NCBI GenBank assembly: GCA_934500705.1
Contig: CAKSTI010000001.1
Coordinates: 157,139-221,138 of the forward strand
Reading direction: 5' to 3'
DNA length: 64,000 bases
Origin: an uncultured Clostridia bacterium
GTDB lineage: Bacteria; Bacillota; Clostridia; UMGS1810
A model generated the notes under the pieces. It made no database searches. It saw only the letters and a program-made list of their open reading frames with translations, and had not been told where the DNA came from. The position numbers were made by a program, and so were the translations under genes. Within the stretch, counting starts at the first letter, position 1. Every line of letters begins with the position of its first letter. This document shows positions 1-64,000 of this stretch, piece by piece.

Positions 1-2578
1 TCGCATAATATGCAGCTATTTTCTTTGCGCTCTGATGCAGTTTAAACAAGATGAGCGACAAATCTTTAAGCTCAGCTCTGCTCTCACTGTATCGGTCAAT
101 GAGTTCTGCTCCGAAGGCGTATACACTGTTGATTTTATCTTTCAGCTCGCTGTCTGACGGGCGTTTGTCCAACGTAAGCGCCGTTTCAAGCGCCGAAAGT
201 CCCGACAAGTCAAATTTTTCTCCAAACATCTGCCTTAGTCCCTCAAATGCCTCGTGCACCTGATATGCGGTTGCGCTTAAAGCATAACTGTCCGATATGT
301 CCGAAAGATAAACAGGTGTGTTTCCGACAGTTATTGTGCCGTCGTTTTCAATTTCGTTTCCGTTCAAATCCTCGGCCGCTGTGCCGTCCTCCAACGTATA
401 CTCATAGTCGTCTGCCGTTGACCAGACTATCGCAAAGGTTTTGTTGAGTTTTGTATAAACATAGGCAAACGAGTTTTCATTGATTGCAAATCTGCCTATA
501 TATTGTGCATTTGCGCAGTACTTTACGAGCTGTGCAACACTTACTGCCGCTTCCTTGGGCACGTAATCCATTTGCATAATTCCAAAATTGTGCTCGCTGT
601 ATGTATCATTCCAGCCGATGTCATCGAGGACGTATAAGTTGGTAAGGTCAATGTCAAGCTCGTCATTATAGATGTAGAGTTTTGGAATATACTTAGACTG
701 TGTTACATCGTCAACGCCGCCCTGCGCATTTTGCGTAGGATAACCTACTTCTGTCTGACTGACAGTAAGCCAGCCTCCCGCCTCCTCCCAGCGGTCCACA
801 AAATCAGATGCACGCTTTAAGTGCCTGATGTCGGGGTCGTTTGGGTAAGTGTACGGGTGGCAGGAAAATCCGTCAACATACATAAGTCCGCCACGGCGAA
901 AAAATGCGTCTATGAACTTTTCGCCGTTTTGCGATGCAACCGCACAGCCGATGATGTCCTTTTCGGGATAGAGTTTTTTCATCTCGTATGCCATTCTGTT
1001 TGCCATCTGCGAATACGTTATAGTGTGATTTGTGCCGCCCCAGAAAGTTGGCAGGTTCGGCTCATTCCATATTTCAAGCGAATTTACGTCCACTCCGAGC
1101 TGTTGGAGGAAATCTATTAACTCAATATTATAGCCTATTGTGTCTTTGACATTCTGATATGTACGTGGGTCTGCCGGGTAGTACAGTGTGTTGCCGTAAC
1201 CGAGAATATACGGCGTGTACGACTGATTGTACTTTTCCATAACAATATCCCAGTAGGAATGTCTTGAATAGTTACGGTTTCCGATGGGATTTTCGTTCCA
1301 CGACCACCTGTGGTTACCTCTCATTTTTGTAATACCGATTTTGCTCAATAAGTAGTTGTAATTCTCTGTAAAATTCTGCCTTGTCGTCTTTGTGTCGGAG
1401 GCAAAGTTCATACCGATTTTTGAGTATTCATCAAGAGGCTGACCGGTGTAGAAATCAAAAATCGTAATCGGTGCACCCGATACCGCAGCCACGCCGTCAC
1501 TGCCCGACACTCGGATAGCAAAGTACGGGTATTTGCCCTTTTTCTCACTGCTTAAATCAAGACGTAATATATTGTTTTGATACGGTACTGCCGTCAAAGT
1601 GAATTTTCTTGCATCGTCAAATGTGCCGTCCGGTGAATATTCAACCACGTATTCCTTTGTTTCCTTGCCGCTTATGTTGACTGTGACGTCTGCATAGGCA
1701 TCGGCGGTGTTTTGTATATATGTGGGCGAATTGGGAATGTTTACGGTAATATACTCCGAAGGCTGGGTTTTAATGCCGTATCCGAGTCTTTTAAGCTCAT
1801 AGTCAGAGTAATCCACAGCGCATTTGCGCATTGAGTCAAGACGGATATTTTTCCTTACGGCGGCAGATACGTTACCGCCCACTGCCGTAATGTTTAAACG
1901 GACTTCTTTAAAAAAATCTTTTTGCAGCCAGAACACCGGTCTTACGCCGAGCATGGAGGCTGACGAAACGGCAACGAGCTTGCCCTCGCTTGCAAATGTT
2001 CCGCCTGCGCTGATTACGGTGTCCGACGCATCTGTGGAGAGCGGACTTCTGAGGTACCAGTCCTTTTTTAATAAATCGTATTGCAAACCGAATTTGGGGT
2101 AATACTTCATAAACTCTGTGTAACTTAAAAGCGACACGCCGCATTTTGTTGAGTATTCCTTCGGGCAGTTTCCGTTTTTGCTGCCGCTTTCGGTCTGCCA
2201 ACTTCTGTTTTTGTCGATATACTTTTTAATTTCTTCCGGCAAATACTCGCCGCTTTCCAAAAATTCGTTATTAAGGAAATATGCTATGTTGTTTTCGTCG
2301 GCAACATCAAATTTTTGCGTCCCGTCCGAGTCAAATTCTCTCAGAAGGTATATCTCGTTTGCCATAACAAGATAGCCGTCTTTGTCACTGTCAAGCAACA
2401 CAAATTCACGGTTCGGGCTTTTTTGTGTTTTAAACATATTATCTGCCGGGGTGTACTTGTTATAGCCTTCTATCTGACCCGTCGGGAGCGAAATATCCGA
2501 ACGGGCGGACGATATAATCGGCGTACATATAACTGCCGAAAGAACAGCGGCAATAATCAGGTTGCTTTTAAATTTCAT
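1..2578 (-). CDS. Secreted glycoside hydrolase, clan GH-A (GH5/GH39-like TIM barrel), 3' end cut by window start
   Basis: ATG at 2578 preceded by GGGAGGG RBS. N-terminal signal peptide MKFKSNLIIAAVLSAVICTP. Minus-strand translation gives QLGVDVNSLEIWNEPN (acid/base NEP motif, ~1055-1102) and a TEVGYP nucleophile-like motif further downstream. N-terminal part carries the shared module LPEEIKKYIDKNRSWQTESG...LLSYTEFMKY (translated 2101-2239). Not in the ORF track because it runs off the window. Confidence 0.6.
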   Translation of the reverse strand, partial: MKFKSNLIIAAVLSAVICTPIISSARSDISLPTGQIEGYNKYTPADNMFKTQKSPNREFVLLDSDKDGYLVMANEIYLLREFDSDGTQKFDVADENNIAYFLNNEFLESGEYLPEEIKKYIDKNRSWQTESGSKNGNCPKEYSTKCGVSLLSYTEFMKYYPKFGLQYDLLKKDWYLRSPLSTDASDTVISAGGTFASEGKLVAVSSASMLGVRPVFWLQKDFFKEVRLNITAVGGNVSAAVRKNIRLDSMRKCAVDYSDYELKRLGYGIKTQPSEYITVNIPNSPTYIQNTADAYADVTVNISGKETKEYVVEYSPDGTFDDARKFTLTAVPYQNNILRLDLSSEKKGKYPYFAIRVSGSDGVAAVSGAPITIFDFYTGQPLDEYSKIGMNFASDTKTTRQNFTENYNYLLSKIGITKMRGNHRWSWNENPIGNRNYSRHSYWDIVMEKYNQSYTPYILGYGNTLYYPADPRTYQNVKDTIGYNIELIDFLQQLGVDVNSLEIWNEPNLPTFWGGTNHTITYSQMANRMAYEMKKLYPEKDIIGCAVASQNGEKFIDAFFRRGGLMYVDGFSCHPYTYPNDPDIRHLKRASDFVDRWEEAGGWLTVSQTEVGYPTQNAQGGVDDVTQSKYIPKLYIYNDELDIDLTNLYVLDDIGWNDTYSEHNFGIMQMDYVPKEAAVSVAQLVKYCANAQYIGRFAINENSFAYVYTKLNKTFAIVWSTADDYEYTLEDGTAAEDLNGNEIENDGTITVGNTPVYLSDISDSYALSATAYQVHEAFEGLRQMFGEKFDLSGLSALETALTLDKRPSDSELKDKINSVYAFGAELIDRYSESRAELKDLSLILFKLHQSAKKIAAYYA

Positions 2579-2592
2579 ATTCTACCCTCCCG

Positions 2593-5220
2593 TTATTTGT
2601 ATATCAGCATATACATAGGCGTGCCCGCCTTGACGTAGAGCCACACGTCGCTCTCCGTACCGTTGTCAAGGTATGACGACACCGAGTTTTCGTTTAAGTA
2701 CTTAACCTTTTCGCTGCGCCTGTCGGCATTTGTGTCTACCTCAATTATTGTAAGGTTTTTTGTTTTAAAAGACAGCATATCCGAACGGGTTATACCTGTC
2801 GGGTTCTGCCCTGTTTTTGCAAAGCAGACAGTGCCGTTTTTGTTGGAGTAGACATAACCTCTGTAAAGACCGAACGTTGCGTACCATTTGCCGTTGAATG
2901 TAACACGGCTGTCCACAGAGAATTCCGTCACACTTCCGTCACTGTTTGCCTTTTCACGGTCGATGACTATGGCTATGTTATTTATTTCGTTTCGTCTGTT
3001 TAATGAATACACAATCATATCACCGATTTCCACATTTTGCGCAATGTCCTTGTCTGCGGTGATATATGTTTTGTTTTTGACATTTTTGGAGCACAGCGTA
3101 AGCGAATACACCGTGTCGCCGTCATCATTTGTGGAAAACCGTTTATCGGCGACTATTGCCGCCTCACGGTTTAACGTGAGTTTATCACCTGAGGTATTCA
3201 CGTTTACTACAAATTCGGCAATGTTGCTCGAATTATTCTGCGTGTATGCGCAAACGTTGTATGTGTCAAAAATAGCAAAAGATGTAGGCGATAAAACCGA
3301 AAAATACTTTTCGTCAGCAGACACGGCATTGCTTGGAATGCTCAGCATTACGGTATTTTCGTCTATGCAGAAACTGCCGGAATACGCCGTTGTGTTTTCA
3401 TCCGCAAAAACGTAATTTCCGCCGCCGGGGTAAAACATTTTTGTTCCCTCACCGCATATTGTTACAAGCGGACTTCCGTAGGCGTCCGGAGTATAAATTG
3501 TGCTGACGTCGCCGTACTCGTCACAGCCGTAAACTATTGCCGTCGGCTTTATAAGTTCTTGGGGAACTGCGGTAAGATTTGCCGCTTTGCTGCCGTTTAT
3601 AAACAGTTTTGCGGCGCTTTTTAGCGTCTTAACCTGCCCGTCTTTGTCATAGAGCATAAAACTCAGTTCGCCTTTAATTCCGCTTGCTGTATAAACGGAC
3701 ACAAGGTATGCATACTTTGTGTCGGAATACCCGGTAACATCTGCATAAATCAACTTTCCGCAAATATCCGTATATCCGAAAATTTTCTGCCCAAGGCTGT
3801 CTGTATTTACGGAATAATTGCAGTTTTCGGAAACCTCAATTTCTCTTGCCCCCACAACAATGAATGTTTTGCCGCCCCTCTCGGACGTTTCCTCTATAAA
3901 TCCGTCTATGACTTCATCGGACACGTACCACACGGCAACATCTCCGTCCTTTGAGGTGAACATACTGACTGCCGATTTTAACGGAATTTCCGAAGCGGAT
4001 ATTTCCTTATTTTCGCCGTCATACACTGTCAGGTGCTCAATTTTACCGTAATTGATAACTTCTTTTCCGAGCAAGTCGGTAACGCTCTCGCCATCTGAGT
4101 CTATTGCGGTTATAAATGCATTTTTGTACTCATAAATCTTTGCAACATTGTACGTGGTTGTACCTTCATTTGAAATAAACTCCACTCTGCCGTCGGAAAT
4201 ATCAAATGTATCCATATCGTAGTCCGCAAGACAAACGCCGTTGTATATTACCGATATACCTTTTGAAACGGCAATTTGCCTCTCACGTCCGCCGTCATAA
4301 TACTTTATTGTTCTGTCAGAAAGCGATGCGATGTCATCTGCCTGTAATGTAAGCGTGGTGTTTCCGTCCGCATAAGCGTATACAATTTCGTCGTCGCCGT
4401 GCAGATAGTACACAACATTCATTCCGATAAGGCTGTCAAAATTTGCCGTCGCATCATACGCTTTTCCATCTATTCTCAGTTGGTTTTTCCTCAAAGATGT
4501 GCCTGCACCGTAAAGACCGGTAAGCGAATTTCCGTCAACCACACCCTCGCACTTTAATATGTCAAAGGCTTTGCTGAGCCACGTTTCGTTTTTCCTCGCT
4601 TTGTACTTGACGGATTTTGTTCCTATTGAGTCAACATCTAATACTTCGGTGTTAAGCGCATCTAAAATCAGCTTTACCGTCTCACCCATCGTGAGAGCGT
4701 TTGCATCGGCAAATGCAATGTCATCAAGTCCGAGGCCTGCCGCCACAGTGAGATAGCCTGTGGGGTATCCGCCGTTTGCCTGTGCCTTTGCGCCGTAACC
4801 GAGAGCGGATATAATTATTTTAACAGCTTCACTGTATGATACGCTGTCGTTCGGCATAAAACTGCCGTCCGCACGTCCGTTTATAAATCCTGCCTCATAT
4901 GCGCCCCTGACCGCCCAAAGATATTCAGCGCCGTCCGGTATGTCGGCAAATTTTACGTCTGACGCAAATTCTGTATGCTTTCCGCCGCAATACAAGTGCA
5001 TTACAAGAGCAATGAAGTCTGCACGTGTCATTTTAGAATTTTCGGATATTGCAAAGTCCAGTCCGTCCAGAACACCGATACCGGTAAGCGTATCAACTGC
5101 ACTGCTGTAATCACGGTCAGCGGAGGTTTCGTAAGTTGCTTTTGCAAATGCCGTCGTTACCGTAATCGCAAGCACAACGAGCAGTGCAAATATTCTAAAC
5201 AGCGTTTTGAAGTTTTTCAT
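2593..5220 (-). CDS. S-layer-homology (SLH) domain cell-surface protein, 875 aa, unknown C-terminal region
   Basis: Signal peptide MKNFKTLFRIFALLVVLAITVTTAFA. N-terminal SLH repeats (FADIPDGAEYLWAVRGAYEAGFINGRADGSFMPND..SYSEAVKII). 14 nt from the next gene, so co-transcribed. Confidence 0.7.
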   Translation of the reverse strand: MKNFKTLFRIFALLVVLAITVTTAFAKATYETSADRDYSSAVDTLTGIGVLDGLDFAISENSKMTRADFIALVMHLYCGGKHTEFASDVKFADIPDGAEYLWAVRGAYEAGFINGRADGSFMPNDSVSYSEAVKIIISALGYGAKAQANGGYPTGYLTVAAGLGLDDIAFADANALTMGETVKLILDALNTEVLDVDSIGTKSVKYKARKNETWLSKAFDILKCEGVVDGNSLTGLYGAGTSLRKNQLRIDGKAYDATANFDSLIGMNVVYYLHGDDEIVYAYADGNTTLTLQADDIASLSDRTIKYYDGGRERQIAVSKGISVIYNGVCLADYDMDTFDISDGRVEFISNEGTTTYNVAKIYEYKNAFITAIDSDGESVTDLLGKEVINYGKIEHLTVYDGENKEISASEIPLKSAVSMFTSKDGDVAVWYVSDEVIDGFIEETSERGGKTFIVVGAREIEVSENCNYSVNTDSLGQKIFGYTDICGKLIYADVTGYSDTKYAYLVSVYTASGIKGELSFMLYDKDGQVKTLKSAAKLFINGSKAANLTAVPQELIKPTAIVYGCDEYGDVSTIYTPDAYGSPLVTICGEGTKMFYPGGGNYVFADENTTAYSGSFCIDENTVMLSIPSNAVSADEKYFSVLSPTSFAIFDTYNVCAYTQNNSSNIAEFVVNVNTSGDKLTLNREAAIVADKRFSTNDDGDTVYSLTLCSKNVKNKTYITADKDIAQNVEIGDMIVYSLNRRNEINNIAIVIDREKANSDGSVTEFSVDSRVTFNGKWYATFGLYRGYVYSNKNGTVCFAKTGQNPTGITRSDMLSFKTKNLTIIEVDTNADRRSEKVKYLNENSVSSYLDNGTESDVWLYVKAGTPMYMLIYK

Positions 5221-5244
5221 AAATTATCTCCTCTCACAGTGAAA

Positions 5245-8200
5245 TCAATATCTTGCATCAAGCATAGCACAGATAATCTTTGCCGCCTGCGAACGTGTGG
5301 CAAATTCATTGGGACGGAAGGTGGAGTCGCCAAAACCGTTTATTATGCCACGGCGTGCCAGAGAATGTACTGCGTCCTTTGCATATGCCGATATGTCGCC
5401 TTCGTCGGCAAACGTCTGATTGTTGCCCTCGGCGGAAAGTCCCTTGACTTTGCTTATTATAACAGCCATATCCTCTCTTGTGATGCAATCTTCGGGGCTG
5501 AACTTGCCATTGCCTGTTCCGCCTATAATTCCGCCGCTCGCCGCCGCACTTATACACTCATAGCTCCAACGTGTTTTGTCCACGTCGTTAAATGTTACCT
5601 CATAACTGCCGACAGGTATCTTGAATGCCTCAACGACAAGTTTTACAAATTCCTCTCTTGTGATGTTTTCATCAGGCTTAAAGCGGTTATTTCCGTCACC
5701 GCTTATTATTTTTCTTTTCTTTAAAGCGTAGATATATCCGTATGCCCAGTGGTCATCGGCAACATCTGCAAATTCATCGTTCGACGCATTGTCCGGAACA
5801 TACCCCGTTGAAACCGTGGCAGAGGACACTGTTTTACCGCTCTTTGAACCACCTGCGGAAGAACCCCCTCCGCCACCGCCGCTTGACGTGACAGCAGAAA
5901 TTGCCGCCGCAACAGCGTTTTCAAGCTCTGTCATATTTTTTAATCCGTTATTGTGTTCAAATATATACAACGAAGCTTTTGCAGTGTCGGAATTTTTGTA
6001 ATTATCCAAGCTGAACGGCAGCGCATTTTCATACTCTGTAAGTACAGCGTGCAGTTTGCCGTAGCTCTGCGCATTATTTATCTTGTTTAAAACCACACTT
6101 TCTTCGAATAGTTTGATAGCACTGTCAAACGATGTAACTTCTCTGCCAAAAAACATTTCAAACACATTGTACTTCTGCGTGTCGGCAAGTTTGTCATAAT
6201 CCGCATACAACGGACTTTTGGCAAAATTAAATCTGTCGGAATAATAATCCGCACATTCCGCCACATCTTTTCCGTCCTTTAAGTGCGTTATCATATACAG
6301 CGCACTCTCATCAGACAAATCGGCATAGAACTTTGTGATGTTATCCTTGCCGTAGCTGTTTCCGAGCAGTCTTTTTCCTATGTATTCAAGGTCATTTTGC
6401 GCCATTGCAAGTACATATTTATCGGAGATTTCAAGCTCTTTCAGATTTGACAAAATAGTTTTGGCAAATTCTGCTGCGTCTGCTATCGGCGAAAGTTTTT
6501 CAAGTATTTCTGCTTTGTTCTCGGCAGAACTGTAATAGAAGTCCAGGCTAACCGGCTCTTTTAAGTTTCTGCCGTAAATATTTACGGAGTACTCTCCTGC
6601 CTTGGCATTTGCCGGCATATTAAAGAAGTGTTTAAGTACACCGTCTGTGACTTTTTCCGCATCACGGCAAAGGATTTTTCCACTCTCTTTTTCGCTGACT
6701 GTTATATGCAAAATATCGTTGCACACATCGTCATTTTTACCGCCGATAATGTATATTTCTCTCTGCGAATTGGCAGTAAGTGTGTACGGTGCCGTTTTGT
6801 CAACCGTTACATCGGGTTTTGCATTTTCGTTTTTCAGTGAAAGAAGCGACGGTGTGTTTGTATCTGAATTTATAACATATGTCTTTGCATATGCGTTTTC
6901 GCACGTGTCGGTTATTTCAAGTTTGCAATCTCCGTCAACTGTCACACTATTTTCACATACGTTTACAAGTTTGTAATCGGAATAAACCGCAAGAACACAC
7001 TTCGCCTCTCTGCCGTTCATATTGGCAAATGTATAGTCTGCGCTTGCCGTTCCGTCACCGCTTAGGATAAAACTGTTTAGTGTAACTGCAAAGTCGCTGT
7101 CATTTATAATCTGCGACGGTTCGGATTTACACTCTAAACCTCTGTTAGACTTTGCATCATACGGGGTAACGGTAAAGAATATCGAATAACCGCAATCCTC
7201 GCTTGTTGTAACATAAGTGCTCTTGTCTGCACCGTCTATTAGAATTTCGTTTCCGCTCCCGTCTGTCCTGTACCACTTGAACACACTGTCACCCTCCGCT
7301 ACGTCTGCCGTGTGGGTATAGGTGTATCGTGCACTGAGCGTTGATCCGACGCCCGATGCACCTGCAACATATGCGTCTGAGCAAACAGGATATGCTGTGT
7401 CTATGCCGATAGACGCAAGTTCGTCCTCGGTATAACCCATTTCGATAAGCTCCGGTACACTGTATTTGCTCAAAAGCATATTTCTTACATTGCCCCCTGC
7501 TTTTGAAAGTTTAACCTCGGAAAATATATCGTTGCTTACATAAAACACCGGGCGAACGTTAAAATATGTTGAATACGTGTTTCCGTATGTCAGCTTACCC
7601 GATACGGCTATACATTCGAGCATACACTTTGCCGAGGCAGCCGGAGTTCTTAAAAGAAGGCCGTGCGGGCAGTCGGCATATCCGATTCTGTCTGCATATT
7701 TGAAATATTCGTTTGCGCTGATTGGTGCCGCAAGAGCCTCTGTCACCGTGTCGTTTTGCATATTTGAGGTGGATTTGTCCATAAGAGCATATCCTGCCTC
7801 GGTTTCCCACTGCGTTGAAATCAAATATTCCTGCATATCCGCCGGGAGTACATATTTATTGAGGAATGATGACTGATTTACCTTATACATAAGGCTTTTT
7901 TCATCGTTTATGTCAAATATCTGGTGCGGTTGCGATGCCCCGTCCGCATAAAAGGCAATATATCCGGCATCAGGCCCCAGGAGCAATGTTTTTTCGCCGT
8001 CGTTTTCGAGCATAATAAGCTCTGCCGAGCTTGACGTGCCGTTTGTAAAGGCGAGTTTGTTGTCGTCGGGGCTTTTTGCACACGCACCCGGAGCAATACC
8101 GTTCCAACCTATGGGGTGAGCAAGATTTGCACCGCAAAAGAGCGGTTCGGTCGTATAACTGCCGCCATCTGTGTTTACGGTTGCACGAATAAAATTATTC

Positions 8201-8475
8201 GCCATACTGTTTTCAATCACGTATACATCATCTGAGGTGTCGTCACCCTCTGCGGGAACATATGTTCCGTCCGATGAGGAGCAGTATTCAAACACTGTTG
8301 ACTGCACATTCTCACCGTCTGCACCAAAGAGCTGTGCAGTGAGCGTATATCCGGACTTTAACGTACCGTTTGCATTTGAAGTGAGCACAGCGTATGCGCC
8401 GTCGGCAAAGGTGGTTGTAGGTATGCAAACCGCCAGCATTGTAAGGCACAAAAACGCACTTAAATATTTTTTCAT
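5245..8475 (-). CDS. Large SLH-anchored surface protein, 1076 aa, with three C-terminal SLH repeats and the shared N-terminal WETE module
   Basis: Signal peptide MKKYLSAFLCLTMLAVCIPTTTFA. C-terminus has three SLH repeats (FADVADDHWAYGYIYALKK..., FNDVDKTRWSYECISAAA..., FADEGDISAYAKDAVHSLARRGII...). Gly-rich linker SSGGGGGGSSAGGS. Module LPADMQEYLISTQWETEAGY...YADRIGYADCPHGLLLRTP. Confidence 0.7.
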   Translation of the reverse strand: MKKYLSAFLCLTMLAVCIPTTTFADGAYAVLTSNANGTLKSGYTLTAQLFGADGENVQSTVFEYCSSSDGTYVPAEGDDTSDDVYVIENSMANNFIRATVNTDGGSYTTEPLFCGANLAHPIGWNGIAPGACAKSPDDNKLAFTNGTSSSAELIMLENDGEKTLLLGPDAGYIAFYADGASQPHQIFDINDEKSLMYKVNQSSFLNKYVLPADMQEYLISTQWETEAGYALMDKSTSNMQNDTVTEALAAPISANEYFKYADRIGYADCPHGLLLRTPAASAKCMLECIAVSGKLTYGNTYSTYFNVRPVFYVSNDIFSEVKLSKAGGNVRNMLLSKYSVPELIEMGYTEDELASIGIDTAYPVCSDAYVAGASGVGSTLSARYTYTHTADVAEGDSVFKWYRTDGSGNEILIDGADKSTYVTTSEDCGYSIFFTVTPYDAKSNRGLECKSEPSQIINDSDFAVTLNSFILSGDGTASADYTFANMNGREAKCVLAVYSDYKLVNVCENSVTVDGDCKLEITDTCENAYAKTYVINSDTNTPSLLSLKNENAKPDVTVDKTAPYTLTANSQREIYIIGGKNDDVCNDILHITVSEKESGKILCRDAEKVTDGVLKHFFNMPANAKAGEYSVNIYGRNLKEPVSLDFYYSSAENKAEILEKLSPIADAAEFAKTILSNLKELEISDKYVLAMAQNDLEYIGKRLLGNSYGKDNITKFYADLSDESALYMITHLKDGKDVAECADYYSDRFNFAKSPLYADYDKLADTQKYNVFEMFFGREVTSFDSAIKLFEESVVLNKINNAQSYGKLHAVLTEYENALPFSLDNYKNSDTAKASLYIFEHNNGLKNMTELENAVAAAISAVTSSGGGGGGSSAGGSKSGKTVSSATVSTGYVPDNASNDEFADVADDHWAYGYIYALKKRKIISGDGNNRFKPDENITREEFVKLVVEAFKIPVGSYEVTFNDVDKTRWSYECISAAASGGIIGGTGNGKFSPEDCITREDMAVIISKVKGLSAEGNNQTFADEGDISAYAKDAVHSLARRGIINGFGDSTFRPNEFATRSQAAKIICAMLDARY

Positions 8476-8495
8476 AACATATCCTTTCCTGCAAT

Positions 8496-8521
8496 ATCCC
8501 GTATAGGCAGTGAGGGTTTAC
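8496..8521. other. Near-perfect 11 bp stem hairpin (GGCAGTGAGGG-TTTA-CCCCCACTGCC) between two surface-protein genes
   Basis: Inverted repeat read directly. No flanking U-tract, so it may be a processing or stability element rather than a strong terminator. Confidence 0.35.
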
Positions 8522-8546
8522 CCCCACTGCCCAACTGAATTAACTT

Positions 8547-11500
8547 TTACTTTGATATAATATCAATAAGTTTGTTCTTAATCTGGTCGTGACCCGATGC
8601 CGAAGGGTGAATATTCTCTGTTGAACTGAAATTAATGTCCCAACCGGTAGTATCTATAAATTCAACTTTATCACCATAAGTGCCGGCTTCTTTGCCTATT
8701 TCATCAAACGTCTGACTTCTGTAATATGCGTTGTTTTGGCTTGCATTGTCGCCGGCAACAAGTGACTGCTTGCGCAAAGGCTTAATTACATAAATCTTGG
8801 CATTCGGATATTTTTCGGCAATAAACTCTATAAAGTTTTTGTACTCTCTCTTGAATTCTTCTCTTTTGTCGTACTCAACTCCGTCTACGGTTGCTTTGTA
8901 AATATCGTTGGTGCCGATGTTTACAAATATCATATCATAATTTTCCGACTTTGAAAAGTCGTATGCGTCTTCTCCTTTGTCAAGTGACTGCATCTGCTTG
9001 AATTTGGTACCCATACCGAGTGCGCCCTCTTTAACCGTACCGGAATAGTTACCGTTAAGGAAGGCTATTCCCGAACGGGAGATTGTGGTAAAGTCATATC
9101 CCAGCTCTGTCGGCAGAAGGTAAGAATAACCTTTTGTCGCCGATGTTATTGAGTCGCCTATAAACATCACGTTAATGTCATTTGCGGGAGCGTCAAGTTT
9201 TTTTGCACTTGCGTCAACTGTTATGCCCGAAAATGTGAGCTGTGTTGTTTCCGCCTCGTTTAAAATTCTCACCTTATTTACACCGCTTGCAAGCACTGAC
9301 GAAAGGTCAACCGATGTACCGGTGTATCCGGAGCCTCTGTATACCTCTCTGCCGTTTATAAACACTTTAAAAGTCTTTTGCGTTGTGTCACTTCCGAAGT
9401 TTACGGTAAGCGCCGATGCCTTAACGGCAAAGTCAACATACGGTCTTGTCCAGTTAGATAGCATATATGTGCCCTTATCCTCCCAGCGTCCTTTGTAGGA
9501 AAACATACCGTCGGAATACGGAACTTCTCCGGAAATTGCCGTTGCCGTTGCAATGTCACCGTATGCAACATCTGCAAGAACCGGTGCGAGCGGAACCATA
9601 GTGTTTGTGTCGTTCCACAGGTATATGCGAACCTTGTCGGTGTCCTTAATGCCTGACGGAACCGCAGCGGAAAGTATTTCGTTTGTTTCGCCGTTTGCAA
9701 GTGCTATTGTTGCAGGTGCGGCAGATTTTAATGTGTCGCCGTCATATATTGCAACTACTGCAAAAGCATTTGCCGTACTGTTACTCACGGTGTTTAATTC
9801 GGCATATATTTTTGCGCCGTCTGTGTGCAGGTTAGATAACGTTGCGTCAACGCCGTCACCGTAACCGAGCCTTACAAGCTCATTATCGGTGTAGCCGAGC
9901 GCCTTTGCCTCGGATTCCGTCAAAATGCCGGGGAGATTGATTGCCCTTAGGGCTTTTACTCCGCTCTTTTTGGCATCTATCTTTAAAGTTTTAAACGCAT
10001 TGTTGTTAATGTAAAATTCTACTCTGTTGTGGTAGAAAGTTGAAGTCGAATTTACGATTGCGGCTGACGGAGTACCTGCTTTGCTTACCAAGAGTATCTC
10101 AAAGTTACCGCTTGCATTGTAATTCGTGTACGGTGTGCGCAGTTTTATGCCGTTACCGCCCTCATTATATCCGATTTTGTTTGCATATTTGCACAGTTCT
10201 GTCATACTCGGAAGTGCAAGTTTTGCCTCGGTTACGGTGTCGTTTGCCATAGAGTCGGTGTAGCCGTATTCTGTTTCCCACATATTGTTTTCTATGTAGT
10301 TATGATACTTTTCGGGCAAGATGTTTGCCGTCAAAAATTCAGCCTGATTTATAACGTATGCAATGCTGTTCGGGTCGGTAACATCGTAAATCTGCTTTAC
10401 ATCGCTGCTGTTATAAATGGGTTCGGTGTCAAGTCTGTCGCTGAAAAGGAGTGTTTTGCCATTTTCGCTTTCGAGGAGTGTATATGCGTAGCTGTTATAG
10501 CCGTCCTCGTCAAAGTAAAATCTATCGCCGGCGTCGGCATACGCTTTTATGCCGTCCGGTGCTTTTCCCCAACCAATCGGGTGCGTAAGATTGGCGCCAA
10601 CCTGAACACTGTTTGAAACATACAGTGTGCCGTCAGCCATCTCAGCAACCGCACAAATGTATTTTCCGGCGCAGGCATTCGTTATGGTGTATGTTTTTCC
10701 CTCGTCCAAAGATGCCCAGGTTTCTCCGTCACCGGATACAAGGTATTCAACCTTTGCGGCACTTTCAACAATATTGTCACTCGCTGTTACATCAGCTGCG
10801 GTAAGCGTATAGCCGGATTTAACCTTGCCGTTTGAGGTAATCTTAATTTTACCGCTGATTGCCGACGAAATATCCTTGCTCACAAAACTGTTCCACTCGT
10901 CGTCTGTATATACTCCGTTGCCATTGCCGGCAGCCACGATTGCCTTTATAACTTCGCTTCCGGCGTTTTTAACTTTTATGTTTTTAAAGAAATCCTCCGT
11001 AATATAGAAACAGGGACGGAGCAAAAAGAGAGTCGATACTCCAACCGATTTAAACTGCGGATTGGTACCGGTAGTTGTGTTATATCCCACCAAAGTTTCG
11101 TAGTCGTCACGTGTTGGGTGCGGGGTACGCAAAAGCCATTGTGTATAAGCTGTGCTGTCATCACGTGAGCAATAATAACCTATCCTATCCTGATATGCTA
11201 TATATTCGTTATATGAAAGCAATGAATACTTTGAAGATACCGCAGTTCCCGCCGTCACATTTCCGCCTTTTTCAAGTACATAGCTGTGTTGCGAAACGTA
11301 CGTTTGCATATCGGACGGAACGTAGTTACCTATATTTTCGTCAGCATTTATAAAACCGGCAGCCGTTTTTGTGTTTTCAGGCTCCCAGGCATATTTACCC
11401 GTGGAACTGACCGGTTTTGCGGCATATCCGGTATTTTTAACAATGAAATACTCTTTTTTCCCGGTTTCGGTATTGTTGTACTCATCAACAAGTATATATT

Positions 11501-11690
11501 CTCTGTTGGCGGTATCATTGTTAACAGTAAAAAGAAACTTTGCAGGGGTTTCTTTGACCGCACTTGTCAATTTAGCGGAGCCGGAGGAAAAAGCAGTCGT
11601 GTATGTCACATCTGCCGTATCCGCCATCGCCTGCGGCACAAATGTCAAAAGCATTGCGGCGCAAAGAAATAAACCTATAAATCTTTTCAT
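8547..11690 (-). CDS. Secreted multidomain carbohydrate esterase: C-terminal SGNH/GDSL hydrolase preceded by a beta-sandwich (CE2-like architecture), plus two copies of the shared WETE module
   Basis: Start reassigned to ATG 11690 (MKRFIGLFLCAAMLLTFVPQAMA) with AAGGAGA RBS; the track start at 11720 lacks an RBS. GDSL block VMFIGDSITSA, GTNDIY block, catalytic His in HPSASGHDQI. Module copies ...WETEYGYTDSMANDTVTEAKLALP...KIGYNEGGNGIKLRTP and ...YQDRIGYYCSRDDSTAYTQWLLRTPHP. Confidence 0.7.
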   Translation of the reverse strand: MKRFIGLFLCAAMLLTFVPQAMADTADVTYTTAFSSGSAKLTSAVKETPAKFLFTVNNDTANREYILVDEYNNTETGKKEYFIVKNTGYAAKPVSSTGKYAWEPENTKTAAGFINADENIGNYVPSDMQTYVSQHSYVLEKGGNVTAGTAVSSKYSLLSYNEYIAYQDRIGYYCSRDDSTAYTQWLLRTPHPTRDDYETLVGYNTTTGTNPQFKSVGVSTLFLLRPCFYITEDFFKNIKVKNAGSEVIKAIVAAGNGNGVYTDDEWNSFVSKDISSAISGKIKITSNGKVKSGYTLTAADVTASDNIVESAAKVEYLVSGDGETWASLDEGKTYTITNACAGKYICAVAEMADGTLYVSNSVQVGANLTHPIGWGKAPDGIKAYADAGDRFYFDEDGYNSYAYTLLESENGKTLLFSDRLDTEPIYNSSDVKQIYDVTDPNSIAYVINQAEFLTANILPEKYHNYIENNMWETEYGYTDSMANDTVTEAKLALPSMTELCKYANKIGYNEGGNGIKLRTPYTNYNASGNFEILLVSKAGTPSAAIVNSTSTFYHNRVEFYINNNAFKTLKIDAKKSGVKALRAINLPGILTESEAKALGYTDNELVRLGYGDGVDATLSNLHTDGAKIYAELNTVSNSTANAFAVVAIYDGDTLKSAAPATIALANGETNEILSAAVPSGIKDTDKVRIYLWNDTNTMVPLAPVLADVAYGDIATATAISGEVPYSDGMFSYKGRWEDKGTYMLSNWTRPYVDFAVKASALTVNFGSDTTQKTFKVFINGREVYRGSGYTGTSVDLSSVLASGVNKVRILNEAETTQLTFSGITVDASAKKLDAPANDINVMFIGDSITSATKGYSYLLPTELGYDFTTISRSGIAFLNGNYSGTVKEGALGMGTKFKQMQSLDKGEDAYDFSKSENYDMIFVNIGTNDIYKATVDGVEYDKREEFKREYKNFIEFIAEKYPNAKIYVIKPLRKQSLVAGDNASQNNAYYRSQTFDEIGKEAGTYGDKVEFIDTTGWDINFSSTENIHPSASGHDQIKNKLIDIISK

Positions 11691-11709
11691 TAAATACATC
11701 TCCTTAAAA

Positions 11710-13260
11710 TTATTTTGCACTTATTGAAAGTCCTTCCTTGGGGAGTTTATCTTTATTTTTCTTATACCACTCGTTAGCCTCTTTGTCGGCATCTTTGCCG
11801 CCGACACGCTCCCATTCGGCTCTGGACTCTGCAAGTCCCCACTTGCCGTCATACTTATCGGCACCGGTGGTAACCTTTAACATAATCTTGTCACGTTCGG
11901 TTTCGTACTCCGTAATAGCACGCTGAATTGACGAAAGCGGCGGGTCATACGGCAGGTCACGCCTGTATGGGTGTTTCATAATTGCCGTGAGTGAGTCTTT
12001 TCTGAGCGATGCGAGTCTTTGCGAGAAGTCGTCGCTTGACGCCATTTTCATTATCCAGCTTGGCTCAAATTTGTAATCTTGAAGCATAAGGTACTGTTTT
12101 GCATATGTAACCTGCTCCTGGACAGTATCCGAGTCTACAATGGTAACGGGTATCTCTCCGTCAAGTTTGTAGTGAACGCCTTCCTCACCGAATTTAAATC
12201 TTTCCCAACCGCCGCCAATCATCCAGTCAAGCAGCTTCATACAGCCGACGGGGTTTTTGGCATCAGCATTGAGCATTATAAACCTGAACGGAGGGCACTC
12301 CTGGAAGTAACCGCCGTTGCCGTACTGAGTAGAGAAACATTCAAGCGGAACGGGATTGGCGTCCGGGTCGTTTTTAAGAAGTGTGGAAACGTCCGTTTCG
12401 TACCACTGCTTAAACAATATGCCAACCTTGCCGTTGTTCCACATTTCTATCTGGCGTGATGCGTTGTTGTCTACGAAAAATTCCGGGTCAAGAAGTCCCT
12501 CTTTATAACAACGTTTCATCATATCGAGAGCATCTGCATAGCGGTCGCTCGTGGGGCCGAATTCTATGCCCGACCCGTCGTCTTTAACGTAATACTGTGT
12601 GTATGCCTGATAAATCTGCGGCCATATCCAATGTGAATATGCAATAGGCAGAATATCGCTGCCGAGCGTCTTGAACGCTTTTGCAACATTATACAAATCC
12701 TCGGCTGTTTTGGGCATTTCGAGACCAAGTTTGTCGAGCCAGTCCTTTCTAATCCACACACCTGTGTTTGCCTGTTCAGCAACCGAACGTGCCGAGGTGA
12801 AAGCATATGTCTTTCCGTCGGAAAAACGTGTCCAGTTTTCAAGGTTTTTGTGCTTTTTGATGTAATTTTTGTAATCCGTTGAATATTCATCAATGAGGTC
12901 GTCAAGCGGCATAACCAGTCCGTCATTAACCAAACCGGATACATACTTCATACTGAAATTATAGAACATATCCGGAGCCTCGCCTGCCGCAAGCATAGCG
13001 TTGAGCTTTGTATTGTAATCTGATGAGGGGAATATGTACCACTTGATTTTATATCCCGTTTCCTTTTCGATATACTTTGTATATCGGTTGCTTTCCGCTG
13101 TTCCCTCGCTTGCGGGAACATTCGGGTCGATAATTGCAATGGATATTTCTTTGTCGTCCTCAACAAAGGCCGACTTTTTCTTGCCGCAACCTGCAAGACA
13201 CGCCGCAGAGGTTGTCAGTGCAAGAAGCACGGCTATGGATTTTACTGCCAATTTTCTCAT
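11710..13260 (-). CDS. ABC sugar transporter substrate-binding lipoprotein (large LplA/family-1 type)
   Basis: Lipobox LAGC after the signal peptide. ~515 aa solute-binding protein size and composition. Start taken at MRKLAV (AAGGAGA RBS 9 nt upstream). Confidence 0.8.
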   Translation of the reverse strand: MRKLAVKSIAVLLALTTSAACLAGCGKKKSAFVEDDKEISIAIIDPNVPASEGTAESNRYTKYIEKETGYKIKWYIFPSSDYNTKLNAMLAAGEAPDMFYNFSMKYVSGLVNDGLVMPLDDLIDEYSTDYKNYIKKHKNLENWTRFSDGKTYAFTSARSVAEQANTGVWIRKDWLDKLGLEMPKTAEDLYNVAKAFKTLGSDILPIAYSHWIWPQIYQAYTQYYVKDDGSGIEFGPTSDRYADALDMMKRCYKEGLLDPEFFVDNNASRQIEMWNNGKVGILFKQWYETDVSTLLKNDPDANPVPLECFSTQYGNGGYFQECPPFRFIMLNADAKNPVGCMKLLDWMIGGGWERFKFGEEGVHYKLDGEIPVTIVDSDTVQEQVTYAKQYLMLQDYKFEPSWIMKMASSDDFSQRLASLRKDSLTAIMKHPYRRDLPYDPPLSSIQRAITEYETERDKIMLKVTTGADKYDGKWGLAESRAEWERVGGKDADKEANEWYKKNKDKLPKEGLSISAK

Positions 13261-13291
13261 TTTCATTTCTCCTTATATTATTTTTATATAA

Positions 13292-14173
13292 TCAGCCCTT
13301 TACGGCGCCAATCATAACACCTTTAACAAAATACTTCTGTAAGAACGGATATACGCAAAGCATCGGCACTGTGGAAATCACCATTGCCGCCGCCTGAATT
13401 GCATCGTCCGAGAGCCGTTCATTCATATCCTCATTCATTCCCTCGCCGAGCAGAGAACTGTCCACACTTTCTATCATCTGTTTCAGCTTTACTTGCAGAG
13501 GCATAAGGGTTGATTTGCTTATGTATATCATACCGTTAAAATATTCGTTCCACCAGGACACCGCATAGAACAAAGCTATGGTAGCAAGTGATGCAAGCGA
13601 CAGAGGGAGTATTATCTTTATGAATATGGAAATATCCCCTGCTCCGTCAATCTTTGCCGCTTCTTCCAGACTGTCCGGCAGACCCATAAAAAAGGTTCGC
13701 ATTACTATAAGGTTGTAAACCTGAATTAATCCCGGCAGCCACAGCGCAAAATATGTGTTTATGAGGTTCAGCGATTTTACAAGTATAAAGTTGGGAATGG
13801 TTCCGCCGGTAAACATCATAGTAAACACAACCATTCTCAAAAAGAACGTTGAGCCTATAAGCCTTTTTTTGGAGAGCACATATGCCCCCATAGTTGTCAT
13901 AACCATATTAAGAGCTGTCCCTATAAGAGTTATAAACACAGTATTTTTCATAGACCTTAAAAGCTGTCCGCCGCCGATTAGCGACTTATACGCCTTAACA
14001 TTTGCCTCCACAGGGAGGAGAAACACTTCACCCGACTCAATGGCTCTTACACTGCTGAATGATTTGGCAACAATGCTGATAAGCGGAAATACCGTTACAA
14101 ACATACAAACAGCAAGAAACAAATAATTTATTGTGTGAAATATCTTTTCACCGTTTGTCATTCTCTTAAACAT
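13292..14173 (-). CDS. ABC sugar transporter permease (LplC/YtcP-like)
   Basis: Six-TM permease with EAA loop EEAAKIDGAGDISIFIKIILP. Confidence 0.85.
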   Translation of the reverse strand: MFKRMTNGEKIFHTINYLFLAVCMFVTVFPLISIVAKSFSSVRAIESGEVFLLPVEANVKAYKSLIGGGQLLRSMKNTVFITLIGTALNMVMTTMGAYVLSKKRLIGSTFFLRMVVFTMMFTGGTIPNFILVKSLNLINTYFALWLPGLIQVYNLIVMRTFFMGLPDSLEEAAKIDGAGDISIFIKIILPLSLASLATIALFYAVSWWNEYFNGMIYISKSTLMPLQVKLKQMIESVDSSLLGEGMNEDMNERLSDDAIQAAAMVISTVPMLCVYPFLQKYFVKGVMIGAVKG

Positions 14174-14188
14174 ATCTTTATTTCCTTT

Positions 14189-15142
14189 CTACCAAATGCC
14201 TTCCTCGCCGAGCATTGTTGTTATTTTGTTGGTACCCATAACAAGGATAAGTCCTATAATTCCTTTAAAAAGTCCAAGCGCTGTTGTGTAACTGTACTGT
14301 CTGTCCTGCAATCCCACACGGTACTCATATGTACTGATAACGTCGGAAACTTCAAGCACGCCTTTGTTTTGGAGCATATATATCTGTTCAAATCCGACAG
14401 TGAGTATACTTCCCACTCGCATTATCAGCATAACCGCAATCGTACCGGCGATGCACGGGAGAGTTACGTTGAAAATCTGCTGAAACTTGTTTGCGCCATC
14501 TATCCTTGCCGCCTCATAGAGCTGCTGGTCAACGTTTGTAATTGCCGCAAGGTATATAACCGTTCCCCAACCTGCGCTTTGCCATATTCCGGAAAGAACA
14601 TATACGGCAATCCAGTGTTTGTTTGTTCCCATAAACGAAATATTCTTATAATTGGGAATTATGGTCGCAAGTATGTTGTTAACCGGGCCGTCAAGCGCAA
14701 AAATCTGAATTATCATTCCTCCGAGAATAACCCAAGAAATAAAGTGAGGTACATATAGAACTGTCTGCACGGTTCTTTTGTACGTCTTGTGCAGGACTTC
14801 GTTTATTAAAACGCTTAATATTATGGGTGCCGGAAAGCCGAACACAAGGTTTAACAGATTCAGCATCAGCGTATTTCTTAAAATAGTATAAAAGTTCGGC
14901 GACGAAAACAATCTCTTGAAATGATAAAGCCCTACCCACTCGCTGCCGATTATTCCCTTACCTATCTTATAGTCTTTAAATGCTATCACCGTTCCGAGCA
15001 TAGGCACGTACTTGAATATTATAAAATAAACAAGCACCGGCAAAAACATTGCATAAAGCCATCTGTCTCTGTAAATATTTCTTCCGAGTTTTTTGTAATC
15101 GTGAGTCTGAAATTTCTTTTTTGCGTTCACACTCAAATTCAT
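14189..15142 (-). CDS. ABC sugar transporter permease (LplB-like)
   Basis: EAA loop EAARIDGANKFQQIFNVTLP. True start MNLSVNAKKKF with AAGGGGGAG RBS at 15142; the 41 codons the track adds upstream have no RBS. Confidence 0.85.
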   Translation of the reverse strand: MNLSVNAKKKFQTHDYKKLGRNIYRDRWLYAMFLPVLVYFIIFKYVPMLGTVIAFKDYKIGKGIIGSEWVGLYHFKRLFSSPNFYTILRNTLMLNLLNLVFGFPAPIILSVLINEVLHKTYKRTVQTVLYVPHFISWVILGGMIIQIFALDGPVNNILATIIPNYKNISFMGTNKHWIAVYVLSGIWQSAGWGTVIYLAAITNVDQQLYEAARIDGANKFQQIFNVTLPCIAGTIAVMLIMRVGSILTVGFEQIYMLQNKGVLEVSDVISTYEYRVGLQDRQYSYTTALGLFKGIIGLILVMGTNKITTMLGEEGIW

Positions 15143-15391
15143 CTCCCCCTTCGCTGTTGTTTGTGCAAATTTATGATAATACAACAGACATACATTTGTA
15201 AAGTTGTAATTTTTGATAGTTTTGACTTCTTTTGATATAAATTGCACAAAACGGCGTGCAATCACCCTTTTAAGCTATACAATTATTTTAATGAAAAGCA
15301 TAAAAAGTATAAAATATCAAAATATGGCAGTTTACATTTATGGATAATGTATGATAAAATGTAAATATAATTTTAACGGGGACGTGATGTT

Positions 15392-17695
15392 TTGAGACTT
15401 AAATCTTCAAATGTAGATGGTACTTTTAAAAAGATTATTAAGATTAATTCCGTGCTGTTTTTCATTATAATTTTGTTTTCCGTTCTGTTTACATCGAGCA
15501 GGATATACAAGAATATGGCAACCGAAATTATAAAGGCAAACAATACTATTCTTGAACAGACAAAGCAAAACATCGACCTCCAACTTATGACGGTGGAACA
15601 GTACATAGATGACTATTCACGGAGTCAGTACGCCTTGGATTACATATCAACGCAGTCGCCTGATAATATGCTCATTATCGAAAATAAGTCGAGAATTGCA
15701 AAAATTGTGTCTACAAACAGTAAAATAAACAATATCTTCCTATATACATTTGCAAACGAACGTGTAATTTCGTCAACGGGAATTGTAAACTCATCAACAT
15801 TGTTTGATGATGATTTCAAACAGCAGCTAAAAGAACTTGAATATAAAAAATGGCTTGGAATACAGCTTAACAGCCGTTCCGGAAACTATCAGAATGCCAC
15901 TCTGCGTTATGCACGTATGCTCCCCGGTTCAAAAGCCGTTATAATACTTGACATTAACGAAACATTGCTATTTGACGCAATAAGCAAATACAGGGAAACC
16001 GAAAACGGCATATTTTTTATATCCGACAACACCGGAACAGTGCTCTCCCATACCGACAAAACATTACTTGCAAAGAGCGAACTTAAAAAAGTTTATATGA
16101 AAAACATCTTGGGAGAAAAAAGACCAACCGGCTCATTTGAGGGAAAGTATGAAAATTTAAAGAGCATAGTAAGCTACAACCGCTCAAACTACAACGGGTG
16201 GTATTACATAAACGTAATACCGTCTAAAAATATAATGAAACCGCTCGCACGGACAATACTTTCCATTGTAATAATATCGTCGCTTCTGTATGTACTCTCA
16301 ATACTGATAGCATACATACTTATTAAAATGTCCACTATGCCGATAGACAGCTTTGTTCACGCCGTTGCGAATACCGTCCGTGAAAATTCCGGCGGAAAAT
16401 CCACCGACGAGAGCTTTGGTGATTTTGACCAACTGGAAACACTGTTTGAAAATATGATTTATCAGCAAAAGGAAACTGAGATTAAACTTCAAAGCAGCTA
16501 TGAGGCGATAAAATGGCGCATAGTTATGGATTTGGTTTTGGGATTTACCGATGATTACGAAAAGTCTTTTATGTCGCTGGAACTCACCCACACGTCGCTT
16601 TTTCCCGAAAATTTTGTTGTGATGATATTTGAAATATGCAACAAGAACGAATACAAAAACGACGGCAAAACAAAAGAAATGAGCATAATCTGCAACGCCG
16701 TAAAAGCGGAGGCGGAAAGGCTTATGAACTGTGACACAAAGGGCTGTATTGTCAATAACGTCGGCGGTACAATGATTTCACTTCTCAGTTTTGACAGCGC
16801 CGATGAGAACAAAAACACAATTATTGCACTTTCGATTGCCGAAAACATTCTGTCCTTTGCCAAAAAACATTTTAACTGTAACGCCTGGATTGGCATAGGA
16901 AATATCTACAAGGATAAAAAAGACATAAAGCGTTCGTATGCCGACGCTGTTTATGCAATGAAGTATAAACTCATTAACGGCAGCGGCGGAATTTTGTTCA
17001 TAGACGACTTTGACGCAGAAAACAATATTTCATTCTCTGCTGTGTTCAAGAAAATGGAAACCGTTGTTTCCTCGCTCCAAGAACTCTCCGACGATGCAAT
17101 ATGCGACAGTGTTACAAAGATTATTAACGACATATCCAGCAACATCGTTACGACAGACACGTTCAAACAACTTGCACTGCACTTTATAATGCTTGTAACA
17201 TCGCATTACACAATACTCAGTAAAGCCGAAAATAATAACCAATCATTTATAAACACTCACGACCTCATAGAAAAGTGCGAAACAGTCAAACAGATAAACA
17301 CACTTGTCTGTCAAATCCTCACCGAAATGAAATACAGCATAACCGAGGCAAATAAGGAGTCGCAAAAGTATTCTGCCGTAATCGCAAAGGTAATTTCCTA
17401 CATAGACGCAAATTATGCCGACAGCAGTATATCGCTTGCACAAATAGCAAACAAATTCAATATGAGCGCTCCGCATCTCAGCAGAATTTTTAAAGAAGTA
17501 ACTTCCAAAAGATTTATCGACTACCTCATATTCAAGCGAATGGAAAAGGCAAAAGAGCTTCTCTCCACAACAAATATGAAGGTAGCCGCCGTTGCCGAAG
17601 CAGTCGGTTACGACACACAGGCAAGCTTTATGCGCATATTCAAAAAATATACCGGTGCAACCCCCACAAGCTGGAAAAATAATAACGGAAAATAA
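15392..17695 (+). CDS. Membrane-bound one-component AraC-family regulator: TM, extracytoplasmic sensor domain, TM, cytoplasmic domain, AraC HTH
   Basis: TTG start with GGGGA RBS. TM helices VLFFIIILFSVLF and ILSIVIISSLLYVLSILIAYILI flank a ~270 aa domain. C-terminal AraC HTH (...LAQIANKFNMSAPHLSRIFKEVT...AVGYDTQASFMRIFKKYTGATP). Transcribed divergently from the ABC/esterase operon. AT-rich coding. Confidence 0.8.
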   Translation: MRLKSSNVDGTFKKIIKINSVLFFIIILFSVLFTSSRIYKNMATEIIKANNTILEQTKQNIDLQLMTVEQYIDDYSRSQYALDYISTQSPDNMLIIENKSRIAKIVSTNSKINNIFLYTFANERVISSTGIVNSSTLFDDDFKQQLKELEYKKWLGIQLNSRSGNYQNATLRYARMLPGSKAVIILDINETLLFDAISKYRETENGIFFISDNTGTVLSHTDKTLLAKSELKKVYMKNILGEKRPTGSFEGKYENLKSIVSYNRSNYNGWYYINVIPSKNIMKPLARTILSIVIISSLLYVLSILIAYILIKMSTMPIDSFVHAVANTVRENSGGKSTDESFGDFDQLETLFENMIYQQKETEIKLQSSYEAIKWRIVMDLVLGFTDDYEKSFMSLELTHTSLFPENFVVMIFEICNKNEYKNDGKTKEMSIICNAVKAEAERLMNCDTKGCIVNNVGGTMISLLSFDSADENKNTIIALSIAENILSFAKKHFNCNAWIGIGNIYKDKKDIKRSYADAVYAMKYKLINGSGGILFIDDFDAENNISFSAVFKKMETVVSSLQELSDDAICDSVTKIINDISSNIVTTDTFKQLALHFIMLVTSHYTILSKAENNNQSFINTHDLIEKCETVKQINTLVCQILTEMKYSITEANKESQKYSAVIAKVISYIDANYADSSISLAQIANKFNMSAPHLSRIFKEVTSKRFIDYLIFKRMEKAKELLSTTNMKVAAVAEAVGYDTQASFMRIFKKYTGATPTSWKNNNGK

Positions 17696-17700
17696 CAGAA

Positions 17701-17743
17701 ATATATACAACAAAATCGGCAAGCACATTTTGTGCTTGCCGAT
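17701..17743. terminator. Bidirectional intrinsic terminator shared by the AraC gene (+) and tRNA-Ser (-)
   Basis: 13 bp stem AATCGGCAAGCAC/GTGCTTGCCGATT with ATTTT loop. On the minus strand it is followed by TTTTGTTGTATATATTT; on the plus strand by TTTC. Confidence 0.55.
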
Positions 17744-17744
17744 T

Positions 17745-17836
17745 TCTGGCGGAGATGGTGGGATTTGAACCCACGTGCCGCTCATCACGGCAACACGATT
17801 TCCAATCGTGCTCGTTATGACCACTTCGATACATCT
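17745..17836 (-). tRNA. tRNA-Ser: tRNA-Ser (anticodon GGA), class II with long variable arm and encoded CCA
   Basis: Minus-strand read GGAGATGTATCGAAGTGGTCATAACGAGCACGATTGGAAATCGTGTTGCCGTGATGAGCGGCACGTGGGTTCAAATCCCACCATCTCCGCCA. 7 bp acceptor stem GGAGATG/CATCTCC. Anticodon loop TTGGAAA. T-arm GTGGG-TTCAAAT-CCCAC. Long extra arm. Confidence 0.9.
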
Positions 17837-17865
17837 CCGTAACGGTTCTAACGAACCGACTCGAA

Positions 17866-17894
17866 TATTATATCAATTTTTTGCGATTAAGTCA
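17866..17894 (-). promoter_or_regulatory. Sigma-A promoter for tRNA-Ser (TTGACT - 17 bp - TATAAT)
   Basis: Minus strand reads TTGACTtaatcgcaaaaaattgaTATAATattcgagtc, about 30 nt upstream of the mature tRNA 5' end. Confidence 0.6.
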
Positions 17895-17970
17895 AGCCTT
17901 TTTTTAACTTTTACCCATATTTTTGGAATAAATTTTAAAGTTTATGTAAGAATTCCTGCCGTGTGAACCG

Positions 17971-18011
17971 CCTCTCAAAAATCGGAACTTAAAAAACCGA
18001 CTTTTGAGAGG
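17971..18011 (-). terminator. 15 bp stem hairpin downstream of the GLUG/SLH gene (probable terminator, weak U-tract)
   Basis: CCTCTCAAAAATCGG...CCGACTTTTGAGAGG with one mismatch, ~60 nt after the stop at 18075. Confidence 0.35.
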
Positions 18012-18074
18012 GCAGCACAGGCAGAGGAACGCAAGCGCACTGCCTGACACAGCAGGGAATTTTAATTATTCAAT

Positions 18075-21000
18075 TCATTTCTTTAACGATTGCGCAAATC
18101 TTGTCATAACCGCCGCAATTTCGGCTCTTGTAGCCGTATCGGACGGGTTAACCGTTTTGTCGGTCTTGCCCGACAAAATCTTACTTCCGACTGCAAACCG
18201 GATTGCCGGAACCGCATACTCGGAAATATCGGCATAATCGTCATAGGACAATATATTTGTATTGTCACCGGCAGATACGTCATAGCCTTTGTACTTGGCA
18301 TATCTCATAATCATTGCCGCCAACTGTTCACGCAGCAGAGGCTCATCTGTGCCAAACTCCGTGTCGGACAGGCCGAAAACTATGCCGTTTGCCACCGCCC
18401 AGTTTACGGCAGATGTGTACCACTCGCCGTCAGATACATCCGTAAATACGGCATTTTTTGTCACGCTCGGCTGATTTTCGAGCCTGTATAGTATGGTTAC
18501 AAACATTGAACGTGTGAGTATCTCCTCAGGAGAAAACTCCGTATCGGACGTACCCTGCATCAGCTTATTTGCATAGGCATACTTTACGTATTCATAATAC
18601 CATTCGGCATTGGATACATCGGCAAACGGCATAACTACAACCGTTTCTTCAACCTTTGGCGTTTCATCCTTCGTAGAAACTGTGTCGTCCTTTTTGGACG
18701 AACCGCCGCCGCTGCCGCTCCATTTCTTTGAGCCTTCGTCTTTGGTATAGTCAACAGTATAATACAGTTTAACATCATCGCCGTTTTTCAGCTTGTAATC
18801 CGCCATACCGACAGTCGGCGAATTGCCGTTTACGGTATAGAGCCAACCGCTGTTGTCGCCCTTGTCAAGTTGGGCAAGGGTTGTTTTTCCGTTGGTAACG
18901 GACTTAATGTAGCCGTCGTCAAGACCGTCTGCGGAAAGCTCCGTGCCCTCAAAGGCGAGCTTTATAAATTCCGCAACGGTTATGCCGTCCTTAATCTCAA
19001 TCTCTTTGCTGAGCCAGTTCTCATTTATTGCGGTAACGGTAAGTTTTGCGGTGTTCTTGGTTTCCGACGGATTTCCACTGTCACCGCCTGTTTCATTACT
19101 GCCGCCATCGTCTTTTTTGCCTTCGCCGCTCGCCTCGTAGGAGTCGAATGTCCTTATAACGTCGTCGTTTTCGGCACCTTTTGTCTTTTGAGTGTAAACA
19201 TTAAACACCGTGCAGGTTTTGAGCTTTTCAAGGATTATAAGAGCACGGAAACCTTGCTCCGTTGCAAGAGCACGGGCCTTCTCCCCTGCCGCACCGGACG
19301 CATATGCCGTAGTAAATCCGTTACCGCTGTCGTTTGCATAGAGCATAAGTGCGTCGGCAAGACTGCCGCCGGCCTTGACAAAGCGCTCGTCCGACGACGG
19401 GTTTATGCCCATTGCCGCAAGACCGGTAATCACCATTGCATCGGAGTTGACGTTGCCGTATGAGCCGTTTTCGCCCTGAACACTGCTAAGACCCTCGATT
19501 GCCGTATCGACAAAGTTCTTAACACTGCTGTCACTTTCATAAAAACGTGCAAGAGCCGCAAGCGCCGTGCCGGTTGTATCTACATCATCATAGCTTTCTC
19601 CGCCCCACGTATAATAGCACAAGCCGTTTTCGCCCTGTGCGTCAAGCAGAAGGGAAATCATATCGTTTCTTTGCTTGTCCGTAAGTTCCAGTCTGCCTGC
19701 CTCCTCAGCGAGCAAAATCCACGGTGCAGTGTAGTGACTGCTGCCAAAATCCATCTGTGCGAGTTTTTCGGCATTGCTGTACTGTGTTTCACTTCCGTAG
19801 GGAGTGAGTCTTGCAGAGTCTTTGCCCAGAGAGGCAAAGATAATCTCCGCCTTTGCCCTGTCTGTTGCAAGCGGTACGTTGCCGGCAAGATTATTGACGG
19901 CAAGGTTGAGGTAATTCTCCTTATCTGTGGTGTTCTCGCCAAATCCGAGATACTCGTAAACCGCCATATCAAACACAACCCACTCGCCCGATTTACCGTT
20001 GTAGCTTGCGGCGATGGAGTCCATCAATTTGTGCTTGGCGTCCTCACTCGGCTGAATGTTAAAGGTGACAGGTTTTCTTACAGTAATTCCGTTGTTATCG
20101 GTAAATTCCAGTGTTGCGGTTTCCTGCACGCTCTTTCCGCTCTCGTTGAGTTTGGTAAGCTTTGCGCCGAAGCCGTCACACTCGATGTAGCCTTTTGTTA
20201 TGTCCTTTTCGCCCTGTGTGCAGGACACTGTTATGTTTTCGTCGGCAGTTTCGCCGTCTTTTATGATGGTGATTGACTCCCCTGCCACTAAGGAAGAGGA
20301 CACGGCAATTACGCTCGGATATTTTTGCGTTTCGAGCAGAACGGTGATGTCAAGTTCCGATGTGCCGGTATATTCATTGTCGCCGCTGTCGATGACCCTG
20401 TCTTTGGCAATTCCGCTGCCGTTGGCAGGAACATAAAGTCTGTATACCTTTCCGCTTGTGCCGACAAGCGTTGCATCTGACTTGCAGGTAGAAATCAGTG
20501 GACGGCAGTCTCCGGTGGTTGAGCCGGGCTGACCCATAAGACCGCCGACGCACACACCGGGGGCGTATATTACGGCGTTGTTTTCGCAGTTTTCAAGCTG
20601 AACGCAGTTTTTGGTTGTGCCAACGATACCGCCTACACACACATCTTTATCCTCGCCGGTCATCATTATAAATCCGTTGTTTATGCAATTTGTGAGCGCA
20701 AGGCGGACGCTCGGCGTCTGATATTCAACGCCTTTGTCATATCCGCCGACAAAGCCGCCCGTTCCGGCGTTGCCCCTTGCAAGAGAGGATAAACCCATAT
20801 TAACAACGCAGTTTTCGAGCGTTACATTACCCCTTGCCCTTGCGGCAAGACCGCCTACATACGCATACGGTTCGGAGCAATAAACCTCACCGTTTAGTGT
20901 AAGGTTCTTAACTTCGGCATTTTCCAGACAGCCAAAAAAGCCAAAATAGCTCAGACCGGGATTGTCCACGGTTACGGTTATGCTGTGGCCGTTGCCGTCA

Positions 21001-21281
21001 AATGTACCCTTGAACGGAAAAACGGAGTTTTTGCCGAGCGGTTCCCAGGAGCCGTCCACAACAATGTCGGCATCAAGCCGCACGTCGGCGTCAGCGTTTT
21101 TGCCGTCGTTCACCATTTGCGCAAGCTCTGCAAGCGACTGTGCATCAGTTACGATGTACGGGTCACCGGCAGTGCCGCCGCCTGTTAAGCTGTCAGCCAA
21201 CGCAGGCATTGCCGCCGTGCTTACGGCAAGCATAAGCACGAGGGCAAGAGCGCCGAGCTTTGAAAAAACAGATTTTTTCAT
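18075..21281 (-). CDS. SLH-anchored surface protein, 1068 aa: N-terminal GLUG-type beta-helix, prenyltransferase-like alpha/alpha-toroid repeats, DUF4430-like beta domain, three C-terminal SLH repeats
   Basis: Signal peptide MKKSVFSKLGALALVLMLAVSTAAMPALA. GLUG-like repeats YVGGLAARARGN, GGFVGGYD, GGIVGTT, VGGLMGQ. Repeats of Q..ENG.. type (DAQGENGLCYY, VQGENGSYGNV). Segment GWLYTVNGNSPTVGMADYKLKNGDDVKLYY resembles DUF4430. SLH repeats FADVSNAEWYYEYVKYAYANKLMQG..., FTDVSDGEWYTSAVNWAVANGIVFG..., YDDYADISEYAVPAIRFAV.... Confidence 0.7.
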   Translation of the reverse strand: MKKSVFSKLGALALVLMLAVSTAAMPALADSLTGGGTAGDPYIVTDAQSLAELAQMVNDGKNADADVRLDADIVVDGSWEPLGKNSVFPFKGTFDGNGHSITVTVDNPGLSYFGFFGCLENAEVKNLTLNGEVYCSEPYAYVGGLAARARGNVTLENCVVNMGLSSLARGNAGTGGFVGGYDKGVEYQTPSVRLALTNCINNGFIMMTGEDKDVCVGGIVGTTKNCVQLENCENNAVIYAPGVCVGGLMGQPGSTTGDCRPLISTCKSDATLVGTSGKVYRLYVPANGSGIAKDRVIDSGDNEYTGTSELDITVLLETQKYPSVIAVSSSLVAGESITIIKDGETADENITVSCTQGEKDITKGYIECDGFGAKLTKLNESGKSVQETATLEFTDNNGITVRKPVTFNIQPSEDAKHKLMDSIAASYNGKSGEWVVFDMAVYEYLGFGENTTDKENYLNLAVNNLAGNVPLATDRAKAEIIFASLGKDSARLTPYGSETQYSNAEKLAQMDFGSSHYTAPWILLAEEAGRLELTDKQRNDMISLLLDAQGENGLCYYTWGGESYDDVDTTGTALAALARFYESDSSVKNFVDTAIEGLSSVQGENGSYGNVNSDAMVITGLAAMGINPSSDERFVKAGGSLADALMLYANDSGNGFTTAYASGAAGEKARALATEQGFRALIILEKLKTCTVFNVYTQKTKGAENDDVIRTFDSYEASGEGKKDDGGSNETGGDSGNPSETKNTAKLTVTAINENWLSKEIEIKDGITVAEFIKLAFEGTELSADGLDDGYIKSVTNGKTTLAQLDKGDNSGWLYTVNGNSPTVGMADYKLKNGDDVKLYYTVDYTKDEGSKKWSGSGGGSSKKDDTVSTKDETPKVEETVVVMPFADVSNAEWYYEYVKYAYANKLMQGTSDTEFSPEEILTRSMFVTILYRLENQPSVTKNAVFTDVSDGEWYTSAVNWAVANGIVFGLSDTEFGTDEPLLREQLAAMIMRYAKYKGYDVSAGDNTNILSYDDYADISEYAVPAIRFAVGSKILSGKTDKTVNPSDTATRAEIAAVMTRFAQSLKK

Positions 21282-21320
21282 AATAATTTAATTCCTTTCG
21301 CTGTAAAGTAATATATATTA

Positions 21321-22682
21321 TTACTTCTGCGCCGCCTCACAGAGAGGATATATGTCCTCCAAGGAACGCAAAAGCATTGCTTTTACAGTTTTTGCACCGG
21401 TTGCGTTGAAATCTTTTGGTGCATCTACGCTTTGATTTGCACCTGCATCAAATTTTCTTTTTACCATACCAACGCTTGTAAGTGTGTCACCGTTGTACGA
21501 TGCAAATACTACGCAATATGTGCCTGTCTTTGCTGCGGAAACAACCGCTTTTATTTTACTATCATCAAGTGTTATTGAGTATGTAATCGGCTCGTCACCG
21601 CCGGATGTTTTCCATACCGGAACGGGGTAGCCGTCATATTTGCCTTCAACTACTTTAAAGCCTTCTAAATTGAGGGATTTCATTTCGGTAGTTGTTTTAG
21701 CAGTGTAACCGTTTAAACCGTAGTTACCGTTTTTAAGCATCGCAAAAGAGCTCCACGAAGACGGACTTGGGTTCAAAGTGCTGTCATAATAAAATGCTGT
21801 TATCTTTTTATTAGTAATAGAACTTGTATTGTATGAAATACCAAAATTTTTACTTGCACCAACCTTTGCGCAAAGAAGTGTATTTGATAGCTCCAATGAC
21901 ACACTACCACTATTTATATATCCTACAACACCTCCGGCATTTCCACTTCCCGAAATATTTCCAAGTATAGAGCTGTTAGATATATTGACATTACTATAAT
22001 ACTGTGCCGAGCCAATAATACCTCCGTAATATGTACTGCTTGCACCGGATATTGCAACATTGCTTATGCAGTTGTCCACCGTAATAGTCGTACACTTATC
22101 TTTACTACCGGTAATCATACCAACAATTCCGCCAACAAATGTATAATCTTTCCCGGTTTTATATGCAATACTTCCAGACACAATACAATTATCAATCGTT
22201 GCCATACTACCCTCAGATATTTGTCCGGCTAAAACACCTACGGTATTAACCTTATTAATGTCGGTTATGTCTTTGATTTCAACTCTAATGTTTTTAACGG
22301 TTCCTGCCAGTTCGCCAATCAATCCGGTATTTACATACGTTGTACCTTGCCAAGTAGAAGTACCCGTTCCACCTGCAAGCGTTAAATTTGAAATAGTATG
22401 TCCCTTACCGTCAAACTCGCCCGTAAGTTTCTTTATAACATACGTTTTATTATCAAGCACAACGCCATTCATATCAATATCAGCGCCAAGCTGCACGTAC
22501 CATACCTCATCTTTTGTATTAAGCTCTTTGAGTTGTCCCGCCGTTGTAATAACATAGGGGTCTGTTTGAGTTCCTGAACCCTTTAAGGTAGTCGAGTCCG
22601 CCGACACTGCCGCCGGCATAGCGCACACGGCAACGACCAGTGCCGCAAGTAACGCTGTCACTTTTGAAATTGTTTTGTTCAT
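21321..22682 (-). CDS. Secreted GLUG/beta-helix repeat protein, 453 aa, paralogue of the N-terminus of the 18075..21281 product
   Basis: Start reassigned to MNKTISKVTALLAALVVAVCAMPAAVSA (GGAAAGGA RBS). SADSTTLKGSGTQTDPYVITTAGQLKELN parallels SLTGGGTAGDPYIVTDAQSLAELAQ of the neighbour. Repeats FVGGIVGMITGS, YYGGIIGSAQ, AGGVVGYINSG. Confidence 0.65.
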   Translation of the reverse strand: MNKTISKVTALLAALVVAVCAMPAAVSADSTTLKGSGTQTDPYVITTAGQLKELNTKDEVWYVQLGADIDMNGVVLDNKTYVIKKLTGEFDGKGHTISNLTLAGGTGTSTWQGTTYVNTGLIGELAGTVKNIRVEIKDITDINKVNTVGVLAGQISEGSMATIDNCIVSGSIAYKTGKDYTFVGGIVGMITGSKDKCTTITVDNCISNVAISGASSTYYGGIIGSAQYYSNVNISNSSILGNISGSGNAGGVVGYINSGSVSLELSNTLLCAKVGASKNFGISYNTSSITNKKITAFYYDSTLNPSPSSWSSFAMLKNGNYGLNGYTAKTTTEMKSLNLEGFKVVEGKYDGYPVPVWKTSGGDEPITYSITLDDSKIKAVVSAAKTGTYCVVFASYNGDTLTSVGMVKRKFDAGANQSVDAPKDFNATGAKTVKAMLLRSLEDIYPLCEAAQK

Positions 22683-22748
22683 TTTTCTTTCGTCCTTTCC
22701 AAAAATATCTATGTCAATCCACGAATGCGCACGCAAACACGCCCACAT

Positions 22749-22780
22749 AAAACAAAAGCGGCAACCTAATAGGTTGCCGC
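22749..22780 (-). terminator. Intrinsic terminator inside the leader of the GLUG gene (GCGGCAACC-TATT-AGGTTGCCGC + TTTTGTTTT)
   Basis: Perfect 9 bp GC-rich stem and 4 nt loop followed by a U-tract on the minus strand, ~66 nt upstream of the ATG at 22682. Confidence 0.55.
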
Positions 22781-23063
22781 AGCAGTTTTTCTGCAAGCGT
22801 CACAATACGGCATACAAAGCCGTAAACATTGCCCATACACTCAGCGGAGCAACATCAAAGCAGGTCTTCTGACTCGTGCCCTATAAAAGCGTCACATTTC
22901 CTGCCTTCTCAGTTTCCCAATGACTGACTTTCGTCAACGGAGAATGTGACATTCGGGTACATACAGCGACTGGTATCGTCCGAGGTTCGCACTCGGTTCC
23001 CTTTTCACCCGTCAAGGCCCTTGGGCGCATGGCGGACACTTTGTGTGAGTTTTGATATTTATT
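22781..23063 (-). ncRNA. Unclassified ~300 nt structured RNA leader (candidate riboswitch/attenuator) between a strong promoter and the terminator above
   Basis: No coding capacity with an RBS. GC-rich blocks: hairpin CCGAG-TGCGAAC-CTCGG, GGGTGAAAAGGGAACC, three GTGAC(A/G) motifs (TGTGACGCTT appears twice). The upstream segment GTTGCTCCGC can pair with the 5' arm of the terminator, giving an antiterminator alternative. Confidence 0.3.
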
Positions 23064-23069
23064 AATTGC

Positions 23070-23098
23070 ATTGTACCACAATTTTTACTTATTATCAA
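23070..23098 (-). promoter_or_regulatory. Strong sigma-A promoter with extended -10 (TTGATA - 17 bp - TGgTACAAT) driving the leader RNA and probably the GLUG gene
   Basis: Minus strand reads cTTGATAataagtaaaaattgTGGTACAATgcaattaa. No comparable promoter lies between the terminator and the ATG at 22682. Confidence 0.55.
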
Positions 23099-23128
23099 GC
23101 CACAAATCAAACTTTGTGAGTGGTTTTG

Positions 23129-23920
23129 TCAATTTTTTGCAAGTTTTTCATATATTTCCCTTATGTTTTCATACACAAAGGTCGGTTTTACCTCGCTTTT
23201 TTCCAAATCATCGAGTGTGCCCTCGCCGCTCAAAACAAAAATTGAGCATATGCCTGCATTTACACCGCAGGCAATATCGGTGTAGAGTCTGTCGCCCACG
23301 ACGGCGGTTTGACCTTTGGTACAGCCGCATTTTTTCATTGCAAGATACGCCATTTCGGGGCAGGGTTTGCCTATAAAGCGTGGACGGCGCTTTGTTGCGT
23401 TAAAGAGCATTTCGCTGACCGAGCCGCAATCCGGCACAAAGCCGTACCACGTGGGGCAGACAAGGTCGGGATTTGTGGCAATGTAGTCAACGTCCCTGTT
23501 TAGCAATATGCACGCATCTTCCAACTTTTTAAACGAAAGTTCGGTGTCAAAGCCCATACAGAGGCAGTCTGTGCCGTCCTGCAATTTGGCGGTTACGGGG
23601 AGTCCGAAGTCCGCAAGCTGAGATACAAACGACTCTGTTCCGAGGGCGTATATCTTGCTGTAATTTTTATTTTTAAGATAGAGGGCGGTTGCATCGGTTG
23701 AGGTCAAAAAATCGTCTTTTGACGCCTTGATGCCGAGTGCGGCAAGTTTTTCCACGTATTTGTTTACGCTCTTTGACGAATTGTTCGTAAGAAAAATATA
23801 TCTGCCGCCGCTCCTCTTAACATAATCCAAAAAATCAAGAGTGCCGTCAAAAAGGTCGTTGTCAAGATATATGGTACCGTCCATATCCAACAGAAAAAGT
23901 TTAATATCCTTTATATCCAT
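23129..23920 (-). CDS. HAD-superfamily hydrolase, subfamily IIA (NagD/YutF-like sugar-phosphatase)
   Basis: Start taken at MDIKDIKLFLLDMDGTIYLDN with GGAGA RBS. DxDGT motif I. FLTNNSS motif II. Confidence 0.75.
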   Translation of the reverse strand: MDIKDIKLFLLDMDGTIYLDNDLFDGTLDFLDYVKRSGGRYIFLTNNSSKSVNKYVEKLAALGIKASKDDFLTSTDATALYLKNKNYSKIYALGTESFVSQLADFGLPVTAKLQDGTDCLCMGFDTELSFKKLEDACILLNRDVDYIATNPDLVCPTWYGFVPDCGSVSEMLFNATKRRPRFIGKPCPEMAYLAMKKCGCTKGQTAVVGDRLYTDIACGVNAGICSIFVLSGEGTLDDLEKSEVKPTFVYENIREIYEKLAKN

Positions 23921-23924
23921 AATT

Positions 23925-24287
23925 TTAATTCTCCGAAGCATCTGTATTTTGTGTTACAACAACATCGACACCCGTACCGGCAACATCTTTTACTGCAACA
24001 TCGCCGATTTTAATCGGCAGAGGAATACGGACGGAATTTATGACGGACATACATTCAAATATTTTGCCTTTGGGTATCGGCTGTGCGGTTTTTACCGAAA
24101 CGGGAGTACCGCAAGTGCTCATTACTGTTGAGGTAACCACTCTTGTAGGATTGGTGCACTCGTCTTTGGCGTATTTTGCGCCACGGGGACAGGTATTGCC
24201 GGTCACATCTGTGACACTGCCGTTATCTAACGTAACTTCTATACGGCACCCTATGGGGCACACTATGCAGGTGAGTTGTCTTTTCAT
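23925..24287 (-). CDS. DUF1667-family small Cys-rich protein
   Basis: MKRQLTCIVCPIGCRIEV...CPRGAKYAKDEC, with CxxCxxxC and CxxG motifs. Sits downstream of the two flavoenzymes, as in Clostridial glpA-like clusters. Confidence 0.7.
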   Translation of the reverse strand: MKRQLTCIVCPIGCRIEVTLDNGSVTDVTGNTCPRGAKYAKDECTNPTRVVTSTVMSTCGTPVSVKTAQPIPKGKIFECMSVINSVRIPLPIKIGDVAVKDVAGTGVDVVVTQNTDASEN

Positions 24288-25525
24288 TTTTCTCCCTCCA
24301 ATTCAAAGCGCAGTTTTTCGGCGTTTTTAAAAGCGTCGGACTTTAAAACAATTCTGTTCATTTCTCCGGGGGCGGCTTTAACGAGTTTTTTGGAAAACAC
24401 GGTTTCCGTACCGCTTTTTACAACAACCGACGCATTTCTGAACACGTCGCTGACTCTGAAAAATACAGCCGTGTCCTTTGTCTGTGTGATTTTCTGCGGA
24501 ACGGTGTAGCGTATTCTGCCGTCGGTTTCTATCGGTACGGACACGGTACTTTCAAGACCGCTTTTAATGTATTCCGCCGCAGATTTTCCGGCGGTTTCCG
24601 CCTCATCGGAAACAAAGTCAACGAGGTCGTGAACGTGAAGCACATTGCCGCAGGCAAATATGCCGTCGATATCAGTCTGCCGGTTCTGGTCAACCACTGC
24701 GCCGTTTGTAATGCGGTCAAGGGTGACGTTTGCCTTTTTGGTAAGTTCGTTTTCGGGGATTAGTCCAACAGAGAGGAGAAGTGTATCACACGGGATATAC
24801 TGCTCTGTTCCGCAAACAGGCTTTCTGTCCTCTCCCACTTTGGCAACCGTCACGCCGACTACTCTGTCTTTGCCGTGAATTTGCGTAACCGTATGGCTCA
24901 GCATAAGCGGTATGTCAAAGTCATTAAGGCATTGTTCGATGTTTCTGGCAAGACCGCCGGAGTACGGCATCAGCTCACATACGGCGTGCACTTTTGCACC
25001 CTCCAATGTCATTCTGCGTGCCATAATAAGTCCGATGTCGCCCGAACCTAATATAACAACGTCTTTGCCGGGCATATAACCCTTCATATTAACAAGTTTT
25101 TGTGCAGTGCCGGCGCTGTAAATACCTGCCGGGCGTGTGCCGGCAATATTGAGCGCACCCTTGGGTCTTTCACGGCAGCCCATGGCGAGGATTACCGCCT
25201 TTGTGCTTACGGTGAATATTCCGTCGGTTTTATTGACGGCGGTCACGTTTTTATCCGCATCAATGTCTAAAACCATAGTATTGAGTTTATATTGAATGCC
25301 GTACTGCTTAACCTTTTGTTCGTACCGTGCTGCGTATTCCGGTCCTGTGAGTTCCTCGCCGAACTTATGCAAACCAAATCCGTTATGTATGCACTGCTGC
25401 AAAATTCCGCCGAGGTGTGAGTCACGCTCCAAGATTAAAATATCCTTAATGCCGCTCTCGTATGCAGACACTGCCGCACTCATTCCGGCAGGGCCTCCGC
25501 CTATTATAACCAAATCCGTCATCAC
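24284..25525 (-). CDS. FAD/NAD(P)-binding pyridine-nucleotide-disulfide-type oxidoreductase
   Basis: N-terminal dinucleotide fold LVIIGGGPAGMSAAVSA. Second Rossmann motif VVILGSGDIGLIMARR. 4 nt overlap with the upstream gene. Confidence 0.75.
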   Translation of the reverse strand: MMTDLVIIGGGPAGMSAAVSAYESGIKDILILERDSHLGGILQQCIHNGFGLHKFGEELTGPEYAARYEQKVKQYGIQYKLNTMVLDIDADKNVTAVNKTDGIFTVSTKAVILAMGCRERPKGALNIAGTRPAGIYSAGTAQKLVNMKGYMPGKDVVILGSGDIGLIMARRMTLEGAKVHAVCELMPYSGGLARNIEQCLNDFDIPLMLSHTVTQIHGKDRVVGVTVAKVGEDRKPVCGTEQYIPCDTLLLSVGLIPENELTKKANVTLDRITNGAVVDQNRQTDIDGIFACGNVLHVHDLVDFVSDEAETAGKSAAEYIKSGLESTVSVPIETDGRIRYTVPQKITQTKDTAVFFRVSDVFRNASVVVKSGTETVFSKKLVKAAPGEMNRIVLKSDAFKNAEKLRFELEGEK

Positions 25526-26964
25526 ACAGCCCCCTTTGTCTTTCCGACGGTAATGTGGGAATTACCGCCGCTTTTGGTAATGTCATCATATTTTTTGCCA
25601 AGTTCACGTGACAGAATTTCGGCAACGTAAGGCAGGCAAAAGCCGCCCTGGCAACGCCCCATACCGGAGCGTGTGCGGCGTTTTACGCCGTCTATGTCAC
25701 GTGCACCGGGGTTTTTGTAAATTGCCTCGACAATCTCGCCTTCGGTTACGGTTTCGCATCGGCAGATTACTCTGCCAAAGCGTGGGTCTTGCTTTATAAT
25801 TCGGTTTTTCTCGTCAATATCGGCGTCACGGAAGCGGTGCATCGGCTCTCTTACGGGGTTGAAGTTCTCATTGATTTCAAGTTTCAAACCGCTGTTTCTC
25901 AAAAGCTCTGCAACGTATTCCGCTATTGCCGGCGATGCCGAAAGTCCGGGGGACTCTATGGCGGCAACATTTACAAATCCGCCGTCTTTAACGTTTATTA
26001 TAAAATCTCCGGTGTCGCCTACGGCACGCAGACCGCAAAAGGACGTAATCGTTTTTGCAAACGAAACGGAAGGTACGTTCTCCATCGCCTCGGAGATAAT
26101 TTTGGCAAACCCCTCAGGTGTGGTGCTCTTGTCCTCTTTATCCTCCATATCAACGGCGGTGGGTCCTGTCAGGTAATTGCCGTCCACTGTGGGGGAAAGC
26201 AAAATTCCCTTGCCTTTTTCGGACGGAGTTCTGAATATTGTCCGCTCGGTAAGCGTACCGCACTCGCTGTCGAGGAGAATATATTCACCACGTCTTGGGT
26301 GGATTTTAAACGAAAAGTCGCCTGCTATGTTTGCAACCCTGTCGGCATACACTCCGGCAGCATTTACCACGTACTTTGCACAAATACTGTCTTTTTCCGA
26401 CGCAAGTCTATACGCGCCGTCCGTATGCGATATTGAGCTAACCTCAAAATTGAGTTTAAGTTCGGCGCCGTTATCCATTGCGTTACCCACGGCGGCTATG
26501 CAAAGTCCGTAGGGGCAAATTATTGCGCCTGTCGGAGCATAGAGTGCGCCAACGGCATTATCGGTGATATTCGGTTCCAATAATTTAAGCTCTTTGGCAT
26601 CTATTATTTTAAGTCCGTCAACGCCGTTTTTTACGCCACGATTATAGAGATTTTCCACTTCTGTCATATCGTCATCGTTCAAGGCTATTACAAGCGAGCC
26701 GTTATTTTTGTAGCGGACGCCGAGCTGTTTTGCGGTTTCCGCCATCATCTTTGAACCTCTGACGTTAAGGCGGGCTTTGAGCGAGCCTTCCTTTGCGTCA
26801 AATCCTGCGTGGACTATGGCAGAATTTGCCTTTGTGGCTCCGCACGCAACATCGTTTTCCCTTTCAAGAATACAGACTTTTAAATCATACTTGGTAAGTT
26901 CTCTTGCAATCATTGCGCCAACAACTCCGGCGCCGATTACTGCAACATCATACAAGTCGGTCAT
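25522..26964 (-). CDS. FAD-dependent glycerol-3-phosphate dehydrogenase/oxidase-like enzyme (GlpA-like) with C-terminal BFD-like [2Fe-2S] motif
   Basis: DVAVIGAGVVGAMIAREL FAD fold. C-terminal CRCETVTEGEIVEAIYKNPGARDIDGVKRRTRSGMGRCQGGFC. Confidence 0.7.
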   Translation of the reverse strand: MTDLYDVAVIGAGVVGAMIARELTKYDLKVCILERENDVACGATKANSAIVHAGFDAKEGSLKARLNVRGSKMMAETAKQLGVRYKNNGSLVIALNDDDMTEVENLYNRGVKNGVDGLKIIDAKELKLLEPNITDNAVGALYAPTGAIICPYGLCIAAVGNAMDNGAELKLNFEVSSISHTDGAYRLASEKDSICAKYVVNAAGVYADRVANIAGDFSFKIHPRRGEYILLDSECGTLTERTIFRTPSEKGKGILLSPTVDGNYLTGPTAVDMEDKEDKSTTPEGFAKIISEAMENVPSVSFAKTITSFCGLRAVGDTGDFIINVKDGGFVNVAAIESPGLSASPAIAEYVAELLRNSGLKLEINENFNPVREPMHRFRDADIDEKNRIIKQDPRFGRVICRCETVTEGEIVEAIYKNPGARDIDGVKRRTRSGMGRCQGGFCLPYVAEILSRELGKKYDDITKSGGNSHITVGKTKGAV

Positions 26965-27117
26965 CTCCCCTGTTTGTTTACAAAATTTTTTCTTTACAAA
27001 TCGACAAGAATATTATATAATTATTGAGCAACAAAAATCAACAATGGCGAAAAATAAGAAAGATTTTACATTTTATATTGAAAAAGTGCGCAGTAATGCG
27101 CAAAAAGAGGTGTCATT

Positions 27118-27873
27118 ATGTACGGAAACGAACGGGAAAGAGAAATTATGGATCTGCTCGCCCAAAACAGATACGCAACGGTTGAATACCTGGCGGAAAA
27201 GATACACATAAGTCCGTCGAGCATACGCAGGGACCTTAAAAAGTTGGAAATGGAAGGCCTTATTACCAGAAGTTACGGCGGAGCGGAAATCAAAAAGTCA
27301 ATTAACAGGCAGATACCGTACTTTTTGCGAAGTCACAAAAACACCAAGGAGAAAAACTTTGTTGCGCAAATTGCGTCATCGCTTGTAAAAAGCGGAGATG
27401 TGGTGTTTCTTGACAGTTCAACGAGTACATATTTTATGATTGAACACATAAAAAGCATTAAGGGAATAACCGTTATAACAAACAGTCTTGCAAGTATGAC
27501 GGCGCTTGCGGAATACGGGGTAAATTCGTTTTTTGCCGGCGGACACTTAAACCCGGAAAACCGCTCCTGCTGTGTGGGTGCGCAGACAGAGGAATTTATA
27601 CGCAGTGTGCACGCAGATATTTATTTTTTCTCCGTGCAGTCCCTCACAAGCGACGGAAGTCTGTACGACTGCTTTGCAAACGAGATAATGACAAGACGTC
27701 TTATGCTCGAAAACTCGGAAAAGAAAGTTTTTCTCTGCGACAGCAGTAAAATAAACCACTACTCCGCATACAGGCTGTGCGATGTGTCCGAGCTTGACTG
27801 CGTGATAAGCGACATCGACCTTAAAAACTATCTTGTAAAAGAATACAAAAATACTGACTTTATATATAGGTAA
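27118..27873 (+). CDS. DeoR/GlpR-family transcriptional regulator
   Basis: N-terminal DeoR HTH (REREIMDLLAQNRYATVEYLAEKIHISPSSIRRDLKKLE) and C-terminal sugar-phosphate-binding domain. AAGAGGTG RBS. Divergent from the glpA-like operon. Confidence 0.8.
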   Translation: MYGNEREREIMDLLAQNRYATVEYLAEKIHISPSSIRRDLKKLEMEGLITRSYGGAEIKKSINRQIPYFLRSHKNTKEKNFVAQIASSLVKSGDVVFLDSSTSTYFMIEHIKSIKGITVITNSLASMTALAEYGVNSFFAGGHLNPENRSCCVGAQTEEFIRSVHADIYFFSVQSLTSDGSLYDCFANEIMTRRLMLENSEKKVFLCDSSKINHYSAYRLCDVSELDCVISDIDLKNYLVKEYKNTDFIYR

Positions 27874-27874
27874 G

Positions 27875-27908
27875 GCGGCGCACAGGATTTGCACGCCGCC
27901 GTTTAATT
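27875..27908 (+). terminator. Intrinsic terminator of the DeoR gene
   Basis: GGCGGCG...CGCCGCC stem followed by GTTTAATT. Confidence 0.5.
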
Positions 27909-27910
27909 AA

Positions 27911-27952
27911 ATAAACACGGGGTGCAGGAAAACTATCGTCCTTTGCACCCCG
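27911..27952 (-). terminator. Intrinsic terminator of the convergent six-gene catabolic operon
   Basis: CGGGGTGCA...TGCACCCCG stem followed on the minus strand by TGTTTATTTAATT. Confidence 0.5.
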
Positions 27953-27961
27953 GTGCGATTC

Positions 27962-29044
27962 TTACAGCTTTACGGTTTTACCGGTTGAAATACTTTCATA
28001 TACTGCGTTCATTGCCTCGATTGTCTTTTTGTGCCATTTGAGGTTAATGAGCGGTGTTTTGTGATTTCTTATGTTATCGTAGAACTCGTCCACAAGTCCA
28101 ATCCACTCGTCAAAATAAGTGTACTGCACGGTGTATCTGTCATTGGGCAGTCCGTTGTGATAAACGTTCGGACCGAAGCAATCGGACATTATTGTTCCGT
28201 TTTCGCCGTTTAAAGTTATGTTAACTTCCATACGCTTTGGGAACACTTCCCAGCCGGGGCCGGGGACTTTAAGCCTTTCCTCCATTTTTGACCAGGACGG
28301 GTCAAGCGAGAAAATAGTGCCGTCCTTCATTTTTCCTATAACCGAGAGCATATCTTCCTCCTCGATGTCGGGGCGGATATTGGGGGCAACCTCGGCATAG
28401 ATGCTGTCAAAGTCACTGCCTGTCATATGGCGTATCATATCAAAAATATGCGGGTGGTCGCAGAGTGCACCGCCACGGAAACGGCTGTCGCCTTCCTTAA
28501 TCGGAACACGCTTGCCGTAGCTCTTTTCGGGAACGCCCTGCCACGGGAACGCCCAAACCGGCGAGAGGGTTATGTTTGTGGCGTTAAAGGACTTGATTTT
28601 GCCGATTTCGCCGTTTTTAACAAGTTCTTTGAGGCGGACAATAACGGGGTTATAGTGCATTTCAAGCTCAATCTGGCAGATTACGTCCTTTTCCTCAACA
28701 AGTTTAATCATCTCGCCGTATTCGTCCATATCGAACGTGGGGATTTTCATAGAGAGAATGTGTATTCCACGCTTTGCGCAGAGTTTCATCTGGCGCAGAT
28801 GCTCGCTGTTTTCGCTCGCAAGGACAACCGCCTCTATTTCGGGGTGGGCGTCAAGCATTTCGACTTCGCTGTCATAGCAGGGTATGCCGTCCACGCTGTC
28901 CAAAAACACCTTTTTGACCTCGTCGTTTGCGGTAGACACTGCAACCCAGTCAAGTTTTGGATTTTCCTTTAATGTCTGATAATATTTTCTCGTATGACCG
29001 TGCGTCATACTCATCATTGCAATTTTTAAGGGTTTCATAATCAA
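27962..29044 (-). CDS. Gfo/Idh/MocA-family oxidoreductase-like protein with a degenerate dinucleotide-binding motif
   Basis: RGGALCDHPHIFDMIRHMTG matches the family GGGAL.D.G.H..D signature region. The N-terminus KIAMMSMTHGHTRKY lacks the usual GxGxxG. Confidence 0.6.
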   Translation of the reverse strand: MIMKPLKIAMMSMTHGHTRKYYQTLKENPKLDWVAVSTANDEVKKVFLDSVDGIPCYDSEVEMLDAHPEIEAVVLASENSEHLRQMKLCAKRGIHILSMKIPTFDMDEYGEMIKLVEEKDVICQIELEMHYNPVIVRLKELVKNGEIGKIKSFNATNITLSPVWAFPWQGVPEKSYGKRVPIKEGDSRFRGGALCDHPHIFDMIRHMTGSDFDSIYAEVAPNIRPDIEEEDMLSVIGKMKDGTIFSLDPSWSKMEERLKVPGPGWEVFPKRMEVNITLNGENGTIMSDCFGPNVYHNGLPNDRYTVQYTYFDEWIGLVDEFYDNIRNHKTPLINLKWHKKTIEAMNAVYESISTGKTVKL

Positions 29045-29733
29045 AGCACCTGCCTTTCGTTAGTCTGTGCCGACGTCTTTGCAAGCTCTACGAGCTTTTT
29101 AAGATTTTCGGCATCTTTTTCTGCAACGGAATAATCCTCAGTCTGTGCCAGTGCAAAAGCGGCACGTACAACTGCCGTGTCCTCTGTTGACAGACCGAAA
29201 ATCTCAAAGTCAACGTCTGTATACTTCTTGTTTTCATCACCGAAAACATATATCGAGTCCTGCTTTAACTGAGCGTCAACCACGATGTCGCAGGCAATTC
29301 CTCTTTGTGAGATTATCTCGTGCTTGTCCTTGGGCGGTTCGCCTTTTGCAAGCGTTGCGGATATTTCTATTGTGCAGACGATTTTGTCATCGGTCACTGC
29401 AATGACGTTTAACACGTTGTCGTTTTGCATTGCGGTTATTGTCTTAATCTTTCTTTGCAGAACATACCGGCAAATATCAAGCTCACGGTACAGTTCGGCG
29501 AAAATGTCGCTCCCCTTTTCCACTATCCTTGCCGTACGCATTACGCTTATACCGAAAAGCGTTCCTCCGCACACGAGTTTTTCAAGTTCAATAATTCTCC
29601 GCTCGCATCGATGTGAAAAGAGCGGCAATTCTCTGCCGTTTATTACTGCCGTACTGCGGTCTTTTAAAACGACATTCTTTTCCGATGCGTATTTTTGCAA
29701 CAGAAAATTAAGTTTGGTTTGTAATTCCTGCAT
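29041..29733 (-). CDS. Hypothetical protein, 230 aa, with weak resemblance to a Gfo/Idh/MocA C-terminal alpha/beta domain
   Basis: ORF with 4 nt overlap to the downstream gene. No motif recognised with confidence. Confidence 0.4.
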   Translation of the reverse strand: MQELQTKLNFLLQKYASEKNVVLKDRSTAVINGRELPLFSHRCERRIIELEKLVCGGTLFGISVMRTARIVEKGSDIFAELYRELDICRYVLQRKIKTITAMQNDNVLNVIAVTDDKIVCTIEISATLAKGEPPKDKHEIISQRGIACDIVVDAQLKQDSIYVFGDENKKYTDVDFEIFGLSTEDTAVVRAAFALAQTEDYSVAEKDAENLKKLVELAKTSAQTNERQVL

Positions 29734-29745
29734 TTTATATCCTCC

Positions 29746-30495
29746 TTAAAGCATTTTAATTCTCGGTTTGTATTTTTCAAGATATGCGGCGTTCTTTTCG
29801 TCGCCGCCCGGCGTATTCGCACTTGACCACACCGGCGGAGTTATGCCACGTTCAACGCACTGACGCACTGTTTCAATCTCCATAAGATGCGCTATGTAAA
29901 AGTCAATTATGTTGGAAACCGGGGCAATGGGAGTGTCAAGTCCCGGAACGTTTACCACGGCGTCGCCCACAGGGTTAAAGTCATCTATGCAGACATCGGC
30001 ATAGTCAAAGAGATTTGTCTTATTGGGGTGGCGTATAAAGTGGTCTTGGGGCATCTCGTTTTGCCAGGCTGAGCTTGAAACGGCAATGATCTTAACTCCG
30101 TTTTTCTTTGCCTCCATTGCGGCGTCTATTGTAGCCGGATTTATGCCGATATTGTGGAAAATTATGAGAACGTCGTCCTTCTTTAAATCATAATACTTCA
30201 TAATGGCACTGCCGTAATTTACCGTTCTTTCAAGTTCAAGATATTTAAGTGCCTGATTAAACACCGACAGACCCGTTTCCATTATCGGGTTTATGTTGGA
30301 AAGTCCGCCGGCACGGAAAAACATCTCGCCCATACAAAGCGTGGTGTGTCCGCCACCGCCGTAAACGCTTATAAGCCTGTCGTCCGCAATGGCGTCACAC
30401 ATTAGTTTTGCCGCCTTTTGGATATTTTCGCCCTGAGTATCATTTACCTTTTTAAAGTTTTCCGTCAGATTTTCAAAATAACCGAAATCATTCAT
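29746..30495 (-). CDS. SIS-domain (sugar-phosphate isomerase-like, UPF0309-type) protein, paralogue A
   Basis: VYGGGGHTTLCMGEMFFRAGGL SIS-type phosphosugar-binding fold. Ends ...YLEKYKPRIKML, parallel to its paralogue. Confidence 0.55.
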   Translation of the reverse strand: MNDFGYFENLTENFKKVNDTQGENIQKAAKLMCDAIADDRLISVYGGGGHTTLCMGEMFFRAGGLSNINPIMETGLSVFNQALKYLELERTVNYGSAIMKYYDLKKDDVLIIFHNIGINPATIDAAMEAKKNGVKIIAVSSSAWQNEMPQDHFIRHPNKTNLFDYADVCIDDFNPVGDAVVNVPGLDTPIAPVSNIIDFYIAHLMEIETVRQCVERGITPPVWSSANTPGGDEKNAAYLEKYKPRIKML

Positions 30496-31333
30496 TTATC
30501 ATCACCCTTTCAATTTCATTGCGATACGGTATCGCATTTAATACATATTTTCTTGTAACGCTTATTCCCGACGCCGCAGTTGCGTATCTGCACGCCTCAG
30601 CCATATCCATACCCTCGCCTATGCAGACGGCAAGCACGCCGTTAAATGTGTCGCCTGCGCCCGTCGTGTCAATCGGCTTTACTCTGAGCGGGGGAAGTTT
30701 GGTCTTGCCGTTTATCATACATCCGTCGCCGCCGAGAGTTACAACGCTGTTTTTAAAGCGTTCTATATCTATTGCCTGTGCCTCGTGCTCATTCGGCGTT
30801 ACCGCATAGACTGCCTTTGCCGTTTCGTCGGAAATGCGGCGTATCGGCGCCGGATTCAATATAACCTTGACTTTGTAGCGCTCTGCTGTCCGCACCGCCG
30901 CATCGTTTACGCACTGCGGAACTTCGTGCTGAATGAGAAGAACGTCGCTCGATGCGATTTCGCCCTCAAATGCCGACACATCACTCTCGTCAAGCTCTGC
31001 CGTGCCGAACTCCGTAACACGGTTTTCACCGTGCTTATCCGTAAGTATTACCGCAAACGGTGTGCTTTTGCCCTCTTTTACTCTAAAATCGGCATCAATA
31101 CCGTTGTCGGAGGCGGCACGGCGGCACTTTTCGCCGTTAGCGTCGTCGCCGATTGCCGTTAAAAACGACACCTTTGCACCCATTCTTGCAGAAGCGACCG
31201 CCTGGTTTATTCCCTTGCCGCCGACTTCCTCAAAAACGCCGTCGGCAACGAGCGTTTCGCCGTTTTCGTGAAAGTGGTCAACTCCCATAAAAAGCGAAAC
31301 TCCGCAAATTCCTATCACCGAAATTTTTACCAC
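30488..31333 (-). CDS. PfkB-family carbohydrate kinase (ribokinase-like)
   Basis: GG dipeptide region EEVGGKGINQAVA. C-terminal anion-hole/catalytic motif DTTGAGDTFNGVLA. Confidence 0.8.
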   Translation of the reverse strand: MVKISVIGICGVSLFMGVDHFHENGETLVADGVFEEVGGKGINQAVASARMGAKVSFLTAIGDDANGEKCRRAASDNGIDADFRVKEGKSTPFAVILTDKHGENRVTEFGTAELDESDVSAFEGEIASSDVLLIQHEVPQCVNDAAVRTAERYKVKVILNPAPIRRISDETAKAVYAVTPNEHEAQAIDIERFKNSVVTLGGDGCMINGKTKLPPLRVKPIDTTGAGDTFNGVLAVCIGEGMDMAEACRYATAASGISVTRKYVLNAIPYRNEIERVMINE

Positions 31334-31345
31334 AAAACCACGCCC

Positions 31346-32068
31346 TTACAAATGTTTTATTTTTGGCAAATACTGCTTTATGATTTCTTTGTTAAACTCA
31401 CTGCCACCACGGACATTTCCGCTCATATAAATCGGAACGTCCGCACCGCCGTCAAGGGCGATTTGCGCTCCCTGTGCCAAAACCGCCTGCATTATAAACG
31501 TGCTCGCCGCAGTTGATACACTGCCCATTTTAACGTCCGTTCCCGAAAGTTCAATAGCGGCGTCGCCGTGCGGAACGCAGTTATCAATGAACATATCGCA
31601 CACTTCACAGAGCATCGGCTTATCCGCTTTGTCGCCGAAGTATTCGGACGAGAGAACGCCTACCGTCTTTACGCCGTGCGCCGATGCCGTCTGCGCCATC
31701 TCCACGGGAACGGCGTTTTTGCCGGACGTGGATATTACAAAAAGCATATCGTTTTCCGTAATGCAATATCTCTCAAAAATGCTCTCGGCAATTCCGCTCA
31801 TTTTCTCCATTTTACTGCTTTTTGCCGCACCGTTATGGAGCATTAAATCCGTGTCGAGCACTGCGCTGACGTTTGCAAGTCCGCCGGAGCGGTAAAAGCA
31901 GTCAAGTGCCGCAAGATGCGAATGTCCGCAGCCGAAAACATATATAATTCCGTTATTTTTAATAACCTCTGCAACCGTATCGGCAACTGTGTTTATTTTG
32001 TCCGACTGCGTATTTTTGATTTTTTCAAGGACAGTGACAACGTCATTAAAGTATCTATCGGTAATCAT
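31346..32068 (-). CDS. SIS-domain (UPF0309-type) protein, paralogue B
   Basis: VFGCGHSHLAALDCFYRSGGL. Ends ...IIKQYLPKIKHL, matching paralogue A. Confidence 0.55.
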   Translation of the reverse strand: MITDRYFNDVVTVLEKIKNTQSDKINTVADTVAEVIKNNGIIYVFGCGHSHLAALDCFYRSGGLANVSAVLDTDLMLHNGAAKSSKMEKMSGIAESIFERYCITENDMLFVISTSGKNAVPVEMAQTASAHGVKTVGVLSSEYFGDKADKPMLCEVCDMFIDNCVPHGDAAIELSGTDVKMGSVSTAASTFIMQAVLAQGAQIALDGGADVPIYMSGNVRGGSEFNKEIIKQYLPKIKHL

Positions 32069-33096
32069 TTTTTAAGTACCCGTTTGTAATTTCTGCCGAT
32101 ATTGTCCCAAAGCTCGATTGGGTCTTTTGCCGCAACGCTTGTGCCGTAACCCCCACGGTACGTCCACGTAGCCAGTCGGTCAACGCCGAGGCTCTCGTAC
32201 AGGTCTACCACGTGGTCAATCTGCTTAAAGTCGTCGGGACGCTTGTTGTAGCCCATAAGCCAGCGTTCGGACTCTTTGCCGTACTTTTTAGCCATTGCCA
32301 CGGTTCTCTCGGTTATATCTACAAAGAAGCTCTCCGGCAGTGTCCAGTTAATTATCGTTGTGGAAAATACGTCAAAATACGGGCAAGAGGCAACCATTTC
32401 CCAGTTGTCGTAACCACGCAGTTCGGTTACATAATATGTATTCATTGTTGCGTGAACACAGCAGGTGATTTCGAGTTTGGGATTTATTTCTTTTAAAGTC
32501 TTTGAAACGTCCGATAGAGTAAAGAGCGCCTCACGCCATCTGAACTGCTTAACGTCGTCGTTCATAAACTTGGGCATTTCGTAGCCGTAGTAGTCGGCAA
32601 ACTTTTTCATACATTCGGGGCAGCGGCAAGCCCAGTCGTCACCTGCACCGCCTGTAATGGAGGCATATGACTTGGGGTATGCGTAGTGCGGTTCGTCCCA
32701 GAAAAATCCGTCAACTTCGGTGTTTTGAGCCAGCTTTATGCATATGTTTTTAAAGTAGTCACGGAACGAATTTGTGTTAAAGCAAGCCGCATTCAGCACC
32801 TCGCCGGTATATGCGGAAACCTGCCTGTGATGAATGTTGTTCTGCAAAAACAGGCTAACCTGTTCACCGCCGAAGTATTTGCCTATTCCCCACGGGTCTG
32901 CAATAACACGCAGTCCCAGCTCGTGTGCGGTTTTAACTATGTTATTGATATTGGGAAACCAAAAGTCCATATCAAACTCGGTAATTGCCAGAATTACGGT
33001 GTCGCAGCCGTGCTCCTTCATTTCAAGAAAATCAGCTTTCGCGTGCTCTGTGTAGTTTAGTCCGTAGTAACTTACGGCAGTGTGCTTTATTGCCAT
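32065..33096 (-). CDS. TIM-barrel hydrolase-like protein with a WDEP motif and a CRCPEC Cys cluster (possible glycosidase of unassigned family)
   Basis: FFWDEPHYAYP resembles the clan GH-A acid/base strand. WACRCPECMKKF is an unusual CxCxxC. First gene of the operon, with AGGAAG RBS. Confidence 0.4.
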   Translation of the reverse strand: MAIKHTAVSYYGLNYTEHAKADFLEMKEHGCDTVILAITEFDMDFWFPNINNIVKTAHELGLRVIADPWGIGKYFGGEQVSLFLQNNIHHRQVSAYTGEVLNAACFNTNSFRDYFKNICIKLAQNTEVDGFFWDEPHYAYPKSYASITGGAGDDWACRCPECMKKFADYYGYEMPKFMNDDVKQFRWREALFTLSDVSKTLKEINPKLEITCCVHATMNTYYVTELRGYDNWEMVASCPYFDVFSTTIINWTLPESFFVDITERTVAMAKKYGKESERWLMGYNKRPDDFKQIDHVVDLYESLGVDRLATWTYRGGYGTSVAAKDPIELWDNIGRNYKRVLKK

Positions 33097-33202
33097 TTTT
33101 CATCTTCCTTTCACAAGTCCGTTTTTCTTGATTTTATCATATGTATACGGCATTAACAACTCACATTTCATCACAAAAGGTATAAATTTCGCAACAAAGC
33201 AT

Positions 33203-33231
33203 TTGACAAGATACAGCAAAGATGCTAAAAT
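33203..33231 (+). promoter_or_regulatory. Sigma-A promoter for the AraC regulator (TTGACA - 17 bp - TAAAAT)
   Basis: TTGACAagatacagcaaagatgcTAAAAT, 29 nt upstream of the TTG start at 33260. Confidence 0.45.
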
Positions 33232-33259
33232 AAAAACATATTTTTCGGAGGTGATAATA

Positions 33260-34015
33260 TTGTTCTTTGACGAGTCAAATCTCGATGCGGAGATTTTGTC
33301 GGTTCTTGAACTTAGCTGGAAGGAGAGCCACGCCTACGCCGCACCACGGAGCTTTCACGCTCTGTCGCTGAGAACAAGCGGCGGTGCGCTCTTTACGCAC
33401 GGCGGAAAAAAACGTGTGATAAACTGCGGAGAGATTGCATATGTCCCCGCCGGTTTTGACTACAAGATAGATGCCGGGAGCGAGCATTTGTATGTAATAC
33501 ATTTTAACCTTAAAAATTATGAAAGTTCGCAGATGGACGTTATCCGTCCCGAAAATTTTAAGTACTTTGAGAATAAATTTCAAAACCTCTATAACATATG
33601 GACAAAAAAGCAAAGCGGTTACCAATATGAGTGCAAGTGCGAGTTTTACAAGATTTTATACAGATTATTCCGCCAAAAATTCGAGCAAAAGGCGGACAGC
33701 CGAAGTGACAAAATGAACGAAACGATTGAATATATTCACGAGCATTTTACCGACAAGGATTTAAGCGTTGAGTCGCTTGCAAAGGCGGCAGGTATGTGCG
33801 GTACATATTTTCGCAATTTGTTTGTTTCGTCTTATTCGCAGACGCCGCTCAAATACATTAACTCACTGCGCATTGCCAGAGCTGTGGAACTTTTGCGCTC
33901 CGGCTACTACTCCGTCACCGAGGTTGCGGAAAAGTGCGGATTTGACAACCAAAAATATTTGAGCAAAGTAATAAAGAAAAACACGGGTCACACGCCGTCG
34001 GAATTTAAAAAGTGA
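33260..34015 (+). CDS. AraC-family transcriptional regulator (cupin-like sensor + HTH)
   Basis: TTG start with GGAGGTG RBS; the track start at 33080 overlaps the divergent gene. C-terminal AraC HTH ...LAKAAGMCGTYFRNLFVSSYSQTPLKYINSLRIARAVELL...VAEKCGFDNQKYLSKVIKKNTGHTPSEF. Confidence 0.75.
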   Translation: MFFDESNLDAEILSVLELSWKESHAYAAPRSFHALSLRTSGGALFTHGGKKRVINCGEIAYVPAGFDYKIDAGSEHLYVIHFNLKNYESSQMDVIRPENFKYFENKFQNLYNIWTKKQSGYQYECKCEFYKILYRLFRQKFEQKADSRSDKMNETIEYIHEHFTDKDLSVESLAKAAGMCGTYFRNLFVSSYSQTPLKYINSLRIARAVELLRSGYYSVTEVAEKCGFDNQKYLSKVIKKNTGHTPSEFKK

Positions 34016-34580
34016 CGATTTGGGTTGGCTTTCCAACCGCTGCCAACGTATCCACGTCCCACTGAATTGTATAATGGCCTATTTCTTTTAGGTTGGTAAC
34101 TACGTTGTCGTTGTAATCTCCGTACGGCGGTCTGAAAAGATTTGGTTTCACACCGGTTATCTTTTCGATTTTGTTGTCGCACTCGGTTACCTCGGAAATC
34201 ATTTTTTCCTTAGAAATCTGCGTCATATGCGGGTGAGTGTTTGAGTGGTTCATTACATCGTGCCCGGCATCGTGAAGTTCCTTTACGGACTCCGGATAGC
34301 GTTCAACCCAATCACCGACCACAAAGAAGGTTGCTTTTACTTTGTATTTTTCCAATATGCTTATCAAGTCGTGTGTATCTTCATTGCCCCAGGCAGCGTC
34401 AAAGCTGATGGCGCAGACCTTATCCTCACGTTCCACATTGTAAATCGGCAGTTTCCTCGAAGCCTCGTTTTTAAACACGCTTTTTGTCTGTGTGTAGTTA
34501 AGACCTACCACGGTGATGAGTGCCGCCGCAACCAATAGGTTTCCGAGCAATTTCTTTGCCGTGACAACATACAGTTTCAT
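34005..34580 (-). CDS. Membrane-anchored polysaccharide deacetylase (CE4/NodB domain)
   Basis: Start at MKLYVVTAKK with GGAGGAA RBS. N-terminal TM LLGNLLVAAALITVV. NodB motifs ISFDAAWGNEDT, HSNTHPH, RPPYG. Its 3' end overlaps the convergent AraC gene by 11 bp. Confidence 0.75.
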   Translation of the reverse strand: MKLYVVTAKKLLGNLLVAAALITVVGLNYTQTKSVFKNEASRKLPIYNVEREDKVCAISFDAAWGNEDTHDLISILEKYKVKATFFVVGDWVERYPESVKELHDAGHDVMNHSNTHPHMTQISKEKMISEVTECDNKIEKITGVKPNLFRPPYGDYNDNVVTNLKEIGHYTIQWDVDTLAAVGKPTQIVTF

Positions 34581-34642
34581 AATACTTCCTCCACTTAATT
34601 TCATTAGATACTATTATTTATATTGAAACGGACGGAGGATAT

Positions 34643-34680
34643 GCACCCAAAACGACCGCAGTGCAAAACGCATTGCGGCC
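34643..34680 (-). terminator. Intrinsic terminator ending the long co-directional array
   Basis: CGGCCGCAATGC-GTTTT-GCACTGCGGTCG followed by TTTTGGGTG on the minus strand, 14 nt after the GH2 stop codon. Confidence 0.5.
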
Positions 34681-34695
34681 GTTAAAATGTACGTA

Positions 34696-37035
34696 TTAGT
34701 TTTTCAGTGATATTGTCACAACGCCGTTTTTAAGTCCGTCCGCCTCGGCATATACTTTGAGTTCTCCCGCAGCAGTGCCAACCTGCACCGCAACGGTAAT
34801 TCTGCCGGCTCGCATACGGCGGCTTGTGAGGTGGGGCGGATTGTGGTCTGCAATGTCCGAACCCGTGCCGGCAATCCTACCCAATCCGTTTGTGCTGAAC
34901 GAAACATATGCAGATGCCGTGGGCACTTCCCTTCCCTCGCTGTCGGTACAGTAACAGCTTATAACGGCTATGTCTGTACCGTTTGCATTTTCTACGGTGT
35001 TTTCTTGTTTTAAGTTTAGTTTAACGGCTTTTCCCGTGGTTTCCCGTGTGTCACTGCAAACGACTTTTCCGCCGTTTATACCGTCAACCCTTATTGTGCC
35101 GGGGTAATATTCTACGTCCCATTCACCGTGACCGTACCTCTCAATCTTTTTTCTGCCAAGGCTCTTGCCGTTTAAAAACAGCTCCAACTCCTCGCAGTTG
35201 GTGTACGCCCACACGGATATATGCTCTCCCTCCATACCCTCGAAGTTCCAATGAGGCAAAAGGTGAACAAGCGGTTTGTCATCTATCCAGTGCGTTTGAT
35301 TCTGGTAGAAAGCATCTTTTTTCTGCAAAAACATATCTATTGCACCGGACTGAGAGCAAAGCCTGGGCCAGAGCGTTTCGCCCCTGTGTTCAAATGCTAT
35401 CCACTGATATGAACCTAAAATCCATTCTCTTTCTGCTATAAACTTCCAGGTGTTTTCTCTGCCGAGGAACCAATGATTTGTGTCTTTATCGTATGCGCTC
35501 ATATACGCCTTTTCGGGGCAGTCGGCATTATACCAGCCTCTTGTCGTCCCGGTCGCACAGCACTCAGACGAGAATATTCCCTTGTCGGGATATTTTTCGT
35601 GAATGTATTCATACTTATTGAGGTTATAGTTTACTCCTATAACATCGAGCTCGTCATATACTGTTGCGATGTCCGGGTCATTTGAAACGGCGCTCATAAC
35701 ATAGCGTGTGTTATCCAGCTTTCTTACAAAGGAAATTAAGTTTTTGCAAATTCTCCTGCCCTCCTCCGTGAGGTGGTGCGGTTCCTCATTTCCGACAGAC
35801 CAAAAGAGCACGGACGGTCTGTTTCTGTCACGCTTTACAAGCATTTCGAGCTGTGCCTTTCCTTCGTCGGTTGACTCGAACCACCTTGTTTCGTCCATAA
35901 CTATAAATCCAAGCTCGTCGAGTGCGTCCATAACCGCTTCCGGGTGCGGATAATGACTGGTTCTGTAACCGTTTGCACCCATCTCTTTGATAAGCTGTAC
36001 CTTGTACCTGTGAATGTTGTCGGGAACGGCTTTTCCGGTGATGCCAAAGTCCTGATGCGCACACACGCCCTTGATTTTTACGTGTCTGCCGTTTAGGAAC
36101 AAGCCCTTGTCGGGACTGATTTCAAACGTCCTGAACCCCGTCCTTGTTACATACTTGTCACAAACTTTGCCGTTTGCCTTGATTACGGTTTCCACGGTAT
36201 AAAGGTACGGACTTTCCGTGTCCCACAAATTCGGGTTTTCTATATCGGCGCAGTAAACAGCGGTTTTCTTTTCACGCAGGGGTATGTCAATTACGGCATT
36301 TGACTTTAAAACTGCATTTCCGTCTTTGTCATAAAAAACCGTTTCTGCCTCTGCCTGCACGTCCTCATAACGGTCATTAATTATTTCCGTTTCGATTTTT
36401 ACATTCCAGAGCGCATCACTCACCTTTTTGGGAGCGACGTAGACTCCCCACAGGTCAACCGCAACATCGTCGGTTTTGTTAAGCCATACGTGGCGGTATA
36501 TTCCGCCGCCCTCGTACCACCAGCCTTCGTGTTCGTCCGCCTGAACATAAACGGCAAGGACGTTTTCATCATCGCCGAACTTAACCAAATCGCTTATGTT
36601 GACCTCAAATGAATTGTAACCGCAAAAGTTATGCTTTGCAAGGCAACCGTTAATATACACCGTTGTATGCGTTGCAACGCCGTCAAAAAGCAGGGTTATG
36701 CGTTTGCCTTTGTCGCTGTCGGGGAGTTTAAACTTTTTTCTGTACCACGCATTATCGTACTTTAAATATCCCAAGGCGTTGTTCTCCGTTTCGCACGGAG
36801 TTTGGCGTATAACATAGTCGTGGGGCAGATTTACTCTCTCCCACTTTTCAGTGCATACGATTTTTTTGGTGTCAAAATCGTCAGGCACGGCAACATAGTG
36901 TATTGCGGCAGGTCCCCATATCTTTCTCTCGGTTTTGGATTGGAGATACACCGGGCCTTTATCCTTTGGATATTCAATATTTATGTCACCCTTATGGAAC
37001 AGCCAGTTATCGTCAAACAATATTTTTTCTCTCAT
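34696..37035 (-). CDS. Glycoside hydrolase family 2 enzyme (beta-galactosidase/beta-glucuronidase-like), cytoplasmic
   Basis: 779 aa, no signal peptide. GH2 sugar-binding N-terminal region. Catalytic acid strand WSVGNEEP. Confidence 0.8.
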   Translation of the reverse strand: MREKILFDDNWLFHKGDINIEYPKDKGPVYLQSKTERKIWGPAAIHYVAVPDDFDTKKIVCTEKWERVNLPHDYVIRQTPCETENNALGYLKYDNAWYRKKFKLPDSDKGKRITLLFDGVATHTTVYINGCLAKHNFCGYNSFEVNISDLVKFGDDENVLAVYVQADEHEGWWYEGGGIYRHVWLNKTDDVAVDLWGVYVAPKKVSDALWNVKIETEIINDRYEDVQAEAETVFYDKDGNAVLKSNAVIDIPLREKKTAVYCADIENPNLWDTESPYLYTVETVIKANGKVCDKYVTRTGFRTFEISPDKGLFLNGRHVKIKGVCAHQDFGITGKAVPDNIHRYKVQLIKEMGANGYRTSHYPHPEAVMDALDELGFIVMDETRWFESTDEGKAQLEMLVKRDRNRPSVLFWSVGNEEPHHLTEEGRRICKNLISFVRKLDNTRYVMSAVSNDPDIATVYDELDVIGVNYNLNKYEYIHEKYPDKGIFSSECCATGTTRGWYNADCPEKAYMSAYDKDTNHWFLGRENTWKFIAEREWILGSYQWIAFEHRGETLWPRLCSQSGAIDMFLQKKDAFYQNQTHWIDDKPLVHLLPHWNFEGMEGEHISVWAYTNCEELELFLNGKSLGRKKIERYGHGEWDVEYYPGTIRVDGINGGKVVCSDTRETTGKAVKLNLKQENTVENANGTDIAVISCYCTDSEGREVPTASAYVSFSTNGLGRIAGTGSDIADHNPPHLTSRRMRAGRITVAVQVGTAAGELKVYAEADGLKNGVVTISLKN

Positions 37036-37051
37036 AATAATTCCTCCGATG

Positions 37052-38329
37052 CTAAAATAAAATCTTTTGTCTGCTGTTTACTGCCGACTCGTCATCAACA
37101 GCATAATATTTGACTATCGGGCAGAGCTTATGTCCGTCAACGGTCACGGTCTTTTGCGCATATTTTTCTGCGCCGCCGCTTACCTCTGCGTACAATATAT
37201 CTCCGTCGCAGTAAACGCCGTCTTTTTTTGTAACACTGCCGTATGTTGTTGCATAGAGCATACCGGCATTTTCCTTTATGTAGCGCAAACCCTCTGCAAG
37301 TCGCATAGTACAGCAAAAATACGCCTCATATGACTTTGCGTGCAGTATATCCTCCACGCCGTCGAGCACAACCGTATCCGTGCCGGCACCGCCGTTCGGT
37401 CTTTGCAGGGTGGAAAATCCGTTGTGATATATTCTTGCGGCAACTTCACGGTAATGCTCTATCTGCGTGTTTTTATAAAGTTCCAAGGCAAGCATAAGCG
37501 AGTCTATTACTGCGCACGGCTCTGTCCAGGTATCAGGGCGCCCCCACCAGTTTAAATTCTGATATGTGCGTGTCATACCGCCTTTTTCGTACAAACGGAA
37601 TATCTCCTTTGCACCGCAGAGATAAAAGTTATCCTTTGTGAGTGAATACATTCTGACCATTCCCCGTGCCGCCGTCAAAGTGCAGTGGGTCTGTGCCTTT
37701 AACTTTACTTTGTCTATTGAAAGATATACCTTGCACATCTCGTCAATCAGTTCTTTTATCCTTGTATCATTTGTGATTTTATAAGCGTGCGACAAGCCGT
37801 CTATACTCATAAAAGCACAGCCAATGTCACTGGACAAAATCCAGTTTGAAACCGTACCGATAACACTGCCGCTCACACTGCCGTCCTCGCCTGTATGACG
37901 ATTGACGGGATAAGACGAAAAAATGCCCTTTTTGGTAATATACAGTCTTTCCGCTATTTTTGTGATAATATTTAAACATTCATCACCGCCGAACTGCTCG
38001 TAATATTCGCAAAGCCCCCTCAAAAGCCAGGAGTGGCCGGAAAGCTGCTGCTCGTGAATTTGACCGCCGAACACAGGGCCGAAATATCCTTCGCTGTTGA
38101 GCATTGACGGAAGTTTTGTCATCATTTGCTCCATACACGGTATATTGGTGCCGTTTATCTCATAATGGCTTACAAATGCCAAAAGCGCCCTGCCCTCCTT
38201 ATCGCCGTACCAGTCGTAATCGGACGGCGAAAACACCTCGTCGATTTTGTAGTAATCGCCGTTTGAAAGCCTTTGGGCATTCAGGCTTATGCGCTTTTCA
38301 AGCTCTGAATTATCTATGTTTTTAATCAT
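37052..38329 (-). CDS. Putative (alpha/alpha)6-barrel glycoside hydrolase, possibly a GH127/DUF1680-like catalytic domain without the C-terminal beta-sandwich
   Basis: 425 aa, cytoplasmic. Cys pair AYFCCTMRL, reminiscent of the GH127 Zn/Cys nucleophile. Lies between GH2 and GH78. Family assignment is tentative. Confidence 0.4.
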   Translation of the reverse strand: MIKNIDNSELEKRISLNAQRLSNGDYYKIDEVFSPSDYDWYGDKEGRALLAFVSHYEINGTNIPCMEQMMTKLPSMLNSEGYFGPVFGGQIHEQQLSGHSWLLRGLCEYYEQFGGDECLNIITKIAERLYITKKGIFSSYPVNRHTGEDGSVSGSVIGTVSNWILSSDIGCAFMSIDGLSHAYKITNDTRIKELIDEMCKVYLSIDKVKLKAQTHCTLTAARGMVRMYSLTKDNFYLCGAKEIFRLYEKGGMTRTYQNLNWWGRPDTWTEPCAVIDSLMLALELYKNTQIEHYREVAARIYHNGFSTLQRPNGGAGTDTVVLDGVEDILHAKSYEAYFCCTMRLAEGLRYIKENAGMLYATTYGSVTKKDGVYCDGDILYAEVSGGAEKYAQKTVTVDGHKLCPIVKYYAVDDESAVNSRQKILF

Positions 38330-40511
38330 CTTTTCTCTCCTTGCACAGCATCAAATATACACCCGAACCGACTGTTTTCCGTGTGCCGTCGGGCAGTTCA
38401 ATATCCGCAATCGTATTTTGCGGCACGGCTATCTCAAACCTTACGCCGTCTTTGGCGTAATGCCAGGAAACCGAAACCCTTCCGTACCGTGTATCTATAC
38501 CGGCATTAACAAAGCCTAGCCGCCTGTCCGTCACGGGTTTAACCGCAATGCGCCTGTATCCGCCCTCTTTTGGCGTAATACCTGCCGCCACGGTGAAAAT
38601 CCAATCGAACACACTGCCGTAGGCATAGTGGTTAAACGAGTTCATCTCGCTGTCCCAAAAACCGCCGTCGTCCCTTATGCCGTCCCAGTGCTCCCAAATT
38701 GTTGTTGCGCCGTGGTTTACGCAGTATAACCACGACGGGTATTCCTCGCTCAAAAGCAGGTCGAAGGCAACGTCGGCATATCCGTTTTCGGACAGTGCAT
38801 AGAGAACGTACGGGGTTCCGACAAATCCGGTTGCTATCTTTCCGCCGTTTTTTCTTATAAGTTCTGCAAGACGGCGTGCCATCTCTTTCCTGTCGTCGGC
38901 AAGGTCAAAGCAGAGTGCGAGCGAATACGCCGTCTGGGTGTTATACTCATCTGCATCGGTGTTTAAAAATTTTGAGCGAAAGGCGCTTACAATGCCGTCA
39001 TACAGTCTTTCGTATCCGCTCATATCCCTGCCAAGCACCTTGCCCGCCTTTATTAAAAGCGATGTACTGTATGCAAAAAATGCGGAGGCAATCAAATCAT
39101 ATGACGTTGCACCCCTGAGCGAGCCGTCCGGTGCATCTAAACCGAGCCAATCGCCGTACCCGTCTCCGCCGATAAAGAGAAATTCCTCATCGCCGAAACC
39201 GTGCATATAGTCAACCCATTTTTTCATACTCTCAAACTGGTTTTTGAGTATCCGCTCATTGCCGTATGCCATATAAATCTGCCACGGGCAGATTACTGCG
39301 GCATCGCCCCAAGCGGCGGAAATTCTTGTCTTTGCCCCGCCGGATGGCACAATGGACGGCACTGCGCCGTCGTGGCGCTGTTCGAGCGCAAGGTCGGCAA
39401 GCCATTTTTCAAAAAATCTTTCCACGTCAAAGTTAATTGCCGCCGTCTTTGCAAATACCTGTGCATCTCCGCACCAGCCGAGACGCTCGTCCCTCTGCGG
39501 ACAGTCGGTGGGAATGTCTGTAAAGTTACTCTTCTGACCCCAAAGCACATTTTCGTACAATCTGTTTACCTTGTCGTTTCCGCAAATAAAATGCCCCGTT
39601 CTTTTTATATCTGAATAAACGGCGATACCCGTAAAGTCCGACAGGTTGAAGTCATTTGCTTCAAATTCGTCAATCCGTATGTATCTGAACCCCTGATAGC
39701 TGAAACACGGCTTAAAAACTTCCGTGCCGCAGCCGCTGAGGACGTATTCGTTCTGCTGTCTTGCCGTGCGAAGATTTTCGGTATAAAAATTGCCGTCTGA
39801 GTCGAGCACCTCGGCGTGGCTGATTTTTATTCTGCTGCCACGCCTGCCCTTTGCCGAAATCTGCACATAGCCCGAAAAATTCTGACCGAAGTCAATAACC
39901 TTTTCTCCCTTTGGGGTGACAATCAGTTCCGCCGCCGCTATTTTCTCGTGCTCGGTTACGTACTCACCCTGCATCGGAATGGGCAGTGTTTCAAACGATG
40001 TGTTGACTGCGGCGCTGCCGATGCACTCGGTTTTTGCAGTCATATCAATGGTTTCACCGTGGTAGAGCGATGACCTTATTATGTGAGATGTTCTGACCGA
40101 TGCTTCCTCATCTGACACAATTTTCTCAGTTTTTCCGTCCGAATATGTAATGTCAAGCGAGAACAAAACCGCAATGTTGTCCGCATAATGATTTCTGAAA
40201 TTTTCGCCGAGCCTTAAATATCCGACCGCCCAGCCCTCTGCCGCAACAATGTTTAACTCGTTTTCGCCCTCTGTCAGGTTTGCAATTTCAATTTCCTGAT
40301 ACTGCACACGCTTGTTGTATGAGGTAAAACCCGGATTAAAAATGCCTTTGTCTGCCCTCTCGGAGTTGACATATGCCATATACATTCCCATAGCGGTCAC
40401 GGAGAGCACCGCTTTTTTAACACGCCCGGTCACATTGAATTTTTTGCCAAATACAAAACAGCGTTCATCTGACGGAACGGGCGGACTTATCCATTTGGCG
40501 TCACTTAGCAT
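38322..40511 (-). CDS. Alpha-L-rhamnosidase, glycoside hydrolase family 78
   Basis: Characteristic block DIPTDCPQRDERLGWCGDAQVF and the (alpha/alpha)6 C-terminal region. 729 aa, no signal peptide. Confidence 0.85.
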   Translation of the reverse strand: MLSDAKWISPPVPSDERCFVFGKKFNVTGRVKKAVLSVTAMGMYMAYVNSERADKGIFNPGFTSYNKRVQYQEIEIANLTEGENELNIVAAEGWAVGYLRLGENFRNHYADNIAVLFSLDITYSDGKTEKIVSDEEASVRTSHIIRSSLYHGETIDMTAKTECIGSAAVNTSFETLPIPMQGEYVTEHEKIAAAELIVTPKGEKVIDFGQNFSGYVQISAKGRRGSRIKISHAEVLDSDGNFYTENLRTARQQNEYVLSGCGTEVFKPCFSYQGFRYIRIDEFEANDFNLSDFTGIAVYSDIKRTGHFICGNDKVNRLYENVLWGQKSNFTDIPTDCPQRDERLGWCGDAQVFAKTAAINFDVERFFEKWLADLALEQRHDGAVPSIVPSGGAKTRISAAWGDAAVICPWQIYMAYGNERILKNQFESMKKWVDYMHGFGDEEFLFIGGDGYGDWLGLDAPDGSLRGATSYDLIASAFFAYSTSLLIKAGKVLGRDMSGYERLYDGIVSAFRSKFLNTDADEYNTQTAYSLALCFDLADDRKEMARRLAELIRKNGGKIATGFVGTPYVLYALSENGYADVAFDLLLSEEYPSWLYCVNHGATTIWEHWDGIRDDGGFWDSEMNSFNHYAYGSVFDWIFTVAAGITPKEGGYRRIAVKPVTDRRLGFVNAGIDTRYGRVSVSWHYAKDGVRFEIAVPQNTIADIELPDGTRKTVGSGVYLMLCKERKDD

Positions 40512-42060
40512 TTCCGTCCCCTCCTTGCTGTGTTTTCTTTCTGTAACTTGCGGGACTCATATTCTCAAAACCCTGAAATTTAACGTGAAAATAGTTGGAG
40601 TCGGTAAATCCGACCATTTGTGCAATTTCGTAGATTTTATATTCGGTATTTGTAAGAAGTTCCTTTGCTCTTTTCATTCGTATCTGCATAAGGTAATTGT
40701 TAAAGCTGACACCCGTTTTTTCCTTAAAAATCTTTCCGAGATACGCAGGTGTAACAAAGTACCTCTTTGAAATCCAGTTGATGTTAAGCTCTTTGTTTGC
40801 ATAGTCACGCTTAACGTATTCTATTATATCGCCTATAACGCCGCTTTTGCGCCTGTTGCGTATCTTAATGAGAGTTTCTGCAAATTCCTCTGTAATTTCC
40901 AGCAGAAATTTGTTTACCATATCGTGCGTAATACAGTTGGTTTTGCGCAGAAGCGACCATTTATATACTATTGTCATTGCCTCGGAGCTGTTTTCTCCGA
41001 GGGAGTCTATCATATCAAATATAATCTTGTTGATGTAGCCGCACACAATCTCCGGCCGCACCTTTTCTTTGACTATTTCCTCCGAAAAACGGTTTACGCT
41101 TTTCTCTATCATATCCCTTTCGGTTGTATTTATAGCGTCAATCACGCTCTGAACAATGCTCACATCGGACAGATAGTCACAGTAGTGAACGTCCTTGTAA
41201 TCCTCATATAAAAATAACTGTTCGGATTTAAAAAACAAGGCGTCTTCAAGAATTTTTACCGAGTCCTTGGAACGGTAGACCTCCTGCGGTTTCTCGACTC
41301 TTTTGCCGATAAAAATTACAAAATCCAAAATTCCGCTGCACGTGAGCGACTGTTTTATTCTGTTTGCATACTTTACAGATGCGTTTTTGTCAGACGTTTC
41401 GTCTATGACCATTTCAAAATCTTTAAAACCGTTCTTTATTACAAAACATTCCGCCGTATCGCCGCCTGCTCTGTATTTGCTTATTGAGGAGTAAACTTTT
41501 TCCGTAACGGGGCCTGTTCCGTTTTGAACGGTTGTGTCTATTATATCTTTTTTAAATTCCTTTATTTTTACATAACGTGTTTCCATATTGCGGTAGGCAT
41601 CCGGAATTTTGTCCGCACTGCCGATGTCGCCTGCAAGAACCTTTGTAAAATAGTTTACGGCGCTGCGGTGAGTGTACTCACTCTCCTTTTCCAAGTCGCC
41701 CCTTATTTTTACAAGAAGTACTCTAAGCTCGTCCTCATCAATCGGTTTAAGCAGGTAACCGCTTATCTGAAAGTCAATCGCCCACTTTGCGTATTCAAAC
41801 TCGCTGTACGCCGACAGGAGCACAAATTTTGTTTTGGGCGAAAAGGACGATATTTCGCTTATCATATCCATACCAAGCATTTCCGGCATTCTTATGTCGG
41901 TAATAACCAAATCAATTTTTTGATTTTTAGAAATTTCTATTGCCTCTTTGGCACTCGTGGTCTTAGCAAATACCTCAAACCCCAGTTCGTTCCAATCTAT
42001 CAGAATTTCCAGTCCGTCAACAATTATCTTTTTGTCATCAACGAGCATTACCCGAAACAT
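40501..42060 (-). CDS. Two-component response regulator, YesN-like (REC + AraC-type HTH)
   Basis: Start at MFRVMLVDD with GGAGAGGG RBS. REC aspartate pocket LVITDIRMPEM. C-terminal AraC HTH ...YEIAQMVGFTDSNYFHVKFQ. Confidence 0.8.
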   Translation of the reverse strand: MFRVMLVDDKKIIVDGLEILIDWNELGFEVFAKTTSAKEAIEISKNQKIDLVITDIRMPEMLGMDMISEISSFSPKTKFVLLSAYSEFEYAKWAIDFQISGYLLKPIDEDELRVLLVKIRGDLEKESEYTHRSAVNYFTKVLAGDIGSADKIPDAYRNMETRYVKIKEFKKDIIDTTVQNGTGPVTEKVYSSISKYRAGGDTAECFVIKNGFKDFEMVIDETSDKNASVKYANRIKQSLTCSGILDFVIFIGKRVEKPQEVYRSKDSVKILEDALFFKSEQLFLYEDYKDVHYCDYLSDVSIVQSVIDAINTTERDMIEKSVNRFSEEIVKEKVRPEIVCGYINKIIFDMIDSLGENSSEAMTIVYKWSLLRKTNCITHDMVNKFLLEITEEFAETLIKIRNRRKSGVIGDIIEYVKRDYANKELNINWISKRYFVTPAYLGKIFKEKTGVSFNNYLMQIRMKRAKELLTNTEYKIYEIAQMVGFTDSNYFHVKFQGFENMSPASYRKKTQQGGDGNAK

Positions 42061-42067
42061 AGACCTT

Positions 42068-43813
42068 TCACCCTCTCCTATCAATATCCAAAACTGCCGG
42101 GAGATTTATTGTTATCTCCGTTTTTTCGTACGGCACACTGCACACACTAACCTTAAAGTCATCGTTAAAATACAGTTTCATTCTCGAAAGCACATTTGCA
42201 ATACCGTTGCCCGACATTTCCCTTATGCACTCAATGTCGCCGTTATTAATGGCGTCTGCTATGCCTGTATCCATACCTTTGCCGTTGTCGGAAACTTTTA
42301 TTATAAGCCTGCCGCCCTCCGCTTTTGCCGACAGGGAAAACACTCGGTTTTTCTCCAAATTGTCCAGCCCGTGGCGGAAGGCGTTTTCCACAAACACCTG
42401 AACCGCCATTTTGGGGACAACATACCTTTTGGTATCCTCGTCAATGAGAAATTCAATCGACACGTCATTGTCGAGATTGCACTCGTAAAGCGAGGCAAAC
42501 GCCCGTATAAAGACCAGTTCCTCATCAAAGGTTATGACGTCCTTTTTCCAGCTTATCTGACGGCGGAGCATTACGGATATGTTTTTTATCATATCCGCCG
42601 TTTCGGTGTTTTTGTTTTTTACACATTTCATTCTGAGAATTTCCATAATATTAAACAGAAAATGCGGATTAATCTGCCTTTGCAGTGCTATAAACTCCGC
42701 TTTGTTTTTTTCACGCTCTATCTCGGCGCTTTTTAACTTTTCGAGATATATTTCGTTAATCAGCGTGTTTATTTTGGTAACGGCACCGTTAAAACCCTTT
42801 GCAAGCATTCCTATTTCGTCGGTGCCGATGCCGTCCTCGCTGATTTTTACAAATTCACTGTTCTGCATCTTTTTGGTTGCGGCGGTAAGTTCCGCCATTT
42901 TTTCGGTCATTGTGTAGGTAATAAAACAAACAAGCAGTGCCGAAACAAATAGAGCGACAAGCATAGAAACGATAAAGCCCACCATTTCACGCATAGTATC
43001 TCCTGTGTAATTTTCCGTATACAGGCAGCACAGGGTGTAACCCACGGGAAAGCGAAGTTCCTTTTCAACGGTCTTTTTGCCCTTTAATGCGGAGTAATCC
43101 GTACCGAGAAAATCCGTTTTAAGCTCATCGTCCGGGGAAACGGCAATGCACTTATTCTCGTTGTTAAACAGATACATTCTGCCCTTTTCCTCGTTGTAAA
43201 TAATCTCATTTTCAATGGACTTATACGATATGTTGATTTTTAAAATATCGTTGCACCGTCCGTAGTTGCTGAGCCTTCTTACAATGCAGAGTCTGCTCCG
43301 TCCCGTGTCTTTGTCGTAATAAGATATGACGGAGTAGTCGCTGCCTATCTCCAAAAACTTGTCGTACCACTTTGAATTTTTGGGTATGTCGGACACCCTT
43401 AACAAGATCGCATTGCGATATAGGTTTTCGTTAAACGTGTAAATCTCTATTGACTCTATAAAGTCATATGCAATGCAGTATCGGTTAAGGTCGTATATCT
43501 CATTGGAATTGTTAATAAAGTCCTGCAAACTGCCGTTTTTCATAAGCAGATTTTTGTTAAGCGTAGTGTTGCAGTACAGTTCATCACAAATCATTCTGGC
43601 GTTGTCTGTTACTCTTTCAATCTTTTCGGCTGCCACGTCAACATCAAAGCCAATTTCCTTTAAATTTCTGTTTTTTGCACTGTTCGTAACACTGCGGCAG
43701 TATAAACCGCCGATAATGAGCATAGGAAAGAAAATACTCACAAAATACACTATGAGCATCTTTTTTCTGAACATAATGTTGTTAAAAGAAAATCGCTTTA
43801 AAATGTTTTTCAC
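42068..43813 (-). CDS. Sensor histidine kinase, YesM-like (2 TM + extracytoplasmic domain, HisKA_3-type H box, HATPase)
   Basis: GTG start with GAGAGG RBS. H-box QINPHFLFNIMEILR. HATPase N/G boxes ...VENAFRHG...DNGKGMD.... AT-rich coding. Confidence 0.8.
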   Translation of the reverse strand: MKNILKRFSFNNIMFRKKMLIVYFVSIFFPMLIIGGLYCRSVTNSAKNRNLKEIGFDVDVAAEKIERVTDNARMICDELYCNTTLNKNLLMKNGSLQDFINNSNEIYDLNRYCIAYDFIESIEIYTFNENLYRNAILLRVSDIPKNSKWYDKFLEIGSDYSVISYYDKDTGRSRLCIVRRLSNYGRCNDILKINISYKSIENEIIYNEEKGRMYLFNNENKCIAVSPDDELKTDFLGTDYSALKGKKTVEKELRFPVGYTLCCLYTENYTGDTMREMVGFIVSMLVALFVSALLVCFITYTMTEKMAELTAATKKMQNSEFVKISEDGIGTDEIGMLAKGFNGAVTKINTLINEIYLEKLKSAEIEREKNKAEFIALQRQINPHFLFNIMEILRMKCVKNKNTETADMIKNISVMLRRQISWKKDVITFDEELVFIRAFASLYECNLDNDVSIEFLIDEDTKRYVVPKMAVQVFVENAFRHGLDNLEKNRVFSLSAKAEGGRLIIKVSDNGKGMDTGIADAINNGDIECIREMSGNGIANVLSRMKLYFNDDFKVSVCSVPYEKTEITINLPAVLDIDRRG

Positions 43814-43856
43814 GGCAATACCTCTCTTATGCAGTGAGGACTCGAACCCGCACTGC

Positions 43857-44768
43857 CTAACCTTTAACCGAACCTATCATAACTCCCTGAACAAAGTATT
43901 TTTGCACAAACGGGAACAGGCACCACACCGGCAGACAGGAAATCATTATGCAGGCATATTTTATGCTCTCCGATAATGCGTCAAGCTCGGAGCTGTCACC
44001 GCCCACGCTGCCCGTTGCAGCCGCAGAACTTGTGCTGTTGCCGAAAAGTATTTCCTTTAACACAAGTTGCAGAGGATACTTGTTTATATCTCCCAGATAT
44101 ATGTAAGCCGAAAACCAGTTGTTCCACGCCGCAACTCCGTAGTACAGCGCCAAAACCGCAATAATCGCCTTTGAGAGCGGAAGCACTATTGACCATATAA
44201 ACCGCAGATTGTTACAACCGTCAAGCTGTGCCGCCTCCAAAAGCTCCTTGGGAACAGATGTCTGGAAAAACGTCCTTGCAATAATAAGGTTGTATGCGCT
44301 TATAAGGCTCGGAAGGATTATCGACCAGCGTGTGTCTATAAGGTGCAAATCTTTCATCAGTATATACGTAGGCACTATACCTCCGGAAAACAGCATAGAA
44401 AACGTTATGAGCATCATAAAGAACTTGCCGCCAACCAAATCGGGGCGTGAGAGCGGATAGGCAAACATAATGTTTACAATAACCGCAAACAGCGTTATAG
44501 AACCTGTATACAGTATCGTGTTTAAATATCCCGTGATAATACGGCTGTCCTTGAAAACCGCCTTGTAACCGTCAAGGCTCAATCCCTTGGGGAGAATGAA
44601 CACCTTTCCACGCAAAACCTCGGAGGGCTGCGATATTGAGGACGATATTACATACAAAAGCGGTATAAGTACGGCTACAAGCATAATCAGCATAATTATG
44701 TCTACCACGCCGTAAAATATTTTATCGCTGACGCACAGCTTTCTGTACTCTGCAAATCTCTTTTTCAT
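43857..44768 (-). CDS. ABC sugar transporter permease (LplC-like)
   Basis: EAA loop LEAAQLDGCNNLRFIWSIVLP. Confidence 0.85.
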   Translation of the reverse strand: MKKRFAEYRKLCVSDKIFYGVVDIIMLIMLVAVLIPLLYVISSSISQPSEVLRGKVFILPKGLSLDGYKAVFKDSRIITGYLNTILYTGSITLFAVIVNIMFAYPLSRPDLVGGKFFMMLITFSMLFSGGIVPTYILMKDLHLIDTRWSIILPSLISAYNLIIARTFFQTSVPKELLEAAQLDGCNNLRFIWSIVLPLSKAIIAVLALYYGVAAWNNWFSAYIYLGDINKYPLQLVLKEILFGNSTSSAAATGSVGGDSSELDALSESIKYACIMISCLPVWCLFPFVQKYFVQGVMIGSVKG

Positions 44769-44781
44769 TGTAAAATCCCTC

Positions 44782-45726
44782 CTACCACAGGCTTGAATTG
44801 GTTATTTTCTTCGACGCCTTGTTGACCGCTGTGATAAGAACAAGGTTTACCACCGAATTGAAAAGACCTATCGCCGTTCCGTACGAATAGTCCGATGACG
44901 TAACAAGCGCCACCTTATACGAATACGTTGTTATAATTTCGCTTGCACGCAGATTGAGCGGATTTTGCATAAGCAAAACTCTCTCGTATCCTACCGACAT
45001 CATTGCGCCCACCTTTAATATAAGCAGGATTATAAAAGTCGGCAGAACCACGGCAAGGTCTATGTGAATAAGCTGTTTAAAGCGGTTTGCGCCGTCAAGA
45101 GCTGCCGCCTCGTAAAGGTCAAGGTCAACGCTCGACAGTGCGGCAATGTATATGATGGTGTTCCACCCTACGTTCTGCCATATAAGCGACCACACATAGA
45201 GGTGGTTGAATGCGGCGGGTTTTGCCAGAATATCTATCGCCTTAATGCCGATTAAGTCGCAGAATTTGCCGTAAAGTCCTATGCTCGGATTTAATATCTG
45301 TGTGAGCACGCCAATCATTACAACCGTGGAGATAAAGTGCGGCATATACGTAATCATCTGAACGGTTTTCTTATATCCCTTTGAAAAGATTGCGTTAAGG
45401 AGCAATGCAAATGCCATTGTAAAAATCGGCTCAACCAATAACTGGTAAAGGGAGATGGAAAATGTATTTTTAATAAGCGTCCATATCTTGGGAGTATTAA
45501 ACAGCTTAACAAAATTTGCCATACCCACGAAAGGACTTGCCCATATACCGCCGCTCGGTGTAAACTTTTTAAACGCTATCTGCAAACCGAGCATAGGATA
45601 ATAGTTAAATATCAAAAGCAGGGCAAGCGGAATAACCATTAACAAATACAAATCCCAGTTTCTTAATATATCCTTTTTCAGAGATTTGGATTTTGCTGTA
45701 TCGCCGACTGTTGAAAATTTTTTCAT
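44782..45726 (-). CDS. ABC sugar transporter permease (LplB-like)
   Basis: EAA loop YEAAALDGANRFKQLIHIDL. N-terminal MKKFSTVGDTAKSK...WDLYLLMVIPL typical of this family. Confidence 0.85.
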   Translation of the reverse strand: MKKFSTVGDTAKSKSLKKDILRNWDLYLLMVIPLALLLIFNYYPMLGLQIAFKKFTPSGGIWASPFVGMANFVKLFNTPKIWTLIKNTFSISLYQLLVEPIFTMAFALLLNAIFSKGYKKTVQMITYMPHFISTVVMIGVLTQILNPSIGLYGKFCDLIGIKAIDILAKPAAFNHLYVWSLIWQNVGWNTIIYIAALSSVDLDLYEAAALDGANRFKQLIHIDLAVVLPTFIILLILKVGAMMSVGYERVLLMQNPLNLRASEIITTYSYKVALVTSSDYSYGTAIGLFNSVVNLVLITAVNKASKKITNSSLW

Positions 45727-45791
45727 TATATCAAACCTCTCCGGTTTACACCGTCGGGGAACTATCTCCCCGGCGGTATAATACCATTATA

Positions 45792-47459
45792 CTATTTATC
45801 CTGCTTCTTTGTAAAGTTATCGTATCCTTTTTGTATTAATTCAAGGTACCGTTTAACGTTTAAGTTTTCAAGGTCGGATTGGAAGCTGTCCCATTCCTTG
45901 TCAACATTTTTTTCTCCCGTTACAAAAAGCGCAACGTTTTCCTTGACATATGACGAGATGTCCGCTTGAAGTCCGTTAAATTCCTCCATATCGTCGAGGT
46001 CTAAAAGAAGCATTTCTCTTGTGCAGATGTTTTTAGGCCCTTTGCCGTAATATGCGGTGAGCGCCTTTGCCTTGAAATACTCTCCGTCGAGCGGGTCGCC
46101 GTTCCAGGCAAGAGTGTCACTGATGTCCGACGAACGGTATGCCGGATTGTTCTGGAACCAATGCGAGTTCTGCACTGCTCCGTAAGGAAGGATTGCCATA
46201 ATCTTCGCCTCAAAGCCGAGGTCGGAGAAAATTGCCTTTGAACCCGGCTCCGCCTTTTTCCAGTCCTTGCCCTCAACACCGTAACGGCAGAAGGTTGACG
46301 CCTCTTCGCTTAGCATAAAGTCCATAAGTCTGAATGCCGCAAGCGGATTTTTGCAATACTTGGTAATTATGCCGGACACGCCTGCACGGTAAACATTTGT
46401 GTAGGCATATGCAACGCCTTTGGGACCTTTGAGCGGCGGCAGGGCAACGTACTCTCCGAGCCTTTCCGAACCAGAGCCGAACAGGCTGTCCGGCGAACCC
46501 GATGCAAATGCGCCTATGACATTGTCATCACCGCAGGCAATACTCCTGAGTATCTCGCTGCTTTGGGTGTAGCACTGAACGTCAATGAGTCCTTGCTTTA
46601 CCATACCGGACACTTTCTTTAATCCGGCTTTGTACTCATCGGTCATATAGTTGAGCGAAACCTTTTTATGGTCGTCCACCACAAATCCGTCACCATAGTC
46701 ATCGTATACGTATGAATTCATAAGGAAGTCAACCGGCTTTTCGTTCCAGCCGTCCTTTGAACCCGTAAAGCCTATTTCGTCGGCTTTTCCGTTTCCGTTG
46801 GGGTCTTGTGTTTCAAACGCCTTCATTACCTTTACAAAGTCGTCTATCGTCTCCGGCATATCAAGACCGAGCTTGTCAAGCCACTTTTTGTTAATAAAGG
46901 CTTTTCCGCCGTTCAAATTGCCGACCTGCTCTATTATGTGGGGCATAAAATACTTTTTGCCGTCCGCACAGCTAAGCCAGCTGTCAAGGTTTTTAACCTT
47001 TGTTTTCTTATATACATCTTTAAGCCAGTAGCCGTACTCGTCCATATAGTCGGTAAGGTCTATGAGAGTGCCCTCACTGCCGTACTGCAAGAGGGTACTT
47101 TTATCAAGACCGACGCCGCAGAGAATATCGGGCATTTTGGCACCGGATGCGAGCATAACCTTAACCTTGTCGTAACCGCCGCTTGCGGGGAAAAGGTAAA
47201 ATTTAAGGTCGATGTTTGTTTTTTCTTCAAGATACTTTGTAAATGCGTTTGTGTCAAAGTTTTCTACCTTGGAACTGCTTATAATTCCCACGGTAAGGCT
47301 GATTTTATCCTTAACAATGGGCAGTTCACCGGGAGCTGTAACGTTGTCGTCGGCAACGACACCGCTGCTTGTTTTTTCGGTTTCCGTCTTTGCGCACGAT
47401 GTAAAGATAAGGCACAGTGCACACATAAGCGCAATCACGGAAAAAAATCTTTTTTTCAT
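45792..47459 (-). CDS. ABC sugar transporter substrate-binding lipoprotein (LplA-type, 555 aa)
   Basis: Lipobox FTSC after the signal peptide. Start codon overlaps the upstream stop (TAATG). Confidence 0.8.
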   Translation of the reverse strand: MKKRFFSVIALMCALCLIFTSCAKTETEKTSSGVVADDNVTAPGELPIVKDKISLTVGIISSSKVENFDTNAFTKYLEEKTNIDLKFYLFPASGGYDKVKVMLASGAKMPDILCGVGLDKSTLLQYGSEGTLIDLTDYMDEYGYWLKDVYKKTKVKNLDSWLSCADGKKYFMPHIIEQVGNLNGGKAFINKKWLDKLGLDMPETIDDFVKVMKAFETQDPNGNGKADEIGFTGSKDGWNEKPVDFLMNSYVYDDYGDGFVVDDHKKVSLNYMTDEYKAGLKKVSGMVKQGLIDVQCYTQSSEILRSIACGDDNVIGAFASGSPDSLFGSGSERLGEYVALPPLKGPKGVAYAYTNVYRAGVSGIITKYCKNPLAAFRLMDFMLSEEASTFCRYGVEGKDWKKAEPGSKAIFSDLGFEAKIMAILPYGAVQNSHWFQNNPAYRSSDISDTLAWNGDPLDGEYFKAKALTAYYGKGPKNICTREMLLLDLDDMEEFNGLQADISSYVKENVALFVTGEKNVDKEWDSFQSDLENLNVKRYLELIQKGYDNFTKKQDK

Positions 47460-48559
47460 TAATTTTCGCCCTCCTGACGTATTTGTTGTTTTGTAATGAA
47501 TACCGCTCCCTGAACGTCATCGTATGCAACGTCTGCGCCGAGAAGCTCGGAAACAAATCTCAGCGGAACAACGGTGCGGTCGTTAATAATTTCAACGGCG
47601 GCATCGGAATAAACAATTTCGCCGTTCACCTTGATGTCGTGACTGCCGACGGGCATAATAATCAGCTTTTTGTTGCCTATTGCATATGCCGCCTGCTCGG
47701 CATCATTCCACGCAACCCCTGCTCCGAGCGCCTCAAAAATCAGCCTCATAGGAACAAGCGTTCTGCCGCCTTTGACAATGGGCGGCACATCGGCTGTATT
47801 TAAGAGATAACCGTTGACCGATAACTTCAAAGGTTCGTTTCCGTCCCATTTTTTATAGCGGTCGCCGAGTTTTAAGCGTATGGCGCCGTAATTGTTTGTC
47901 TGCTTATAGTTATAGGCATAGTCGGAATACCAGGTTGCAATATACTGCCTTTTTCCCTCGGCATTTGCGTCGTTTACCTGAATGTCAAACCCCACAAGCG
48001 TGCCGTCTGCCGGCAGAATATCTGCCCACGGGCACAGCAGTTCAACGCTGTATATGCCGGAATTTTCCTCATACTTTGCGATGCCCTTAAAGTCCTTGGG
48101 AGCACTCATTCCGTACGACGTGGAGCCGGTAATGGTTACACGGTACTGGGCGTCGTTTGTATCGGCGGTTGTATTCCTTGAAAGGTCGGCGTCAACAAAT
48201 ACTTCAAGGCTGTCCTTCAAGTATTCGTCCTTACCGGACCACGACGGTGTTTTCTCGTCCATCTCTGCGTAAACATAAAGTCCGCTGTAATCCCAGGCAA
48301 GCCACACCTTTGCAGATGTACCGTCCTCCGCCAGGCTGCTTGCAAGGCGTTTGTCGGCAACAAGCTGAGGCTCATCGGTATATACATCGTCCTTTACACC
48401 GTCAATTATTGCGGTGCCGTAGTAAACGGACGGTATTCTCTCCGTCGGCATCATTGTATCCGACTCTTTAACTTCTGCCGGTGTATCGTCTGCAAAGCAC
48501 AAAACCGTACAGCCGAACACGAACATAAATATCAGTAATACACTGACAGCTTTTTTCAT
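47459..48559 (-). CDS. Secreted CBM9-like (DOMON-type) carbohydrate-binding protein with C-terminal copper-amine-oxidase-N-like stalk repeats
   Basis: Signal peptide MKKAVSVLLIFMFVFGCTVLCFA. IIDGVKDDVYTDEP...AKVWLAWDYSGLYVYAEMDE is a CBM9-like signature. Two C-terminal repeats ...GGRTLVPMRLIFEALGA... and ...NDRTVVPLRFVSELLGA.... Confidence 0.6.
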   Translation of the reverse strand: MKKAVSVLLIFMFVFGCTVLCFADDTPAEVKESDTMMPTERIPSVYYGTAIIDGVKDDVYTDEPQLVADKRLASSLAEDGTSAKVWLAWDYSGLYVYAEMDEKTPSWSGKDEYLKDSLEVFVDADLSRNTTADTNDAQYRVTITGSTSYGMSAPKDFKGIAKYEENSGIYSVELLCPWADILPADGTLVGFDIQVNDANAEGKRQYIATWYSDYAYNYKQTNNYGAIRLKLGDRYKKWDGNEPLKLSVNGYLLNTADVPPIVKGGRTLVPMRLIFEALGAGVAWNDAEQAAYAIGNKKLIIMPVGSHDIKVNGEIVYSDAAVEIINDRTVVPLRFVSELLGADVAYDDVQGAVFITKQQIRQEGEN

Positions 48560-48651
48560 TTTTCAATCAACCTCTCTGCGCATTGCTTGCGGCGGCAAGT
48601 TGAGGTGCATAGCTCCCCTCGGCTTTCACCCTTGCCCTATATCGCATAATT

Positions 48652-48680
48652 ATTATACTATTTTACAAAGGGAGTTTCAA
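48652..48680 (-). promoter_or_regulatory. Consensus sigma-A promoter (TTGAAA - 17 bp - TATAAT) overlapping the stop codon of the upstream gene, with an ~90 nt structured 5' UTR
   Basis: Minus strand reads TTGAAActccctttgtaaaatagTATAAT. The UTR contains GGCAAG-GGTG-...-CACC-...-CTTGCC nested pairing before the GAGAGG RBS. Confidence 0.55.
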
Positions 48681-50400
48681 GATAAGGTGCAAGCGTGTTT
48701 GCATTAAACTGGAACAGTTTGAATGTTGAACCGCTTGGCACATTTACTTTCAGTTGTGTGTGTTTTACTCCGTTTATGTAGCCGATTTCACAGTCACTGC
48801 CCGTAAGAGCCGAAAGGTTGGCATCTGCATACACTGCGGCAACCGTCATTGCGTTTTCGAGCTTTGAGTGGCTGACGCTCGTAACCGAAAGATTGACATT
48901 GCCATCGGGGAATGTGCCGTCGGTTCTTGTAAGGCTTATGTCATCGAGATAGATTGCCTCGCCTGTGTATACATTTGTATTGAAATCAGCAGAATTGGCA
49001 TGAATAACCAGTGTGAAATATCCGTTTTCGTCATAGTCATCGTCGGTTAACATAATTTCGGCATTATACCTTCCCCAGCCGTTACCAAGCTTGCCCATAT
49101 CGACAGTGTGCTTTGCTACCGCAAAAGCATTTTTAACTTCGGTTGCCGTCGGTGCAACGTTTGAAAGTTTCATGGTTTTTACATCAAAATTTGCACCTTT
49201 GAACACAGATGTGTTTAAGTTTCTCCATGTTAGATTGTTTGCCGGATAATTAACCTGTGACACGGCATACAAATTAAGGACGTATGTTCCTGCCGGAAAG
49301 TCCGCCTTTGACAGTTTGATTTTGGTTCCCAAAACAAAGCCCTCACTCCAATTTTCGGGAGACGGAATTGCGATGCACTCATCGCTTCCCGGAGCAACTG
49401 CACCGTGATGGCCGAAATCGGTTGTGGTACCGGTTGGTCTGTGAAGTACGGTTTTATTCGTTGGTATATATTTGGGGATATATGAACCGTTTGTTCCGGG
49501 AACAAGTCTGTCATCCAGTCCTGCCCAAGCACCGTCTGCATATGTTCCAATATAGTTTTTCACGTTTCTGAGTTCGCCGTTTCCTATGTGGTTGGCACCT
49601 TCCTCAAAATCCCAAGTTTTTCCGAATTGAACCTTTGAATACACTACCTTGTCGGAAACGGTTTCAACAGGCGATATTTCAATGTTGTCGATGTATATAT
49701 CACCGCCCTTTTGTCCCTTGTTCATGTTTGCCACGGCAATGTGAAGCCTTACAAATCCATTTTCGTAATACTGTCCCGGCGCTGTAAAAGTAGCTGTTTT
49801 TTTCGTCCACTTACTGTTTGTTATATCAGCCTTGCCTACGGCCAAATCAATACTTGTGCCCATGTTTTCCTTGTTCCACGGTATTCTGTCGTTGATGGAA
49901 GAAGTTGTATCATCTGTAATGTATGCCGACGGCTTGCTGAAAGCTATGTACGCTTTATCATAGCTTGAGCTTGTGCCGAGAATATCGAAAGAGATGCTGT
50001 ATTCCATACCGGGAATAAGCTCGGCGTCGGAAAGCAAAACCGATGTGCCTACTGATAAATACTTATACTGGTCATCCGCACCGCCGTCGACCATAAGGCA
50101 TTTGTCACCGCCGTTTTCAAGCTTGATTGCGGTGGTAATGGCAGAATGATCGGCCTGCAAAACTCTGAATTTCCATGAATTATCCTCGGTAGTAGGCATA
50201 TATTCCTTTACCCAGGCGCCGGAATTTGCATCAACATACCTTTTATCGTGATTAAAATATCCTATATCATCAGAACTTTCAAAATCCCATTTAAGAGTTC
50301 CTTCGCTCATTGTCCTTGCCTGAACCGCAACGGGCAAAGAAAATGTTGAAAGAACAGTCATCATCATTGCCGTGAGGCATACAAATGTTATCTTTTTCAT
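48658..50400 (-). CDS. Secreted non-catalytic protein built from CBM_4_9-superfamily (CBM22-like) modules
   Basis: Signal peptide. Modules begin ...LKWDFESSDD / ...KTWDFEEGAN and end ...IYIDNIEISP / ...IYLDDISLTR, like the CBM modules of the adjacent GH10 enzymes. No catalytic motif. Confidence 0.55.
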   Translation of the reverse strand: MKKITFVCLTAMMMTVLSTFSLPVAVQARTMSEGTLKWDFESSDDIGYFNHDKRYVDANSGAWVKEYMPTTEDNSWKFRVLQADHSAITTAIKLENGGDKCLMVDGGADDQYKYLSVGTSVLLSDAELIPGMEYSISFDILGTSSSYDKAYIAFSKPSAYITDDTTSSINDRIPWNKENMGTSIDLAVGKADITNSKWTKKTATFTAPGQYYENGFVRLHIAVANMNKGQKGGDIYIDNIEISPVETVSDKVVYSKVQFGKTWDFEEGANHIGNGELRNVKNYIGTYADGAWAGLDDRLVPGTNGSYIPKYIPTNKTVLHRPTGTTTDFGHHGAVAPGSDECIAIPSPENWSEGFVLGTKIKLSKADFPAGTYVLNLYAVSQVNYPANNLTWRNLNTSVFKGANFDVKTMKLSNVAPTATEVKNAFAVAKHTVDMGKLGNGWGRYNAEIMLTDDDYDENGYFTLVIHANSADFNTNVYTGEAIYLDDISLTRTDGTFPDGNVNLSVTSVSHSKLENAMTVAAVYADANLSALTGSDCEIGYINGVKHTQLKVNVPSGSTFKLFQFNANTLAPYLETPFVK

Positions 50401-50414
50401 TAAAATTTCCTCCT

Positions 50415-50470
50415 GATTTTTAATTATTTATCATTTATTAAAGCACAGCGTCATTTAGGGGTTAACACCG
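50415..50470. other. Nested inverted repeats (GTTAACACCG ... CGGTGTTAA, plus outer AAAGCACGGCG / CGCTGTGCTTT) in the 93 bp gap after the 1422 aa xylanase
   Basis: Read directly. Forms an extended hairpin on the minus strand without a clean U-tract. Likely an attenuator or processing site between co-directional genes. Confidence 0.35.
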
Positions 50471-50493
50471 CCGTGCTTTTACAATGAACGGTG

Positions 50494-53400
50494 TTAATCG
50501 TTTTGCGTTATGCTTATATCGTCAAAGTACAACGCCGTGCCGGACTGCAAACTGCCCGATGTGGTAATATAGAGCATAGTATAGCCGTCCTCGTACATAT
50601 CGTCCGCAGGTGTTATGACTGTGCTGTAATCCTTCCAACTTGCCGTGGTTGTACCCGCTGACGGCGATGCGGTCAAAAACTCTGCCGGCTCATCGTAAAT
50701 ATCCACAACATAACTCGGCTTTTGCAGTGCGGCATAATAATTCTTGCCGGCATATGCCGTGCCGTCCACCTTGCCTTTGAATGTGAGCGTATACGTTTTG
50801 CCCGGTGCAAGCTGTGACCCGGACAGTTTAATCCTTATACCCCTGTTCTGCGACTTGGTGTAAGAGGAAGGAACTGTCAGACAGCCGCCGTCGGCAAACT
50901 TTGGCTGTTGGGTGTAATCTATTGGCGAAACCCTCGCCCACGAGCCCAAATCAACGTTCCACGTTATGTCGGTATCACGGTCAAAGTTCCAGCTTGTTTT
51001 CTCAAACAGTGCCTTTGCCTCCGGATACAGAGCATAAAACTCGTCATCTGTGCACGTCATTGCGTAAAACTGCGGTTTTGCCTTATAGTTGCGGTCAAAT
51101 ATTCCGAGGTAATCAAAGCGGTTGTCCGAGGTGGTTCTCGAATATTTGTCGGTAACAGTCCAGAATGTGACACGGTTTATGTTTGCCGCATTTTCTTTGA
51201 GCACTTTAAAGAAGTTGCGCAGCAGCATTGCCTGCTCAAACTCACGCATTTTTGTAATTCCGTTTTCGTACATCTTGGGATTTGTTGCAGAAAACGGAAA
51301 TGCGGAAACATCAATCTCCGTTATATCGAGGTTAAGCCCGGTGGCAATAAATTTTTTAACCGTATTTTCCGAGTGCTCCACGCTCATATTCTGGACAAAG
51401 TGGCACTGGTAACCTATGGTATCAATAAGCGGTTTACCGTTTACATATTTATCGGGCGTGTTGACCGTATTCACTATGCCAACTATTCGGTCACTCTTGC
51501 CTATGAAGTCCTCATAATCGTTATATCTCAGCTCTGCGTCGGGGTCGGCATCCTTGGCATACTTAAATGCGTAGTACACATAGTCCTTGCCGATAATGCG
51601 CATATGTCCGCCGCCACGCTTCCAGTAGTAACCGTCGGTCACGTTTTCGTTGGTGTGCGCAGCCGCCTCGTTTACAACGTCCCACACGGGGACACGCCAG
51701 TTTGAGTAATCTACGCCGGATTTATACTCCGACGGGTCACCCTTGCCGTTGCAGTGGTTGACAACCTTTGTTATGTACTCCTTCATTCGTGCAAGAGCGC
51801 TGTCCCTGTCCAGCCAGTTGCCGTCTGCATCTTGATTTGTCCACGCAGTGGAGGGCAAATCCCACACGAGAGTGTGACCGACAACTTCGTCTATTCCAAG
51901 CCGCTTTGCCGCCTGCATAGTGCTGTCAAGAGCGCCGAAGTCATACTTTGTAATATCGCCTTTGCAATACGCCTCACGCTGTATCCAACCGCGCTTGAAA
52001 GCACCGTCGGCGACAATGGAGTTAAAATGCTTTTTAATGAGCGTGTCGTATTTGGTATCGTTGTTTGAAAATGCCGATGTAACCGTGCACGCACCTATCT
52101 TAAAATAGTCGGCAAAAACGTCTTTCAGGTTTTTAAGCTCCGTCTGCGGTTCTGCTTTGGCAGAGGTAACACTCGCAGTTTGCGAAAACATTTCGAGCGG
52201 ATACTGTTCATACTGCATATCGTCGGTATGGTAGCCGTTGCAGTCCGCAATGACGGTGAAATCATCAAGGTAAAACGGCTGTGTGCCCGATGTCTTTACA
52301 CTTATTTTTACAGTGCCGTCCGATGCCGCATCGTAATCGGAGATATTAAAGTCAAGCGTCAGCTTTTTCCATACGCCGTTTCCGTCCGTTGTTACCGCTG
52401 TACCGTCTGCTGATGCCGTCTTACTGCCGGCAAGAGGAATTTCTGCCGACAGCCGATAATTTTGTCCGTCCTCTGCGCAATTAACATAGGCTCGGACGCT
52501 CACTTTGTCGGCATTTAAAAGTTGTGCGAGTTTGAGCGTTACCGTATCATTGCTTGTATTCCTGTCATAAACATACAGGCTTCTTTTTCCGCTGTTTGCG
52601 CTCTCGTCCGAAAAGCGGCTGTTTGCGCCGTCGGAAACGGAAATCAAACTTAAATAGTCATATTCAAACGTTGAACGGTATTTAAGTTTCCCGTCGTCGG
52701 CAAAATCCGGTATGGAGTAACTTACAAGTTTTTCAAACTGCGCTTTGTCATAAACTCCGACAATCCCCAACCGCATATTTTTATGGTCTGTTGCGCTCAC
52801 GGCAACGCTGTAATCGCCGCTGTCGGGAACCTCAATATCCACGCTGCTGGAATAGCCCGACTCGCTTAAAAGCGAACCGTCCGATCTGTAAACCGAGGCT
52901 TTGAGCGAAAAGTTATCGTCATTTGCGGTAAGCCTTACGCTCTTTTTGCCGTCCGGCTGTGGTGTGGGGTTTTCCGCCTCATCGCCGCAGGTGCCGAGCA
53001 CATCTGTCCACACGCCGTCCCATTTGCAATCAAGACTTTCGGTTTCCTCGTATTTATTGATTTTAAAGTCAACGGCAAGCGGTTTTAGGTCGCCGTTCCA
53101 TATAAAGAACCTCAAAATCGGTCTTTGTATGCCGTCCGCAATTTTTACCGTTACGTTTTTTCGGCTTAGCTCGCCGAGGGCTTCGTTCTTAACCGTGCAC
53201 GACTTTAAAGCATTGCCGTCATAAACGGCGCAGATAATCTTTGCATCTGCAATCTCCGTGTCGGAAACTGCGGTTATACAGCAACTCACCGCTGCACCGG
53301 GCATTACCGCACTCTCGCTTCTCGAATACAAACTTATGTCGTCAAGATACAGAGTAAGTCCCGGCTCCATTGCCCTTACGCCGTTTGACGGGCAGACATA

Positions 53401-54762
53401 GAGCACAAGCGTTGCCACGCCGTTATCATCGTAGCAGTCGTCGGTGATATTGAGTACGGCGGAGTTTTTGGTCCACCAACGGCTCACGCTCCCGAGAGAT
53501 GCGGAAGTCTTTGCGGTCATAATATCGGCTGTGACGTTTGAAAAATCACCGCCGATGCCGTTGTCGCACAGCTGCTTTTCGCCGCTGAACACCGCCGCAT
53601 TCAAAACATAATTATCTATTCTGCCGTTTGTATACCGTGCACTGAATGCCGAATATGCGCCTATGTCGAAAGTACCTGTACCAAACTTCCCTTTGGTAAT
53701 GCGCACTCTCGTACCGACTATTCCCTCGTCCCAGGCAACCGCCGAATTGGAGTGCATCGTCATACGTATGCAGCTTTTACTCTGCGGTGCAGGAGCACCG
53801 TAATATATTGGGTCGTCCTGATTTCTGGAAACGTCACCGCTTTTGTACGTATGTATATACGGTTTAACCTCCGATGTCGGCAAAATCCTCGGCCCTCTGA
53901 AATATGAATCGGTATATTTTCCGCTTGAATTAGGGCGGTTATTAATGAGCGACCACGTGCCCTTGGCAAAGGTTGCGTCATAGGCTGCGTCCTGACCGCC
54001 GTCGGGATTTCCCGGTATTGCGGTGTATGCCGTCTTGCCCTCGCCTTCCTCAAAGTCCCAGAATTTGCCGACTTTTACATTTGCGCTGTATAATCTGTCG
54101 GTTAAAACTTCTGTCGGTGTGACGGTTATGTTGTCAAAGCAGACACCGCCCGTCAGAGCTTCTCCGCCCGATAAAAACAGGTGCAGAATTATCTGCCCGT
54201 TTTCGTACAAATCTGCCGGTGCGGTAAAAACGGCGCTCACATTTGTCTGCAAGTTGCCCGTAAAACTTGTTTTACCCTCCGCAGTGCTCATCTTAGTGCC
54301 TGTTATTCCGTCCGCCGTGTCCGACGGTTTGGAAAGCGCTGTATTTACGCTGATTTCGCCGTCATTGCCGCAGTATACAACATCTGCATTTATCCTGTAT
54401 TCCCGATTTGGAACGAGCTGCAAATCCGACAGTGCTATGCGCATACCTACGCTTTGCGCACTGCCATCGGGCGTGCACTTTGCCGAATAACCGCCAAAGC
54501 CGCTGACGTCCGCCGATATTTCCGACGACGGAACACGGCTCAGAACACAGCCCTCTCCGCTTGCCCACGAACCGCAAAGCGGTCCTGCATCTATGCCGTC
54601 GCCGACACTTGAAAACGCAATGTCGCAAGCATCTTCAAAATTCCAGCCTATCGCACCGCCCTGTGCCGTCTTTGCCGCAGCAATCCCTGACGGCAGAGCG
54701 GAAAATGCAACAAATGCCGTACAAACAAGTGCAATAACTCTGTTTTTGTTCTGCCTTTGCAA
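50494..54762 (-). CDS. Secreted multimodular endo-1,4-beta-xylanase, glycoside hydrolase family 10, with several CBM_4_9/CBM22-like modules (1422 aa)
   Basis: Signal peptide. GH10 blocks HFNSIVADGAFK, acid/base VWDVVNEA, IDTIGYQCHF, nucleophile LDITEIDVS. Flanking modules start WNFED/WDFEE and end LYLDDISLYS / LYFDDISITQ. Confidence 0.8.
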   Translation of the reverse strand: MQRQNKNRVIALVCTAFVAFSALPSGIAAAKTAQGGAIGWNFEDACDIAFSSVGDGIDAGPLCGSWASGEGCVLSRVPSSEISADVSGFGGYSAKCTPDGSAQSVGMRIALSDLQLVPNREYRINADVVYCGNDGEISVNTALSKPSDTADGITGTKMSTAEGKTSFTGNLQTNVSAVFTAPADLYENGQIILHLFLSGGEALTGGVCFDNITVTPTEVLTDRLYSANVKVGKFWDFEEGEGKTAYTAIPGNPDGGQDAAYDATFAKGTWSLINNRPNSSGKYTDSYFRGPRILPTSEVKPYIHTYKSGDVSRNQDDPIYYGAPAPQSKSCIRMTMHSNSAVAWDEGIVGTRVRITKGKFGTGTFDIGAYSAFSARYTNGRIDNYVLNAAVFSGEKQLCDNGIGGDFSNVTADIMTAKTSASLGSVSRWWTKNSAVLNITDDCYDDNGVATLVLYVCPSNGVRAMEPGLTLYLDDISLYSRSESAVMPGAAVSCCITAVSDTEIADAKIICAVYDGNALKSCTVKNEALGELSRKNVTVKIADGIQRPILRFFIWNGDLKPLAVDFKINKYEETESLDCKWDGVWTDVLGTCGDEAENPTPQPDGKKSVRLTANDDNFSLKASVYRSDGSLLSESGYSSSVDIEVPDSGDYSVAVSATDHKNMRLGIVGVYDKAQFEKLVSYSIPDFADDGKLKYRSTFEYDYLSLISVSDGANSRFSDESANSGKRSLYVYDRNTSNDTVTLKLAQLLNADKVSVRAYVNCAEDGQNYRLSAEIPLAGSKTASADGTAVTTDGNGVWKKLTLDFNISDYDAASDGTVKISVKTSGTQPFYLDDFTVIADCNGYHTDDMQYEQYPLEMFSQTASVTSAKAEPQTELKNLKDVFADYFKIGACTVTSAFSNNDTKYDTLIKKHFNSIVADGAFKRGWIQREAYCKGDITKYDFGALDSTMQAAKRLGIDEVVGHTLVWDLPSTAWTNQDADGNWLDRDSALARMKEYITKVVNHCNGKGDPSEYKSGVDYSNWRVPVWDVVNEAAAHTNENVTDGYYWKRGGGHMRIIGKDYVYYAFKYAKDADPDAELRYNDYEDFIGKSDRIVGIVNTVNTPDKYVNGKPLIDTIGYQCHFVQNMSVEHSENTVKKFIATGLNLDITEIDVSAFPFSATNPKMYENGITKMREFEQAMLLRNFFKVLKENAANINRVTFWTVTDKYSRTTSDNRFDYLGIFDRNYKAKPQFYAMTCTDDEFYALYPEAKALFEKTSWNFDRDTDITWNVDLGSWARVSPIDYTQQPKFADGGCLTVPSSYTKSQNRGIRIKLSGSQLAPGKTYTLTFKGKVDGTAYAGKNYYAALQKPSYVVDIYDEPAEFLTASPSAGTTTASWKDYSTVITPADDMYEDGYTMLYITTSGSLQSGTALYFDDISITQND

Positions 54763-54774
54763 GTCATTACCCCC

Positions 54775-56505
54775 TTAATCGGCAACCTTTTTAACCGTGA
54801 TGTTATAGGCATCTATGCCGTCCACCTCAACCGTTGTGCCGTCTGTGATGTCGGAGAGGGAAAGTGTAACCTCACACAGTCCAACGCCGTTGTTTACTGC
54901 GGCAGAGAATGTATTTTGTCCTATTTTTACAAGTGCAAATTCAGCGGTCAAATTGTTTGTGTCAAACTCGACAAGGTAATCTCCTCCGCCGAAAATCTGT
55001 ATGCCCTTGCACACATTCAGCGATGATGTGCAGATGTTTGCGCCGTTTGCATAGAGCATAGAAATATTTTGCTTTCTCTCCGAGATTATTTTTCCGTCTT
55101 CGTCCGTCAGGTAAAACATCAGCCGTGAGTCGGAGTATACTCCGTCCGGCAGAGCGGCGGAAACCGAAACGGTGTTTGCGCCCTCGGCAAGAGTAACGTC
55201 CTTTTTTGCAATTATATTCTCACTTCCGTCTGCTCCGTCAACTTCGAGTACTGCGACCGCTTCACCGCTGACATCTGCAAAAACCTTTACGGAAATTCCG
55301 ACCGTACTTCCCGCCAAAGAGCTTAAATCCTGAAATCTGCCGTTTTCTGTCGCCTTATAAATACTTACGTCTTTTACATAAAAGTCGTCTGCGGAGCTGA
55401 AATTAATTTTAAACCCGTCTGCCCTTCCTCTGTTCTCGCCTATGAAAAAGGCTGACGTTTTGTCTATACTCAGCTTTGCCGAAATATCGCTCCAATCATC
55501 GCACTCCGCCGCCGCGGCGCTCATAACCGTGCTGTCTTGGAGTGTGCCCGACACATCTACTGCCGACTTGCTCTTTACCTTGGCTCTGAAAGTTATGCCG
55601 CCGTCCGAGAGTTCATCTTTTGGAACAAGGCTTACGCTGTCAAAATAAACAGCCTCCGAGCGCAAGCAGGGCGCCGCCTTAATTCCGAGCCACAGCACGG
55701 CGTACCCGTCCTCAAAGTCATCTGCCTGCGGAGTGACCTCGGTACTGCCGTTTGTCCAGTACTGTCTGACTCTGCCGACAGGTTCGGCAGACGATGAAAG
55801 CCAGTTTACCGCACCCGATGATGTAGGCTCAATCTGTGACGGCTTTGTCACGTTGCAGTAAAGCTCCCTGTCTTTGGAGTTATCCAGCGTGTAGTACGAG
55901 AGAACATATGTCTTGCCGGGAACAAAGTTCTGCTCGGACAGTTTAACCCTTATGCCGAGTGTTGCTCTGTTCCAGTCGTTTTTTCCCGTTGTTACCTTTG
56001 CAACACTGCCGCTTCCGGGTGATGGCGGTGTTTTTTCGCCGTTGTAGACGGTTCCGAGTGTCGCATTGGCATACATGTCGTCGCTGAACGGCACTATCGC
56101 AGGCGACGTCCAGTATGCCGTTGTGGCATAAAAGTTTGACATTTTGCCCTCCGGAATATCCGAGGGGTCTGTGATGTTTGCCTGACCGTAGACTTGTGTA
56201 AATACATCGTCTTGCGACTCAAAATCCCAAAACATTGCACCGCTTGGCGCCGTTTCGCTGTATAAATCCGCTCCTGCCGTTATGCTTGCGCTTGCCACGC
56301 CGTCTGCGCTCACGTGCAGGCTCCCGTCTGCCGTTTCGATGCGTGAACTCCCGTTTGCGTTCCAACCGACGGAGCTGTTTGTGCTCACGGTCTTTAAAAC
56401 TTCCACGCCTGTTTCCGCCTCATACGGAGCGCCCGTCATTGCAAGTGCCGCCGATGATGAAAACATAATAGCTGCGGTTAATGCCGACAATATCTTTTTT
56501 CGCAT
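54775..56505 (-). CDS. Secreted non-catalytic CBM_4_9-like module protein, paralogue of 48658..50400
   Basis: Signal peptide MRKKILSALTAAIMFSSSAALA. Module ...AMFWDFESQDD...VYFDSVSLVPK. Confidence 0.55.
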   Translation of the reverse strand: MRKKILSALTAAIMFSSSAALAMTGAPYEAETGVEVLKTVSTNSSVGWNANGSSRIETADGSLHVSADGVASASITAGADLYSETAPSGAMFWDFESQDDVFTQVYGQANITDPSDIPEGKMSNFYATTAYWTSPAIVPFSDDMYANATLGTVYNGEKTPPSPGSGSVAKVTTGKNDWNRATLGIRVKLSEQNFVPGKTYVLSYYTLDNSKDRELYCNVTKPSQIEPTSSGAVNWLSSSAEPVGRVRQYWTNGSTEVTPQADDFEDGYAVLWLGIKAAPCLRSEAVYFDSVSLVPKDELSDGGITFRAKVKSKSAVDVSGTLQDSTVMSAAAAECDDWSDISAKLSIDKTSAFFIGENRGRADGFKINFSSADDFYVKDVSIYKATENGRFQDLSSLAGSTVGISVKVFADVSGEAVAVLEVDGADGSENIIAKKDVTLAEGANTVSVSAALPDGVYSDSRLMFYLTDEDGKIISERKQNISMLYANGANICTSSLNVCKGIQIFGGGDYLVEFDTNNLTAEFALVKIGQNTFSAAVNNGVGLCEVTLSLSDITDGTTVEVDGIDAYNITVKKVAD

Positions 56506-56519
56506 AAAATCCCTCCGTT

Positions 56520-59114
56520 TTACAAATTGTTACTGCTCTGATTGCTCGAAATTCCGACTATGTTTCTGATGCTGTTGTACTCTGCCGTATATCCCATAAG
56601 AGTGCAGGTTTCTATAACCGGCAGGAAAATGTCGCCGTCCGCCATAACGGGCGCTCTGTTCATTTTGTGCTCGGCAAAGTCCACAATCTGACTGTCTGCG
56701 CCGAGGGAGAAGTACAGCCCGTTTGCAATAAACGAATATCTGTTATCGGCAAAAATACACTCCTTGCCGAGGACATCGAGAAGGTATGACCCCCTCAGAT
56801 ATGTTACGCCGTCCTTTTCGTACAAATCCTCCTGCTTTACGTCCAGTTCAACGCCGTCAAGGCTGATGCGCACTTTGCTTGTATCCTCATTCAAAATTTT
56901 CGAGAAATAATACTCCGGGTCTGCGATTGCCCAATAGAGCGGCTTTGCCTGAAAATGCCTGTCGAACAGTCCCGCATAGTCCGTACGGGTAAAGCCGTCG
57001 GAGCGGTTCTGATAAGAACCGAGGTCCTCGTATGACCAGAAAACCACACGGTCTATGATGTCGGCGTATTCCTTGTATATTTCAAAGTTGTTGTAGTATA
57101 GATTTGCCTGTGCAATTTCTGCCGCAGTTGTTATGCCGTTTTCGTAGAGCGACTGCTTTTTGGCAACCTGTGAGTCCGTGTATGCCGATATATCCGCCTC
57201 TGTTACATCAATGCTTACGCCGAGAGAGGAGAAAAGCTCCAATGCGTCACGTATCTGCGACGGCAGCACATTAATTCTGTAATGCGACTGCATACCGAGA
57301 GAGTCAACACGAACGCCCTTGTTTTGCAGTTTTTTAATCAGGTCGTACATTGCCTGTCTTTTTGACGGGCTTTGTTCGCCGTAGTCATTATAGCGTAGCT
57401 TTACATCGTCATAGCCGGTTTCGTCGGCGTATCTGAAAGCATATTCTATATAATCATTGCCGACGCAGTTTATAAAGGCATTTCTGTTGGCATAGAGTTC
57501 GTTTCCGGGCAGCAGTGCCTCGTTTACAACGTCCCACACGTCTATGTGCCAATCGGAGTAATTAATGCCGGCTTTGTATTCGGACGGGCTGCCGTCGCCC
57601 TCATAATGCTTCATTACCTTTGTTATGTACTCCTTCATAAAGGCAAGTGCGTCATCACGGCTCAGCCACTGACCGTTTGAGTCCTGCGCATAGGGAGCTA
57701 TTGACGCAATCTCCCATATGAGGCAGTGCCCCGTTATATCGTCTATACCGTTCTTTTGAGCAAATTCCATAAGGTAATCGCCCTTGGTAAAGTCATAGTT
57801 TATTCTGTCCTTTTTGGGCAGTATTTCCTGCATTTTCATTGCGCCATCGTGAACGATTGAATTAAAATGCTTTATAATGAGCTGTTCAGCCGGCGTATCG
57901 ACATCGTCAACAAGCTGTTCGGTTGCGGTTGTGCAGGCGCCGATTTTAAAATAATCTTTATACACGTCCTTTAATGACGGAATATCTGTCTGAATCGGTT
58001 TTTCAATCGGCGACTGACTCGTCGGTGTATGCGAGATGCCCTCCGGGACAACGCCCTCACGGTAGTCAAGGTCGTCATAAAGCCGTCCCGGCTTGTCGGC
58101 GCTGACAATAACATCGTCTACGTAATAGTCCGAGAGGTTGCTGTCGCCTATGGAAATCTGAAAACCTATCGAAGTTCCGACTTCGTACTTGGTACCGTCC
58201 ACAACGCCTTCAAGGCGATGCCACTTATCGTCGGTGACGGTGACGCTTGAAAGGAACGGGTATGTTTTATTGCCGCTCAAAAGCACAATTTCGCCCTGGA
58301 TTGAAAACGTGCATTTATCCAGTTTGGGTGACTTTTTGACCCACAGAGAAACCGTGTACTTTGCCTTTTTGTCCATATCGTTATACATACACCTTACGGC
58401 GTGCCACGATGCGGTTCTGTTTTTAACTTTAAGTGCATAGTTACCGCTGTGGGCGCCCGCCTCATCGGTTATCTCATAGCCTGTGCCGTAGAGAGAAAAC
58501 ATCTCCAAAGTCGGCTTTTCAAAAGACGCTCTTTCCAAAAGATTGCCGGTATATTTGCTCTTGATGTCCTCAACGGGCTTTGCCTCGGCTGATTTGGAAA
58601 CCGTGTCTGACATTACCTTAAAGTTATCGAGCATAAAGTCCTTTTCCTCACCGCCTGAGCTGACGCTTATTATAAGCTCTATGCTTGAACTGAGCGTCAT
58701 AAACGATGTCTGACAGCGGCCGGAAAGTTTCGTCCACGAGGACGGTTTAAGCGTTTTGGTGTCTATCACGTATTCGCTCTTTTTACTGCCGGAAGTAAGG
58801 CGTACTGTCATTTTTGCCAGCGCCTCGCCTTCGGTCTTTATGTATGTGCAAATCTCGGACAGACTGCTTGGGTTCAGGTTTTTAAGCTCAACCTCAAAAG
58901 GTTTGCCACCGTTCGCCGTCACATAAAGAGCCTTTCCGCTCACACCGCCGTCCGCATACTGTGCCGATGCGCCAAAGTTTAAACCGCCCGTGCTCTCGTC
59001 ATCAAATGTCAGGTTATACACCTCAAACGGAACATCTGCATCAACTTCGGCAGCGGCTGCCGATACGGAAAAAAGCATTGCCAAAACCAGAATAATACAA
59101 ACTGCTCGTTTCAT
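56520..59114 (-). CDS. Secreted endo-1,4-beta-xylanase, GH10, with N-terminal CBM22-like modules and a C-terminal copper-amine-oxidase-N-like domain (864 aa)
   Basis: GH10 blocks HFNSIVHDGAMK, VWDVVNEA, SLGMQSHY, VTEADIS. C-terminal ...FLPVIETCTLMGYTAEYNS. Its start codon overlaps the upstream DUF4340 stop (TAATG). Confidence 0.8.
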   Translation of the reverse strand: MKRAVCIILVLAMLFSVSAAAAEVDADVPFEVYNLTFDDESTGGLNFGASAQYADGGVSGKALYVTANGGKPFEVELKNLNPSSLSEICTYIKTEGEALAKMTVRLTSGSKKSEYVIDTKTLKPSSWTKLSGRCQTSFMTLSSSIELIISVSSGGEEKDFMLDNFKVMSDTVSKSAEAKPVEDIKSKYTGNLLERASFEKPTLEMFSLYGTGYEITDEAGAHSGNYALKVKNRTASWHAVRCMYNDMDKKAKYTVSLWVKKSPKLDKCTFSIQGEIVLLSGNKTYPFLSSVTVTDDKWHRLEGVVDGTKYEVGTSIGFQISIGDSNLSDYYVDDVIVSADKPGRLYDDLDYREGVVPEGISHTPTSQSPIEKPIQTDIPSLKDVYKDYFKIGACTTATEQLVDDVDTPAEQLIIKHFNSIVHDGAMKMQEILPKKDRINYDFTKGDYLMEFAQKNGIDDITGHCLIWEIASIAPYAQDSNGQWLSRDDALAFMKEYITKVMKHYEGDGSPSEYKAGINYSDWHIDVWDVVNEALLPGNELYANRNAFINCVGNDYIEYAFRYADETGYDDVKLRYNDYGEQSPSKRQAMYDLIKKLQNKGVRVDSLGMQSHYRINVLPSQIRDALELFSSLGVSIDVTEADISAYTDSQVAKKQSLYENGITTAAEIAQANLYYNNFEIYKEYADIIDRVVFWSYEDLGSYQNRSDGFTRTDYAGLFDRHFQAKPLYWAIADPEYYFSKILNEDTSKVRISLDGVELDVKQEDLYEKDGVTYLRGSYLLDVLGKECIFADNRYSFIANGLYFSLGADSQIVDFAEHKMNRAPVMADGDIFLPVIETCTLMGYTAEYNSIRNIVGISSNQSSNNL

Positions 59115-60013
59115 TAATACACTCCCTCTCTGTATAATTTAATAAATTCAAAATACTGTTTTATAACTTTATAAATTTTGTCATTGTCATTTACCTTTAT
59201 ATAAATCCCGTCATCGGTTTCTTTGCCAAGGTAAAGCGTGTCTGTATTGCCGCCGAAGGACTCGATTGTTACGGTTGTGACAACAGAACCGTCTGCAAAT
59301 CCGCACTTCTCATCGTTTTGCAAATTTCCATCCAGCGTCATTTTAGAATACATTCCGCCAAAGTGCCTTGTTATGCCGGAACGGATTTTATCTATTGACA
59401 CTTCCTCGCTGTAACCGCCGCTTTTGACAATCCATTTGCTCTGACGGTTTACAAATTCGAGCGCAGGGCTTCCGCTGACCGTGATTTTGCTTATACTGCC
59501 GTAGTCTATACCATATACAAAACTGCTTTCGGCACTGTACTTTTCGCTTTTAAAGGCGTCGCCGGTTTCCGAATATACGGTGTAAATATTCTTGCCGTCC
59601 GAGAGATAATATTCTGTACCGGGTGGGGTTTTATCACCGAGAACAAACGTTTTTTGTCTGCCGTCCTTTTCGGTATACACTATTTTAAGCGAATTTTCGC
59701 CGATGCCGTAATCCACGGCATTTTCTCCGAGCGGACACACAAGGTTTCCCTTAAAGCGCAAGATTGAGCTAACCAGATTTTCTATGGCGGTGTCGTCTGT
59801 GTCATTACTGTTTTTGACCTTCCATTTTCCGTCATATTCAATGCCCCAATTACCGTTTTTGCAAATAAAGTCAACCTCACTGAGATTACCGTCTTTGTAA
59901 TCTGCAAGCGTTTTGCGCCCGTCGCCGCTCTCCCTTTTGGGGAGTGAAAGCAGTGCGCACACCGCCGCAAGCAAGAGAGCGGCAATAACAAAAACAATAC
60001 TCTTTTTCGTCAT
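59114..60013 (-). CDS. DUF4340-family protein (membrane-anchored accessory protein of GldG-type ABC systems)
   Basis: N-terminal TM IVFVIAALLLAAVCALL followed by a ~270 aa extracytoplasmic domain. ATGA overlap with the upstream gene. Confidence 0.65.
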   Translation of the reverse strand: MTKKSIVFVIAALLLAAVCALLSLPKRESGDGRKTLADYKDGNLSEVDFICKNGNWGIEYDGKWKVKNSNDTDDTAIENLVSSILRFKGNLVCPLGENAVDYGIGENSLKIVYTEKDGRQKTFVLGDKTPPGTEYYLSDGKNIYTVYSETGDAFKSEKYSAESSFVYGIDYGSISKITVSGSPALEFVNRQSKWIVKSGGYSEEVSIDKIRSGITRHFGGMYSKMTLDGNLQNDEKCGFADGSVVTTVTIESFGGNTDTLYLGKETDDGIYIKVNDNDKIYKVIKQYFEFIKLYREGVY

Positions 60014-62076
60014 CTGTTCCGTCTCCTTTTAAAGACAATAAATGCAAGCACAAAGACCGAAAGCGGCAACTGCACGCCGAACAAAGCGGTAAAGGCAATC
60101 TGTGTGCCTAAATTCAAGTTAAGACTGCGGCTCATTATGCTTTTGGGCGAAACGGAAACCGTGTCTTTGCTTCCCGTAAGATATTTTACACTGCTCACCA
60201 AAAATTCTCTGTTGGAATAATTGTCTGCCGACAGGACATCGCCCAATGCACTGTCCTTTGGTGCGGCAAACTGCGACGAACCGCACAGGAGCAATTTTGA
60301 CCCGTTTTGCTTTTCGGATATTGCGGCAAGCGTAAACACTCCGGTTGAGAGCTTTTCGCTCAGCGTATCCTGCCGTATTTCACGTGCGGCGGTCTTGACG
60401 TCCGACACGGCAAGACGTGTTACCTCGCAGTCGGTGTCATCTGACACCGTTACAGATGATGTCACGGGAAACAGCAGATTTCTGACTCCGGCAATACCCT
60501 CGGTTATCTTATGCGCCGTGGGGTATGCGACAAGATATGTTCTGTTACCTCTTATAACGTCGGAAACACTGTCCGTGGTAAGGACATCGTCCTGCACACG
60601 CATACCGTAGGAGGCGGTCAATGATTTAAAGTTCTTTGCGTCGTACCCCGGATTTAAAGCTATGAGCATTTTTCCGCCGTTTTCGAGATAGTCTTTTAAG
60701 TCGGTACATTCAGCATCGGATATATCTTTTGAGGGTGAAAATGCGATTATCAAATCCGCTTTTTCTGCCGCAAGTCCGACGTCCTTCTCATACAGATTTT
60801 GCATATTTTCGCTTTGCAGAACCTCGGCTGCCTTTTCGTACCCGTTTTCCCCGTGGGCGGTCAGCCACACGACATTTGTGCTCTTGTCGCCGAGAACATA
60901 GTCAACCGCCTGTGTAAGTTTGCTCTCCAAGCTGAAACCCAGCTCCCGTGAAACGTTGCCGTTGTTCTTTTTTATATGAAACGACGACTCCGGTTCAACG
61001 GTGGTAAAGCGTTTGCCGCTCTCCACAACAACGGTTCCCTTGGCTATGCTGCCGCCGTCGGTGCAATAGCGTGCGGCAAAGGACGGATTTTTTATTAAAT
61101 CAACTGTTTTGAGCGTTACTTTATCGGTCTGTCTTGCGTAGCGTTCCAGCACCTCTGTTACATAGGTATTTTCTTTGCCGGTTTCGGCGAGATAATACAT
61201 TGTGACGTTTCCGTCCATCTTTTTAAGATAATTAACGGTTTCGTCAGAGAGGGTGAACACGGCGTTTTTGGACATATCGAAAGTCATCGGGATCTTTGCG
61301 GACAGCTTTTCCGTACAGAAGTTAAAGAGGAAAAACGACAGCACAACACATATGCAGACAGTCGCTCTCTCCCGCTTTTTTACCCCGTCGGTTTCGATGC
61401 GCCGAATACGCAAAACGGTGAGTAGCGTAAACATCGCCGCCATACTCAAAAAGTACAAAATCGCCTGAACATCGAATATTCCTGCAAGGAATCTGTCATA
61501 GTGGCTCGGAAAGGCAATGACTTTTGCCCAGACTCCGCTTTGCAAATTTAATATCCAATCCGAAATATAAAGCGTAAAGCACACGCAAAACGATATGACA
61601 GCCGCCACAATTTGGTTTTCCGTAAGTGCCGAAACAAACATTCCCACAGAAATGAACACTGCTCCGACGAGCGCAAAGCCGACATAGGTTGCAAAGACTT
61701 CTCCAAACGTCTGTCCCCTCAGCGCCACCATTACAAAGGCGGTAAGGGAGTTAAGCGCAACCGCACAAAAGAAAACCAAAAGCGCCGCAATGTATTTTCC
61801 CAAAACGACTTTGTATTTTTTAAGCGGCGAACACAGATAAGTAACATCTGTTCCGCTGTGCCGCTCCCCGGCAAAAAGCCCCATCGTGAGCACGGGCGTC
61901 AGGAGAACGAAAAATATTACCGTGTTTTCAAGAATTGTTCCCACATCGGAATTTTTGCCGAAAACATTGTAGTTTACAAAGAAGTATCCCGTTACAAGCA
62001 AAAATACGCCGATAAATATGTATCCTCTGACGGTGCAAAAATACGATTTAAGCTCTTTTTCGATTATCGCTCTCAA
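60010..62076 (-). CDS. Fused ABC-2-type permease (GldF-like) + GldG-like extracytoplasmic domain with C-terminal TM anchor
   Basis: About 6 N-terminal TM helices, then a ~400 aa soluble domain, then a final TM IAFTALFGVQLPLSVFVLAFIVF followed by RRRNR. Confidence 0.7.
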   Translation of the reverse strand: MRAIIEKELKSYFCTVRGYIFIGVFLLVTGYFFVNYNVFGKNSDVGTILENTVIFFVLLTPVLTMGLFAGERHSGTDVTYLCSPLKKYKVVLGKYIAALLVFFCAVALNSLTAFVMVALRGQTFGEVFATYVGFALVGAVFISVGMFVSALTENQIVAAVISFCVCFTLYISDWILNLQSGVWAKVIAFPSHYDRFLAGIFDVQAILYFLSMAAMFTLLTVLRIRRIETDGVKKRERATVCICVVLSFFLFNFCTEKLSAKIPMTFDMSKNAVFTLSDETVNYLKKMDGNVTMYYLAETGKENTYVTEVLERYARQTDKVTLKTVDLIKNPSFAARYCTDGGSIAKGTVVVESGKRFTTVEPESSFHIKKNNGNVSRELGFSLESKLTQAVDYVLGDKSTNVVWLTAHGENGYEKAAEVLQSENMQNLYEKDVGLAAEKADLIIAFSPSKDISDAECTDLKDYLENGGKMLIALNPGYDAKNFKSLTASYGMRVQDDVLTTDSVSDVIRGNRTYLVAYPTAHKITEGIAGVRNLLFPVTSSVTVSDDTDCEVTRLAVSDVKTAAREIRQDTLSEKLSTGVFTLAAISEKQNGSKLLLCGSSQFAAPKDSALGDVLSADNYSNREFLVSSVKYLTGSKDTVSVSPKSIMSRSLNLNLGTQIAFTALFGVQLPLSVFVLAFIVFKRRRNR

Positions 62077-62088
62077 ACTCTCGCCCCC

Positions 62089-62982
62089 TCACCTTTTGCC
62101 TGTTAATCTGATAAACTCACCCTCCACGTCTGTACCGTACGGCTCAATGCCGACGATTGGCAGACGTTCCGACGCAAGGGCAAAAAATATTGCTTCAAGC
62201 GGATTATCCTCAGTTTCCACCAGGTATACGCTCCCTCTGCGCTCTGCCGTTATTACGCCTTTGCAGGACAGGAGCGTGCTTATTATCTTTTTTTCGCCGC
62301 CCGATATTTTATACGCATAGGTTTGTCTTTTTTGCGAAGTGTTGTCTAACTGTTTTACAATTCTGCCGCTGTCTATTATTATCACTCTGCCGCAGGCGTA
62401 GGAAATTTCGGAAAGTATATGCGAGCTTAAAAGCACCGCACAGTTCTTGCCGAACTTTTTAACAAGTTCCAGCGTTTGCCTTTTTTGGTGAGGGTCAAGT
62501 CCGACTGTCGGCTCGTCGAGCACAACGTAACGGGGACTTCCCAAAAACGCCTGAGCAAGACCTATCCTCTGGCGATAACCCTTTGACAGATTGCCTATAA
62601 CCCTGTCTTTAACCTCCGCAAGTCCGAATTTTTCCGTAATCTCCGCAACGTGTTCTCTGCGGCTTAGCGGCGGTTTTTTCATTTTAAAAATAATATTGAG
62701 GTACTCGGCAACCGTAAATTCATTATACAGCGGCGGACGCTCCGGCAGATAGCCGATGCTTCGCTTATACTCCTCCGGGTTTTGACTCAGCAGGCAGCCG
62801 TCCGCCGACACGTCGCCCGTATCCGGTGCAAGACAGCCGGTGAGCATATTCATTACAGTGGATTTGCCGGCACCGTTTGCACCGATAAAACCGACGACTT
62901 CGCCTTTTTCCATAGAAAAGGAAACATTATCGGCGGCTTTGATTTTTCCGTATGTCTTTGACAGCGATTTAACTTCAAGCAT
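62089..62982 (-). CDS. ABC transporter ATP-binding protein
   Basis: Walker A GANGAGKST. Signature LSKGYRQR. Walker B VVLDEPTVGLD. H-loop SSHIL. Confidence 0.9.
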   Translation of the reverse strand: MLEVKSLSKTYGKIKAADNVSFSMEKGEVVGFIGANGAGKSTVMNMLTGCLAPDTGDVSADGCLLSQNPEEYKRSIGYLPERPPLYNEFTVAEYLNIIFKMKKPPLSRREHVAEITEKFGLAEVKDRVIGNLSKGYRQRIGLAQAFLGSPRYVVLDEPTVGLDPHQKRQTLELVKKFGKNCAVLLSSHILSEISYACGRVIIIDSGRIVKQLDNTSQKRQTYAYKISGGEKKIISTLLSCKGVITAERRGSVYLVETEDNPLEAIFFALASERLPIVGIEPYGTDVEGEFIRLTGKR

Positions 62983-63000
62983 AATTCGGCTCCTTAAAAA

Positions 63001-64000
63001 TCACGGGTATATAACGGTTACAATGTACTTATTGTCCGAGAGTATATACACGTCGGACGCACCAGAGTAATCATTTTTATATCCGACGGCATCGTAAACT
63101 GTTCCAACACGGAATTTTTCCGTATTTTTGTCGTACACGTAGACCGTCTTTGCGGACGATGTTTTTATCGGTTCTATTTTAGTCCAGTCGCCTATATCCG
63201 AACTGCAATTTACATACATATAAGAGTCGGTAACGTCGTACACCTTTCCGACTGCTCCCCTGTTGCCGTTTGCAACAGAATTTGAGCCGAAGTAAATTCC
63301 CCACTGACCGCTTTGCAATTCTCCGCTTGTAGTGTTATGGCAAACCGGCTTTCCGTTTTCGTCAAATCCGCACAGAACGCCGTAGCTGTAACCCACACTG
63401 CCGTTTGCGGTTACGGCATCGTCTCTGAGCGTGACCCGTCCGCCTATGTCGGGTATCAGGTACACAATATCACCCGGTTTAAACGGCAATTTGCCGTTGA
63501 CTTTCCGCAAGTCCCTAACCTCAACGCTTGCCTCGATACCGTCCTGCAAACCTACCACAACGTAGATGTCCTCCCCGTCATCGGAAACGGCTTTTCTAAT
63601 CTCATTAATGGCAATGGGTCTGTTTTCACGACGGTCTACTGCCGGACGTTCCTCGCTTGACGTTATGAGCGCCGTATCGGCAACACCGGGACGGTTTGTG
63701 TAATTGTAAACCTTGATATTATAGGACTTATTGGTGTCCACCATTATTGTCGAGCCGGTAACGGTTATCTGTTCCTCGTCAAGCTCGCCCTCGGAATATG
63801 CCTTTATAAACACGGTCATTTTGTCGGATACGGAGGTGAAGTTATCCCCTACTGCAATTACCCAGCCGCCGGGGTAATATCTGCGTATTCCGTTTCCGCT
63901 GAGTATGAGCTGAAAATCCTTATTCATTTCATACTGCGGCATTCCGTCGGGCAATGCCGCCGGGAAATACACATCGGTAAGCTCTCCGCTTATGTTAAGC
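63001..64000 (-). CDS. Hypothetical protein, C-terminal ~330 aa visible (5' end beyond window), probably extracytoplasmic
   Basis: The frame stays open to the window edge; the track's M is a GTG and need not be the start. No recognised motif. First gene of the co-directional array in this window. Confidence 0.4.
   Translation of the reverse strand, partial: LNISGELTDVYFPAALPDGMPQYEMNKDFQLILSGNGIRRYYPGGWVIAVGDNFTSVSDKMTVFIKAYSEGELDEEQITVTGSTIMVDTNKSYNIKVYNYTNRPGVADTALITSSEERPAVDRRENRPIAINEIRKAVSDDGEDIYVVVGLQDGIEASVEVRDLRKVNGKLPFKPGDIVYLIPDIGGRVTLRDDAVTANGSVGYSYGVLCGFDENGKPVCHNTTSGELQSGQWGIYFGSNSVANGNRGAVGKVYDVTDSYMYVNCSSDIGDWTKIEPIKTSSAKTVYVYDKNTEKFRVGTVYDAVGYKNDYSGASDVYILSDNKYIVTVIYP

Follow-up and report, generated by a model that had tools for sequence, protein, structure and literature searches.

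The window analysed in this study, a stretch of 64 kb, carries on its minus strand two genes preceded by a leader that lies between a promoter and an intrinsic terminator (Table 1). Transcription of the leader would start at approximately position 23063 of the minus strand, and the promoter was kept in the syntenic loci L082-L087. Such an arrangement had been proposed in the initial annotation, and its layout was confirmed. We found the promoter TTGATA-17-TACAAT with an upstream TG at 23098-23070, and the terminator GCGGCAACC/GGUUGCCGC with its U-tract at 22780-22758 and 22757-22749, respectively. There were 66 nt from the U-tract to the gene 1 ATG at 22682, as had been stated, and the consensus scan agreed that this interval contains no promoter-like site. 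Further, we judged as supported the reading of the approximately 300 nt between promoter and terminator as a non-coding riboswitch leader, and the dependence of the surface-protein operon on terminator read-through. The arms of the terminator covaried between lineages. The sequence reported as doubled is TGTGACGCTT. It occurred exactly twice in the 64-kb window, and both copies were located in the leader (22896-22887 and 22804-22795; 0.21 expected by chance, two or more copies in 3 of 100 shuffles). The MFE folds of four lineages had two linker hairpins, X1 and X2, whose positions agreed and whose sequences differed.

Table 1. Coordinates of the genes and of the leader elements in the window.
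Feature	Position	Strand	Basis
Gene 2, 1068-aa surface protein	18075..21281	-	Pfam, AF2 model
Gene 1, 453-aa secreted protein	21321..22682	-	translation, AF2 model
Ribosome-binding region (GGAAAGGA) and gene 1 ATG	22680..22700	-	sequence reading
Terminator U-tract UUUUGUUUU	22757-22749	-	terminator scan
Intrinsic terminator stem-loop GCGGCAACCU-AUU-AGGUUGCCGC	22780-22758	-	terminator scan
P13 3' strand CUGCGG	22782-22777	-	covariation
L13 CUG, partner of L5 CAG	22785-22783	-	triplet complementarity
L13 loop AAAAACUG	22790-22783	-	P13 fold
P13 5' strand UUGCAG	22796-22791	-	covariation
X2 linker hairpin, ACGGC...GCCGU, between P1 and P13	22823-22807	-	MFE folds
X1 linker hairpin, GUUGCUC...GGGCAAU, between P1 and P13	22853-22828	-	MFE folds
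Predicted cobalamin riboswitch aptamer, class I type with P6 extension	22842..23058	-	cmscan RF00174
P1 3' strand	22861-22856	-	RF00174 alignment
B12 box AGUCAGAAGACCUGC	22874-22860	-	RF00174 alignment
L5 CAG, proposed kissing-loop triplet	22972-22970	-	CM alignment
L5 loop context GAUACCAGUC	22968..22977	-	CM alignment
P4/L4 T-loop hairpin, CCGAG-TGCGAAC-CTCGG	22996-22980	-	RF00174 alignment
P2 hairpin	23036-23008	-	RF00174 alignment
P1 5' strand	about 23045-23037	-	RF00174 alignment
Sigma-70-type promoter, -35 TTGATA, 17-nt spacer, extended -10 TGgTACAAT	23070..23098	-	consensus scan, 10/12 matches

In protein 1 a signal peptide precedes a right-handed beta-helix of the GLUG / IgA1-protease-N-like kind, the C-terminal part is an Ig-like beta-sandwich, and an anchor motif is lacking. 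Its AF2 model had a pLDDT of 86, and the best PDB fold match was 3n6z (E 3e-8). We detected no Pfam or NCBIfam match in this protein. GLUG (PF07581) was absent even at E<=10, and only a faint similarity to Peptidase_M26_N was seen (E 0.11). The previously given name of 'GLUG' protein did not hold as a Pfam assignment; it stood at the level of the fold (3n6z) and of distant homologues, which carry PF07581. Protein 1 was 31% identical to residues 1-224 of protein 2 (E 1e-10), and by sequence comparison it is a paralogue of the protein 2 N-terminal domain. A contig profile search with the protein-1 alignment returned mostly unrelated GLUG-repeat proteins, and the true relatives were only L002-L004. 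Some gene callers put the start of gene 1 at an ATG inside the U-tract, which gives products of 464-471 aa.

Protein 2 is composed, in this order, of a signal peptide, a beta-helix domain, an alpha/alpha toroid with DUF4430 (SLBB beta-grasp) and three SLH repeats. The hydrophobic N-terminal signal sequence was read from the translation, while Pfam identified DUF4430 (PF14478) at residues 768-842 (47.8 bits against a cutoff of 23.8, E 2e-12) and the three C-terminal SLH repeats from residue 885 (E 2.3e-29). By this predicted architecture, a signal peptide together with three repeats, protein 2 is an SLH-anchored cell-surface protein. A PDB sequence search with protein 2 returned only 3n6z and SLH proteins and did not find the transcobalamin group. 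Since sequence-only searches were uninformative on protein function, a fold search was needed. The AF2 model of residues 300-860 had a pLDDT of 88, and the top 13 PDB matches of this core in Foldseek were transcobalamin, haptocorrin or intrinsic factor (approximately 470 columns, E 1e-10 to 1e-7, probability 1.00). The TM-scores were only 0.3-0.44, because of the domain orientation and the extra N-terminal segment.

In the animal B12 carriers transcobalamin, intrinsic factor and haptocorrin, as in the model of protein 2, an alpha/alpha toroid is followed by a beta-grasp domain, which in protein 2 is DUF4430. The fold matches suggest that these two parts form a transcobalamin-like module, which would bind cobalamin or other corrinoids between its two domains. 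Compared with the transcobalamin type, the N-terminal beta-helix, the three SLH repeats and the separate paralogous beta-helix partner are additional. A B12-scavenging role for surface proteins of the toroid/DUF4430 type was predicted in 2007 by Burroughs et al. (PMC1796856). Like the bacterial SLBB proteins of that paper, protein 2 appears to be exported and tethered to the cell surface, the location predicted there for B12 scavengers of Gram-positive bacteria, and loci related to ours carry CbiQ/CbiO-type ECF genes, as in PMC1796856. That paper is silent on riboswitch control, whereas here a riboswitch precedes the operon. A search of the literature for DUF4430 with cobalamin, or for DUF4430 expression, gave nothing relevant beyond PMC1796856.

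We scanned the leader with Rfam covariance models. The match to RF00174 (Cobalamin riboswitch) reached 66 bits (E 4.6e-14), approximately twice the gathering score of 31.5 bits, and covered model positions 1-189 of 189 without truncation. Three elements of the RF00174 core were sought, namely the B12 box (..GCCAGGAGACCUGCC..), the L4 T-loop (GGUGnnAAnCC) and the P6-extension motif (GCCACUG...GGGAAGGC). All were found, the first as AGUCAGAAGACCUGC, the second as GAGUGCGAACCUC within P4/L4 and the third as GUCAUUGGGAAACUGAGAAGGC around 22923-22904. The initial annotation had seen no match to the cobalamin consensus and had left the leader unclassified; both statements were overturned by the full-length Rfam match. 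The hairpin CCGAG-TGCGAAC-CTCGG, which it had also noted, is real and corresponds to P4/L4 of the aptamer. On the basis of the covariance-model match, the leader of approximately 300 nt is a class-I cobalamin (corrinoid) riboswitch (RF00174) with a terminator, and a corrinoid is its predicted ligand. The setting of the riboswitch, a 5' leader closed by an intrinsic terminator, is typical for Firmicutes. The class is already known and among the commonest, and the interesting parts are the regulatory sign and the regulon.

The leader resembles RF00174 class I (AdoCbl type; structures 4GMA, 4GXY) in P1-P6, the P6 extension, the B12 box, the L4 T-loop (GGUGCGAACC) and, by covariation, the L5-L13 kissing loop. 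It differs in L5, which is UACCAG against the consensus UCCCG. Its L13 is rich in A and carries the kissing triplet at its 3' end, whereas in measured switches the loop has CGxG at its 5' end, and the P13 of our leader abuts and overlaps the terminator. Weak Rfam matches to DapZ and isrD over the terminator were far under the gathering scores, and we rejected them as chance resemblance to the terminator shape.

The RF00174 match was present in 11 of 11 orthologous leaders, that is, at all loci with upstream DNA (43-74 bits). The aptamer with the orthologous two-gene cassette was found in at least four unrelated neighbourhoods, at protein-1 identities down to 38%. A metagenome scan identified 120 further loci with the same aptamer 20-mer, most of which precede DUF4430 or toroid proteins. 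One class of loci with this aptamer subtype precedes a complete ECF-type importer, with the same wiring, and in L163 the same subtype and wiring stand ahead of a CbiM gene. We also observed a methylmalonyl-CoA mutase gene downstream of one relative. Measured mutA riboswitches are repressing (Kennedy 2022). Set against this relative, they indicate that gene identity is not diagnostic, and the reading of regulatory sign from gene function was rejected.

The P13 hairpin was supported by covariation. In total 98% of the cells were paired, with compensatory changes in 3 of 5 pairs, while slid controls gave 6-56% paired. We counted 11 double-change cells compared with 2.6 in shuffles, and the observed score was reached in 0 of 500 shuffles; the leaders are phylogenetically related, and shuffle statistics of this kind overstate independence. 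The kissing loop was assessed by a register-tolerant permutation test, which replaced a fixed-column count on alignment A3 because the triplet register shifts by one column between CAG-type and CCG-type L5 loops. In 23 of 24 distinct leaders the L5 triplet was complementary to that of L13 (permuted mean 12.3; 0 of 20000 permutations reached 23). Four L5:L13 pair types were observed: CAG:CUG, CUG:CAG, CCG:CGG and GCCA:UGGC. From this covariation we infer that the L5-L13 kissing loop expected for RF00174 is present.

The P13 3' strand and the terminator 5' arm had 3-9 nt in common in each of the 23 combinations that were parsed and in every parsed lineage, and in five lineages the kissing-loop triplet itself was within the terminator stem. 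The overlap in the window was only 4 nt: GCGG (22780-22777) is common to the P13 3' end and the first 4 nt of the terminator 5' arm, and G-U pairs account for two of the P13 pairs in the overlap. The calculated energies in the window were -5.5 kcal/mol for P13, -18.4 kcal/mol for the full terminator and -11.3 kcal/mol for P13 with the residual 6-bp hairpin. This residual hairpin (-5.8 kcal/mol) persists, and the kissing loop has only 3-4 bp. An alternative P13 register (CAG-loop-CUG), which would leave the terminator free, was ruled out by CGCGG/CCGCG or CAUGG/CCGUG stems that retain the loop CUG. Immediately 5' of P13, and sharing 2 nt with it, is the second copy of TGTGACGCTT, which might provide a weak 'anti-P13' strand (UUGUGA with UUGCAG). 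In 15 of 22 lineages the anti-P13 hairpin had a score of 4 or more, and compensatory variants were seen; in the window it is weak (3 Watson-Crick and 3 G-U pairs).

A different antiterminator had been proposed initially, with GTTGCTCCGC (22853-22844) pairing with the terminator 5' arm. The pairing itself is possible, and the same segment is also the 5' strand of the local hairpin X1. We did not retain it as the switching element: it is not conserved, and covariation favours P13 with the L5-L13 kissing loop. This antiterminator, GUUGCUCCGC with GCGGCAAC, exists in the window and was rejected: its 5' partner lies in a local hairpin, it shows no coupling to P1, and nothing equivalent is present in L088 or L002. 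We found no conserved alternative antiterminator among the lineages compared.

The layout of the leader was compared with that of measured corrinoid riboswitches. The cobT riboswitch of Alkalihalobacillus halodurans (Procknow et al. 2023, PMC10653944) is the only validated activating corrinoid riboswitch, and a literature search for further activating cobalamin riboswitches gave nothing relevant beyond this paper. It has P13 UGAGG/CCUCA and terminator CCUCAGCUU/AAGCUGGGG. As in our leader, the P13 3' strand forms the first nucleotides of the terminator 5' arm, so that the two structures are mutually exclusive. The A. halodurans P13 is also similar in size (approximately 5 bp, with a loop of approximately 10 nt kissing L5), and the energies are comparable (P13 -4.4, terminator -13.2, P13 with the residual hairpin -6.5 kcal/mol). 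The two differ in the kissing sequence (GCCCG:UGGC with a bulge in A. halodurans, CAG:CUG in the window) and in the overlap (5 of 9 bp against 4 of 10 bp in the window and 5-9 nt in its relatives). They also differ in the target, which is lower-ligand activation (cobT) in A. halodurans and predicted extracellular corrinoid binders in the window. The A. halodurans riboswitch responds best to cobinamide (PMC10653944).

Priestia megaterium metE and the 36 measured repressing switches (Kennedy 2022; Procknow 2023) share with our leader the aptamer class, the dependence on the kissing loop and the terminator platform. In the repressing P. megaterium metE type the P13 3' strand is complementary to the terminator 5' arm and gives an antiterminator, whereas in the window it is part of that arm, and the P13 5' strand mimics the terminator 3' arm. 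P13 and terminator are separated by a non-empty spacer in every one of the 36 repressing switches of the terminator type that have been measured (Data Set S1 of Kennedy 2022). In our leader there is no spacer, and the P13 3' strand is identical, not complementary, to the terminator 5' arm. Equilibrium folding gave the terminator as formed in all states of the leader. The equilibrium terminator pair probability, computed either on the whole leader or on the isolated platform, was 0.7-1.0 in both repressing and activating controls, and we discarded it as uninformative on the ON or OFF sign.

We propose that the leader, transcribed from its own promoter, would govern read-through of the terminator ahead of the two-gene operon. 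The expression platform would be the 6-bp P13 hairpin (UUGCAG / CUGCGG), and the CUG at the 3' end of the A-rich L13 would pair with the CAG in the aptamer L5 to give the kissing loop. Because the P13 3' strand is the base of the terminator 5' arm, the full terminator could not coexist with P13 and its kissing loop. When the ligand is absent, the far more stable terminator would displace P13, and transcription would end at approximately 22749. When corrinoid is bound, the ligand-clamped kissing loop would lock P13. The locked P13 would cost the terminator four basal pairs beside the U-tract, and RNA polymerase would read through, so the operon would be switched ON by corrinoid. This sign depends on the assumption that the ligand stabilises the kissing loop here as in solved cobalamin riboswitches. 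On that analogy we find it somewhat probable that B12 binding prevents termination at the leader (ON switch).

The initial reading, in which the leader is an unclassified riboswitch or attenuator that senses another ligand, seems to us next to impossible. Its sole support was that the consensus had not been recognised by eye, and it is opposed by the full-length RF00174 match with the B12 box, L4 T-loop and P6 extension in place, by the recurrence of this match in every orthologous leader and by the modelled transcobalamin fold of the downstream protein 2. The terminated leader of approximately 310 nt could also be a functional sRNA, with the operon expressed from an unrecognised promoter of its own. 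A strong promoter and a strong terminator do bracket the element, and AdoCbl/corrinoid-responsive riboswitch-containing sRNAs (EutX/Rli55), which exist in Enterococcus and Listeria, provide a precedent. We consider an sRNA very improbable here. The interval between terminator and ATG has no promoter-like site, no target or partner was identified, and in at least four genomic contexts the element accompanies the two-gene cassette, always directly upstream and with unchanged orientation.

Much more weight has to be given to the same riboswitch acting as a conventional OFF switch, which we regard as quite possible, if somewhat short of probable. Corrinoid would then promote termination, and the operon would be expressed only at low intracellular B12. 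In the absence of ligand, either P13 itself or some pairing not yet recognised would serve as the antiterminator, and the overlap of P13 with the terminator would be incidental or offset by tertiary effects. As only one natural activating corrinoid riboswitch is known, the prior for an ON switch is low. Nearly all cobalamin riboswitches that have been characterised repress, among them 38 of 38 in Kennedy 2022, a review (PMC11477304) states that cobalamin riboswitches act as OFF switches, and the surface cobamide binders of Bacteroides are riboswitch-repressed (PMC13616437). Activation also conflicts with function, since genes of corrinoid uptake and scavenging are almost always B12-repressed. 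The aptamer subtype and its wiring precede the ECF importer and CbiM, where activation by B12 is counter-intuitive. In the window itself the small overlap, the G-U pairs, the residual hairpin and the short kissing loop count against an ON switch, and the GUUGCUCCGC:GCGGCAAC pairing exists, with analogous 5-6-bp pairings in L004, L089 and L090. Repression, however, would require an antiterminator for the ligand to disrupt. No conserved one was seen, and the candidate of the initial annotation meets a local hairpin and is absent from L088 and L002. P13 alone (-5.5 kcal/mol) is too weak to withstand the terminator (-18.4 kcal/mol), in agreement with the activating control, which is low without ligand. 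In several lineages the kissing triplet is inside the terminator stem, and therefore a ligand-stabilised kissing loop and the terminator would be directly exclusive. Finally, this layout was seen in 0 of 36 measured repressing switches.

The leader and the more than 100 loci in gut Clostridia that share its aptamer may represent a naturally widespread corrinoid-ACTIVATED class, in which a ligand-locked P13/kissing loop antiterminator induces extracellular corrinoid capture. We hold this generalisation to be evenly balanced. The upstream anti-P13 strand found in many lineages would make the element a four-strand attenuator, and the capture machinery would be induced only once corrinoid is sensed inside the cell. 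This machinery would comprise S-layer-anchored binders, split toroid and DUF4430 proteins, ECF importers and extracytoplasmic CbiK. Control of this kind would amount to induction by the substrate, comparable to that of xenosiderophore receptors, in contrast to the homeostatic end-product repression assumed for all B12 uptake. With the ON sign, B12 acquisition in many gut Clostridia would be substrate-induced, which would alter models of B12 competition and sharing in the microbiome, and biosensor design would gain many ON switches of natural origin. The topology of the platform is that of the single known activating corrinoid riboswitch and is absent in the 36 measured repressing switches.

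The leader links predicted riboswitch control to Gram-positive extracellular toroid and DUF4430 binders, S-layer-anchored and accompanied by a beta-helix partner. A 2026 review describes Gram-positive extracellular cobamide capture as "entirely uncharacterized". In the competition for gut B12, our locus and approximately 120 related ones are candidates for the Firmicute equivalent of the BtuG/H/J relay of Bacteroides. The BtuG/BtuH/BtuJ/BtuK relay (PMC13616437) has in common with our locus a riboswitch-controlled capture of corrinoids at the surface of a gut commensal, predicted in our case, and several proteins per operon. Its components are outer-membrane lipoproteins that feed BtuB, and its riboswitches repress translation. 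The folds in the relay (beta-propeller, jellyroll and a novel globular domain) are unrelated to the toroid and beta-grasp modelled here.

The whole window was scanned against Rfam 15 at gathering thresholds, which gave two matches in all. The leader, a stretch of about 300 nt between a promoter and a terminator, matched the cobalamin riboswitch family RF00174, scoring 66 bits where the gathering score is 31.5 (E 4.6e-14). The match was untruncated (model positions 1-189 of 189), and the alignment displayed P1, P2, the P4/L4 T-loop, P5/L5, the P6 extension and the B12 box AGUCAGAAGACCUGC. The initial annotation had seen no cobalamin consensus here, which was its sole factual error, and had called the element unclassified, a label that a match to a known Rfam family removes. 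Therefore the leader genuinely belongs to RF00174; the earlier reading as a riboswitch with read-through control stands, while that of a novel class does not. In a permissive Rfam scan of the leader, the only matches beyond RF00174 were DapZ and isrD; both lay far below threshold and were rejected as chance resemblances to the shape of the terminator.

The leader elements picked out earlier were present. A consensus scan recovered the strong promoter and detected nothing promoter-like between the terminator and the ATG of gene 1, as had been claimed. The gap from the U-tract to this ATG (at 22682) is indeed 66 nt. The internal hairpin is the P4/L4 T-loop of the cobalamin aptamer. The 10-mer TGTGACGCTT, noted as occurring twice, has both copies within the leader and none outside it, with 0.21 expected in the whole window. 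This repeat is confined to the window lineage. In principle its second copy might pair with GUCACA and so invade the aptamer helix, or form a weak duplex with the P13 5' strand. In three related loci (L085, L086 and L087), public gene callers begin protein 1 at an ATG within the terminator U-tract (UUUUAUG). These calls of 464-471 aa carry 11-18 spurious residues, and the RBS-linked ATG lies 66 nt further 3'.

Positions of the leader elements, the operon and the neighbouring genes in the window
Feature	Position	Strand	Description
Promoter	23098-23070	minus	TTGATA-17-TACAAT with upstream TG
Aptamer	22842-23058	minus	RF00174 match
P4/L4 hairpin	22996-22980	minus	CCGAG...CUCGG
TGTGACGCTT, one copy	22887-22896	minus	3' strand of P6-extension helix
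TGTGACGCTT, second copy	22795-22804	minus	directly 5' of P13
P13	22796-22777	minus	UUGCAG-AAAAACUG-CUGCGG; 3'-terminal GCGG shared with the terminator stem as its first four bases
Terminator	22780-22749	minus	GCGGCAACC/GGUUGCCGC + UUUUGUUUU
Gene 1	21321-22682	minus	453 aa; no Pfam/NCBIfam signature
Gene 2	18075-21281	minus	1068 aa; DUF4430 and three SLH repeats
tRNA-Ser(GGA)	17747-17838	minus	about 240 nt downstream of gene 2
Cluster upstream of riboswitch	23129-26964	minus	DAO/Fer2_BFD dehydrogenase, Pyr_redox_2 protein, DUF1667, HAD hydrolase
DeoR regulator	27118-27873		divergent from upstream cluster
Downstream genes	8547-17695		1057-aa secreted protein; sugar-type ABC transporter (solute-binding protein, two permeases); 767-aa AraC-family regulator

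All of the roughly 50 full-length relatives of protein 1 come from Clostridia metagenomes or MAGs. We compared 11 loci with enough upstream DNA (92% to 38% identity in protein 1; at least four unrelated neighbourhoods). In each of them a full-length RF00174 match (43-74 bits) precedes the protein-1 gene, so the aptamer is kept in the homologous leaders, and a large DUF4430 gene follows (11/11). Therefore riboswitch and cassette move together. Scanning metagenomes with a 20-mer from the aptamer P6 extension gave 120 more loci, the vast majority of them followed by a gene akin to protein 2 or protein 1. One class encodes a secreted toroid-only protein, then a membrane-anchored DUF4430 protein, then a complete ECF importer (CbiQ/EcfT and a fused double ABC ATPase with S-component). 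Other classes carry DUF4430 lipoproteins or giant proteins reaching 2,916 aa, and occasionally the aptamer is followed by extracytoplasmic CbiK, CbiM or methylmalonyl-CoA mutase.

A short hairpin directly 5' of the terminator was common to all lineages. Its stems covary: CACAG/CUGUG, UUGCAG/CUGCGG (the window), CGCGG/CCGCG, CAUGG/CCGUG, UCACG/CGUGA, UUGCAA/UUGCGG and CGCAG/CUGCG. In an alignment of 21 lineages, 98% of cells were paired, three of the five pairs showed compensatory changes, and 11 double-change cells were counted against 2.6 in shuffles (value reached by 0/500); pairing collapsed when the partner strand was slid. The loop is A-rich and its 3' triplet is complementary to the L5 triplet of the aptamer. 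Most lineages have CAG:CUG; the others have CUG:CAG (L097, L194), CCG:CGG (L150, L189, L142-type, L163) or GCCA:UGGC (L133). The triplets were complementary in 23 of 24 distinct leaders (permuted mean 12.3; reached by 0/20,000 permutations). Covariation among homologous leaders, proposed earlier as a check, was thus seen in both stem and triplets. An L5-L13 kissing loop is known from solved cobalamin riboswitches. Since the stem covaries and the loop triplet matches L5, the hairpin is P13 and its loop L13.

In every parsed lineage the P13 3' strand lies within the terminator 5' arm (overlap 3-9 nt). The P13 5' strand is a copy of the end of the terminator 3' arm. The kissing triplet is inside the terminator stem itself in five lineages. 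An upstream strand able to pair with the P13 5' strand (UUUGUG..CACAGA, UUUAUG..CAUGGG, UUGCG..CGCAG) reached a score of 4 or more in 15 of the 22 lineages and would make a four-strand attenuator with default termination; this is only suggestive, because the pairing is weak in the window, where the strand coincides with the second TGTGACGCTT copy, and missing from some lineages.

Two dissected wirings serve for comparison (Procknow et al. 2023, PMC10653944). In the repressing metE leader of Priestia megaterium, P13 sits far ahead of the terminator, and the P13 3' strand complements the terminator 5' arm, giving an antiterminator. In the activating cobT leader of Alkalihalobacillus halodurans, the 3' strand of P13 (UGAGG-CAUGGCAUAC-CCUCA) starts the arm of the terminator (CCUCAGCUU/AAGCUGGGG), so the ligand-locked P13 is the antiterminator. 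The window platform resembles cobT in this shared strand, the one defining feature of that leader testable in silico, and lacks the defining feature of the metE type. The window energies (P13 -5.5, full terminator -18.4, P13 with residual 6-bp hairpin -11.3 kcal/mol) parallel those of cobT (-4.4, -13.2 and -6.5 kcal/mol); equilibrium folding does not discriminate between activation and repression. As a benchmark we took the full set of riboswitches measured in Kennedy et al. 2022, read from its annotated alignment. Each of the 36 natural repressors with a terminator has a non-empty spacer between P13' and terminator, and the kissing bases of these repressing switches are at the 5' end of L13.

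We lean slightly towards activation, in which corrinoid binding would prevent termination and switch the operon on. Transcription would start at about 23063 and the aptamer would fold. When corrinoid is absent, the terminator 3' arm would displace P13 and RNA polymerase would stop at about 22749. Ligand stabilises the kissing loop in the cobalamin riboswitch class, and by analogy it presumably does so in the window leader. Once corrinoid is bound, P13 would be clamped by the L5-L13 kissing loop, the terminator would lose the G-C-rich base next to its U-tract, and the operon would be transcribed. Conventional repression, in which corrinoid turns the operon off, is nevertheless a serious possibility. 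The main argument against activation comes from biology: B12 represses nearly all genes for corrinoid uptake and capture, those for Bacteroides surface binders among them (PMC13616437), and relatives wired in the same way stand before an ECF importer and CbiM. Speaking against repression, the overlap layout is absent from 36/36 repressing switches (Kennedy et al. 2022) and present in the single known activating one. Gene identity is an unreliable guide to sign either way, because mutA riboswitches repress and cobT switches are known with both signs.

We obtained an AlphaFold model of protein 2 (residues 300-860, 25 homologues, pLDDT 88). Its best 13 solved-structure matches were transcobalamin, haptocorrin and intrinsic factor (E 1e-10 to 1e-7, probability 1.00), covering the alpha/alpha toroid and the beta-grasp domain. 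For this architecture, Burroughs et al. 2007 (PMC1796856) predicted a role in B12 scavenging at the surface of Gram-positive cells. By its model, protein 2 belongs with these bacterial transcobalamin-like binders, with predicted corrinoid binding. The name GLUG protein given to gene 1 is only approximate, because protein 1 has no match in Pfam or NCBIfam. The model of protein 1 (pLDDT 86) shows a beta-helix with an Ig-like sandwich and is nearest to 3n6z, a Bacteroides "putative IgA1 protease"; the protein is a paralogue of the N-terminal domain of gene 2 (31% identity, E 1e-10). Our literature search found no paper that connects DUF4430 proteins of bacteria with riboswitch control or describes their expression, and a 2026 review terms Gram-positive extracellular cobamide capture uncharacterised. 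The riboswitch class is already known; what is new and testable is the sign and the regulon.

Several related loci showed features of their own. The ORF 434 nt past the aptamer 20-mer in L097 is a lipoprotein-form cobaltochelatase CbiK (PF06180, E 5e-89; signal peptide and lipobox) behind this riboswitch subtype, here with the kissing loop swapped (L5 CUG : L13 CAG). A CbiK located outside the cytoplasm hints at extracellular binding of corrinoids or metal. In L157, L169, L184 and L210, an aptamer variant precedes giant secreted protein-2 relatives (2,630-2,916 aa); its kissing partner (CGGU) apparently opens a 15-bp terminator stem, and a P13 hairpin is not obvious. The CbiM leader L163 has a P13-like hairpin (CAUAG-AUAAACGG-CUGUG) and an imperfect terminator. 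Its GAGGGAGA segment right after P1 is complementary to UCUCCCU just 5' of the RBS, which suggests an extra layer of translational control. In L187 a related aptamer precedes the gene for methylmalonyl-CoA mutase (PF01642, E 2e-131), a B12-dependent enzyme; L143 has this leader type with a different downstream ORF, and in this type the terminator stem opens with the kissing triplet CGG. The first gene after the riboswitch in L168 encodes a small, cytoplasmic-looking protein, confirmed as 'homing endonuclease associated repeats' (PF18780). Cluster 1 (n=23, second most abundant), as in L199 (403-750 of the extract), begins with a small cytoplasmic-looking protein that resembles it by eye and sits before a DUF4430 lipoprotein.

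The glpA-like glycerol-3-phosphate dehydrogenase genes upstream of the riboswitch are syntenic in L082-L087, without visible B12 link. The downstream genes bear no relation to the riboswitch finding; orthologues of the AraC-family regulator hit dCache_1 and HTH_18. An rve-family transposase replaces this regulator in L086, where an Rfam scan gave no tRNA. The position of tRNA-Ser(GGA) is conserved in five syntenic loci (L082-L085 and L087).
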